A DNA stretch of 64,000 nt, from the NCBI GenBank assembly GCA_973895155.1, contig OZ316893.1:7402963-7466962 (forward strand), given 5' to 3'. This DNA comes from Marsupella aquatica (taxonomy: Eukaryota > Plantae > Marchantiophyta). Made by a program: the position numbers and the translations under genes. The notes under the pieces are model-generated. The model was given only the letters and a program-made list of their open reading frames with translations, searched no databases and was not told the origin of the DNA. Each line of letters starts with the position of its first letter. Positions within the stretch are counted from its first letter, which is position 1. Below are positions 1 to 64,000 of the stretch, piece by piece.

Positions 1-1374
1 GATGAAATGTTGGTAGCAAAGTGGTGTTAATATTAGGGAAAGAGTGCATGTAGAAAGGATTCATTTATCAAAAGAAAAAGCATTAGTAGAATGGGAGGGA
101 GGCGAGGTGGAAGTTGAATGCAGGAATGAACTAAGAATACAGTGGACACAAAAAATTTGCAGTCCAAAACTATTGTGTTAAGAAAATAGAAGAGTTGGAT
201 TCTCGTGCATTGCATATTGCACCAAGACAAGTAAAAAAAGAATACAATTGACACAAAGTAATAAGCTAAAAATAGTGCTACCAAATAGACTTTGTGTTAG
301 TTGTTGAAGCAAGAAATCTGAAAAAATTGAGTTGTGAGTGGGAAGGAGAGGTAGAAGTGGTGCGGCGATGGAGGTTTCTGCTCTCGTCCCCATCCCCCAC
401 CCAAAAATAGCTTTCTTTAACGCTATACCTTGCAAGATTGTGCACTGGGCAAAAACAAATCTGGAAAAAAACAGTATTAACGTGCAAAAAGAAAATTATC
501 ACTTTGTCTCAACAAGATGAAATGAAGAGGAGAAAACTCCATTTTTGAAGAACTTGCAACACCATTCTTAGTGAGAGCACCCAATTTCTCATTTCTTATA
601 ATTAAAAAAAAAACAGAAAGAAAAACACATGGGATCATCCCTGACTGTATGCTCCCCGCCCATTTTCAGGAATGCAAATAATTATTAAAAATTACACAAA
701 GGCTCCTATATAACCTCCAAAGTTCATTCTTAAATAATATATTATCAAAAATAATTTTAATAATCACACGAGACAGAATTCATCCTATCAAGCATATAGC
801 ATGGTTTAAGTCTAAAATTTACAGTAGTTCTTGTTGTTGATAATATCATAGCAAAACTCCTTAGTTATAGGAACGTTATTTGAACATATGACACAAAGGG
901 CCTAGTTTGTAATAATGTTTTTTATAAAGGCCTATCACGTAAATTTATTTTGGCAGGTCCCATCAAGCATCTGCCTTCCAAATCTTATGGTCCATCCTTC
1001 TTAAAGTACATGCACCCCCCCCCCCCCCCTCCTCTATGTTGTGAGTTTCGAGATCTAAGATGGTCCTCAAAAAAATGATGTTTAAATGAGATGATTTTCC
1101 AAAAAGAAAATTGGAGATGAGACACACTTTCCAATGTGCTCCCTCCCATGCGGAGCCTTTCTATCCAGCTTACATAATTATGGAGTGCAGACTATTGCCT
1201 CTTGAACTAAAATTAAAAGTCATGATTGTAGTGAGGGTTCACTCATTTGCATTTGGTTTTGCCCACTTGGGACCTCTTTTGTTTATTCTTCTGTTTGGCT
1301 CTTTTCTGTAAAAAATTTGTGCCTTTTCAACTCATTGCACTTTCATTTGTTTATTAGTCACTCTTTATTGAAAT

Positions 1375-1560
1375 TGTTGTGACCCATAGGTTAGGTCAAT
1401 ACCCATCCAACCCTAGTTAGGGGATTAAGGTACTAGTTAGTATAATTATCACTACATGTATATCTAGGGAGTTATTAGTAAACCCACATGAATGAATGAA
1501 TCTCTATTGTTGGTGGACTTAATATTTTTCTCTCCTAAGAATTATCTCCAACTCTCCATA
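1375..1560 (+). repeat. 5' LTR (186 bp)
   Basis: Near-identical to 4308-4489. The same short peptide MNESLLLVDL.FFSPKNYL appears in both copies in the ORF track. Confidence 0.9.
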
Positions 1561-1574
1561 CGTTATCAGCACGA
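1561..1574 (+). other. Primer binding site (half-tRNA-Ile type)
   Basis: CGTTATCAGCACGA directly after the LTR. It is complementary to the anticodon arm of tRNA-Ile(IAU), UCGUGCU(I)AUAACG, rather than to a tRNA 3' CCA end. Confidence 0.7.
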
Positions 1575-4307
1575 ATTGACTCAGATTGAAACGAGGATTG
1601 ATATTGAATTAGGACTTGAAACATGGAATAGGAAGATGTTGGCTCAGGAAGTAAGTGGAAGCAATTTGGTTTTTTTTTCAAAAGCAATCCACAAATTGAC
1701 TAAGGGGTGATAAAGACCAAGCAGATGTGATCATCTGGAATTATAGGGATTGCAGGTGATTCATTTGGAGCTACAACAAATGCAAATCCCAAATGACTCC
1801 GTCACTAGAAGCGCGCTAAGCCTTACAGCAGTTTGAGAGCAAAAGAAGGAAGAACGATAAAGACTAGTCAGAGACGATTTCAATGGCAGGGAATCAAAAT
1901 CAAAAGCAGCCATTGAAATCTACAAAAACAAGAGAAGCAAAAGCATAGCAGTCAAGACACAACAATGTTTTTGGAGAAAGAAAAACAAGAGAAAATTAAC
2001 AAGATCAAATGGGAAGTGCTCTTTCTTATCTTTGCCCATGACAATCTCGTCCCCAAATTCGAGTGATGATTTGCCTCAGCCCTAATAAACTCATTATTAT
2101 ACCACATCTGTAAGGCAAACTAGATTTCAGTAATGGACTGACTGGCAGGAGCCAGCAAACCGATGAGATCCAATTCCATTTGTGGATTGCCTTGCTGACG
2201 ATCTATTTGAGTTCATCTCGTAGAACACCATCATTCAATTCCAAAAGCAGGCTAAATTCAATGGGACATGTGAGAATCATAGGACCCGCAGCATCAAGAG
2301 AGTGGAATTTCAGACAGTGAGGCTTACCGACTAGAGTATTGTCTAACCTTACCACAACACTATCATAAATTTGACAACAGAAAGGTGATACAATTTGATA
2401 GAATAACAATTCAAAGACAAGAAGCAATAGTGCATAGACGAAACAATAGAAAGGAACAAAACTCTGGAGTAAATTATAGCAAGACAGATTCAAAGAGAGA
2501 CGACAGGAGAGATGGAGGCTCAGTGAAACGACGACGACAAGCTCCACATCCAGGCCGAGGGGGAACGAGAGACAGTTACGCAAAAACAACAACATTGCTG
2601 TCAGTTCCCTCAAGAAAATCACAAAGGAAAGCCATTTCCCATCACTGCAACACACAACAAAGAGTTTTGCCACTACAAAAAGAAAATTGCAATTACATAA
2701 TTAAGCCCTTAATTGGGTCATCAAAATGAATTAATGGGTGGTAATTAACCACTAATCAAATGAGAAAACAAAAATCTACCCCACTACCCTATAAATGTAA
2801 CATCTTGTCAATTTGAGCTTGGAAACTTTATTTCACAGTTAGATCAATGAGTTGAAATAGCAAAGGTGTAAACAAAAATGGCCTGAAATGAACAAGAGCA
2901 TTTTAATTTTTTCCCTCAATGATGAGAAACAATGAATGTTAACACAAAATTAGTTGGTTTCCACATCAACCATACATCAAAAAGTAAAATGTGGACCAAT
3001 ACATGATTGAAGTATAAGTTGCTTGAATGGTATAAATTACATACTTATTAAAAAAAGAAAATGTTTGGAACAAAATATGAAAGATGTATTTAAGAGGGAA
3101 CAAACATGACATGGAAGGATCATCTGTTTGCTTGGCTTGCATAAGTTATTACAATGAAAAATCCCTAGACCTCAATTTGAGGGGGAGAAAATAATGTATT
3201 GCCCCATTGATATAGACCTTAAGGCATTCAAATACAAACTGGCAATATTAATTACTAATACATTCAAGGTATAGGTAGGGGTTCACCCCCTATATCTAGT
3301 GGGGATAGTTGTTAAGCTTATCATGGAGGATAGAGGGGCCAACCTCATATAAGTTCTATATATATAAGGTATTTAGACATGACTTAAAATTTGGAATTCC
3401 AAGAATGGGTGAAGAATGCGCATACAAATGAGAATTTGAGATTTGAGGGGGAGAGAAGTACACCCTCCTCATATGCATCCATTGGATTATTTAAGCTTCA
3501 GAATTTTGCAAATGATATGAAATGAGGAAGTGCCAATAGCACATGCTATGAAATGAAGTGCACAATTTCTCTGAGCACATGAAATACCTATGATGGCCAA
3601 TCATGAAAGATACTTTATAAAAACGAATAAGATAAGTGGAAAGAAGATAAATTTTCCTTAAAATTTGAAAAGCCATTAATGGAAGTGTGTGAAAATTCCT
3701 TATACCACCATGGCTTTACCACTACTACTTATGAATATGACATGTATATATGTTTGCCAACAATTTATATCACATGATTGGGAAAATGATTTCCACATAT
3801 ATGGATCCAAAAGGAAACAGAAGGCAATGGAATACCACCAAAAATGATGGAAGACCAACGTATGCAAGTAGGTTGCAGAAAATGCACATCTGATTATAAA
3901 CACCATGAAGGAAAACTTGAGATCTAATGAAGAACACAAATGAAGACTCCCATGTGAAGGAAGAATGTGGGACCAATCAGAAATGAAAACCCAAGATTCA
4001 AGTCTCTTCATGCTTCAAGCCTCAAACTTCCCCCAGATTAAGAGTTCATATGTGACTTACTCCCAATAGGGGACCAATATATTTAAGACCAAATTTTAGA
4101 TCTATATTAATTTCCACCCCCCTTGAGACATATCCAAAATGACTATGAACTTAACATTGGTGGTGGCACTCTTTCCCTTAGAAGAAAACATGAGGGTTTT
4201 AATGAGACCACACCATGGATACCATGTACTACATTGAATTATCATTTACAGTTAGATGTTAACCCTAGTGTGGTTGCATTATCTATGATAAAACAACCAA
4301 GGGGGAG

Positions 4308-4489
4308 TGTTGTGACCCATAGGTTACTAGATCAACATCCAACCCTAGTTAGGGGATTAAGGTAGTTACTATAACTACCACTACATGTATACCTAGGGAG
4401 GTATTAGTAAACCCACATGAATGAATGAATCTCTATTGTTGGTGGACTTAACATTTTTCTCTCCTAAGAATTATCTCCACCTCTCAATA
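4308..4489 (+). repeat. 3' LTR (182 bp)
   Basis: Preceded by the PPT, followed by TSD GAAAT. Confidence 0.9.
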
Positions 4490-6419
4490 GAAATCATATG
4501 TTTGACCCTATTTTCTACTTTTCAACTAGTAAAGCTTGAGTTTTCAAACTTTCACTCTAAGCTAGTCCATTGTTTTTTCCCTCTTTGGACCTTCACTCTA
4601 AGAAAATTTACTAACAATATGATTCGCTCTCTTTGGGAATTCTAGGATAATTGCAGGAAGCCGGCACTAGTATAACTGAATGTACCTATAAACATTTCAT
4701 GGTACATATATATAGTACACCTGTCATGGTACCATTTAACTTTTTGATACTACTGGGATACTATGGGTTAAGGCTAGTAAGTAGCAACTTGCCACGTGAC
4801 AACAGGAACCTGAATACAAATAATACTAACTGACTCAAATATGAAATGGGGTGTAGGTTGATATTAATTTTGTTTTGGGGGCACTTTAGTAATATTGGGT
4901 AATTTGGAGGATAAGTTATTAAAATACTAAAAAACTGATTGACAATAATATCAACCAAAACGACAACATTGCTAGCTGCACCAATTCAACAACCATGTAC
5001 CAATCCACCACCACATCATAACTATGCAGATGACATTGCTAGAACATTTTGGCACCACTTTGGCACCATTCACACAATCACGTATTCTCTTTTATAGAAG
5101 CTTCAATTTTTATTTTGACAACCCAACTGAACTACAATTGACTTTCACAGTCACAAGACAACCGCATTGACAAGCTGACCACAATCTTACTAGAAATCTA
5201 AAATAGGTGCTTTTAGCCACACAGATCTCTTCAATATGCCTCCATGACACTTCTTTTTCTGAAAGATTTCCACTATGCCATCACTTGCACAACTCGCCCC
5301 GACTACCGGTTCTTTGAACTCAAGGTGAATAGCAAAGAGGACAATAAAAGTGTCATCAAAGGATTTTTTCTATTCACATTCTTTGAATGTTAATGAAATG
5401 ATAAAAACTTATCATGCTTGTCATCATTTCAATAATTTTACATAAATTAAGTACCATTCTCCTCTCTATACACATTCATCTTTCTGTGCACATATGTTAT
5501 GGTGGGGCATAGAGTACATTTTTGAATGTAAATAGAGATCATATATAACAAAAAGCAAGCATGGTAATTATCATTTGACATACATCATAGTCATAAGTTT
5601 TTCTATTCACATGGTGGGCCATGGCATTACCGTCTAGAAGCTTCACTCCGGAAGCCTAGCCCCCAACTCTAGCTTGTAGTTGACTCTTTATAAGTAAGAT
5701 TATATCTTTAATTCAACTTCTTTTCACATTTACATCATTTGCGCAATAATATCTTAATATCTTTGTCACAAGTACATCTTTTATATAAATATATCTTTAA
5801 AGATACAACATCTATAATTATATCAATTATTTAATCTTACTAGTACCATAATATCTTATCAGGCCAAAAGTGTTTGGTGGTCCCGGTGCAGAGAATCGCT
5901 CTTAAAGGGAATATTATATGACCAAATGTTGGATTTGTAAGCTTTCATTGTTATCCTAGCTTAGTCAAAAAATAATATTTCTAACCCATAGCAAACAAGA
6001 CAAAGTATTTTGGTATGCAGCACAAGATTCTCTAAGATGGACATGATTGCATAAGCTATATGTGAGTTGCCATGTGTTGTCATTGGAATGATGGGAATTA
6101 ATAATACACCCATGGGTGAATAGATGAATAGTAAGTACCCTCCCAGAAGTGCAAGATAGGGGATGAGACAAACAGAGCAAAGTAAGGTGAAAATAAGGAA
6201 CATAATAATAAGGCAATAAGAGTGAAAAAGGAGAAAAGGGACATGAACCGTTGCCTTTCATTGGGGTTGTTTCTTAGGGGGGGGGGGGGGGGTTGTGCAA
6301 GAAGAGAAAGGGGGAGAGGAGGCATGAGGAGGGGGGGGATGTCACCCTCCACCTAGGGTTGTACGTATGAATGTGTTGCTTATTTTGCCATCACCTATCT
6401 CCCTTACTTATGACTTTTG

Positions 6420-6795
6420 CAACAATATATCTTTGACATATTTTCTCACCATGACATAATTTTTCTCCTCCACATCTTTTTCTAATCTCAACATCTTTCT
6501 TTTGCACTCCTGAACATCATTTTCTTTCCTCCACATTTTTTCTCATCTTGACATTTTTTCTTTTTCTCAGCTTGCCATCTTTTTATCACCTTGACATATT
6601 TGATTTCATCTTGTTATCTTTTTCTTACCTTGATATCTTTATCTCATCACAACATTTTTTCTCTCATTGACATTTTTTTCTCATCTTAACATCTTTATTC
6701 ACTTTGACTTCTTTCTCTCATCTTGACATGTTTTTCATTTCAAGATTTGTTTTTCACCTTGACATCTTTTGTGCAAGGCTGAGGCACGGGGCTAG
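6420..6795 (+). mobile_element. 3' end of a Helitron-like element with subterminal ~20-bp minisatellite
   Basis: Degenerate array of TTTTTCTCACCTTGACATC units, ending in GTGC..GCACGGG-CTAG-T (6791-6795), a hairpin + CTAG|T Helitron-type terminus. Confidence 0.45.
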
Positions 6796-7847
6796 TACAA
6801 AATAATATCTTAAGTAATATTCTCAAAGGTGAATGCTTCAGGTCTTCTTCCAGTCTTTCCCTTCACTTCAACCAGCCTTATTGGGTTGTTTTACCTTGGG
6901 GACCATGTCTCCTAGTTTGGTGTTCCTGTCGTTTTGGCATTGTGATATATAATGCTTCAAGGTCACAGCACGTGTTTGTTCAACTATGGTACCGGTCCCA
7001 CAGGTGCTCCACTTTCTAATGTTGACTTGGCCATATATAGGTCCTCAGTCCTCATTCCTGACCAACCTCATTTCTGCCCATGTTGGACTGTTGGTGCTCT
7101 TCTTCGTACCGGCCGGCCCCACAGGTGATGCAATTCCAGATCTGGCCTTTGCCTTCGGTCCTCAGGTTCTCGTCGTCATTATTGGAGGCTGCCATTTTAA
7201 ATTGGTTTTAAAAGCATTTTTTAAGCACATTTCAAAGATCCTCTGATTCAGTCTCTGTTTCTAGCTATTTGACTATGGTTTGATATATCCCAGAGGTACG
7301 AATTGGTCCATTGAATTGTTCTGTTGCACCTGGTAGTCCTTTCACTGAATGCTTGGTTTGGTTGTCTCTGATTATTTTAATGCTTGCACCGAAATTGTCA
7401 AACTCTATTCGACATTCTACAGCCCACTGTGTTTCACAGCCGGTATGTGCAAGTCAGAGCTTCTTACATGGTCTTGAACTTCATATATATAGAGACGTAC
7501 ATTGCAACTAAGAAACATCTCACTCAGCTGCCTGCAATACAATTATTGTCGTTGAGTCCATGTCTGTATTATTCAATTCTAGAAGGTATCCTGTCTAGGC
7601 ACACGACAGACAACCTTTGCCTCCGTGCATGAATTGCAACCACGTCTTCATTGGTATATGCGAACAAATGCTTCATCTGAATGTGGTCCAGTAGTGAATG
7701 AACACTTGATTCCGTTGCAGGCCAGGGGCGGGAGACCGAGATTTAGAGAAGGGTAGGCCGAGAGATTGTTGATTAAGGACTCCGAGATTGATTCAAGAGG
7801 TACACATTGAGCTCCCTGGGCCGTGCAATTTCATTCGGGCTGAAGAA

Positions 7848-8792
7848 ATGTCGACACTCAATATGCATCAGCATCGCAGTCCTCTCTTCTTTTGCCTCCT
7901 CGTTTCGTTTTTGGCTTTTCATCTCCTCCATCCCGCCTCCTCTTCAAATGTGACTGTTACGACCAGTCCGCATGGCACTCTCTCGATTAGCTCATCCGGC
8001 AACATAAGCATTGTGACAATCTCGAACCCTCCCATAAATCTCTACGACGCCAACGTAGCTGCCGATATGGCTGCCTACATCAGCTCCCTACAGCCCGCCA
8101 ACCGCACCACGCCAGCACCCAAGGTGGTGATCTTTCGCAGCGATAACCCGGACTTCTTCATCGCGCACATAGACCTCAGGGCGTTTCTCCTCCCCATCAC
8201 AGCCGAGAAGACGGCGCTCTTGGGCCAGTACGTGGGCGTGGCGCAGCTGCTGCGGAGCTTGACTACGACGGTGTTCATCGCAGAAGTCGATGGGGAAGCT
8301 TTCGGCGCCGGCAATGAGCTGATTGTGCAGATGGACATGCGATTTGCGGGCCCGAAAGCGCGCGTGGGATCGCCAGAAACGTCACTGGGCTTAACGCATG
8401 GCGGAGGCGGCATGCAGTTCCTCGGTCGGCTGATCAACAAGGGGCTCGCTTCGCAGTATCTGCTATCGGGGGACAGCGCAGATTGTAAGACTTTGAAGAG
8501 TCTCGGCTGGTTCAACGATTGTTTCAAGAGCAAGAAGCAGATGGAAGATACGGTTCTGGCCCTGGCGGAGAGGATTGCTTTGAGGCCGATCCAAGCTCTA
8601 AATGCGACCAAGGTCGGGTTGCAGTCATTGAATCCCTCCGATATTCAGCTTCAGCAGGACAACACGGAGTTCCAGGCCTTGGTTGCCACTGCAGAAGCGC
8701 AAGAGCTCATCACGAAATTTGTTGCGTTGGGCAACCAAACGAGGACCCCCTTCGAGTTGGGGTTGCCTTCTACGCTTGCAGAATTGTATTAA
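7848..8792 (+). CDS. Enoyl-CoA hydratase/isomerase (crotonase) family protein with N-terminal signal peptide; intronless
   Basis: ORF 7788-8792, first ATG at 7848 (alternative 7863). Motifs NPPINL, KVVIFRSDNPDFFIAHID, AEVDGEAFGAGNE and DMRFA..ARVGSPE..LG..GGGG. Hydrophobic LFFCLLVSFLAFHLL followed by ASS. Confidence 0.88.
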   Translation: MSTLNMHQHRSPLFFCLLVSFLAFHLLHPASSSNVTVTTSPHGTLSISSSGNISIVTISNPPINLYDANVAADMAAYISSLQPANRTTPAPKVVIFRSDNPDFFIAHIDLRAFLLPITAEKTALLGQYVGVAQLLRSLTTTVFIAEVDGEAFGAGNELIVQMDMRFAGPKARVGSPETSLGLTHGGGGMQFLGRLINKGLASQYLLSGDSADCKTLKSLGWFNDCFKSKKQMEDTVLALAERIALRPIQALNATKVGLQSLNPSDIQLQQDNTEFQALVATAEAQELITKFVALGNQTRTPFELGLPSTLAELY

Positions 8793-10462
8793 TGACTATC
8801 TCGATCCATCAATGAGGAGTAGCCTGAATTGATACACTGAGTAACTCCGTCATTTGGTACATAGATATTCTAGGGTAGGTTTCCATTCATGTCTAATTTG
8901 CAGTTCACAAATTCTAATTGAGAGCACTGTCAGCATTGGTACTCTGACTTTTAACATTGGAGCATTATTTATTTGTGGTCATGATAACACCTGTGGCTTA
9001 TCCAAGGTTGGTTAGCCTCATTTTAGCAACCTAAATTGAACTTCACTACCTCAATAATAACAGGTAGTTAAGCAGGGTAAGAGGGATATATAGCCTAATT
9101 AATTATAAGGCTATATGATACCGGCTATGTTTGAAACTGTTCACGAAGCCTGATGGATAGGGTGTTTAGGATACCAATTGCTACAAAATAAAATTTCTAT
9201 TGCTTCTGTTGTTCACAACAGAATGTGGAGGCAATATGCATTTCAATAAAGCTACAACATAGATTGCGATCACGGGCATTGGATTTCAGTGGGATTAATC
9301 TCCCATATCTCATCATAGTTTTCATGACAGAGACGATAGATTTCTTGTGTTTCAGAGACAGTAAACTCACAGAGATGGAGATCGTGGATTTCAATTTCAT
9401 TAATTGTTACATTTCACGGTGTTGGAGCAGAAAAAGTGGTAGTTCAACGCTAAGTTTCTGATATTTCTTGTGGTTGATTCCTTTGTGCATGCTTCGTGGC
9501 CAGCGGCAGTTGTCAGATTGACTGACATGAGTTTAGAAAAAATCTCTAGTTCACTTCGATCAAATTTCGAGCCAATGCACTCCCCCATACTCCGAGGCGA
9601 CGTTGATCTGTTGAAAACAATCAACCCCGATCTATGTGTCTTTCGTAATTTTGTCCTAACTTGCTAGTTTCTTGTGCGCTGTCTCCTAGCCGATGTCGGA
9701 GGGCCTGAATACTGCAATTTGTACTCATAGATGATTGATGTTGATTAGATTGTCTTCCAGAAAGGTTGCCATACAGATCACAGTTGACGTACTTACATCG
9801 ATCTTCAGAAAAGTGGTGCCCATCATATTCAATAGTGTCTCAAGACTGTTCAGCACGTTCAGTCCTTCAATACCTGGGTGAAACTATATTTAGACCTCCC
9901 GTCGGAAGGTCATTTCCCCTAAGTCACCCAGAGCTCAAAACAGGACTAACTTAGCTTCTCTTTCCAGCACTAGAGAATGAAATACTGACTTGGTTGATAT
10001 TTTCTGGGCTAAGCAACTTCTCAAGAAGATTCTACACTGGTCATGGTTACAGTGTCTAATATCATCTCCGTTTAGTACTACTCAATCATTATGTTCGTCT
10101 CATACTTATTCAACATTCCCTGATTGTTTGATGATCAAGAGCAGAAACGTTCGTGGCAGACGCCCGGGCAGACGACTATTGTATATTAGACAATGAACAG
10201 CTTGACAATAAAGATACAATGATCTATTGCATAAAAACTTTACAGAATCGAAAACCGAGCTCGTGACAGTGTGTATTCATCAAATTCTAGTTTCTATAGA
10301 ATTGATCCCATCAGACACGAAGGTCAACATTTCTTTAATTAGCAGACTGACGACGCGCGTTTCATCGTCTGGAACTAAATCTCCATTTAGGCGAAGTTCA
10401 CATTATTTTAAAGCCTCTGTGATTGAATCACTGTCATTAGAAGGCGTTCAGATAGAGACTTG

Positions 10463-10568
10463 TACCTAGAGGCTTGTGCCAAGTTCGTACGTGAATGATC
10501 AGAAAGAAAGCAAGGGTACCTAGAGACTTGTGCCAAGTTCGTACGTGAATGATCAGAAAGACAGCAAG
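10463..10568 (+). repeat. Tandem duplication, ~54-bp unit x2
   Basis: TACCTAGAG(G/A)CTTGTGCCAAGTTCGTACGTGAATGATCAGAAAG repeated twice. Confidence 0.85.
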
Positions 10569-11414
10569 AACCTATCCTATATTCTCCAATAGTAGATTCT
10601 CGAGATGATCAACAAAACATTTAACAGACCCCTATTGCACCTATTGGACTTAATTCTATCAAGACTTAATCAGACCCTTGTGATTGCACACCGTCGGTTA
10701 GGAGGTCTTATGGAGTGGTACAAGAACAACACATTACCATGTAGTACAGTGCAGTTGGGACTAGAGTAGAGGTGATTTAGCGGAGGCTCTTGGAGAAGCA
10801 GTGTTTTAGACCAGCATAAACAACAAGCGACGGGGTCAATTTCAGACGAATGCTCATGAGTGGAAGATGATTGCCCCACCGAATTTAGCACTTTTCAAAC
10901 AAGGGACGATTGTACGACTGGCAGCTCAGATGTGCCTAGCCTCAGTTCCCACTGTGCATGGAATTCAAGAGCCAGGCAGGTCGTGATTATAGACAGCTCC
11001 TAATGAATCCAAATTGTGCACAGATAGAGTGAGGCATTGAGGTGAAATGGTTACGACGAACCTAATGTTGAACGAGTAGATGTAATTATTTATCTTTACT
11101 CAAATCTAATCAATAATTCACAAGCTAAAGCTACACTCTGGAGTCTACATATCTAGAGTCCCGTCTAGACTCTAGAGTCTAAATGTCTAGAGTCCCGTCT
11201 AGAGTGAGCTGTATTCGGATGATGACAAGTTTTGAGAAGTGTGTGGAAGGCAAGAAGAGACGAAGAATAGAAGAGTACTACACACAACACAGAGGAAGAA
11301 AAAGTCTAGCCAAGATCGAAAGGAAAGTACACACAAGAGTAGAGGGACAAAAAGTCCGGAGACCGACAAAGGAAAGATGTCTCACATGTGTCACTTATTA
11401 TTTTCTGCCACTTC

Positions 11415-11530
11415 AATGAAAAGTTATTTTAATGTCAATAAAGTGAAGAGCATGAAAAAAGTTATTTTAATGCCAATAAAGTGAAGAGCATGAAAAAAGT
11501 TATTTTAATCTCCATAAAGTAAAGAGCAGC
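11415..11530 (+). repeat. Tandem repeat, ~37-bp unit x3
   Basis: ATGAAAA(AA)GTTATTTTAATG.CAATAAAGTGAAGAGC repeated three times. Confidence 0.8.
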
Positions 11531-14173
11531 CAACGAAAAGTCTTGAAAGGGGAAGGCCAAGGCTTTTCACTTTTCTGCCCCTTAGGGTTTTAGTTCTTGG
11601 TTTGTTTTCTAGTATATTTTAGTTGAATGTTGTGCGAGACTCATTGATTTGGTGGGCCTCTTTGGTTTCTCTGGGTCGTTTCCTCTTCACTCCTTTTATT
11701 GGGTCTTTTTGCCTATGTAATCTTGTCTCCTGGTTTGGCATTCTTGTCTTTTTATTCTTGTCGTTTTGGCAGTTTGATATATTATGGTACAAGGCCCACC
11801 AATTATGGTCAATTGGCCGACTGTTGAGGTGCAGCACCGCGTGAGGCTCTTACCAGGAAGGAGCTGTAGCCTGGATCAAGGCCTGGATAGTAATGAATTA
11901 ACTAGGCCTATGAGTGAGGGGGTGGGGTCACACATGGCTGAACAGAATTACATACCTAGAATTGTTGTGAGAAAAGGTCGTTACAAACTTTAATCTCTAC
12001 AATATGGGATTGTTTGCAATGTTAGGAGTAACCCTGGCTAGTAAAATTGATAGTCTCATGGGTTATATGCTTCCCCAAAAAAACTTGCACTCTGCAACTT
12101 ACTAGACAAACAATTATTTACCTTTTTTGTGCACTCAGTGCACGTGACTTGACATTTTTCAATAGTGGAATCTTAAAGACCAGTGTAACCACACCACAAC
12201 GTTGAAACTCTTTGCCCACTTAATCACTGGCGGAACTGATAAGCCTGATTGTGTTAAATACAACTTCAGTTCCAAGCTCAACTCTTTATTTCAGCAAATG
12301 TAAACGTTAAGCTATATCTCTAGATTTTGCATCATATTGAATATATAAAATACTATGATGCAAAATCTAGAGATAAACTCAACAAAAATCCCACTCCTGG
12401 CCTAAACCTCTTTCCTATTTCTCAACCCTGATCCTCACCCCCAAAAAACATCTAGTGTGAGTCCCAAAACAAACAAACAAATCCTCTTTCCACCAATATT
12501 TACTCCTTAAAAACATACCACGACCCATCTCGTTAGACAACAACATTGACCACTGTCTGTTCGCCCCCTCTCCCAAGCAAAAGGAAAACAAGTAAAAAAA
12601 TTAAGGAATTACTTTAGAAAATAAAGTAAAGGAATGTCGTTTCCGCCACCCCCGGCCCCCTGCCCACCATCCCTATTCTCTTAGTTGAATCCCACCGGCT
12701 AAAACATGCCTTCCACCCTAAAAAAAAAGGAAAAACAATTGTTTTTTTGTTGGTCACCCTTGATCTGCCAAATACACCTCCCCGCCTTACCTTTCAACGT
12801 CTCGGCCTCACCCTCAGTACCTCACCTCTTCATCCATGCCTCGCCCATGCTGATCATGCAGTGCATGATTGAGGAATAGGCTTGACTGTGGCTGTATTAG
12901 TAAGAAAAATCCACACCCACCACGAGACACTGGATGCCTTTGTGATTTTTATCTTTGCAATTTAAGGGGCTATAATGGAGAAGGATCATGCACTTTTCAG
13001 ATTTGGGTTGGGGAATAAGTTTCAAAAACTCTATAGTTGCTGAAAACACTGAAATAGAAATCCCTAGCCTTCGGCCTCTAAGTGCAGTGGCAAGAGGCGT
13101 TGTGTGCGATAATTGCCCCATCCTCAAAATTTGAACTAAACGGCCCTCATTTCTGAAGGTGTTATGGCCCACAATGCCGTGTACAGAAGATATTATAATG
13201 TCTAAAGCATTCCAAAAACACCATCCCATTAAAAGATGTAGTCTACTACTTTCCATGTCTTGTCCCAGGAAAGGAAGGGAAGTATAAAGGAATGAAATAA
13301 ATAAAATAAATAAGCCCCCTCCTCCTCCCTCGTCCCTTTTTGTTACCCTTTGCTCTGCAGGCCATCATATTATCTCTCTTACTATATAAACAATCTCAAA
13401 GCTTCCTTCCCAAAAGGGTAAGAAGATTTGAGATGAAGCAAAAGAAAATGAAACACCGAGGGGAGAGAGACAACAAGAGAGAGGGCGAGGATTGGTTTGC
13501 TTCCAATCTATTCTTAGTACCTTTAAATTCTCTTGTATGTGGATAATGGAAGAGGGAAGAGCAAGATCACAAATTCGAGGAGAAAATAAACCTAAATGAA
13601 AAATAAATTTAAATATGAATCAGCAAGGAGATGCCCAATTGGAAAGAAAAGAAAAAAGAAAAAGAAACCAAAAGTCTGCCTCCCAATTAAAACAAAGAAT
13701 AAAATAAAGCATCCTTTAAGGAATTGCCTTCCTCCCATTTCCCCACCTCACACAAAAAGAAAAATCTTCCATTCATCAAAAAATTAAATGTGTCAACCAG
13801 AAAACTAGTAAAACCAAAAACCTCAACTCCTAACGGTGGAACCTTTTCAATCACAATTAAAGCGTGTGGCCAGAATGTGGGGAGAAGAACAAAGACCAAC
13901 TGAAGCTTTAACGACCAAAGCACCCTTCCCTGGCTTCCGCTTTCTACCCAAAATACAATCAACTTGTTACTATACATGCAAAAATAATTTATAATTTATT
14001 CTTATATGGGCATCTTTCCATTGGACGTTTTCTTGTATTCATATTCATACTAAGAATTCTATATGTTCTTCAAACTATGCATAGAGACTTGTGGCCAAAA
14101 GCTCTGGAGCCATCTTTAGGAGCCATCTTTAGGCCAGCACCACTAAACTGTGTGTCCCATTTTCATGCCGTCA

Positions 14174-14620
14174 ACTAGCCCAATGCATGTGCATTACATA
14201 AAAGACATTGAGGTGCGAAAAGATGTCGAGGTGAGAAAAAGATATAATCAATGAGAGAAATAGATGTTGAGGTGAGAAGAAGAGGTCGAGGTGAGAAAAT
14301 GATGCGAGGGCGAGAAAAGATGACAATTAGGTGACAAGAAGATGTTTGAGGTGAGGAAAAGATGTTTGAGGTGAGGAGAAAAAGTCAATAAGGGGAAAGG
14401 GAAAAAGATGTCAAGGTGGGAAAAAGATGTTAAAGAGAGAAAAGATGTTTGAGGTGAGGAGAAGAAGTCAATGAAGGAAAAGAGAAAAAAATAATGTCAA
14501 GGTGGGAAAAAGATGTTAAGGAGAGAAAAGATGTTTGATGTGAGGAGAAGAAGTCAATGAGGGGAAAAGATGTCAAGGAGTGAAAAATTTGTCAAGGAGA
14601 TCAAATATGTCATAGGTAAA
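14174..14620 (-). mobile_element. Second, inverted copy of the Helitron-like end with minisatellite
   Basis: ACTAGCCC..TGCA..AAAAGA followed by an array of AAAAGATGTCGAGGTGAGA units. This is the reverse complement of the 6420-6795 architecture. Confidence 0.5.
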
Positions 14621-17600
14621 ATATGTCATTATGCAGAAAATATCCATGTAGGAAAGATGTCGTAAAGTAAATCAAATCATAATTGTGCCAAAGGAGTTGT
14701 GGAGGAAGTCATTGAGTAAAAGAAATCTTGTGGAGGCAAAGTTAGATTTCAATTGAGCCCTATTCTCATTATGATTGTGTTCTGCTTGGGTTGGGTTGTC
14801 AGTACAATTATGTTGTGCTTTTGAAAGTTAGTTGTGTTTCACTTGGATTGTCATTACGGCCACGTGATTGTTGTGAAAGTGTTGTCATTCCAAAAGTGTC
14901 ATTGAGGTGCATGGTTGTTGGTGTGACAATAATTTCATTTTAGTCAATGTTTTTGTTGTGAAGCGATGTCATTGGGGAAGGTGAGGGGAAGGGAGGGGGC
15001 AGGGTGGGCACACAAGACTGTTAAGATCATCCCAGGCATTGTGGGATCCAGGTTGGGTTGCTCCATGCTATATGGAGAGAGAACAGTCATTATATATTTT
15101 GCCTTTTCTGCCCTAAAACGTATCCGCCCCCCCCCCCCCCCCCCCCCCCTCATCCCCTCACTCTTCCCCACCCTCCCCCATGCACTCCCTTTCTTTTCTC
15201 CCCAATCTGGCTCCCTCCATCCCTCCCTCTTTTTCTTCCCTCCAACACCATTGAAAAAGAGATTTTTTTTGGGCAGAAAAGATAACAATAACCTCCAAAA
15301 ATTGGTAAATCCCTTGAAGAGCAAAGAGCCAAAACCTTTCTGAAGTGGATCTGGTTTAATCCTCTCTCCCTCCTGGTCCGGGTCCCTGTTGGATCCCTGA
15401 GTATTGTCCCCTTGTGGCTACTGTACATAGAAATGCATGCTTCAGAGCAGGATGTCTATCCTGTGTTGGATGGGTTTGCTTTCAATTTTCAAGGCAAAAA
15501 AAAAAAAACCTTTCTGATGTGGACCACTTCCCCTTTATTCACTCCATGCCAAAAATGTCAATCGTCAATTTGTTTCTACTTGAATGCTCTATGCCAAAAA
15601 ACATTTTATGCACTATCTACACTTATCCTAGCACATGTACTATAGCTTTTGTTTCTGGTTTAATGCTTTATACTAAGAATACTGTATGCACTGTCTATCC
15701 TGGCTGTGTATCCTAGCAAGCTTGTACGTACCCTACTATAAAAGCAAAATTGGGTACCCATTTCAAGAAATAGTCTCAAATACCCCAAGACTGGGTACAA
15801 AGTGTGAGGGGGCAGATGCATGGGAGACAGGGCATGGCCAGGGAAGTTGAGTCAGGCAGGAAGGGCATGGGCATGCAAGCCTGGGTAGAGACTATGTAGG
15901 GGCATGCCTCAGGGGGCTTCTCTCCTGAGCTTTAATTACCTGCCCAAGGCCCTATGCAGGGCTTGTGAAGGGCGTTGGGGGGGTTTTTGTGCAATTTAAG
16001 AAGGGCCTGGGCCCATTGCAGGTACGCAGGCAGGAGCGAACAGAGCAAGAAGGTGTGGGCCGTGTAGGGGCATGTGAGCTTGGGCAGCCACGCAAGCTGC
16101 ACGGTGAACAAGGGGCTGTTCTCACAGGGGTTCTCGCATGCACGGGTGACGTAGCGAGCCAGGAGGGGCAACTTGCCTGGACCATTAGGTGAGGGGCAGG
16201 AAGTTACGGCCAGGGTGATAGCAAAGTGAGAAGTGAGGGTGATAGTTGCGGCTGTAGGGCGCGAACAAAGGGTCGTGGTGCTGATATAGAGCGAGGGGAG
16301 ATGGTCACGGCAAAAGTAGTGGAGGGACGAATTGTTTTGGTCATTATCCCTTTCCTTTTTTACCGTTTTATAGTTTTCCGCCCAAAATGTTGCATCATAT
16401 TCAATGATGACCACTGTAAAAATGCGCGGAACATTGTATTATAGTTCTTGATCGATGACTGTACAACGAACTTGAATCCCGGATGGACCGAGCTTAAGAA
16501 AGTTGGGTCTCTAACGGATGAGGCGCAGCTGATAGTAATGAGATAGAGCATAAGTATGTGACTGTCTACTCAATTAATGGCTCTATGGATGAGATGAGCT
16601 GATTTTTCTCCTGATTGTTCTTGTATAGGGTTAGTCTTGATCGCCTTCATGCTGCTTGATTAATCCAGACTGCAAACTACACAAACCCAACCTGAATCCT
16701 CTCACTTGAATCCTCTCAATTTCCAGCGTCGGGTACTCATGCAACAGCTGATCTTGCTGCTGTGGCTGATCTCCATTTTTGCTCAATGTCCACACTGGCC
16801 ATGTCACCATGTACTGCCTCTTGCATCTACTTAGTAATAAGTGTGTCCAGTAACCAGAATTTGTGCAGAAATTTTGCCTTGTATCCATGAAATTGAAAGT
16901 GAAACTCAAATGGAAAGGCTTTACTGAGATCAAAATCCTGGAAGTGGTGAGATGAAATCTGAGATTAATTTGGAACCTGCTCACTTTGCAATGTTATTCC
17001 AGTTCGCAGCTCATACCTTGCTCACTGCCTCTTAAGTACATCAGAGAATTTGGTTGATAGACTTGATTTAGGGGCAGGCAAATCCCTTCAAGTAGTCTTT
17101 GCGATGCTGCCCTATGAAGGGCAAAGCCTAAAACTATGCTCAGCTGTCCAACATAGTGACATTAAAAAGGGAAAAACAACGTTGTTGATTCAACTGCCCA
17201 ATACAGTGAGGATTGAAAGGCAAAAATAATGCCTTGCTGTCCAATGCAATGAGAATTGAAAAGACAAAAATGATGCCTTGTTTCCCTACATAGAAATGCA
17301 TGCTCCAGAGCAGGACATCTATCCTCTGTTGGATAGGCTTTCGATATTCGATCAAGCCTGAAACAAATGATGCCTTGCTTCCCAATGGAGTGATGGCACT
17401 GTACATTCAATTGCCAAAAGCAACCAGATTAAAACGGCTAAAGAGTAATCTTGCATGCAAAGCTGTAGAGATATTGGACAATGTAGAGTGATTCAAATCT
17501 CTCTTTCTCTTGATCTCCATTACTCTTCTCTCTTTCAATCCATACTGCATTTTAGCGTTTCAGTCAACGCCCTGGCTCTTAAGCTACTGATTGAAATCTG

Positions 17601-17719
17601 CACTAACTGACATTGAGAATGAGATGCTAACCAAAAAATAGTTGCGACAATGCAAAGGGTTAGCTGTAAGGGGCAGAAGCTTCATAGGTTCGGGACAGCA
17701 CTTCACAATGTACAACCGA

Positions 17720-18032
17720 CTAGTGGACAGAGAACTTACTGCAACCGGTCTGAACACTCGTACAGGTCACAAATCCGACAGAAGTGTAACACTTGTTACG
17801 TCAGTGAAAATTAATGTTTGGGCTTGGTTCATAGGGGTTGTCAAAGTCTACCTGGGTCAAGAGATCAATTGTAAGCTAAATCCTAAACTCTAAACCCTTT
17901 GACCCAGATAGACTTTGACAACCTCTATGGTCCAAGCCCGAACATCAATGTCGCGGACATAACACGTGTTACACTTGTGTTGGAATTGTGACCTGTAAGA
18001 GTGTTCAGACCTGTAAGTTGTCCGTCCCCTAG
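17720..18032. mobile_element. Fold-back / MITE-like inverted repeat (~310 bp)
   Basis: Left arm GGTCTGAACACTCGTACAGGTCACAAATCC...GGGGTTGTCAAAGTCTACCTGGGTCAA pairs with right arm TTGACCCAGATAGACTTTGACAACCTCT...GGAATTGTGACCTGTAAGAGTGTTCAGACC. CTAG at both outer ends. Confidence 0.8.
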
Positions 18033-18780
18033 AGAGGCTCAATTGTTGAGGTTCCAGGACACCCTACCTCCTCCCATCGAAACCTTAGGCTATTACTCAT
18101 TTTCTTTTCTATCCTTGACTTTGTGCACCTTTCTTTGTATCGTCTTGTCTTGTTTCGTTAAATGCTTGCATGGCTCGCTCTGGGCCTTTGGTGGCCATTT
18201 GTGTTCTGCGTCATTGAATTGGAAGCTTGCTTTGAGGCTATGGTTTTTAGGGATTTTTTCGGCAGTTTATACGTGCACTTGCACTCTTCGTTGGTTTGCA
18301 ATAAATTGCTCTCAGCGTTTAAAGAACACGATTCGACTTAGGATCCTCTTGGTTCGGTAATATGGAGAATATTCATACATACCAGCCGACGCATACTTTG
18401 TATCGTAAAACATTGTCAACCAAAACCAAGTGAATCAAAGATGACCTCCATTCAAAAAGTGTGGCGATCTAAACCTGAAGACCTCATCACTCACTTCCTT
18501 ACACCACTCGTAATCACAAGGGAAAACAACCGCAATCTAGAAAGTCATCTCTTAAATAGGCATTGTATAATTTACACTTGCTAGGACAATACTAATGTAC
18601 ACAAGCATCTAGAAATTGTAGATCGCTTGGCAGAGACTGGTTGTTTACAATAGTGTGAAAGATGCCATGAAGACCTGTGATATCCGTTTATGAGTAGTTT
18701 GAATCATCAAGAACATAAACATGGAAGAAACCATGGTGTGGAACGACAAATTACCAACCCATCAAACTCTAGCACCATGT

Positions 18781-21700
18781 CTAAGACTCTTCCTGTATGT
18801 CGATAGATGCAATAGCTTCAGTCACATCTTTCCGGGGCATGGGTTGAGGAACTGAATTAGTCAACTTGTGATGAATTTTCGAGAACTTCGCTTGAAGCCT
18901 TTCCAACTGTATACCAACGAGGAATAAATCAGAAATGAATTGCCAAGAAATCAGACACAGAGCAGGCGCACCCCTTCCACTCGATTACAAAAGAAAGGAT
19001 GGTAGGCTTCCGCAACTCCAAGAACTTCTCCAGAAATAACAATAAATGGTAACATTAACTGGCTCGCTATTAAATTCGGAAGTTAGGAAAGGGAAGGAAA
19101 GAGGCACTAGCCATTGGGAGGTTAATGAGATTGAACTTACCCTCCGCAGTTCGATTTCGGTGTCATATTTCTTTTGTTCAAGGTTGCGACGGGCTTGTGC
19201 AACATTGAATACATTGTCAATATCTTTAACAAATGCCGACTCCAAATCTTCTCTAAGTAAAGCTGGAAACTTGTCGACAACTGGCATCAAAAAGAAACAG
19301 TTGAACTGCACAACGCCACAACAGAAAATTAAACTCCATGAACTTTGACTTTGCCCACGACAAACGGAATAGATCCAGCTGCGGAAGGCACGACTAACGG
19401 ACAAGCATGATGTGGAGTGTTTCAAATGACTGGACCATGGTACAACCCTCCAGTCCCGAAGAGACGCATATGTGGGTGTTCAACGACTGAACATCTGTAG
19501 GCCCAAGAGCACTTGCCTTTACAAAAACACTTCTCGAAAAACATCTGTATATTACAAAATATAAAGCGCACAGAAAGAAAAAACTGACGGCATGCATTCA
19601 CGCAATCAATATGTGCACGTCTACTTGTCTAACTGTTCTGGCAACTTACTTTTAGCTCCGCCGCGGCCACAAAGTGGTCACGAATCCCTTCAAATATTTG
19701 AGCAACTAGAGCATTCACAATCTCTTCGGAGGTGGGTGCAAGTTTTCGATTCCAAAGAGTGCTCTCCAACAAATCCACCAGGCGTCCTTGTGCTGTCTGT
19801 CCACTCACAGAGGCATCGGAAGCCTTGGAAACGTCCTGAGATTGCTGACGGGCCTTTTGATTGTCTTGCTTGTTGCTGTTTCCCACAACTGCCGTAGGCT
19901 CTGAAAGAAGAGCTCCAGCACTGTTCTGTTCGCTCATCGACAAATTGTCGAGGAAAGATCTTAGAGCGGACCGATTCTGTCCATTACAAGAGAAGCTGTT
20001 AGGTCAAGACAGTAATGCAGCTGACCAGGAATCAGAAGGTCTATTTGAATTTATTTCAATGTAGGGCATACGACTGATTGGAAATAAGATCAGATGGACA
20101 AAGCATATAGCTTCAAACCATTGAGTTGCATAGATTGAGTATGCAGCTGTCCCAAATTACTTTTCTTTCAAATCTTGGAGTAGTTTCTGCACTTCGTCAA
20201 TACTTCTTGAATGCAAATAGGAAGGCACATTTCAAGCACTACCTGAGAACGAAAAGCTAATAAGTGAAGGCGATTTCCATCTCGTTGGTTGTAACACTCA
20301 CCTTATTATGTAAGGACCATGTCACATATCGAGTTGTGCTAAGAAGGTCTTCCATGCATCTGCAAATGTCGGATTGAAGTAAATAATTTGACAGGAACAA
20401 CGTCATGGGCAAACAGGAATTTCTAATAATCACAGCACACCTGAATCCGACTTGCCAAGTTGAGGACTTCGGGTAAGTGAATTACTTTTCTCGACAGTTT
20501 CTCTCTGTTGACTCGACAAACATATGGAAAGCAGTCGCCACTCGCTTCATGAACATTTCATGACCACTTAAATATTCTCTATCTTTCTGCAAACAAACAC
20601 GAGCAAGCGGATTGAATAAACGTCAGATGAATACATTGGTATTCCTCACTTTCCGGTGAACAATAAGACTTCTACATTAGTGACCTGACTAGGATCAACT
20701 CCTTCATTTATCAGCTCGAAGATTGATTAGACGTCAGAGGCATACATTGGTGTTCCTCACTTTCCGATGAACAACAAGTCTTCTACAGTAGTGTCCTGAC
20801 TTGGATCAACTTCTTCATTCATCACCTCGTAGCAAATGTCAACTTATTCAATTGGTTACCTGCAGAAGATGAAGTGCAATCGGAAGCAACCTTCGGAGGA
20901 TATGGGAAAGTCTGAAACCCAACTGCATGGCATCATGGACACGTAGCAGATGAGACTGGGATTTAATTTAAGAAGCATAAATATAGAGTGATGAGGTAGT
21001 TTATCTTGCAAAGAAAGGCGCCCGTAGGTACTGGAAGCAAACTTTCCCACATAATTTAGCGTCACAAAGCTTTTCAATAATCTACTTATTTTGACTTCCA
21101 ATTTCAGTGCCTACCGGCTACCATCCTCTAGCTATCGCTTCAGAAAATCCCTAGATATCCGACGGATTCGCCTGAGGGACCATTACGGTGGAGCTAACAT
21201 TTCCACGCAATTCAAAAATTTACTTAGAACTATTGATCATCAAAGTAACTGGACCGAACTAAAGATTGTACCCCAAATTGGGGTGAGGAGTCACAATGCC
21301 TGATCGAGATTGTCGAGGGGAAAAGAGGATCCACTTTGTTAAGAAAGTAAAGTGGCAAATTTTCAATTGTAGCAAAGTGAGACGATGAAAGTTACTTGGT
21401 CCAGAAAAGGCTCGAAAACATCTTGTGCCTTCGAAACGGCTATAACACAGGCAGTCCTGCAAAATTAGCACCTGTCATCAGGCAAGAATGAAATATTCTT
21501 TGAGGGCACAACTGAGTCGACATAACTTAGTTAGCAAGCTTGTTCAGATAAACGGGAATCTTATAGCTTGTATAAAAGTGGTGCACCTGAAGATCTGTTG
21601 AAAGGACGTAAATAGAAAGTGATTATCTCACTAGTTCAAACATTTATCCTGGGATGGCTAGAGCAAACATTAGGAAGACAGCATCATAGCGGTTACCTGA

Positions 21701-24028
21701 AATAATTTGTTCCATCATGAATATCTTCAACTCCACAAGCATTTACAATCTCTTCTCTACTGATCGCTGGGCATTTCACCCCACCCACTACAAATCTAAA
21801 CTCGGCCATAGCTCTGTGATACTGAGCACCACCATATAGACGCATTCCTGAATTAGGCATGAGCTTCTGCGATATCTGCACACCATCTATCCCCACAAAC
21901 GCTCCACCAAGGACACGCTCATCTTGCAATGTCTCCCCAAACTTATCAGGTGGAGCGACCACTGTACCCTTTAATAGCAGCGAAAGCTTGGCCAGGAATG
22001 AATCTCTAAAAGTCCGACCTCTTTCTTTGAGTTTTGCCTCATCCAGATCACTGAGGTCCTGAATGATCTGCTGCAACCTAATAGTAGCGTTCCGATACTC
22101 CCTGTCCAACATAGGCACGATTATAGGCACACTCTCCATGTACCTGTGTTGCAAAAGTTGTTCTAAGAACCATCTCAACCTACTAACACCAACACGATTA
22201 CGCTCTTCCTTTGTAAGAGTCCGATCCATTTTTTCCTCCAACATGGCAACATCCAGCGCCTCTCGCATAGCTACAGCCTCTCTGAAGGCGTCATTGGACC
22301 TATACACAGAATCTCGACTGGTGCCAACTCTTCCTGAGGGCACAGATGTAAAGAACGGGGTCTCGCCCAGAAGGAATCCGTCAAGCAACCTTTGCGGTGG
22401 TCTGAGAAAGAGTTCCACATCTGCCTGCCGTGCAAACTGGGGAATCCGAGTGTCCAATTTGGTGGACACAATAACAGTCCGTGTCAAGTCAGGGTCCATC
22501 TGCATGACGAATCTTCTAGTGGTGGCATTACTCCAGTCACTGCAATCTTCAAGGCAAAGAATTATGAACTCTCTGTGCTGCATCTTCGTGCGCACTAGAG
22601 CCTCCACTGCCCTAGCTTGTGACTGAAGTGATTGATTTTTCCGACCAGGGGCAGCAGAAATAAGCCCAGGAGTATCGATTATAGTAAGATTCGGGCAATA
22701 CTTGTACTCGATCTTCACGACTATCTCCTTCGCCCAAAATTGACATACTTCCCGCTCCAGCCTCAAATTCTCGGACTCGATATAAGCCTGACCAAAGACC
22801 ATAAACAAGATGGGTCTCAAAAACGACAACTTACCATGTGGGCTAAGGGAAAGTCACGGATGCTTCAAATTAAAGTCCCCTCATAAATTTTAAGCTATTC
22901 ATGCAGATACAACTAGCCACCGGAATTGCTGGACCCCTCACTTCTGAAAACAGTCTATAAGGTTTGGTTATTACAACAAGGTGCTTGCAATTATTTGTTA
23001 AAGACTCAGGTTCGAATCCCAAATGCTAAAAACCAGGCAGGCAGATGGCTTTCATTACAATTTTTATTGATACTCTCCAAAGTCAGGGAGTTGCTGAACA
23101 ATACCTGAAGCTCGTCTAAAGTCTTCTCCTCCTCTATGGGGGGCCTATCGTCAGAGACCAGGAAGCACCTCGGTTCGGCACATTCTGCATTGTACTTCAT
23201 GTGCAGTGTGATGGGCCTCCGAGTCTTAGTCCCTCCACCGACATGATTGAACTGGAAACCCATGAGACCCTCCACCAGGGCACTCTTACCATCCGTCTGA
23301 TGCCCAACAACGAGGATGGCCGGGGCGTCAAATGGCTTGTGGAAATCCTGAGCAAGGCCGTGGAGGTCGTTGTACGCCTCGTAGAGCTTCTCGTTGCCAG
23401 AGGCCGGATAGAGGTTGCCAGGAGAGCCAGAGAAGTGGCTCGACATGTCCTTCCCAGGATGCTGTTCCCTCTGCGGCTCTCGTGGGACTAGATTCAGAGA
23501 CTTCAATGGGGTAGAGAACGAGCCATGAGCTGTAGATGAAGACTCACTTCCAGAATTCCGATTCGAAAGGTGAGCCCGCAACGGGAAGGAGGAGTTGTCC
23601 GAATAGTCACGCCCTTGAGAAGCCCTCTGCTGCCCCAGACTGGCAGGGGAGCTGTGAGAGGGGTACAAATACGATGAGGGACCGTATGCAGAGCTGAATC
23701 CCGAGGACGTGGAGAGCTCCGGAGGTTGTTGGCTCGAATGTGGCCCAGAGAAAGCGAAGGGTCCTGCGAGGGAGGGCACATATCCACTCTCCAGCATGCC
23801 AGCGCTAATATTGTACGAGGGGGATGGTCCAGACGGTCCGTTAGCTCCTGACCAGGTTCCTCCGCCAGCTCCAGGTGCAGCTCGTGGGGATTCCGAAGCG
23901 TTGGAATGCCTGGGTGAATTTGTCTGGGAGTGAGGATGCACCGCCTGCGCTGATATCCATCTCTCTGCCGTTCCCGCCCTCGTTTCCGACGCGCCTCCAC
24001 CGCCACCTACACTCCCTGGTCCGCTCAT
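18781..24028 (-). CDS. ARC5: Dynamin-related protein 5B / ARC5 (plastid division dynamin), 9 exons
   Basis: GTPase motifs GHQTDGKS, GGGTKTRRP, DTPG and TKLD. Characteristic YEAYNDLH, RLYGGAQYHRA and FNCFFLMPVVDK. Exons (minus strand) 24028-23105, 22787-21697, 21456-21396, 20922-20860, 20586-20486, 20359-20302, 19976-19650, 19305-19141, 18906-18781, all GT-AG and frame-consistent. Confidence 0.93.
20611..20830. repeat. Intronic tandem duplication, ~110-bp unit x2, in ARC5 intron 4
   Basis: ACGTCAGA..ATACATTGGT.TTCCTCACTTTCCG.TGAACAA.AAG.CTTCTACA.TAGTG.CCTGACT.GGATCAACT occurs twice. Confidence 0.85.
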
Positions 24029-25343
24029 GCTTGCTCCTCTCTTACGCCGGCAGTGGAACAAAACATCAAGAGAAGTGTGAATCCATCAATTGCTCCAAAA
24101 TGGGAGCACAGAATGAACCAACACTCGGATGAGCGAACTCACATGCGAAAATTCCCCCAATTCACTCGGCAGGAAGGAATGACACACTCCCAATGATGGA
24201 ATGAGAGGCAGCAATTCACGAGCCTTCAACCGGCGAGTCGAATTGGACCACTGCTTTCATTCTACAGTCCAAAACAACACTTCATCCAATCCCTGTCCGG
24301 CGATCAGGAAGGACAAACTTGGCCGAATCATTCCACAACAGCTGCCGCTACCCCTAAAGCTTCTCACCACAGGCATAATTATTATTTCGCTCTGTTCCTG
24401 CCGGAGCCATCGCCGCAGACATAGTTACTTCGCTCGTTCTCTCCGCGTCGTGATCTTCGTTCGACGAAAGAGGAGTATTATTATTAGGGTTTCATTCCTG
24501 TCCTTCGCTTCCCCGACGACAACTAACGACTCAGTGACAGTCGAGTGACGAGCTTTCTCCCCACAGGAGTGAACACGACTATGGTGGCAATGCTGGAGAC
24601 CAGCGAGACGACAATGTATGAACTATGAACTATGAATCCCGTTCAATTCTCGTTCAACGAGCCCGCCTTCAGCGACATTTACTTTCGAGCTCGAATGATC
24701 TCCCTCGCTTCCATTACCGGTAAAGCAATTGCGCGATCACTTGCGAGATTTCCGGCTGTCATATTTTGGGACGGACATAAAAGACAGAGCCCATTATTGT
24801 AGTCGGATTCAAATTGATCGACTATTATTACCCTGCCCCTCATCATACATGAAAATGTGGTAATATAGTGTTTGCACTCGTTGATTTATTGAAGAGCAAA
24901 GCCTCATCACAAAGGAGACTGGGAGAGGAATGAGAACAAACGAGAAGTCTTGAACACTTCTATGGCCAGTGGTGGTTTAAAGAAAATAACAAGATTTATC
25001 ATGGTATGGAATGATGTACTACACTCTGTATGTCTATTTCCATGTGCAGTTATCGGGACCCTTATTATTAGGCTCCTTCACTATAGGAGTACTCTATATT
25101 TCAAACTGCCAAGAAACAAAAAGGAGCCTAGGAGACATGATAACCCAATCAAGCGAGGGAAAAGAAAGGGACAAAAAAGCCATCACAAGGCCTAAGGTAA
25201 GAAAAGCCAATGACACAAAAACCAAAGAACCCTATCTATGGGTAAACTGGAGAGCCTGGTAGAGCTCAGGAATATTCAGCAATCATGCTATTGGAGTCCA
25301 GATTTCTTGCTCTTCCTTTTTAAGTAAAGACACAAGTATATAC

Positions 25344-25560
25344 TGACCCTCAAAATGAAACAATTTACTTGATGGACCCCATAAGTAGAGGTGTATTCTT
25401 GATAGACCTGATGGACCCTCAAAATGAAAAATGTTACTTGATGGACCCCATGAGTAGAGGTATACTCTTGATAGACCCTCAATGGACCCTCAAAATAAAA
25501 AACATTACTTTATGGACCCCACTAGTGATTGAGACAGTTGATAGACCTTGATAGACATTC
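25344..25560. repeat. Tandem repeat, ~70-bp unit x3
   Basis: GACCCTCAAAATGAAA..TTACTTGATGGACCCCAT.AGTAGAGGT.TA.TCTTGATAGACC repeated. Confidence 0.8.
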
Positions 25561-26121
25561 AAATGAACATTATCTAGGCAGAAAATGGGGGCTTTTATAT
25601 CGGCAGGTGTAGTTTATGGGGAGTACACTTTTCACCACCAAACAAGAATGAACATCTTAGCAAGGCAGGGAATGAGGCTTTTATATGGGCACTGTGGCTG
25701 AATGAAAAGGGAATGAGTCTTTTACATGGGCAGGTGTGGTTTAATGAAAACACAGCCAGTTAAATGGGGACGCCTTCTTGCGAGAAGCCATATGGGTTAA
25801 CCTTCAATGAAAATACCAAAAATAAAAAGATTCACAAGGAGGGTTTACTGGGCTCCCATTGTGAACTTTCTCGTCAAAGGCCCATGATCCCACGGGACCA
25901 TTTGCAGGAAAGCATGTAATTGAAGACTCATAAATTATAGAGGATTGTAGCTCCTGTTGGTTGAGTTCTCTTTCCTGGGGAGAAGAAGTTTGGTTGAAAC
26001 CAATGACTGGCAAAATGGTACTGTGTTTGCTTCCGCAAGCTTCAGTAGACATTGGATTCCATACTTCGACAATCTCTGGAATCCAACTGGTGTCCGAGAA
26101 TTGCGAAGTTGGAGTTTTGAG

Positions 26122-29100
26122 TTATTTTGGATTCTGAACCGATAGTGTCGATGAGAGCGAGGTTGATAGGTCTCTGCTCATGTTCAGGGGGCTGGCGGAG
26201 GATACAGAGGACGGTCCCCTGAATTCGTTGAAATTGCTCGATTTCTCCAATTGGATGGCATCCTTTAGCCCACGAACTATCTCGCCCATGTCTGGTCTGT
26301 TGGTTCCGGTTGCATCAATGCTGGCCCATGCCAACTCCGCCACCATCCACATGGCCTCCACATTAAACTCATCTTCGAACGCAGGGTCCACAATCGAGTG
26401 TATGTTACCATTCCTCTGAGCCGCTTTGGTCTGCAACCAGTATCATTCATTCACATCAATCATTGACACCTCGTACATACTAGTGAATTGGTCTAGACTA
26501 CATTTCGAAATATGGATCTGGTTGGGACTTGAACACCACTTGAGCCTCAACGACTCGGAAAACATTTGTCTTCTAGTTCAGTCTGCAGCCTACGAGATTG
26601 ATAACGGAAACGTGATGGACAGTTTATGCGGCATCCCCAATCTGTGAATGAGTTTACACACCCAGGTCATGAAGTTTCCTTCGGTCCCGTCTTTAAACTG
26701 GATGATGGTAGTTGGCTTCCGTCCTGTAATAAGCTCGAGAAGCACCACCCCAAAGCTGTAGACGTCGCTCTTCTCCGTCAATCTCCAGCCACCAAGATAC
26801 CTGGAAACATTTGCAGAAGTTTTTGTGAGGGCGGAAAGTAGTTCGAGACGATTCTATTGAATGCAATTTCATCAGCTGGTGCAGGTACCCTGTTTCACTA
26901 GGTTTTTCTAAAATTTGACACCTTTTTCAGTATCTAGAGTCTAGTCGAGCTTGTTTTGAGTAATAATGGATATAATTGCTAAAGCGATTGTTTGATAACT
27001 TACTCTGGATCTAGGTAACCAAAGGTACCCTTGACAGCGGTAGAGAAACCGGTCTGGGAACCTGCAGGATAAGATTTGGACATTCCAAAATCTGCAACTT
27101 TGGCTAGAAATGTGTGATCGAGAAGAATATTACTGGGTTTGACATCACGGTGGATAATGGGAGGATTACAAAACATATGCAGGTACTCCAAACCTGCACA
27201 ATTTCCCAATGCATATGTAATTAGTCCAACCCCAAGATCTTTTGCGGCCAATACTACAAGCCCGAAAATACTATCGAAGATCAGGGAAAGGCCTTTGAAT
27301 TTAGTATTTCAATCCAGACTCAAATCTGTCATCTTAACTGGGACCGTTTGCTAGGTATTTGACCTCAAGACGGCTGATTTTGACACACGGTCATCTCTTC
27401 TTCAACTGTTGCCTGTTAGATGGTCCCTGTCGTCTACACAAGGATATCGTAGTCCACACAAGGATATCAACTTGCACGTGGTAATCTCACTCCACTGGAA
27501 GCAGAGCAGAGTTTCATTTGTCAATGAACAATTCCCCGACTGCAATCGAATTTAGATAGAAAGCAGAAGATCCCCCAGATACCTTGGGCTGCATTCAAGG
27601 CGACGTCCAAGCGAATCCTCCAGGGTAAAGGCTTGTCCCCTTCCGAGCCTCCTGTCAGAACGAGAGCCTGCTCTTAGTCTTGCTCCAAGGACCGAGCTGG
27701 ACAGTAGAATCGCTTCTTTTCTGTGAAAGTCAATACTTGTCACTCACTGTTCATACGGAAATGAGCAAGTGACTATCCAAACGAATCCATGTATTCATAT
27801 AGCTGCCAGTAAACAGTAAGCATGGGGGGGTGGGGGGGGGGGGGGGGGCGCGGGCGGGGGAGGCGCGTGGGGCGTGATTCATTACCATACAAATGCTCGG
27901 TTAATGCGCCGTTTGGCATATATGCATATATCAGAATTTGCTCCTGTGCAGCTTCACAGTATCCTACGAGTGATACCAAGAACTTGTGATGCACTCTTGA
28001 CACCAGAACAACCTGCATCATCACGGCATTTGATTTGCAATACTGAAGCCTGTTAGAAACATGTCTTACATCTATGATCACTCTAGACACATCAAAATGA
28101 CCCTTTCTTAGCCACGGGGCGTTGATCTGTTCAAACGTCCCAACACAATTGCAATGATATGATCCCTGTCCCATTGGCTGGTCACATTCTATCATGCTCA
28201 GTTCCATTCCGCTTTCTGGATATTCAGAGTTCATATAGTGGTACACCTGATTGGGTTGTATCAGCTATTGAAGATTCAGGCTTACTTCGTTAATGAACTC
28301 ATTGGTGCCTTGACGAGAATCCTTGTGATTCATCTTGACTGCAACTTCCGATCCATCAGGGAGCCGACCATAGTATACTGGTCCATACGATCCTTCGCCA
28401 AGCTTCCTAGCAAAGTTGTGCGTCACATCTTTCACCTCCTGCAAGCTGAACGATCGAGCTTGCTGCATTGCTTGAGGATCGAAGCTCAGCACTCCCACTT
28501 CCTCTGACCAAGAGAAGGATTACTTTAGTACATATCTGCTTTCTTTCTCCAGGACTTCCAATAAGATGAGGCGAGCGTCAGAAACTGAATAGCCGACAAA
28601 TTCAGTAATACTGGCACCAATACCATCCCGAATTCTACAACAGAATGCTGCTGAATATATGAAATGTGCAATCCTTCGTAGCAAGTGAGGATAAGGATTA
28701 CTTAGGTACATCATTACCTTGTTTGGTCTGACGCTGACGCTGACCCTTGTAGAAGCAGTAGTAGCAGAGCACGAAGAAGACGAGAGCTGAAAGTGCCACG
28801 GCCACGCCAGCGACAGCAAGCCCTATCTTCAAAGCTGAACTTGAACTTGACGAAGGTGTCAAAGATGAGGAACCTGGCATACTCAGAAAGGGGTTCCCGG
28901 AGTACCTGCATTGAATGGTTTTATTTCAGACGACCCACATCTATGGCCATGACAGTTTTGGAGATCTTGTAAAATCGATGAGGTCCTCTTTCTACCAGAT
29001 GGCATTCCAGCAAAGGATCTAAATTTTTGTGATGGACAAGCAATTCAACGGTAGGGTAATGGCAATTCCGCATTATTGTGTCTGGTTAGAGAGAATTGGC

Positions 29101-32100
29101 TCTCAGCACAAATCCATTGACAATACCCAACATCAGCATATAACTTGATCGAAATATAATGTTAATGTGTGAGCGTTCAATAGATGTGGATAAGTACAGA
29201 GTCCTGAGTTCTCCTGCATAACAGTATGAGATGAAAGATTTATCTTTGAATTCTAAGGAACCACCCAGACGGCATTTTTGTCTAATAACTTGTTCGACGA
29301 AGATTGAAAAACCCAAGAGTTTTGTCGAGCAATTCTTGCACTCTACGATCAATGTAGTGGGAGTCTCCTATGACAGACTGATGTTGTACATACGAGAATT
29401 TGAAGTTGGCAGCAGGGTTGTTGACGCGATCTAGAAGCTGCTGCGGTATGCTACCAGAGAAATTGTTGTTTCGTACAGACCTGTGTGCCATCAGAAAGAC
29501 AATTGTCACTACATCTCACTAGCAGAACATTAAATTTCTTAACCATCACTTTGCATGTAAAATGCTTGAAAATGTGCGGAGAAATTTACTTACAGCTGGC
29601 TCAAGTGGGGTAGGTCAGCCAATGTCTTTGGAATAGACCCACTCATTCTGTTCTAAACGCCTGTTGTGTAGCCTGGTTACTAAAATTCAGACAAATAGTC
29701 CACAAAAGAATCCTTGAAAAGTATTCTATGACGTAGGGATCATAGCAACTGAGGGATCACTCGCTGCTAATCATATCTCCAAACAGGAAACATTGGTTTT
29801 TTGATCTCTGAGACATGAGGTATGAACTTACAACGTTCGTAGATTTGTTAGAGAGCTGAAATCAGGGAGGGAGCCGCTCAATTTGTTGTTATCAAGCCGC
29901 CTGCATGTGGAGACAAAGGGAATGAGGATACTCAAATGCATCTGAAGATATTGACTTCGACCTCTGATAGGATTCGTTTGAGATTAGCAATGTAATCTTA
30001 GATAGTTATAAAATAGGATCAGGGAAGGGAGCAGCTCATCTGCACTGAAATCATTCATCATTATTTGTATGGACTGGTCTGTACGGACACACGTTCTATT
30101 TCATTTCTAGATGGTGGGAAAAATGAGTCGATGTCATATTTCAGCCATGTATGCGTATCCATCTGATCAACGACTTAGACTAGACAAGAAGACATGCTAA
30201 ACCCGCATGGTCACGAAGGTACTTACATAGAAATGAGATCTGGAAAGAGTCCTGTGATACTGGCAGGCAAGTAGCCGTCGAGCTGCATGCTGGAGAGATT
30301 TATCTGAGTGATTCGGGATGACTCCTTGCCCATACTAGTGGTGCTGCAAGTGATCCACTCCCAGGGCTCAGGGAAGCAAGGGTCCCCTGACCAGTCTTGC
30401 AGAACCGTCCCCACGGCATTTCTTAGAATATCGAGTGCACGAACTGCATGAGCCATCACCGATAAATTCGAGCCACGCAGGACTTTTCATTAATTCTATT
30501 TCTTGGAAGCTCTTGGACATCAACACTCGGGACCAAAACGTACCGCTAACACAAGAGAAAAGTCCCTCACCGTCATCAGGTGAAGTGGAGGAGAAGTTGA
30601 AATCCCGTGCTGAGTAGAACTCCCAGCCATTCATTAGTGGACCCAGGCTCGACGCAAACCTCTTCGCTACTGTCAAATTAGCTCCGCTCACAGCCGATGA
30701 CTGGAAGAAGCTAGTGACAGCGGAAAGTGTAGACGTGACTGTCAGATTCTTGAACTGCAAGCCGTTTAGCGAAGCAGTGAGGTATCGACTTCCCCTGGAT
30801 GCTGAGGGACTCGCTGACGCATCCACTTCCTGCACGTTACCATACGGAAGATTATATTCTGTCGCTCAGTCCTGTTCAAAGCCTGAGTATCTCAGAGTAG
30901 CTTAGTTGTGGTTTGCCTGGAGTGTCCAGGAGACAAAATTTCCAGGAAAATAGAAGTTCAGTCAAAAACTCTCCGACCAGTGATTTCAAGAATGTACAAG
31001 ACTTAGATCTGGAGTACCTGAAAATAAGCTGCAGTGTAGTATTGGCCGCTCAATTCAGATATCCCGTTGTAAAACCCAGTAGAGGACGTGGTAGCGCCCC
31101 ATTCCCAGGCGGTGCTCATGACAGATGCAGGTGGCTGATTCACATCCAATGTGGAAGTGTTGAGCAAGGTTGTGTTCTGCGTAATTGTTCCCAGCCCGTA
31201 CTGTGACGTCCATATTCGGTCATATGGATCGTCGGGGTACCTATGCACATGAACTGACTTTAAATTTCGCAGATTTGTGATGTATTTCGATAGTTTTACC
31301 TAAACCAAGCGGAAGGAGTCTTCTTATGCTCAGCACTATCGACTCCGAGCAGTTCTAAATTCAAGTTTTTTGGTGGTGGTTTGATCAAGATAAGGAATTG
31401 AAATTGCAATTTGAGTGTTTTGTAAGATATTCTCCTCCATTCATTCATTTTCGTCATATATAAGTGACCGGCATTGTTGTCGGTCACTCATGGTTTCCGC
31501 TCATGGTTTCCGCTCATGGTTTCCGAGGCACATCCTGAAATTAAGCCTCTGATTTCTATTTCCGTCAAGCTCACTGATGACAATTACGAGCCTTCCGAGT
31601 GAAAACACGATCCCACGTTTATGTCGGCCGCATCCCCGAGCGGCATTTGAAATTTCTTTCACATTGTGGTTTCATAATCTTGTTTTCTTGGCCAGGATGC
31701 ACATAAGCATATCTCATCCAAGAAATTTGTACTTAGAGTGAGTTCCGGACGAAATGCTTCCAAGACACAATTTTCCTTGGCACAAATGACTTTGTCCACG
31801 TATAAGTGAAGAATTGAATATAATGCGAGTGTTTTACCTGAATTCGGCGATGCAGCAGTAAGCGTTCCACCTCCACTGCGTAACGAGAAGCTTGGCTCGC
31901 TTGACATCAACATACATATTGTCAGCCAAAGGTCGCAGAACCAGCCCATTTATGAACGGCAGCCCGCTCCCGCGTTGAAGGCACACGTCCACTGCGCTGC
32001 GATTAGCTCGGAAGATGGCCTCCTTCCGCATTATGCTCAACACTCCAGGATTTTCAGCGTAGCTGCACAGTCATAGACAATTTCTATACTTTCAGATCTC

Positions 32101-32995
32101 AAAGAAAAGAACCAGAGCGGTAATGGCTGAAAATCCCGAAACGCTCGACAGAAGAGATGGCGTTCCTACCTGTCAATTACAGGTGATATCTTGACAGTGG
32201 TCCAGTAAGAGGCGTCGATAGTGAGATCGAAGCTGATATTGCCGAAGAGCTGCGAGAAATTGGAGTACAAGAAAGAAGCGCGCACGAGATACGTGGTGTC
32301 TGGCAGGACAGGCAGCTTGTAGCAGTTTTTCCTCCTCGAATCGTTGAAGTATCGAAAGTTCGTGCCGTCGTCCAACGGCCCCGAGTTGTATCCCGCCGGC
32401 GTGTACCCAGAGTCCGTCACCCAGTTGAACGTGCCGTCTTTAGAGTTCTGCTCACTACCGCAGAGGATATTAAGAAAACCTGTTCATCAGATTATAAAAG
32501 ACTAGTCAATTTTCACTAGCGTTTGGAACCAAGTCGTGCAGATCATTGTCATCAGCAAGCCATTTGAGCTCCACAGGATTGACCAGGGCTGCTTTGTAGT
32601 TTTGTAGCTAGCATGCATCTTCCTCAGAAACAACTTTATGTCTAGAAGACTAGTCCGTCTCCCTCTAGTTCTTTTCCTGGAAATCCTTAGTGAAATCCTA
32701 TGCCGTATGCGAGTCCTTAGCCTGCAGCAAGAGTGGCGTTCCATAAGATGTTGCTCCGCTCGAAGTGATCACTAAGCAGATCAGCGGATTTATAAAGAAT
32801 GTCTCGGTCGCCAATAACTTCACGGTTCCATATATGGAGGTAACCGAAATATTGTGAAGAATATGTTTACAAACCTGGCTGAGCAGAAGCTCCGGGAAAC
32901 CTGAGACTGAGTAGTAGTAGACACAACACAAATACTCCTATAGCCCGTACAAGCAAAACTACACCCAATCGGTGGATTGCATTTCGCAATTCCAT
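26122..32995 (-). CDS. Malectin-like domain LRR receptor-like Ser/Thr kinase (LRR-I type), multi-exon
   Basis: Exon 1 (32995-32875) encodes signal peptide [40 protein letters not shown]. Then [39 protein letters not shown] and short LRR exons. [23 protein letters not shown], kinase motifs [37 protein letters not shown] and KSDVYSFGV. Confidence 0.92.
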
Positions 32996-35711
32996 CGATC
33001 TAGCAGATCAATCCCTTGATACAAGTGACCCAATGCACGTATATATAGAGTCCTGGAGCGAGTACTGCCGCTGCAGCTTTCCTTTCCTGCGCATATGTAT
33101 TATCGATCTTCTTGCTACCTCCTCCTTTAGTGGTTTCCTTGCCGAAGTCTTCCCCAACCAGCACTACAGCAGACAAAAATCCTCTCTAGATCATATCCAT
33201 CCTCTTTTGATCGCAAGTCCATATCTCGTCGTAATGGCCCAGTGATGATGCCTGCATTGCTTGAAACCCATTGTTGACCCAATGAGAACACACTGAAACT
33301 GATAAGCTACTTTCAAGAGATATATCGCTTCTCTTCTGCATATTTGCCAAAAAGCTGTCGTCTTCCAGCGTAAGCAATACAAAGCTTACTGGGGAATTTT
33401 ACATGTTTCTTCCAGCGAACTGTCCAACTCCCAGAGCTCCATACGAGTGAGTTGTAAGGAGAGATCTCCAGATTCAAGCTCTTTCTAACAGGCTGTGTGA
33501 TAGTGAAGCTACCGTTGGGGGTCTTCTCTAATTCTCTGCAACGAGACGAGCAGCGTTCGCCAAGTTCTGCTAGAATGTCAACTCCCTGAGTCGGTCTCGT
33601 ACCCACTCAATACGGTACCGTTGCTGTTGCTGTAGATTAACTTGTAAGCGCTGTGCAGGACTTCCAAGAACAACCATACGCACGTCCTGCGACTCACTAT
33701 AGGAATGTTACGATTGTCGTTGCTTTGTGATGTTCAACGAAAGTTTTACAGACTTACTAGTTACTACAAATTGGTCCTGTGCAATGCCTGCATGTCAACG
33801 CTGATCGTGCGTCGTCAGTCAACAGTGCCATGTTCAGCTACAGGTATTCAACCGCTAATTGCGGCGCTGCCCGAGAAAGAGATCTACGGCAAGGGCCGTA
33901 ATTTGAAATAAGTGTTTCCACTCGTTTTCGTCGAAGATGCTTTTCAGTCCTGGTTGTTCTATTTGGAGTAGAGATCTGGGGGTGAAGACTCTGCGGCCTG
34001 AACACTTACTGTTGGTTGGGTGCGAGTCGGTGTTGTCACTCTCATGGAAAGGAATGCGCATTGATTTTTCTTGAAGTGAAATATTCAAAAGCCGTCGGAT
34101 TTTCTTTGGTCTTCTCTGGACTCTTTTCTCTTTCAATCAGATTCAACAGTATTTAAACTCTGCTGGCCATTTCATAGTTTTAATTTGACGTTGGTACTTT
34201 CATGGTGATATGGTTCATTAATGACTGCGTTTCGGTTTCAAGTTTCCACCCCGCATGCAAGCAAGTGATGGAGAAAGTCCCAAAGTATGATGCCCAACCG
34301 AGTGCCCAACTGGTAATGTTCATACCAATCCTCTCGAAAACGTGAATGCAGAATATATGCCCAGCGAGCAATGTTCATAACAGTCCTCCTGAAAATGTGA
34401 ATACAGAAGATTGCATCGTTCCCAACTGGTAATTGTGTCCTGTGAATACTACTATTTTTGCTAGATTACCCGAACATCAGTAGCCAAGAGACAAACGTGG
34501 AACCGGGTTTTGCGTTTTGGCGCCCACCCTTGTCGGTAACTCAATTCACTCCGGTTCGTGTGGGTGATCAAGTGGCTTTGGAAGTCCGGGAAGCATAAAA
34601 GCAGGCAGTGATTCTGACATAGTGAACGCTAGCCCCGTTCAGTCTGCGTCATTGATTGACTTGCACTCACATCCTCTTGCGGATCAGCGGATGTCTTCTG
34701 GACTATACATGTATAGGAAACTACACTGCTCTCACTGCGAATTTGCGCTCCTGTTTGATGGTGGTGAATTCTTGATTATCTATCATTCTGTAGAGCTCTC
34801 TACTGTACTAGTGTACTTTTTAAGCCTGAAAGGTCAGGCTTCGTTCAAGACTTTTCCAAGATGTGAGCATATATGTAGTCAAATGTGTCGAGTGCAAGCG
34901 TTGCTTCCATGATTGGGTGACCAGCTAGAACTGTGAATCTTTCGATTCGGAAATTCAAAGCCCTCGATTTCAGCTCGCATTGTTGTGCTCGGCAGAACGC
35001 TCGGACTTGGAATTCTCTTCCCCACTCGAGAATTGAATGAAATCCCGAAATTCTGTGCGATTTTTAAGACTCTTATAATTATGTAGAAAAAAACCAAATG
35101 GACGTGAGGTTGTCCAGTGTGTAGGGAATGCATGAACACTCAAGAACGCTCCCAAATCGGCTGCAATGACTTGATATGGATGGAAACACAAGTACTCACA
35201 AATGGGCTCGGCTGCAGTGACTTGATGTGCATGGCAACACAAGTATTCCATTGTCAAGCAACCAGAAAGTCGTTCAACAATTGCAAGGAAATCGAAATCG
35301 ATATAGAAAACTTTGGAAACTGACACCCATTGACCCGATAATTCATTTGGGTTCATATATCAGTCGTCAGCGATCGAAAAGCCGATGCGATTCCGCTTGC
35401 AATGAGCTCATGTGGGTTGTCTGAAGTTGAGTATTCAATCAATCACAATGATAACGAGATAGACGGATAAATTTTGAGACAATTCCCGACCAAATTATGA
35501 TGTTACACGACAGCAATGAAGCAGCAGTTGCTCTCTTCGGTCCTCATCCTCTGCTGCAGGCAAGCGGGAGGAAGCCAATGACAATTAAATTGACGCAATC
35601 GATTAATTAGGTCTCAATGCAACGAAAACTTTGCCCGCTGGCACATTAGCCCTACAAGTGTTCTTTTTTGTGTTGGTAGCGTAGTATTTGCTATTGTGAT
35701 CAATTTTGCTC

Positions 35712-36110
35712 TCAGCTACTACCGCCATTAGCTTTGATGGACAGGCCGCCCATCAAGTCATCCAGAACTGTGACGCTTGTGCCATCGTAGAAATACTGGC
35801 TGGTCACTGTGTCATTGTTGTGGGCGTTTTTGATCACGAACAAATGCTCCATGGGCACAGGTGAGGACGATTTCCAGGGACTGGAGTAGTTTGTCGGAAC
35901 GCCTTTGGCATCCCAGTCGATGATCGAGCCTGCGTCTAGAAGGCCTACTTCCAAGACCATTTTCAGGGACCCGTCGTACACAGAAATCGTTACTGCGGTT
36001 TCATTGGAATGATTCTGGATCACCACCACGGACTCTCCAAGTCCAAAGATAATGTGCAAGAGCAGTGCTCGTAGCAGCAATGAAGGAATCCCAACCCTGG
36101 GAAACGCCAT
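35712..36110 (-). CDS. Small putative secreted protein of unknown function (132 aa)
   Basis: ATG-started single-exon ORF with hydrophobic N-terminus (SLLLRALLLHIIFGLGES), beta-strand-like alternating pattern and N-glycosylation sequons NHS/NET/NYS/NDT. Confidence 0.65.
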   Translation of the reverse strand: MAFPRVGIPSLLLRALLLHIIFGLGESVVVIQNHSNETAVTISVYDGSLKMVLEVGLLDAGSIIDWDAKGVPTNYSSPWKSSSPVPMEHLFVIKNAHNNDTVTSQYFYDGTSVTVLDDLMGGLSIKANGGSS

Positions 36111-38604
36111 CGTCGTCTTTGGTCACATCAAGCCAGACCTTGGTTCATTCCTCTAACAATTCTTTTAAAACATGCGTCATCTTGTTACATCAAGCAGGAT
36201 CTTGGTTCATTCTCTATCTTGTCTTTTGATGAACATTCGTCGTCTTGGTCAATTCAATTGGTCGTTAATGTCTCTTGAATTTTTTTTTATTGCGATAACA
36301 TTCTGCAGTGTCAGATGGATCAGGTCCAGCAGTAGAGAAATGACTCACCCGGAATTCAATAATTGTAAACCCTAATTGGCACTGCCCTAGTTCATTTTAT
36401 GGCGTTGGATTTCAAGCGTTGGTCGTTTAGAACAGAGCTTTTTGAGTCACAGGAGGGATTAAGGAGACATTGCTCGGGATAACCTGCTTGTAGTGTCGCA
36501 CTCTACCTCAGCTTAGTGCAGGTCAACATGGCTGAGATCTCACACCAGAACTACGTTCTTCAGAAATCGAATCTATGTACTCTCTTTGCCTTGTGATCAC
36601 ATTGTAATATGCACAGAGAGGTTTGTTTGCTCACCACAATTAAGTTAGCTTTGTCCAGATACTCGATGGATATGCATGGCGATACAACGGACTTACTGCA
36701 AACATCAAAAGTTACCAGTCATTCTCGAAACCCAGACACAAACATCAGACAAAACGTTCAAAGCATCGATCCAAACAATTTTCAAATGGACCTAAACAAA
36801 ACTCAAAACAGTAATTACATCCATGATTATTTCTCCTTCAGAATGACTATTAACCTGAATCATGCAGCCCACAGAGCATCATGATACTTTACAGGCTTCT
36901 ATCTCTTATCCTGTCTCATGCCTTCCCGTCGGAATTTGTGTCAAAATACCGATCAAAATAGTCAATTCACTTTACACAACGTTAACGCACCTGAGTTACG
37001 ACAGTGAGCGTGCAATTGGAAACCTCTGCTTAATTTGAACTGAACTCCTTGTCATGACATTTCTTCCAGACTGTGTACAGCGCTAGTTCAATTCTATGTG
37101 TCCACTGATGGCTCCAGCAAACGCGGAAACGCCGGAGCTCTGTGCCACATCAGTAAAAATCGTTGAAATTCGAAGTCTGGAATTCGCGACGAATGCCTGT
37201 CCAAATCAATTCTGAAACGGAGCCTGGCCCTAACTGTTAGCGAACACAAACAGTACTCATCACTCATCTCAAGGTTTCAAATCTCAAATCTGACACAGTT
37301 CAGTTCAGTGACATTGGTGGAGTGTCTCTTTATGTATGCCTGAACCCCAAAATGTACCGGTAGGGTGTTCCCACTGATGATCTATCTTTGTGTTGTACTT
37401 TATGCCCATGTCGGTCTAGACAGTTCTAGTGCATCTCAGCTCCTTATCAATGAAATGCTCAAATTCATCATTTTCTCTGAGTCGGAAGTATTGATCAGAA
37501 GGTCATGAGTACTGTTCCTGCAAATTACAACCGAACTCTCTTAACAGAACAAAAGTTTGCCCTCTGTTTTCGCAATTTACAGTCTTTCAGTCTGGATATC
37601 TTTGCAGCGTGGAAATACCTGCAATTGATTCAAAATTCTTTCCCGGACTGATCAAAGTGTAAATCCACATGCCATATCCGTTTCATAAGAACTGTTAACC
37701 AACGTAATTGTGCATCGAGATTCACAGCAGCTTAGCTTTCAGACGAGGGATTCCATGGTCCTCCATTTCAGAATGTCCCCGTAGATTTCACATCTGCTTC
37801 AGAACGCGCTACTGGAACTTTCCATTCGTTATCGAAGAAAACCATGCTGCATTTTCCAGATCTAGTCTATGGGACTCCGATTCATATGTCAGGCTGATAG
37901 TCCTTCCTATACACTGCTTGGAGCAAATAAGGAAATGACTTGGAAGTGGTTAGAGAACTCTCGGGCAGTGAAATTCGAAGTATGAGAGGAAATTCAACTC
38001 AAATGAGAACTTCAGTGGAAGAGTGAATGCAAAGGCGATAGCTAGCTTGGAATTGCATTCACTCTGCTTAACGGGAGAATTCCGCATCATTCAGTTCATA
38101 AGGGTAGCAGGATGCACACTCCACCGCAAGCAGATAGATAATACGACTCAAATTTGAAGAACATTCTACAATTGCGGCCAAATCATTGCCGCGCTCACCA
38201 CGAATGCATTGCCTGATACTCAGTGTCACCACAGTGAATCTGAAGGTAAACCATGGTCTCGGCGTCAGTGTAGCGCAAAGCAGGCAGAGTTTCTTCAATC
38301 ATTTGAGGGCACAAGCAAAATATAGAATTGCGACTATGTACCCTAAACAAACTCAACAATCTGTGGATCGTAGTGGTTTCCAGCTTTTTAGAGACTGCCA
38401 ATTATGAGTACGGTACTCTGCTTAAAATGTTGAATTCTTGGGTTATGGAATGCAGGGTTGTCTACATTACGGCAGTGTAATAGTCCTCATCAAACGTGGC
38501 TGCTCTCTGTATACATATGATCAGCGGCCTTTCTAGTGTCTGCGCTGAAATGGAGAGATGAACTGAAATCGATGATAGTCAAAACCAATCTCGTCGAAGC
38601 CATC

Positions 38605-39879
38605 ATGCTCACGAGAGCAAGAAAAAGACCGGATCGCGAGCAGGGCTGGCTGCTGGTGAGATATTTGATCATTGGTTTTATCGGAGGGTTTGCGGTTTTT
38701 AATTTATTTTCACCACGTTCACCCCTCAATATTGATGATCATCCCACTGTTGTAGATGGTGAGATGGTCCAGTTGCCCAATTTCAGAGACGTATCGAACG
38801 AGACTATATTGAGTTACTCTCAGTTCAATCCTCGCCTTTGGACTAACCGAGACAGGATCCAATTCTTGCTGGAGGTGTTAAAATCAGGGAAAACCAGTCT
38901 CAAAGAAGCTATGAAATTGAGGGAAACTGCGATCAAAGCTACAATTCCCGTGTCTGGAGAGCAAACAAAGGTTAGCTGGATATCTCCATTCATGGAATTA
39001 AACGACAATTTCATACCTAGATTTGTCCAAATATCTCAGAATTGGCTAGGAGATGGGGATAGCTTGAATCCTGGAACGGTACAAGACCTGGTCCGAACGG
39101 TGAAGAGGCCCCTGGACCGAAATGCTGCGAATTGGTCAAATAAATACTCGACTACAACACAAGTTGATGAGGACAGTTTCAATTTTGGAGAAGAAGAGCG
39201 ATATCAGAGTTGTGCAGTAGTTGGCAATAGCAAAACACTTCTCCAACAAAGTTATGGAGGAATGATTGACAGTAACGACATGGTGATTCGTTTGAATAAC
39301 GCTGAAGTCTCAACGAACTCGACACACGTGGGAAACAGGACAACTCTTTCGTTCATGAACAGCGATGTCTTCCAACATTGTGTGGATAAGTGTGCTTGCC
39401 ATAAATATGGAGAACAAGTCCCAATCATCATATACTTGTCTCACGCGGAGCATTTGGTCCACATAGCCAGCGTCGGGGTTCGGTGTATACAGAAATCTTT
39501 GATAATTGTAACGCCTTCCCTCTTTGACGCCTTGTGTGCTGCAATTGTGAAGTGGTATTCCGTCACGAAATTCTTGCAGCAGACAACTTGGGGTCTGTCT
39601 GAATGGACTTTAGTGTATGACGATTACAATTTTCGCTACTCGTCAGGCATCCAAGCTGTTGTGCTTGCATTGGGCATATGTGAGCGTGTCAACCTGTTTG
39701 GCATTGGGGAAGCCACTTACACAGGAAAACGTGAACACCACACCGAAGATTGGAAAGAGATCTGGTTCCACGATTACGAGTCGGAATATCGGTTCTACGA
39801 AGACCTTGTTTCAAACATGAAAATTCCATTCCTTACTGATGCCGGCATTTCGTTTCCTAAAGTACGCATATTCCGCTGA
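38605..39879 (+). CDS. Glycosyltransferase family 29 (sialyltransferase-like, GALT29A-type) type II membrane protein; intronless
   Basis: ORF 38536-39879, ATG at 38572 or 38605. TM YLIIGFIGGFAVFNLF, sialylmotif L CAVVGNS..IDSNDMVIRLNNA..VGNRTT, motif S SSGIQAVVLALGICERVNLFG and motif VS HDYESE. Confidence 0.9.
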   Translation: MLTRARKRPDREQGWLLVRYLIIGFIGGFAVFNLFSPRSPLNIDDHPTVVDGEMVQLPNFRDVSNETILSYSQFNPRLWTNRDRIQFLLEVLKSGKTSLKEAMKLRETAIKATIPVSGEQTKVSWISPFMELNDNFIPRFVQISQNWLGDGDSLNPGTVQDLVRTVKRPLDRNAANWSNKYSTTTQVDEDSFNFGEEERYQSCAVVGNSKTLLQQSYGGMIDSNDMVIRLNNAEVSTNSTHVGNRTTLSFMNSDVFQHCVDKCACHKYGEQVPIIIYLSHAEHLVHIASVGVRCIQKSLIIVTPSLFDALCAAIVKWYSVTKFLQQTTWGLSEWTLVYDDYNFRYSSGIQAVVLALGICERVNLFGIGEATYTGKREHHTEDWKEIWFHDYESEYRFYEDLVSNMKIPFLTDAGISFPKVRIFR

Positions 39880-41425
39880 TCAGACGAGAACACGATGGTT
39901 CCAAATTTTGAAGCCTTTTGTCATTGATGGCAAACCATATTCTCACCTTGGTCGAATTTCTAATGTGGTCCAAAGTTGTTGCAACCCTTCCACCACCTCC
40001 CATCAAAGACTCACTGCGGTATCGTTCTCTCAATTTCAGTCGATGTTCCAACTGTTTGTCGACCTCTTAAATCAGAGAGTAAAAACCCGAAGCTGGTCGT
40101 TCAAATTTTGTATGAATGAATGGATGAACTCAAAGTTGACAAGATCCCTTTCATTACCTGAAATCTCTGGACGACCGAATAGAAATGTGAGAGCAACCCT
40201 ATTTAGAATATCCTCCAACCGATGAACAGATTCGTGAATGAATTGCACGTCGACGGGGATCCAACTGGGTCATGAAACCAACAATTTCCAAGGATTATCG
40301 AATGCCAGAAATTAAAGACTACGGTAGTATATCGTACTGGCCCAAACATATTGATCTCATTTTTCCTGTTCTATATATGATGGTTGAAATCTATTCTGGC
40401 AGATCTCCGATTTTTACCACGAGATCTTACAAGCGGCGGTATCGGCACAGGAACACATGCTTTTAAGTGCCAACCACGGGATGACATTGACTAGCAGTCT
40501 GCAATTGAGAGTTGATTGTTGACTACTAGTCAGACTAAAAAGGACCAGCTCCAGACAAGTCGGTGAGAATTTGAATCCTTATTTCCATCTTGGCCATTTG
40601 CATCATGTAAGCTCATTCGATGGGGGCTCTCTTGTTCCAGGCGTTCTCCATTTCCAACTCTTTTCATTTTTCTATGCGACTTGAGCTCTATGGCATCCCT
40701 CGAAAACGCTGAAGGTTCCTACACGTTCTCAGCAAACATTGATAAAAAGATTTCCCTCTGGTGAAGGCCATTCAATCCAGCGAACGGAGAACTCGATCCT
40801 TGCCTCTTGCTAGTGGAGAACTCGGCAATTGATGCCCGTGGCCCCACATCATTTCTTCCCTCAACCCACATGAGAATTGCGAGGAATCATGCACAAAAGT
40901 AGACACTAGAGCTTCTTTCTTAAAAAACTTCGTAGTATATACATGATGGCCAGGCTTAATGCGTCTTCAGGTCCTACCGTCACGATCATCACAACCTCTC
41001 ATGAAGCTAGAGGAGGTTCTAATTTGGTTCTCCTGGTTGATTGGAGATACTTGAGGTCCCACTCAAATAGTATGACGATCTGTATTCTCTTTGACCTGTT
41101 AATGATCCTGACTATTTTCTCATAGGCTCAGATCTCTGACAGTGATGAGAGCCTCAACGGGCTGAAGGCAGGATGAGAACTTTCAATCCTGCCTTCAGCC
41201 CGTTGATACACTACAGGGACTGCCCAGACCTGAAGAACGTGTGTAGGGTTGTCACAGCACTGCGTTCTGTTTGTCTCCTTCCATCCACATTCTCGGAGGT
41301 GAGAAGATTCTTCATTAGCTTCGCTTCTCTCCGGGTTGTAAGGGCTGGTGATTCGAGGATGATGGTTTATGTCGCCTAGTCAGTACTGCCCCAGTTTCAA
41401 AATTGGAGTGTTTCCCGCAAATCAG

Positions 41426-44400
41426 TCATACTGTATCGCTATCTTTCTGTCCAATCAGACTCAAAAAGCCCTGCAAGTCAAGCATCTCAACTCCTCGACG
41501 TGACGCCTCGGCTACTTTCAACGGACCTGGTCGATTTCCACACAACAGAAAGGACGTCCTCGACGTAACCTACACATCAAATCCAGATCATGTATATTGG
41601 TCAGTCCACCGAAGAGGGAAGCGAAATCACAAAGGTGGGTATGGAACCCTCAGCGTTTGCCAGAATATATACTGGAAGGTGCGGACGCAAGCAGATGTGC
41701 GCAGAGTCAATATTAGACTCTGGTGGGAAAGCGTATGATGGGGATAGAAGAGGTAATACCCCTCTATCTTTGACTTGTCCTCTAATAGCTAACCTCCTTA
41801 GTAGGAGGAGAACAATTCAAACTCAAGACAACATAGCTCGGGTATTGATTCTTACAGAAGTTCGAACAACTCCACCATGCAGGGTCACCAAATTTCTCAT
41901 GTCCTCACGCTTTATGGTTCCAAAGTCCCCTGTTATTACGATAGACTTTCCAGACAACAGAGGCGAGGTAGGCTGCAAGGTCACATCTTCAACGAGTTCA
42001 TCATTATTCAAGACACCAGGTGTTTCCCCTACGTCATCAGTTTCAATAACCTCATCCAACTCCTCCACAAGATCAGAATCTCCAGCAGACACAACCGTTC
42101 TGGTATCCTCGTTAAGATCCTCTTCCACGACATCAGGTTCCCCCACAGACTCGTTGGTCAAGCCAGGAGGTACGCCATTTATCAAGCCATCCTCCTTGCT
42201 GTCGGGCTTCGTATGTGTTTCAGTGACGTGGGTCCCAGTTACATTACACCCTGCCTGTTTGAGGCTGTGGACAAGCTCAATGTTGGGCTCAGCGTGGCAC
42301 CAGTCAAAAATGCATGATGCTGTTGCTGCCCCAATTCCTGGGTACATGAAAGAGATCTCAGTAAGATTCTCCCCTACAATATAATTCATCGTCAGTAACA
42401 AGAAAGCTCAAGGTAAAAGTCTGAGCGCAAATAGTATGTACCAGGAACATCCATAAAGCCAGACACGTCAGACTCCACAAGGCTTTCAAGGCTGCCAAAC
42501 TTCCTTGCGAGCTCTTTCGCAGTGTTTATGCCGACTTTTGGAATCCCCAAGGCTGCTATGAATAACCAGAGGTCCTGCTGCTTACTTTCCTGTCGAGTAC
42601 CAGACATTAAAAATAATTCTTTTATTTAATCTCTGAACACAAAAAGCCTGAATCATCATGAAGGGAAAGATGCTGCGACAAAACTTAGGATCAGAGAAAT
42701 ACTAAAGACAGCTCTGCAGCTTTCTTCGTATCCACGAGAATTCAATCCATGGCGTGTCAGTCAAGTGGGCGCCTGATGCGTTGAGATACCTCTATTGCTT
42801 TGAGTAGCCTTTTAATACTCTGCTTGCCAAATCCTTTCACTTTTGATAGGGCCTTTTCATCCAGATCATAAAAGTCTGCTGGATCCTTAACTAATTCCTC
42901 CTCAAGACGACTCAAAGTAGCCGAACCCAAGCCTGAAATGAGTGTCTTCGCAAAATGGCCAACCTGCGGCAATTATGCTTTGTTAGCGCCCTGAAAGCGT
43001 GGGGGCTAGAGGCCTTGTAACATTTCAACAAATCAAATGTCCACAATTTCCTTACTGACCAGATTGCATCCTTCTCCGACAAACATAGCTTTGCCGTCTA
43101 TGAAGGTAAAGTGAGATCAGATTGAAAAACAAGAAAGCTACTCTTACGAATCCTGCTGCTAATGATGCTCACGAGAAAAGCTGCTGAAATCCAAGAGAGA
43201 AGGGCCACAACCTCCATCTAAACATATATATTTATCAGGTGAGGTCTCCATAGCGAGCCATGGCTCGCATTTATGCCACTACTGCTGTCCCCAAAAACAT
43301 GTGCCAATTCGAGTTGTACCTACCTGGCGAGAGTGACGGCTTGGACAAGTAGAATTGGTGCAGAAGACCATAGGACTGGCAGAGGCCTCTGTCAGCGTGG
43401 ACCGACATGTTGGGCAGTTTTGGGGCGGCACCCATGGCGTCGCTGTTTCTGGTCTTAGATCTTCCAACACTTGAACTACCTGCTCATTATTACACATCAC
43501 AGTGCCAGCTCAGTCCTTCCAATTCCTACTCTATCCAATAATCAATCAATCAAGCACACACCCTTATTGACAAGATAAATCACGCCTTATGAAAATGATT
43601 AGTATCCACAGATCTGTCTGCGAGGGGCTGTCATTGCTTCAAGCAAGGCAACGCTACCTGTGGAATGACGTCCCCCGCCCGCTGAACAACAACGCGATCG
43701 CCTTCACATAACCCAAGCGCCTTGACATGCCTACACGACCACACATGGATAATTACACCTGACGTTTCTACGTACACTACAATCTTGAAATAAGTTACCT
43801 TATGGTGAAAGTGCACTTTGAGCCCCCAGGACCTACCTGGAAAAAGGGGTAGCAGTTCTTACGCAGGCGTTTAGAAATCAGATTCTTAGGAGCAAGGGCA
43901 TCTTGAAGATGCTTCAAAGGAAATCTCTAAAGACTGCAAATGTCAATTCGGATAGAATGCACAAGAGAAAATGATCCACACCCAAAATTGTGAAGAGAAG
44001 CTCGGCTTATTACAGCTCCTCCCAGCTCCACAGGCTGCATTGCATTTCAGTAAAGCCCAGAATTATAAGGCTCAAACCTAGCGCGAGAACCAGACAGTGC
44101 AAAAAAGCCACATTTCCACTGCGGAAAAACTGACTTGACCCTTCCAGTACTTGAGAGGATGGCGATGAGCGAGAACCTTCAATCGTGCATTGGGAATCAT
44201 GGCACCCGATCTGCCAATAGTGAGCTCAATTCGTTCCAAAACTGACACTGCCTCGGTGGACGCAAACTGACAAGAAAACAAAACTGGTCATGCCCTAGAA
44301 ATGTATCTGTAACTATTCATCAATAAAATCAAAAGACCCGACATCAACTGCATATCAAACCGGCAAATGAAACCGGTAGGAAGCGGAGAATCTTGGAGAA

Positions 44401-47400
44401 ATTGCATTCGAATTTCCTCGGATAGTACAAGAAAATGGGATAAAGATCATTGCGAAAAATTCTCTTTACATGGAAGTGGCAGAATGAAAGGGGTAAGAGT
44501 GCCTTGACATACTTTCCATGCAAGAGCCCACCGAGGATCAGTTCCCGTGCTTCCAAGTGAAGCCTGGATTCCCAGGTCATTCACTTTCAGCACCACCCCA
44601 TCAGCCTCATACTCCAAATTCTTCCGCATGCTCTTCCAACTAGAAAACAAGTATGCCCGCATTAACAGCTACAAGCAATCACTGAGACTCACTGACGTCA
44701 CTTATACCATGGGTCACTGCGTGAAAGATAACTACAATGCAAACCCTGCTTGTCGTAGTAGCGGGAATGCCATCATAATACCAAAATTATACAAATGACC
44801 AAAGCTTTCCAGAATATTACGTACAGGATTCCGCTGGCTACCACTCGCACTTACAAGTAATGACAGGAGCCATTATAAACCTTACCATTAATATTGTTAC
44901 ATAGGCCCCGCACTGGATGTGCAGGTCTTTGTAAGATGGATGTCTCACCTTTTTGCATACTCAAGAGCAGAGTCAATAGACTCAAACAAACGATTGTCTT
45001 CATTGACAGCAAATCCAGAAGACTTCAAGAGCTGCAACACCTCCCACTGATTCGCTGGTACCAGAGAAGACTTCTCCAAACCTTCTTCTGTGGGTTCTGC
45101 TCCAACTGTTAGAAAAGGAGAAAGTTGAACACCAGAAATTAGACATCAAACATGTTTCAGCAGGTACGCATGATTTCAGAATCGAGACGGCAGGGACAAA
45201 AGCACTAGGCTTGAGAAACTCAAACTGTTGGCATGGTGCCCAGCAATATAAGGAGTCAAATCTTGCTCTAGTTTCTCCACCTGACATTTCATATCTATCA
45301 TAGCTGCCCTCCCTATTACAACCAATAACGACCAACCTACCCTCGATAACTGCAATACTGTATGCCATGAAACGGAGAGGCCGAAGTTCATTAGAATTTA
45401 AAGATAACAAGCGCATGGAGCCAGCAGCGGCATTCCGTGGATTTGCGAACGGTTTTTCCCCTGCTTGAATCTGTGAACGACGAGAAAAATCACCAATTAC
45501 GCCTGAAAAATTTCTCGACATCTCCATTCATTGCTTATGGACAATAAAGAGCGATGTGAAACATCAAGAAGAACAAAAAACTGGAGAGACCACTCAACCA
45601 AGGTACAATCAGAAACGCGATGGCCATCATTTGGGCTCGAACATACTAAACATATTTTGGGCAATCTGTGTGTATATAGATATCGTCCGTGCTCCCGCTC
45701 AGTGTTTCCTTTTGTATTTTGGGCAGGTGGCACTTATGGCGAGTTGAGAAGCCTCCGCTTAGCTAACAATTTGTACTTGAGTTGTGCAGTCAAATTATGA
45801 TCGTTATACCTATGAACGGTCAGCCCTGGACCGTTGATTTTGGAGCATAAGTCACTAAAACTTTTCAAAAACCTCGTTTTATCATTCGTACGCCCCCTGG
45901 TAGCAAAAGTGCGAAAATTCGCCCCAAAAGGAAACAATGCTCCCAATGCACTGGAGAGAGTTTAAAGTAATGCTAAATACCTTCAAAGCATTTAGTTCTT
46001 TGAAATCTTCAAGAGACATAAAGATTTCTCCACGAACTTCCAATATTGTCAAGGGACTCCCTGTACCAGGTACCTGTTGTGGAATGGTCATGGGGATCCC
46101 CATGACTCTCTGGGCATTATGAGTCACATCTTCCCCTGCAAGGCATTTGAGTTGCAACTGCTTAAAACTTATAGCAAGTGACTATTCAAAATAGGCGACT
46201 CTCGAATTGGACTAAATAGTAAATGCCATCTGCAAACTTCAAACAGATTTTCCTCCGTCTCAACATTATATCTCCTCAAAACGATCTGAGGCAAGGGACA
46301 TACAATCACAAACATGTTTAGGAATGTTACATCCGCCCCATAGTTTACTAGACTCACCTCGATCAGTGTTTGTCCATTGATTTAGCATGTAGACAAACCT
46401 TCAGATCTTAACACATCCGAAGAATAGAGTGATTTAAGTAATTTGGGGTTATTATGTAAATCAATGAGGTGGATTTCAAGTTCCCCAAAATGGTTGCATT
46501 ATACTTAAGGTTTCAATAGACTTCCAGAGTAGGTAACTCGAATAATATTCTTGCATCGTAAAATTCTGGGACTCGAGTAAGCAAGAAACCAACCGTACCT
46601 AGAGTAAGAAAGAAATCAGCGAAAACACACAAAGGAAGTTACATTAAAACTGGCTTGGACGACGGTTCACAGCAAACACATATGAGTGTTTTAAACCCTC
46701 AACAATCAAAATGAGAGAAGTCCGAACATGGAAATAATGAAACTAACCCTGGATACCGTTGCCTCGAGTAGCAGCCCACTTTACGCTACAGTGTTCATAT
46801 CTTAAAGAGAGAGCAAGTCCATCAACTTTAGGCTCCACTACCAACCCCAAAGTGTTCTGATCCAACCCGAGCTTTTGTTGAAGCTTTCGATACCACAAGA
46901 GAACATCTTCTTCTGTAAAACCAACAATGTTCAAATTTGATTGGCTTGTTGTTCAATCAATATAGAGTGCGAAGGCCAACAATCTAGATACGAGAATGAT
47001 TTCACAAGGTCAACCCGCCTAGCAACTTATGGACTTGAGCTGCAATAGAACAAACTAACAGTGACATTATGGAATGCAAAGAAGATATGTCAGAAGCTTT
47101 GTTCACTAAAAATCAATTGGATCAAGCAAAGAACATAGAGGTAGGCAAGGCTTTTTTCAGCCCAACAACAGTCAATAAGAAGAAAGGACTTTGCAGAAGC
47201 TTCTCGGACTTAAAAGAACGAACAAATAGCCACCACAGCAGCGTTGCCCAAGAGTGCCGGTATAGGATACAATGTACCTTTCTGCACAGAAGCGAGACTG
47301 AGCATGGGCACAGAATGAATTACTTTCAGCGTATCAGAAGATGGTGGAGCAGCTATCTGGATCCAGAGTGCAATTGAGTCAAGCATTGAGTCAGGCAGAA

Positions 47401-49922
47401 ATGTACATGCAAAGTAATGAATCCTGTTTTACTAATTGTTGAGCGAAAACTTTTCAGGACAGTCTGGAAAGATCTCAGCAGCTTGCACTGAGCTTGCACC
47501 AGACCAACGCTTACAATATATTGAACTTGGAACTGAACAAACTCTGAAAGACCCAAAGTTTGAGCAAACCAAAGACCCTCAACACTAATCTTACCAAACC
47601 ATCAAGACTTGATTCTGAGTTGGAGACTTGAGCTTCAAGGTGAACCAGCTCTTTCACCAAAGAATCATATGCAGCATCACTGTGTGAATGACAAAATAAA
47701 GTGGGTTAGCAGAGGGTATCTAATGGTTTGATGCACCTATTTCCACTAGGTACGATATTTCGACATCGAGATTTCGTTAGTGTTGCAGAACTTTGGCATT
47801 GTGTGGAACTTAAACAATACCTTACGAGTGGGCTATCCAGAGCGTGGTATAGATATGCATGATGGCCGATCGAATTTCGCAATCTGCCGATTTCGTGCTG
47901 TAGAGCATGATCATCCATTCCTACAGTGTTGCTGTCGGTAGAAGCAGAATCAGAAGCCATTATAGCATCATCTGTGTCCTGTTGTTCTCTGAATGGCTCT
48001 CCAAATTCCTCTTGGACTTTTTTCACTTCTTCCGTAGTACCTGCTTCTCCTGCTAATGTTATTTGACCTCTAAATGAAGATGAATCTACAGCCTCTCCAC
48101 CTTCAACAGAAACAGTCGTTGATGGATCGTGATCAAGAAGGCGATCAACAGGAGTCACTACTTCAAAATCTTCACTTGCATTTCCTGCGTCATCACCCTT
48201 TCCAACAAGGGAATCACTTTCCTCTTCGACTACTGCTACTGAAAGTGCCTGTCCATCTTCGGTGCTATCAAGAGCAGCTGGTTCCAAACCAACCAACGAC
48301 GAATACCCTGCAGTATTTCTATTCCAAAGTTCGCCTATGTCCACTTCTTCTACTTCTACCGGTGCAATGTCACTTCCTTGAAGTGTGATGCCAACCTCGC
48401 CATTTTCGGGATGCTCCATCTCCCGATTAGCAGTAATTTCTTCTGCCATGGACTCTTCAATCCTGTCGTCCGCCCCGATTTTCACATCAGCTTGAAGAGC
48501 TTCTCCTACTGACACTTCTATTTCTGCCGCAGATGCACTTTCACTCATTTGAACAGTGCTACCCATGTTCCCACTTTCGGTGTATTCCAGCTGCCCATTG
48601 GCAGTGGTTGCTTCTCTCATCGCCTCTTCATTCGTCTCGGCTGTCCGGATCTCACCATCAGCTTCACTAAAGGCAGATTTGGGGTAAGTTGAACTACACA
48701 ATTGTGTGATATCTCCGTTAGTACCCAAATCGGTCACGCCGCTTCGGGAAACCCCCGACCAAACCTCAGTTTCTTGAACTTCAGTACCGGATACTTCTTG
48801 TTGAGCCGTGCTGACCACAGTCACATTCTCTGTATGCTTCAGTGATCCATTTGCAATAGTTGCTTGTTCTGTCAATACGGCCTCTTCAATCTTATCGTAT
48901 GCCCCGATTTCAACTTCAGGAGCTTCACGGAGAGGAGTCGATTCAGGAACATCAAAAAAACGAAATTGCGAGGACGTATGCACATCAGTACCCAAGCTGC
49001 TGACCAGACCACTTCGGGGGTCTGCTTTCGATTCTTGATCCCCAGGTGAAATCTCATTTTCCTCTATTTGTAAAGAGGATTGAGCTGGAACCGCGCTCAT
49101 GACATTACTGGTCTCAGGACTTTGTGGCTCAAGACTTGGAGAAATTGCAGCCGGCGTTGTCTTTTCAATCCTCTCAGCTTCACTGACGGCAGATTCAGGC
49201 AAAATTGAACCAGTCACCTGCTGCAAGATGTCTCCGTCAGTTCCTTCTGAGCTAATCATGCTGCTCCTCTGGGAGGTTGCTTCCAATTTCTCCACAGAAG
49301 AAATTTCAGCCTCCCACAATGCGGTGCGCCATTCGAATTCATTGCCCTGCTCCTGCTCAGAGAGCACATCCACCAGCTCCAGGGCTCCATTTTCCTCCCT
49401 GAAGACATTTTCAGCGCTTGTCAAAACTTTATCCTCGGCAGCTGTACTGAAGTCAGTTGATCCGCTGTCACCTCCTCCTCCTCCTCCTTGTTGAAACAAA
49501 TTGTTAACCTTCTCATTGAACTTACGGAGAACATCGACAACAGACTCCAGCAACTGTTGCGGCGAGAAATCACCGGAGTTCCCTACTCTAACACTAGTCA
49601 TTCGCTGCTGCCGTGACCTCCGGGTCACCAGCTTCCGGCTCTCCCTGACAACAGGTCGTACACGAGGAACGCTGCTGGAGCTAATTCTCACAGTGGAACC
49701 GCCAATGCCAACATTGTGCCTAGCAGGAAGAGAACACAAACCCCTGGCGCTACTCCCAATCAGAGACCTTACAGACGAATCCATTGTTTGAAGGGTAAAG
49801 TTCCGGCTAAACCCTAAGCTCCTCCAGCCATAGGGCGACTCCGCAGAATTAGCTGGTTGAAGCCCGGCCAAGAAAAACTGATTCAATTTCAAGGCAGTGT
49901 GTCTGCTGACCACTCTCTGCAT
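41426..49922 (-). CDS. ligA: Bacterial-type NAD+-dependent DNA ligase (LigA) with long N-terminal extension, 16 exons, ~1439 aa
   Basis: Domain Ia [25 protein letters not shown], motif [66 protein letters not shown], Zn finger CPTC..CTNSTC, HhH ISGLG/GFG/LGIPKVG/PGIG and [12 protein letters not shown]. Exons 49922-47821, 47679-47595, 47356-47278, 46912-46748, 46135-45981, 45470-45341, 45105-44949, 44639-44513, 44266-44177, 44034-43982, 43730-43658, 43479-43324, 42963-42790, 42589-42442, 42337-41856, 41569-41426 sum to 4320 nt in one frame. Confidence 0.93.
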
Positions 49923-51644
49923 ATTCCCTTCCTCCCACCTCCCAGCACCGGGGAGCCCTTTGCAAAGCCAGAGCTGCGAGCTTGTTGGTGAACAGAGCTT
50001 AAACCCTGGATAGACGAACTTTTCAGAAAAGCATTATGCCCCTGGTTCTGCAAGGCACAAGACGATGATGACACTCCAGACTCGTGGTAGTACCTACTCC
50101 CCAATGCCGTCAAGCAGCTACGGACGCGCATTCTCTTTTCAGAGGTGGTTCGATTTCATAGCTCAAACCTCAAAAAGAAGAATAGTAAACGCTTGATCGA
50201 AAGCCAGAATGAGTCACTTCAAACGATACATGAAGGCCAGAAAAACATGAATTCGAAATAGATTCGAAGCAACTAAATCGATACCCAGCAACCTACGTAC
50301 CATCTTGACTCAAAAGACGAATGTCCGAGACGCTCGCCTAGTAAGTTCTACAGTGCCAGCTTCGTTCCTTCCTCGCGCGCTCTCTCGCTCGCCTTTCTTA
50401 AACCCTACGAACACCTCTGAACCCTACGAACTACAGTTTTGCCAGAAATGTGCGCGAAATGAATGCACAGTCGTTCCTCTAAGTGCACACTCTCAAGGAC
50501 GGTACTTGCACTTACATGTGGTTTGCATTGTTTGATAAGTGCACTTTGTCTCGCTTTGCACTTGTTGACAGGAAGAAGCCCGGGGTTGCACTTTAATGTG
50601 TTTTGCACTACATGACAAGTGTACAAGTTCCTCTGACTTGGCATTCATCGACTAGTGTTCAAGGTTCAGACCCCAAAAAGAGTGACTCCAGATAATAAAT
50701 AATACATATAGCTACATATATATCATAGTGCCCAACGGTAGAAAATGCCTAATGGGGAGACATGATCCCAAAGGGGAAGTAACCCAATGAAGGGGAGGAA
50801 AAGAGGGGAAAGTAGGCGTATAGTTACAAAGGCAAAAGATATTCCTTATGGCCCTATTACATTTGGTATGCAGAATTAATCCATGGACCCCCTTGTTATT
50901 GCATAGTTAGGGTGGTTTAATTCATGAGCTTTGTTTGTAATCGGTGGGTATGGCTTCCCGATCACAAAGGGTCCAGCTTTCTCATCAACCTTTGAGACTT
51001 GCTGCTCTTGCAATTTATGACAGCAACTGTGGAAAGCCAGGAATGAACATGTGCGTCATCCCCATATTTCTCAATTTCACGCAATTGATGGTTGTTCTCT
51101 CCCTCAAGCCTTAAAATGAATAAGTGTCTGCACTCGATCAATTGGACTAGACCACAAATTCCCACGCCCAACCCGGCACTAACTCTCCCTGCAGCTTGTA
51201 GCATTCTTGAAATGCCAGGTCAATGCACCACCTCCCTACAGCATCCAACTTGATCCCTGGCAATCTCACTTGTGCTGACATCCTAGTGCCTTGCCATGTT
51301 TTTCACTTGCAGTGGACAGCAACCATCGTTCTCACTTACTCTGGACAAGAGCTATATTTTGGCTTATGGTGGCAGGAAAAGACTTTCCATCAAGAGCACT
51401 TAGTATCAAAAAGTGTAAAGCACAGGCATGGGCTAGCATTTGGCCAGTAAAGAGGCATTCATATGACGTCTCAATGCTTCAAAGCTGTGGATGATAAAAT
51501 TTGACCATAAACAATTAACTTTTTCCAGGGCTATGTAAAAGGTTCTTAATTTTCTTCACAAGCCTCGACTGTGACTTATGGTCATATGCAAACGATCGTA
51601 AGTCAGCAAATTTGATGGTCAGTTAACTTTTTCTGTCCATAACT

Positions 51645-52005
51645 TAATTAAGGTCCATCAAATTTTGAGATGCCCAGAGCCTAGTTAAGGTTCATCAAAT
51701 TTTATGCTTTGAGAGGCCCTAGTTAAGATCCATCAAATTTTAAGCTTTGAGATGCCCTAGTTAAGGTCCATGAAATTTTAAGCTTGGAGAAGCCCTAGTT
51801 AAGGTCTATCAAAATTTAAGCTTTGATCACCCTCTAGAGAGACATTGGGCTTGTAAGGAGATATTTTAAGCTTTGAGAGCCCTACAGACATTGGGTGGTA
51901 AAGAGATATTTTAAGCTTTGAGAGCCCCATAGAGAGACATTGGGCTGGTAAAGAGATATTTTAAGCTGTGAGAGCCCTACAGAGAGACATTGGGCTTGTA
52001 AAGAA
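51645..52005. repeat. Composite minisatellite: ~38-bp units grading into ~48-bp units
   Basis: CCCTAGTTAAGGTCCATCAAATTTTAAGCTTTGAGA x~5, then CCCTACAGAGAGACATTGGGCTTGTAAAGAGATATTTTAAGCTTTGAGAG x~4. Confidence 0.85.
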
Positions 52006-52056
52006 TAATAAATCAGGTATGAGCGACTCATAAATTTCAGTCGGTGGTGACGACCA

Positions 52057-53190
52057 TCAACCACTTCCAAGTCTAGGGGATCCGAGAAACATGACAGTCT
52101 CGTCCAACCAGTCGAAGATCGCTTCATTCACCGAGCTCGAGAACGAATGCAGCGCCCAGGCCGCCATGATCTCCTGCCTCACGTGCTCCCCAAAGCAAAG
52201 ATCGCCATCGCTCCAACCTCCTCGACACACGGGCAGAACCTTGTGCTTCCAGAGCACGGCCTTCCAATCAAATTGGTATGGGCTCTTTATCACGTAGTCG
52301 TCCTCATCGAGCCAGCCCTCAGACTTGTAGGCCCAGTGAATCCGCTCTGAGGTCGCTCGCTCGAGGCACGGGATCTTCTCCGAGAAGGAGTGGGGGTGGA
52401 TTGGTCGAGGCCAGACATCAATCTCGTTCACGAGCACGCCCCTTGATCTCAAAATGCCCATGGCATTGACCACTTTCGGGTAAAATCCATGAGGTCCGCT
52501 GTCGAGAGGCATGGGAACGAAAAGCGTGGGAGGGAACGAATTAGCGTTGGCGTTGTTCAGAACTGCGAACTCTCCGGGAGAGCACATTACGATCATGGAC
52601 TGGATGGCGAGGTCTAGAGTCAGGAGAGTGGTGAAATTTCCGCCGCTGGAGTATCCGAACGCGACGAGAGGCAATTGCTCAAGCGCGTGCTCTTTAGTCC
52701 ATTCGCGAATTACGCTGACGACGATCGTCCTGTCGAGGGACGGCGGAGGTGGCCAACTGAGGACATTGTAGGGGAGCCAGTAGGCATCCACGCTCTTGAC
52801 CATGATGACTGCGTAGCTCCTGTTCAAGGCTTCCAAGACTGCGGCTCGGTCCTCTGGAAATCCGTAGCACTGGAGGCAGTTTGGGCCCGGGTCGAAGAAG
52901 CTCAGCGGCTCTTTGTCTTTGCCGTGCGCCAGAAAGAGGACTGCCTTCGGCATCGGGGGAATTTGCCACACCACGTCCTGCCCATGCCTAATTTCATAGA
53001 AGGGATTCATGGCAGGGTCGCTTCTTGAGCACTGCCCGGGAAAAGTTGGGAAAGAGATGTACTTTTCTTCTGCTGCTGCTGGGTCTACGTGCCACAAGTT
53101 ATTCGCTGCTGCAGCTTCGTTGATGAGGAGGAACACAATTATATGATGTAGGGCTAATGCAAGAAGACCGTAGCAGCGTACCAATCTCAT
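52057..53190 (-). CDS. Secreted/membrane-anchored alpha/beta-hydrolase fold protein; intronless
   Basis: ORF 52057-53202, ATG at 53190. Hydrophobic N-terminus, KAVLFLAHG oxyanion region, nucleophile elbow GYSSGG, PPTLFV.M..D and a C-terminal His (ALHSF). Confidence 0.85.
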   Translation of the reverse strand: MRLVRCYGLLALALHHIIVFLLINEAAAANNLWHVDPAAAEEKYISFPTFPGQCSRSDPAMNPFYEIRHGQDVVWQIPPMPKAVLFLAHGKDKEPLSFFDPGPNCLQCYGFPEDRAAVLEALNRSYAVIMVKSVDAYWLPYNVLSWPPPPSLDRTIVVSVIREWTKEHALEQLPLVAFGYSSGGNFTTLLTLDLAIQSMIVMCSPGEFAVLNNANANSFPPTLFVPMPLDSGPHGFYPKVVNAMGILRSRGVLVNEIDVWPRPIHPHSFSEKIPCLERATSERIHWAYKSEGWLDEDDYVIKSPYQFDWKAVLWKHKVLPVCRGGWSDGDLCFGEHVRQEIMAAWALHSFSSSVNEAIFDWLDETVMFLGSPRLGSG

Positions 53191-56115
53191 CTCGACGACC
53201 ACCGCCGTCGGCGGACTCCTACTAACGAGTCAATTGCAATGCGATGCAATTCAGTTCTATAGGATAGACAAAGGGCTCCTCTGCACCGACGATGGCTGTG
53301 AATGAAAACTCTCACATTCAACCGCGGCTGGCAATGCTCTGTCTCTCAGACATGGTGAACTTGTGGACTCATCCAGCTGGTCGACTCAATCAAAGGCAAC
53401 AAGTTCAGCTCAATGAGGCAAGATGCTCCGCTTGCGAACAGGTCTCAATAATATCAGAGTACCGAGAAGTAAAAGTGAAACTCAACACTTATGTATGGAA
53501 TTCACGGAATTTGTTGAGTGCAAACAGAGTGAAACTCAACAAGCTGTAACACATCATGCTTTGCAAGTCGGTCCCCTGAGACGTGAAGCTCGTGAAACAC
53601 TGGGATTACTCCATGCAAGGTTGCTGTTTCCGTGTGCTCAATCTTCACTGTCTGTACTTCCTCCAACACCATCAGTACTCATCTATATACCAGTGATGCC
53701 CTTTTCCCATGCAATCCGTGCTTGCTGTACTCGAAAGCCATCTGTTACGGTACGTGACGGCTTCGTTTACGTAAACTGAACACTCCTCCGAAGTACTCCC
53801 GACGACTCACTCCGCAATTAAGTTACCAGTCCAGCTCCCATGCAAACCTCGCGCATTTGTTTGCTTTCACAGCTGCGAGCTTGCTTTCGACAGTTTCTTG
53901 ACGGACAGAATCCGCGGATATATCATCAATTTTCTGAAAAGCACTGCTGAGTTTTCAAATTTGCACGTGGCTTGCTCAAAAGATTTCCTTACAAGGTTCT
54001 TCACACATTCCGGAGTCACACATTCCGGAGTCCATTGTTATGCCAGAATATTTCATTTGTCTTGTGCTAAAATTTTAGATTAGTGCTCGATGACTAGCAC
54101 CAAGAATGGCTAGAATTTCATATTAGTGTTACAGGTGGAACCACTTTGAGCTCTCGACATTTCGGCGCCTGATGTGATCACTTGCTCCATGATTTGCTAA
54201 CAGAAACAACTGTATTAAAGACTATTTTGCAAAGTTGGAATTCAGTATGACTACGATTAATCAGATTGGCGCAGCACCGAAGATTCTTAGTTAGTGTCAG
54301 CAGTTACAACAATAATCAATTAATCCGATCGGCGCAGCACAGATGATTCTTAGTTAACAGAAGTCACACCTGGCAGGTGACTTCTTGGTTTAACCCGACA
54401 CCAGAGAAAGACTCGTCCATCTCCGGGTTCTGGGCCCACGGCGAAGGGTCTCCGGATCAGGGGACAAAGCTCAGGAAGAGATCCATACGGTTGGACGTCG
54501 GATTGCATGATTGCAGTGGGATGTGGACACAGATCATGCAATGTCACAATCGGAGTAGTCTAGTGTCCAACGTGGAACATGACAGAAAGTCTGGATACTT
54601 CTCGCCGACTCGGCGCCTCAAAGCATGCCAGATAATCTAGGATCGCCGAAGTTTACATTGATGCAAAGCTGATGGAGATAGTACCGTACCTGTCATCATT
54701 CTTCGGGCCAAATGTAATCTCCGTTCCCTTCGATGGCTGCTTTTTGCTGTGAGTGGTATCACCTGATTGCGGACAATGCTGAGGTGGTGATTTCAAAACG
54801 CTATAGCTGTCATGAACTTTCGGCCCAAATGTAATCTCTTTTTCCTCCAATATCACATTTTGCTTTGTTTCTGCCGTTTGGGCACATGATGGTTCATTAT
54901 GTGCTAGTCTTTCCTTGCAGTCATTGACACAGGAGCAATTTACTCTCTCTTCGTTGATCCTGTGGGATTCTACTACACTTGCCCAACGACAATCAAAGTC
55001 TTCGGTTCTCTGGGTCGTCGTTTTGGCATGTTCTTGATCGATTCATTCCACTTTAGACTAATGGACTTCCGGAAAGCTACAGTACTGGATGCAAAAATGG
55101 ACCTCCATCAACGCCTAGCTAGCGTTCATTCTAGTCTGTGCTCTCCCCTTAGTGAACCGAGACTTGCGCCTCGTTGAGTTGGAAAATTGGAAAGAAGGTT
55201 CTGAAAGCAAAATATCAACGCAACCCCAAGGTACGAAGCTAGGCTACAAAATCGTTTCAGGTACCATTGGAGATCGGGATCGAGCTCGAAATAATTACAA
55301 TCTGTTCAGTGGCTAGGTCAATAGGTGGCCTGTCTAGCTTACAGACACCCTAGCCGGTAATCCGACGGTCCATGAATCTGACGAAGGGGCATTATCCCCT
55401 CCCGAGAATTAACAATACAACCTACGTTTGCGTCCTGCAGCAGGGAGGGCATTCTCTCATGAATTTTGACGATACAACGTTCCGTTCTGTAGGAGGATCG
55501 ACCACAACAAGTTAGTACAGTGACCAAATCAGGACATCATTCGTACCATTGTCTGTCTTTAGACGAAGTGCAGATTTTGAGGTCACTGCTTGGCGTCACC
55601 TTGTTCAGTCACCTAGTACAGTGAGAAAAGCAGGACATCATTCCTGCCGTCTGCCTCGGAAGGAACCCAGCGCCCGCGTCTCTGCTGTACAGTCAATTCT
55701 GCCACTGATTTCCGACTAGGATCGTAAGAAACCAGATTGCGCCATTAAAATCTGAGCAGAGGTAACAGATCACCTGACAAGCGTCCCATTGAAAGCAAAG
55801 AGCACCTGAATAAAACAAGTCAAACATGATCCGTACTGTAGAATGAAAAGGCTTGGATAGAAAAACTCCAGTACCAACTAAACAACGATTGGGCAACATC
55901 GAACTGTCGCCACCAAGAGACTAGGGGCTACCCAATTCGGGCTGTTGATAATACAGTACAAATAGTTGTGACACGTTGTCAATGCCCGGTATCAGTGTAC
56001 AAGTGTGGTATCTCCAATGATATGAAAGAACCAGTCGCCCTACTATTGTAAAATATACACCTCGATTGCCGTACTAACGTTTTAGTCTACCTGTGTTTTG
56101 TCCACCAAAGTGCAT

Positions 56116-59100
56116 TTACAAGTCCAATTTTATCCTGTCTGACCACCTAAATATGTCCGAGTAAGTACGATCCCCCCCGAGCTCCTCACCAGTGGCACCA
56201 GCGGCAACCCTCAGCACCTCTTCGATCAGTGCGAAATTTCCCATAATATCAACGTGTGACCCACTCTGTGTGCCTCGCCCCTCTAGGAGATTAGCTGGGG
56301 GTGCATGGTCATATTCCCTCAAGTACACAGGCGATCCAGACGGGTTGAACTTGGTTTTTCCCCGCCATCCCTTTGCACACATGAAACCTGCACTTAGGCC
56401 GGTAACCGTTTCATCTCCATCAACGAAATGAACCCCACCTTTCAGGCACCCTTCAGACTCTCCCTCAACACTGGTATCAATTCGGAAAGGGATATAGCAG
56501 GAATCACCACTAGGTGAGGTCTTGTATATGTATGACCTTTCCGTCAACAATCCCACGCCGTACATGCAGTACATCTCCATCTCTGGGGCATTTGGAAGTC
56601 TGATGAGACGATGAAAGAAGCAAAAGTTCATTAGGCAAGTAGTAAGCTAGACGTCGATCCATTCGTAGGAAAATAAATACTACGAACACAGACAAGAACT
56701 GTATAAACCAAATCAGCGCAATATACTGCCTTCGTCAATTGCAGCCAGTAATTTGACAGTTGCCCTAACGAAAGTTTGCAACATGGATTCTAGTGAATGA
56801 GAAAGCCGAAGTATAATGATCAGCATAGCAGCATCACAACTACATTCAGAAAAGCACAGTATCGATCCTAACGAACTGTGCTTGGAATGTCACTTACGAA
56901 GATTCCAAAGGATTGGCCCAATACTTATAATGATCGTATTTTGGGTCACTGAGATCCTCAGCAATGCCATATCCCCAATTATCATCTGCACGTTTCATCA
57001 TTTTTGGAGCAACTTTCCTAAGAAGATCCAACGCTGTCTCTGCGGTATAAACTTTGTGTTGCCCAACTTCCTCTATATCCGCCCAGTCCATTTCCTGGTA
57101 CTCGGTCCAAACGTCTCCACAAGATACATTACTGCGGACTGGTTCACGTGGAGATTGAGTCTGACAAAGAATACAAAACATGAGTTGACGCCACATCCAC
57201 AGATGACCAAAAATTCCTTAATCCCATCCTGCCATGCGGCCACAAGGACAACGGATGAAACGCAAAAGAACCAGTCCCCTTAAATATAAACTTCTAGCAT
57301 ACGAAAACCCGACACTAAAAACTGACTCAGGAATCGTGATATTCATGACAATCCTAAAATCCTGTTGTTATAGTGAGAGACGAAATCACCGATTCCAAAG
57401 AACAGATAGTTTCAGGGAGAATCGAGAGACTTAGTGTACAAAACAATTAATGGCAATCTACTTTACTGAATGCTCTTGCCCCTCTGAAACAATATATCGC
57501 AACTCATGCTCTATTGCGTTTCAAGGCATGTGGACTCACCTTGGACGCCAGTATTTGTGCCTTGATTTCTGAATAGGGAAGTTGCGCAGCATCTTTCCCA
57601 AACGAAACCAGCCTTCCATAGTGGGCATATGGTTTTCCGTGTGGACCTAATTTGTTGTCTGTTGTGTTTTCCAAATCTACTGGCTTTTTATCCTTAGCGC
57701 AATCAAAACCTTCCTCGGGTGACCAGTCTGCATTTCCCCAAATGGTTTCTCCTCCCTTCGGTAACATGGACATGGTAGCATCCCAGGTTCGACACACTCT
57801 CATTATGTGTTGCAGAGTTTGTAAACCAAAAAATTCTGAATCGAGCAAACCTGGTGCAGCAGCCCTGCACAAGCAATTTGTTTGGACAATTACAAAAAGA
57901 GGGGCCCACAATGTATGAAAGCCTTAAGGAAATGATAAATGCTCGTCTAATTTCCGAGATACAGCAGTTGTGCAGAGTCATCGTCCTTGTGCAAGAAGCA
58001 TTAGGTATGCCTTTGTGAACATCCATTGATTGCATTTCTAACCAAATACCTTACCGATATTCTATTGCCAACTTCCAGCCCCTTCCTTGAACTAAGCCAA
58101 TATTTCTCTGAGGCCCTTCTCGAAGACTCGGCTTTGACCCTTTGTAACTTGAGTTCTTGAAGAATATAAGTTAATTCAAACATTCCTTTTTCCGTTCCAT
58201 TCGTTTCAGAGTCAAATCTTCGATACCCCTCAGTCATCAAATTAGGGGTCTTCAGATTGACACTTTCCAGCGCTTTACTTCGTTTTTCAAACGAGAGAGT
58301 GCCTTTAAATAACGAAAACTTAGAGAATGGAAAAACGGTACACCTCCAAACTGCTCACCTTGCAACGGCAATATCCTTAGCTTCTGCAGAGAAGAGCCCT
58401 GTAAATGCTTTTGAAACGCCGAGCATCGGCCCCGCTAAGTTCATCACCGCTTTCACATGTCGGGCACACCAGTCAGGACCACCACCTCCCCCCATCGGTT
58501 TTGGAGCTTCGACCCATTTCATAAAGTGTAACCAATAAAGTGCCCCCATGGAGTGAGGCACTGCTACAACCTTGTTTCCATTATTAGTTACAACCAACAT
58601 CTCGATTGTATATTTCAGCCTGGTCAAAGATTTGTCCCGAACCTGTTGACGAAACGAATTGTTAGACTGCATCCTCTTTGAATCTCTTCGCCTGTACAAT
58701 CACCTTAGATATTCATGACTACCTGCCTGAGCGATACTTGTCTGCAGGCCTCTGGGTGTCTCGGTACCTTTCGTTTACTTTTACCCACTGAGCTATAAGA
58801 CCGGGGCAGTCTGGATTCGATTTCTCTGATGATATTCCGCTGTCCACGCCCACCAAAGCATGACAGTTGTGCTAAGCTGAGCTCAAACTACGAAGGGTCG
58901 TTCAAGAAAGGTAAAAGATCAAATTGTACCTCACTGTTTTGGAAGGAGATCCTCCAGTCATAGGAAGCCATGTACATATTCCGCTCTTCATAGCCAATAC
59001 GAGCCAGATTCTCAATCAAAACTGCCCAGACAAAATAACCAGGAGCAAAGTAGTCAGCAGCAACAAGGCCTGATGTTGCGCGAACTCGAATTCCTGGCAA

Positions 59101-60695
59101 GTCCACTCCCGTCTCGTTGTCCAAAGTTATGTGCTCCATCCAGCAAAATGGCCTGCGAAACGGATGGAAAACAGAGGACCAACACGTCGTTACTTTAGCG
59201 AAGATGATAAAGAAACATGACGAAAACATTTTCACGCCATACGTGCTTGAGCGATACAGACGCATGATATACCCAAATGTAACATCTTCGTGCAAGTTGT
59301 CCCACTTTCCAAATTCTCATTGGCTTTTGCCGGAGAGAATCGTGCTGAGAAACCCCGGTGTCGTATTAAATTTAGAGGACGTAGGCTCGGTTGAGATTCA
59401 TGAGGTCCTTATGAATGCCTGCACGAAATACTTTGCTACTTGTCATGCTGCACTAATATCCCCTTCAATGACTAAGGTGCATGCTTTGTAATGCTTCACG
59501 CCGTCCTATGGAGATTATAGAGAGATCAAAAATCATAATTTTAGACCTTGAGAGCTTCCCAACATGCATATTTTGAGGTCAGAAATGGTCAGTTATTCAC
59601 GGCGCAGAAAGAAGTTCAATGTCGAGCAACCACATGAACACAGCCAGAAACGTGTTAACCACTCAGAATTAGTCATATGATGGTAACGTGGAACCACAAC
59701 AACAAATCAATTCCTTGCGCGGCAAAAGGACTAGGGCCGGGTTTCTCTTGCTTCCCCAGGAAAAGGAAAAGGAAAAAGGAAATACCAAGCTCATGCATCC
59801 ATCTTTCGTGGTGCCCATTGCCACTTAAGTGTTTTTAGATATATGTGTAAAATTCTCAGTTTAGGAGTCAAGTCCAGCCCAACTACGTTCGAAGAAAAAA
59901 ATGGGCCAAACATTGAGAGAATGATGGGAAAGCAAGATACGAAATATTTGAGCAGCTGCGCAATTGAGCAGAGAATTTTTCGCACCGTTTGTAGACTTCT
60001 CCGAACGTGCCTCCCCACAGTCGTTTCCGAAACAAGCCATCGGCACAGGGCTTGCCCTGCCAGAGCTCGAGGCCACCGGTGACAATTCCAGGGACGAAAA
60101 CAACGGGATGCCTAGCCGTTATACCCTCCTTGGACAGCCTGACGCCCGGGGGATCCGGCAGAGGCCCTGTGATGGCCTCGGTGACATATTGTGGCAGAGT
60201 GGGGAGCGCATTATACAGCACTAAGATCCCCCACCAGCAAACACACACGTAACCGATGAGCCAGCAACATGTGTCCACACAACGCCATCTCGCTGGCCGC
60301 ACTTTGGACGGAGCTGGACCGGTTTCGCCCTTTTTCTTCTTCTTCTCCCCGCCATCGGAGTTATTTTTGTCGGCCTTCTCAGAGTCGGTCGTTGGCGAAG
60401 CTTTGCTATCAGGATGCTTCTGAGAGTGATGATGCTGCTGCTTCTCCTGCTTATGGTCATGCTTATGGTGCTCCCCGCCACCTGCACTCTTACGTTCCTT
60501 TTCTCTCTCATGATCCTCGCGCTGATGCTGCTGCTTCTTCTTCACCGACTCCGCTGCGCCATGACTTTTCTCTGTCTCCGATTCCTCAACCTTCTGCTGC
60601 TTTTCTGAGGTTACCGTCGACGAATTGTCACTCACCGATGGGTCCTGCTGCTCACAACTGCCCTTGTCGGGCTTCCTCTTCCTCAATATGTTCAT
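56116..60695 (-). CDS. PDAT: Phospholipid:diacylglycerol acyltransferase (LCAT family), 6 exons
   Basis: WRCVDTCCW, HPVVFVPGIVTGGLELW, lipase motif VPHSMG, WANPLE, VDGDETV and HVDIMGN. Exons 60695-59986, 59152-58930, 58642-58359, 57864-57540, 57160-56898, 56599-56116. Confidence 0.95.
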
Positions 60696-63600
60696 CCTTC
60701 CTCTCGCTCTGCCTCTCCCACTTCCTCTCGGGCCCCTTCACTTCCCTATTAAAAACTCTGTTCTTCTTCCTCTAATTCGTTCTCGATCCCTGCCTCTCCG
60801 ACCTCGCTCATCAATGTAAAAAAATTCCTCCTCTGCTCAAACCCTTCTCTACTTCCCGAATCGACTTGTTTGTCCCTAGTCTTCGTCGGTGATTCGCTTC
60901 CTCCTCAAACGCTATTTTAATTAAATCCGCTTAGTGTGTTTGTCTTTCGTCTTCGTCCATGCCTCGCATCCTCCTTCGCGCTCCCTCCTCATACGCGATG
61001 TTAGCCAGAAGAGTGTCCTCTCTCGTCCAATTCGACCCTCGGACGATGGCTCGTCCGTGATCACAGAAAGGCAAGAAAACGAAGGAGAAGAAGAAAAGAA
61101 GTAGAAGAAGAAGAAGAAGAAGGGCAGGAGGGAGGCAAACAGGAGGCGCAAAGCAGAAAGAAGAACGGGATGCTGATCACAATTCGCAGCCGCAGCCGCA
61201 GCAGCTGCAGCTGACGATCTTCATCCGTTCGTTTGGCCCGCTCGTGCTCCAGTCCGCTCCGCTCCCTTCGCTCCTTCGCTTCCTCTCCTTCTCTTTTCTC
61301 TTCTCGACCTCCACTGCGCTTTTTCCCTCGTTTGCTCTGTTTCGTCGTGAGCAGACACCACTGTAGCAGAATGATCGAAGAAGTGACAACCCCTGTCACG
61401 ACTGTGTACATTACACCCTCCTTCACCGTCGTCCAGCCCTGTCACCCCTGTAAAACACACACGCATACTCAGTGTTACTCACGCCGTTATTGCGCCGTCG
61501 CCCTCCGTCTTCCACCCCTGTTACTCCTGACATGTAAAGACTCACTTCCTCACTCCAACCCCACCCCACCCCCCCCCCCCTCCCTCCTCCTCCATGATCT
61601 ACACTTGTCACGCATGTACCGCTTTGTCCAAGTTGTTCAAATTCCCAAAAGTCTCTAAGTCACTCCATTGCTCTTTAGTGCATTCAATAGGGCGGCTCAA
61701 ACGTGGAAGTCTGTGTAAAAAAACTATTGTCAATAGGGGTCTGTGTAAAAAAACTATTGCTTCGAAACTATCAGGTTTGGTCACGGGTCAGGAGTGTGTG
61801 TCTCAAACCTCACCAGGATGCCCGAATGTACCAAATTTTGGTGTTCGGGTCATGAGTATGCAAACAACCTTTTTTGTGTCTGCCATTTTATTTTTGGGAA
61901 AATGGCTGTTACCAAAGGCAAACATCAGAGGCTTGAGACACCCTAATGTTAACACCAAATCTTCAAGGAAAAGAGTATCGCTTTGGCCACAAGACGACGG
62001 CATCTCCTTCCCCCTCTCCCAGTAGGTTTGGGGAGGGTTGGAGTGTATGGGGGGGTAGGTGAGCCGAATGGAATACAAATATAGTGCTGACAAAAACGAT
62101 GATCATATATTCTGGAATATTACTTTAAGTGCGCACTCTATCATTTGGTTCTTGCCTTATGTATCTTGTTGCCAGTTGCTAATGATATTTATATTACACA
62201 TGCAACTACTCTAGTATGGACCTAGCAGCATTAATTGGGGTTCCTACCTTTGGGATCGTGTATCCTTGATAGTTTTTCTGTTCTTTCACAGGTTTGTATA
62301 TCTCGAGACTCAAGAGTGTGCATTATAAATATTATTTTGGGTTGTAGCTCTTTGTAAGAGTTGTTTACAAAATGTGGTGGTCCATCCAGGCATTTTTTTC
62401 ATTTAATTTGGAGAATGTTTTGAGGAAAGCAAAGCCTGGATGTACCAAGGGGTTTGCTGGATTTCCAAAGCTGAGATGGACTGACTCAGAGCATCAAAAT
62501 ATGCTCAGATAGCGCTCTTTACAATTTTCACTCATATTTGACCTATAAACAGACTCCTAACCACTTGCAGCTGATTTCTATTAATATCCGTGGTGGTAGT
62601 TTGCAGCTCACACAAACTACCCAGGGCATCCTTCATAGAATTGCAGCATCCTTTCCCAACATGGTAAGTTGGTACTTGTGCCCAAGGGCCCAGAATTTTA
62701 ATAGACCCAATCAGTTGCTCATTGTCCTGCCACGGATTTACTGATGGCCCCAGCGTCGGCAGATCCCCCATCACCAGGTGCTTCTCTCGCAAGTGAAGCA
62801 TGAGAAGGCCTACTAAGGGTATTCTTCACAAAAGTGAAACATTTGTTCACTTGGCAATTAGTTAATATTTGATAATCTTTGTACTCATTGGCAATGGAGC
62901 AAATGGTATCAAAAATAAATAAAATGTTGTCAGATAATAGATTAAATATTATGCCGGAACTCTACTAGACTTTTGAGTTCTCCGCTCGGTAGGGTGTTAG
63001 CCTTCACAGCTCTTTTATAGGTTACATGTCTGTCGGCTTTTGGGTTAAGGACCCCTTGGCTTGTTTTTTCTTGGGGCCCTTTCCCCTCTTTTCCTTCCCT
63101 TCTTTGGGTTCCTTTGCCTTTGGGATCTTGTCTCTGGGTTTGGCGTGTTGTGCCCTTGGGCACTGTGATATACATCAGAGAACATGTTAGAAAATTTTGA
63201 GCTGAAACAAAGATTCAAGAATTGTTTAAATAAATACACAAGTTTGTTAAAAAACTAGTATTTCACAGTTGTCAAACCACCTGGAAAAACCTTTTGGAGT
63301 GTCCTTCTCAAACTGAAACCTCCTTCCAAAGTTAGCCCGGCTATGTGGAATTTGGGTGTAAAGTGAAACAGTGTCACACTACATGGGGATAGGCAAAACA
63401 AATTCCTCCTTCCACCCGGGATTCACTTTCATGTTTTGCGTGACGTATTTTTATAGAAAAAAAAATGCCCCGCACTTCCCTGAGGACCCTTTTTGTTTCT
63501 TCCCATCCACAACTCTATCCACCCATAACAAAAGGGTACTCATAGAGACGGGCTTCACAGAGTTTGCGCATGGAAAACGTGCCCCTTTATTATTAGGGCC

Positions 63601-64000
63601 TGAGAATGTTGTTCAGGTCAGAAATGTGTGGACGCAAAAGTTTAGTTCACCACACTTTTCTTCGTCATCTCATGGGAGATTCTCATTCCGGCTGTCCTTA
63701 AGCGACACCTGTAAAATTCAGATTTCAGGGCCAAGTGTCACATTCTCCCTGCCAGTGGATACATGGACAACATTAATTTAAAAGATTCACTTCGGAATTA
63801 TTTTAATAGACAAACTGTTACAATCATATCCTAGTTTCTTGGAACTGTCCGCCGTCAAAAATGAACCGCCACGATCAACCGACTCTCAGTGTACCGCGAT
63901 TGGCTGCAGCAGGCACGGGATCTCCGCCACACAAATTTTATACTATGGGAGTCAAATCAATACCTTTCTTACCTGTGTGAGTAACATGTACTACTTGAGT

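Follow-up and report, generated by a model that had tools for sequence, protein, structure and literature searches.

Bacterial NAD+-dependent DNA ligase (LigA), as represented by the E. coli enzyme, by PDB entries 2owo and 5tt5 and by the family models TIGR00575 and PRK07956, is composed of domain Ia, the adenylation domain, an OB fold, a Cys4 zinc finger, HhH motifs and a BRCT domain, in this order. Outside bacteria the enzyme occurs sporadically, i.e. in haloarchaea (LigN), giant viruses, Dictyostelium and Ostreococcus, and such cases are usually put down to gene transfer (PMC2806865, PMC4797296). In Paulinella, import of a nucleus-encoded LigA into the photosynthetic organelle is reported (PMC12176269). 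According to reviews, eukaryotes use ATP-dependent ligases and the plastid ligase is unknown (PMC4166229, PMC6843274, PMC3914683). Reviews of organellar replication catalogue LIG1 as the sole ligase of moss, Klebsormidium and green algae, and in Arabidopsis LIG1 gets into mitochondria via alternative start codons.

Here we describe a LigA gene in the window, i.e. the whole 64,000-nt stretch of Marsupella aquatica DNA that was analyzed. The encoded domains follow the bacterial order, whereas the gene differs from its bacterial counterparts by its nuclear location, 15 predicted spliceosomal introns, a 670-aa N-terminal extension and an 88-aa acidic insertion ahead of the BRCT domain. In our favored explanation, which we consider probable, it is the liverwort member of one green clade that was acquired once, and its product likely uses NAD+ to close nicks in organelle DNA following predicted import. 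With the plant ATP-dependent ligases LIG1, LIG4 and LIG6 it would share the nick-sealing role, but cofactor class and domain set differ and the similarity in fold is distant only (E 1e-5 or weaker). The gene had been predicted to stand outside the ligase set of flowering plants, in agreement with the reviews; as only ATP-dependent ligases are listed for Arabidopsis, LigA cannot be the plastid ligase of that plant. The enzyme class is classical and the genes have been annotated automatically already; a LigA with a predicted presequence, present from green algae to bryophytes, would be an overlooked addition to the organellar replication catalogue.

A nuclear gene encoding bacterial-type LigA

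The gene occupies positions 41426..49922 on the minus strand, to which all coordinates below refer. In the spliced model, 16 exons encode 1439 aa, and the predicted CDS of 4320 nt runs from the ATG at 49922 to a single terminal stop ending at 41426, with GT-AG borders at 15/15 introns, which reproduces the originally predicted exon number and the same outer coordinates. The model is collinear over its full length with an independent model from Calypogeia fissa (62% identity over 1545 columns); identity to the Marchantia protein is 52% over the ligase part. A 17-exon version, in which exon 9 was longer and a further exon of 38 nt was inserted, was dropped, as it left the OB fold scrambled or out of frame. 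Bacterial contamination, already dismissed in the original prediction, is ruled out because the gene has GT-AG introns, its neighbors in the window are plant genes, one contig of sequencing run X1 extends from it ~15 kb into the flanking DNA, and orthologues exist in other plant genomes. Four sequencing runs aligned to the gene cover its introns and contain no splice joints, which tells nothing about expression either way.

All modules of LigA are present in the order originally proposed, as judged from an exon-by-exon Pfam scan (14 pieces; exons 2 and 10 left out) and residue alignments. Exon 1 (47821..49922), which gave only noise in the scan (E 0.068), encodes the presequence, an acidic spacer and the first half of domain Ia (YLYH..SPLVSDAAYD). 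This domain straddles the junction to exon 2 (47595..47679; Asp702, Tyr705, Asp706), and Y692, H693, D702, Y705 and D706 align with the enterobacterial residues Y22, H23, D32, Y35 and D36. The NMN-binding Tyr and Asp residues of domain Ia are essential in LigA; the literature confirms this role in general terms for the tyrosine pair only. The Nlig-Ia profile (cut-off 27 bits) is passed by the C. fissa orthologue with 27.8 bits, the Marchantia orthologue staying below it with 23.6. Exon 3 (47278..47356), without Pfam match, contributes His743 and the PMLSL motif.

The adenylation domain (PF01653) was matched in exons 4–8, and the alignment reveals intact motifs (EPK784VDG, E847, D971, K976, K1000). 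Exon 4 (46748..46912) carries motif I EPKVDG, with the Lys784 codon at 46829-46827, and TRG; exon 5 (45981..46135) motif III EVRGE; exon 6 (45341..45470) NPRNAAAG; exon 7 (44949..45105) a further part of the domain; and exon 8 (44513..44639) motif IV DGVVLK and Lys1000 of motif V. Exon 7 has an alternative in-frame acceptor 9 nt downstream, and the C. fissa models show both forms. The OB fold starts in exon 9 (44177..44266), and continues in exons 10 (43982..44034; SLHN) and 11 (43658..43730; RAGDVIP), exons 9 and 11 being matched by Pfam. Pfam also recognized the Cys4 zinc finger in exon 12 (43324..43479; C1094, C1097, C1112, C1117), HhH motifs in exons 13 (42790..42963) and 14 (42442..42589), and the BRCT domain in exon 15 (41856..42337), which encodes the last HhH, the acidic insertion and the BRCT start. 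Exon 16 (41426..41569), assigned by collinearity with C. fissa and without Pfam match, supplies the BRCT end and the stop.

The window protein keeps 74 of the 80 near-invariant LigA positions, defined as columns in which 95% or more of the 497 bacterial sequences retained share the residue, including the equivalents of Y22, D32, D36, E113, K115, D117, R136, E173, R200, D285, K290, K314 and the four Cys. The C. fissa and Marchantia orthologues, to which the curated family scores refer in place of the spliced window protein, exceed the NCBIfam LigA cut-offs (660 versus 369 bits; 626 and 623 versus 444), and among PDB structures both match E. coli LigA best. An AlphaFold model of the Marchantia orthologue, shallow (7 sequences) and with a mean pLDDT of 50, is confirmatory only. 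The window gene encodes an intact, nuclear, bacterial-type LigA, and NAD+ is its likely cofactor. Relative to bacterial LigA, the linker motif DSPTQR, SRxA and Asn84 are missing throughout the green clade, which has lost several residues conserved in at least 80% of bacteria (D56, P58, Q60, F70, N84, Q209, S445-R446-A448).

The N-terminal extension and predicted import

Residues 1–110 (49593..49922) comprise 18 Arg+Lys but only 3 Asp+Glu, which matches the Arg/Ser-rich, acid-poor, organelle-type N-terminus of the original prediction. They start with M-Q-R-x-x-x-R and contain a second in-frame Met at position 47; the presequence is predicted from amino-acid composition only, and an Atlas search with aa 1–140 returned no usable match. 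Among the green proteins checked, 11/14 have basic, acid-poor first 80 residues (net +6 to +11). Arg3 and Arg7 are common to the Calypogeia, Marchantia, Riccia and Sphagnum starts, the remaining extension being barely alignable; against a mitochondrial reading, the first 12 residues of the window and Marchantia proteins contain only two Arg. Several arginines at the N-terminus are a mark of mitochondrial presequences and, in Arabidopsis tests, hinder import into chloroplasts (PMC7031408). By this measure the conserved Arg-rich start resembles a mitochondrial signal more than a plastid one, and we rate it somewhat probable that the import destination includes mitochondria.

For plastids we see about even chances. 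Residues 47–110 are rich in Ser and Arg and follow a Met that has counterparts near this position in Marchantia and Riccia, and Sphagnum and Chara have Ser-rich starts behind a later Met. Where a Ser-rich stretch follows a later in-frame Met, it may act as a plastid signal; dual targeting to mitochondria and plastids is possible. An enzyme of the same origin might also be imported into plastids only, as their dedicated ligase. This would fill the place that the reviews leave vacant, at least in plants that have LigA, would be in line with LIG1 already supplying the mitochondria of Arabidopsis, and would resemble the case of Paulinella. We nevertheless judge a plastid-only ligase to be unlikely: the conserved first start is rich in arginines, a feature that hinders chloroplast import in the Arabidopsis tests, Met47 is missing from C. 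fissa, and the gene is not cyanobacterial. The likeness to Paulinella, drawn from the published description, is that the host encodes a LigA that works on the genome of an organelle, import being predicted in the present case; the Paulinella enzyme differs in belonging to an independent lineage and a young organelle.

For the favored organellar nick-sealing ligase, we infer the following steps, as they are derived by homology. The presequence would be removed upon import into mitochondria, and possibly plastids too. Domain Ia (Y692, H693, D702, Y705, D706) would hold the nicotinamide of NAD+, Lys784 would become adenylated with release of NMN, and AMP would be transferred to the 5'-phosphate of the nick, while the OB, zinc-finger and HhH domains would clamp the duplex for sealing. 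In this manner, the enzyme would close the Okazaki nicks and repair nicks that the organellar polymerase leaves behind, working beside or instead of LIG1. If the enzyme is organellar, organelle DNA maintenance would be tied to the NAD+ pool, and an enzyme replacement would be marked in vascular plants.

Distribution and origin of the green clade

LigA orthologues were found in Calypogeia, Marchantia, Riccia, Physcomitrium, Sphagnum, Chara, Mesotaenium and Chlamydomonas sp. UWO 241, several of them carrying the automatic name 'DNA ligase (NAD+)' in public databases. The annotated genes of Marchantia (MARPO_0107s0037), Physcomitrium, Riccia, Chara (CBR_g23346) and C. fissa (CAM6087570.1) are orthologous to the window gene and belong to one clade with it. 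The openly accessible literature that was searched, apart from bulky supplementary tables of HGT candidates, contains no description or characterization of a plant LigA. The original prediction had conceded that well-characterized orthologues across land plants would remove its novelty. Indeed, the gene is not isolated, as liverworts, mosses, Chara, Mesotaenium and Chlamydomonas share it; since these orthologues appear uncharacterized, only half of that case came true.

In a tree of 36 rows hand-picked from about 540 cores (a 92-row set gave a quick tree only), green LigA forms one clade with support of 100/100, whose internal branching matches the species tree. Unlike the sporadic occurrences elsewhere, LigA is an old gene in the green clade, handed down by vertical descent across algae and bryophytes. 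Grouping of the green sequences with oxygenic cyanobacteria (8 rows) is rejected at p-AU 0.0013, and with it an origin by endosymbiotic gene transfer from the plastid. A bacterial-type, domesticated ligase stands as originally proposed, while the endosymbiotic half of the proposed "endosymbiotic or horizontal" origin is disfavored.

The other endosymbiotic route, by which LigA of the mitochondrial ancestor was relocated to the nucleus and retained in greens, is in our view quite improbable. Its grouping with Alphaproteobacteria survives under LG+G4 (p-AU 0.070), the start is of mitochondrial type, and LigA is found in Dictyostelium and Ostreococcus as well (PMC2806865). However, the grouping is rejected under the mixture model (0.019, quick tree) and absent from the best trees, Alphaproteobacteria pair with a gammaproteobacterium at 96/99, and Chloroflexota head the named bacteria among the homologues listed. 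Moreover, the SLGN motif of bacteria is still present in LigA of Ostreococcus, whereas it is changed in 12/12 green-clade rows covering the site; the absence of this signature change from Ostreococcus suggests a separate acquisition. Overall, an alphaproteobacterial origin is doubtful. The sister group of the green clade is unsupported and shifts on adding phage sequences; 80 of 139 IMG/VR loci were added to the tree, giant viruses not being specifically sampled, and none fell within the clade. Judged by the tree, the acquisition is older than land plants, and a single transfer from a non-cyanobacterial bacterium before the split of green algae and land plants is likely.

No vascular-plant LigA was among the best 120 matches in two homologue lists, and neither hornwort nor Klebsormidium LigA was among the matches listed. 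One of these lists missed 5/7 of its own query rows, and another search groups relatives into 50% clusters, hiding members. Given such incomplete lists, the absence from vascular plants is weak to moderate evidence, and loss of LigA in this lineage is presumed. A wider scenario, tentative and rather unlikely as a whole, is that green plants ancestrally ligated organelle DNA on NAD+ by this horizontally acquired enzyme, which was dual-targeted via alternative starts, essential in algae and bryophytes and also their plastid ligase, until it disappeared from vascular plants, which turned to ATP-dependent ligases instead. Mitochondrial genomes are more rearranged in vascular plants. If the scenario were true, a replisome swap at the tracheophyte base may have contributed to this.

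The acidic spacer and the state of this copy

Between presequence and ligase part lies an acidic low-complexity spacer of 530 aa (aa 140–670; 47913..49505; 111 D+E, 27 K+R) that the original prediction did not mention. It is predicted to be disordered, the equivalent Marchantia region having a pLDDT <50, is ~2x as long as in Marchantia and has no internal repeat detectable by BLAST self-comparison; it is likely a disordered, lineage-expanded tether. Its great length would also suit a nuclear or cytosolic repair ligase whose basic N-terminus does not function in import, the more so as the Arg-rich stretch at aa 86–107 could be a nuclear signal and the upstream Met at which the C. fissa and Physcomitrium models start would mask the presequence. 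We regard this as very unlikely, however, since the basic, acid-poor N-terminus is maintained from chlorophytes to liverworts, moss and green algae have LIG1, and the extension seen in C. fissa does not share the LigA frame in the window. Here, an out-of-frame upstream ORF of 80 aa (49889..50131) overlaps the LigA start; a similar stretch is read in frame by the two C. fissa models. The out-of-frame upstream ATG counts against the organellar explanation favored above, as do the bacterial residues lost by the clade and the neutral ratio and deviations at invariant sites given below.

In a second gene copy (runs X3/X4), all 11 indels (p 0.008) and 33 of the 40 listed substitutions (p 0.011) fall into introns, exons making up 35% of the stretch. 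Over the whole gene there are 197 variants; among the 40 that were listed, the exonic changes are 5 synonymous and 16 non-synonymous, i.e. a neutral ratio, although they reside mostly at variable positions. Decay or dispensability of the window copy within a genuine family, to which this ratio, the upstream ATG and 9 deviations (Gly to Cys797 among them) at the 236 sites where nine other bryophyte sequences do not vary would point, is the least probable reading. The 4320 nt are free of internal stops, frameshifts and broken splice sites, the catalytic residues are all retained, indels and substitutions tend to spare the exons, and in relative-rate tests the comparison with C. fissa gives no significant difference (chi-square 1.14 and 0.27).

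Structure and setting of the ligase gene

Translation of the minus strand reproduced the gene model of the original prediction: the 16 exons begin with the ATG at 49922, the stop codon ends at 41426, all 15 introns (104–612 nt) are of the GT-AG type, and the 4320 nt of coding sequence specify 1439 aa with no internal stop. Pfam analysis of 14 exon pieces detected, in the order known from bacterial NAD+-dependent DNA ligase (LigA), an adenylation domain, an OB fold, a zinc finger, HhH motifs and a BRCT domain, in agreement with the module order that had been claimed. The window protein aligned end to end with the model from the liverwort Calypogeia fissa (62% over 1545 columns). Alignment with Marchantia (52–53%) covers the ligase part. 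These matches make a leafy liverwort the most likely source of the window. The proposed setting among plant genes was also recovered: Pfam, which matched 8 of the 12 pieces scanned from neighbouring ORFs, placed nearby a dynamin-family gene (21693–24085), a malectin-like receptor kinase (26000–32500), a GT29 sialyltransferase-like ORF (38521–39879) and an LCAT-family acyltransferase of the LCAT/PDAT type (56116–60737).

Intron 5 harbors a short dispersed repeat (45700–45760), of which about 50 bases are common to many contigs that then diverge from the window. Moreover, two intronless, GC-rich ORFs with signal-peptide-like starts were observed. The first (7773–8792, plus strand, 339 codons) carries an ECH_1 enoyl-CoA hydratase domain (E 1e-20) and, being intronless, GC-rich and possibly secreted, could be a microbial acquisition in the liverwort. 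The second (52057–53229, minus strand, 390 codons) adjoins the ligase gene on the upstream side and gave no match in a Pfam scan at 1e-3.

Catalytic residues and constraint

When compared with 497 bacterial LigA cores, the window protein retains 74 of the 80 columns that are at least 95% conserved. Retained are the equivalents of enterobacterial Y22, D32, D36, E113, K115 (Lys784), D117 and R136; E173, R200, D285, K290, K314 and the four zinc cysteines also lie within these columns, and H23, Y35, R208, R308, R333, R379 and D382 are likewise kept. Numbering was taken through the bacterial LigA locus L010; individual residues among these are regarded as essential. Domain Ia is described as orienting NMN between two tyrosines (PMC7470946, available part). 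In contrast to bacterial LigA, the DSPTQR linker, F70, N84, T151, Q209 and SRxA are altered or deleted in most green, i.e. algal and bryophyte, sequences. The C. fissa and Marchantia proteins exceeded the NCBIfam cut-offs for LigA and not the one for LigB, and among solved structures, sequence comparison matched E. coli LigA best, whereas fold comparison gave bacterial LigA structures as the top matches. On every sequence test, the window feature is a real member of the LigA family; by homology, it would seal nicks in organelle DNA in three steps driven by NAD+. The public model of the Chara braunii protein (P0033) lacks the motif IV and V lysines and has part of domain Ia duplicated, which probably reflects a splicing error in the annotation.

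Sequencing runs X3 and X4 contain two versions of the locus (41300–50100) at about equal depth, i.e. the second copy at roughly half, one near-identical to the window and the other ~3% diverged in introns, a pattern as in an allopolyploid. C. fissa likewise has two LigA copies (core identity 97%). Within 43950–45520, 7 of the 40 listed substitutions of the second copy (45 in all) are exonic, versus 35% expected (p 0.011), and 4 of these 7 are synonymous; the 11 indels all fall in introns (p 0.008), and no listed difference affects a splice dinucleotide, a distribution that independently backs the exon assignments. Across the whole gene, 12 of the 14 indels were listed; 11 of these lie in introns, and the twelfth is a 9-nt in-frame deletion in exon 1. 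However, 21 of the 40 listed substitutions (197 in all) are exonic here, and their 5 synonymous to 16 non-synonymous changes represent the neutral ratio (24% expected), which counts against constraint. The C. fissa residue is restored by 8 of the 16 non-synonymous changes, most of which occupy variable positions. The window departs at 9 of 236 positions invariant across nine other bryophyte sequences, and relative-rate tests were not significant. We conclude that the gene is intact, with constraint perhaps mildly relaxed.

N-terminus and predicted destination

The first ~110 aa had been described as Arg/Ser-rich and poor in acidic residues; indeed, 18 of the first 110 residues are basic and 3 acidic, and an acidic spacer (531 aa, 111 acidic residues) comes next. 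Of 14 green proteins, 11 have a net charge between +6 and +11 over their first 80 aa, the count for C. fissa beginning at Met69; the three lower values (+2, +2, +3) come from records that may be truncated. The start M-Q/H-R-x-x-x-R is common to the window, C. fissa (from Met69), Marchantia, Riccia and Sphagnum; in Physcomitrium, Met12 opens a multi-Arg start. According to the available part of PMC7031408, several arginines at the N-terminus direct a protein to mitochondria and prevent its import into chloroplasts, and by this rule mitochondria are the favoured predicted destination, which is the weakest step. Further downstream, in-frame Met codons are followed by Ser-rich sequence, which leaves room for a predicted plastid isoform, in likeness to the twin starts of Cyanidioschyzon LIG1 (PMC4166229, in part).

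An upstream ORF (49889–50131, minus strand) overlaps the ligase start codon out of frame and is 68% similar to an N-terminal extension that is in frame in both C. fissa models. It could regulate translation, or the C. fissa annotation could be mis-started; since the window has the longer start in another reading frame, 49922 is supported. The otherwise unalignable spacer contains two short minus-strand islands conserved with Marchantia and Riccia, a helix (aa 124–139, 49506–49553) and a Trp-containing motif (aa 195–209, 49296–49340), possibly partner-binding motifs.

Distribution and origin

Word-index searches returned orthologues from Calypogeia, Marchantia (two species), Riccia (two), Physcomitrium, Sphagnum and Chara, several automatically named 'DNA ligase (NAD+)'. 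Among the best 150 of 34104 HMMER matches, five further proteins fall within the plant clade: one from Chlamydomonas sp. UWO 241, one from EukProt record Mesen1, which we take to be Mesotaenium, and three that their tree position alone assigns to green algae. Chlorophyta is the commonest phylum of the top Atlas cluster. No vascular-plant LigA was among the matches listed, and because one search missed 5 of 7 of its own query rows, loss in tracheophytes is only likely. For Arabidopsis, the available parts of reviews give only LIG1, LIG4 and LIG6-type ligases (PMC4166229, PMC6963530).

In their available parts, PMC4166229, PMC6843274 and PMC3914683 call the plastid ligase unidentified, and these three, PMC6963530, PMC6981420 and PMC8383295 do not mention plant LigA; a text search of PMC4758235 gave no mention of DNA ligase, and the available part of the moss HGT list of PMC3493653 yielded none. 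NAD+ ligases outside bacteria are termed sporadic (PMC4797296, PMC2806865), and Paulinella LigA provides a functional precedent (PMC12176269; all seen in part). We found no paper on green-plant LigA in the open literature; subscription journals and bulky supplements such as plant-wide HGT tables may already include the family. The branch is already auto-annotated but apparently lacks a description.

Bacterial sequences comprised 80 named GTDB loci from at least 600 matches, two sets (30 and 16 loci) from the phylum that includes a Rivularia genome, and 30 loci from that of an Anaerolineae genome; near rows were picked by similarity to the plant protein. In the careful IQ-TREE run (36 hand-picked rows), the seven green rows group together as one clade (100/100), within which the order of branching is algae, Chara, Mesotaenium, moss and liverworts. 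Oxygenic cyanobacteria, in part so labelled through grouping with Rivularia, join Bacillota (98/93), and Alphaproteobacteria join one gammaproteobacterium (96/99). An endosymbiotic or horizontal origin had been proposed. AU tests rejected the union of green rows with cyanobacteria (p 0.0013); their union with Alphaproteobacteria was borderline (p 0.070, and p 0.019 when a mixture model was applied to a quick tree). We conclude from the trees that a single old bacterial acquisition is likely and that the plastid ancestor was not the donor. By score and in quick trees, the closest bacteria are Chloroflexota, without firm bootstrap support, and adding phage ligases changes the clade's neighbourhood. 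Judged from sequence, green LigA is an intron-rich, vertically inherited branch of the known family with a predicted presequence.

A 2009 tree (PMC2806865, in part) contained Ostreococcus LigA, which lies outside the trees built here. This protein retains the SLGN motif of bacteria, and it may have been acquired separately. LigA from two genomes titled Acidimicrobiia and Flavobacterium (L060, L075) nest within Alpha- and Gammaproteobacteria, reflecting either bin contamination or transfer.
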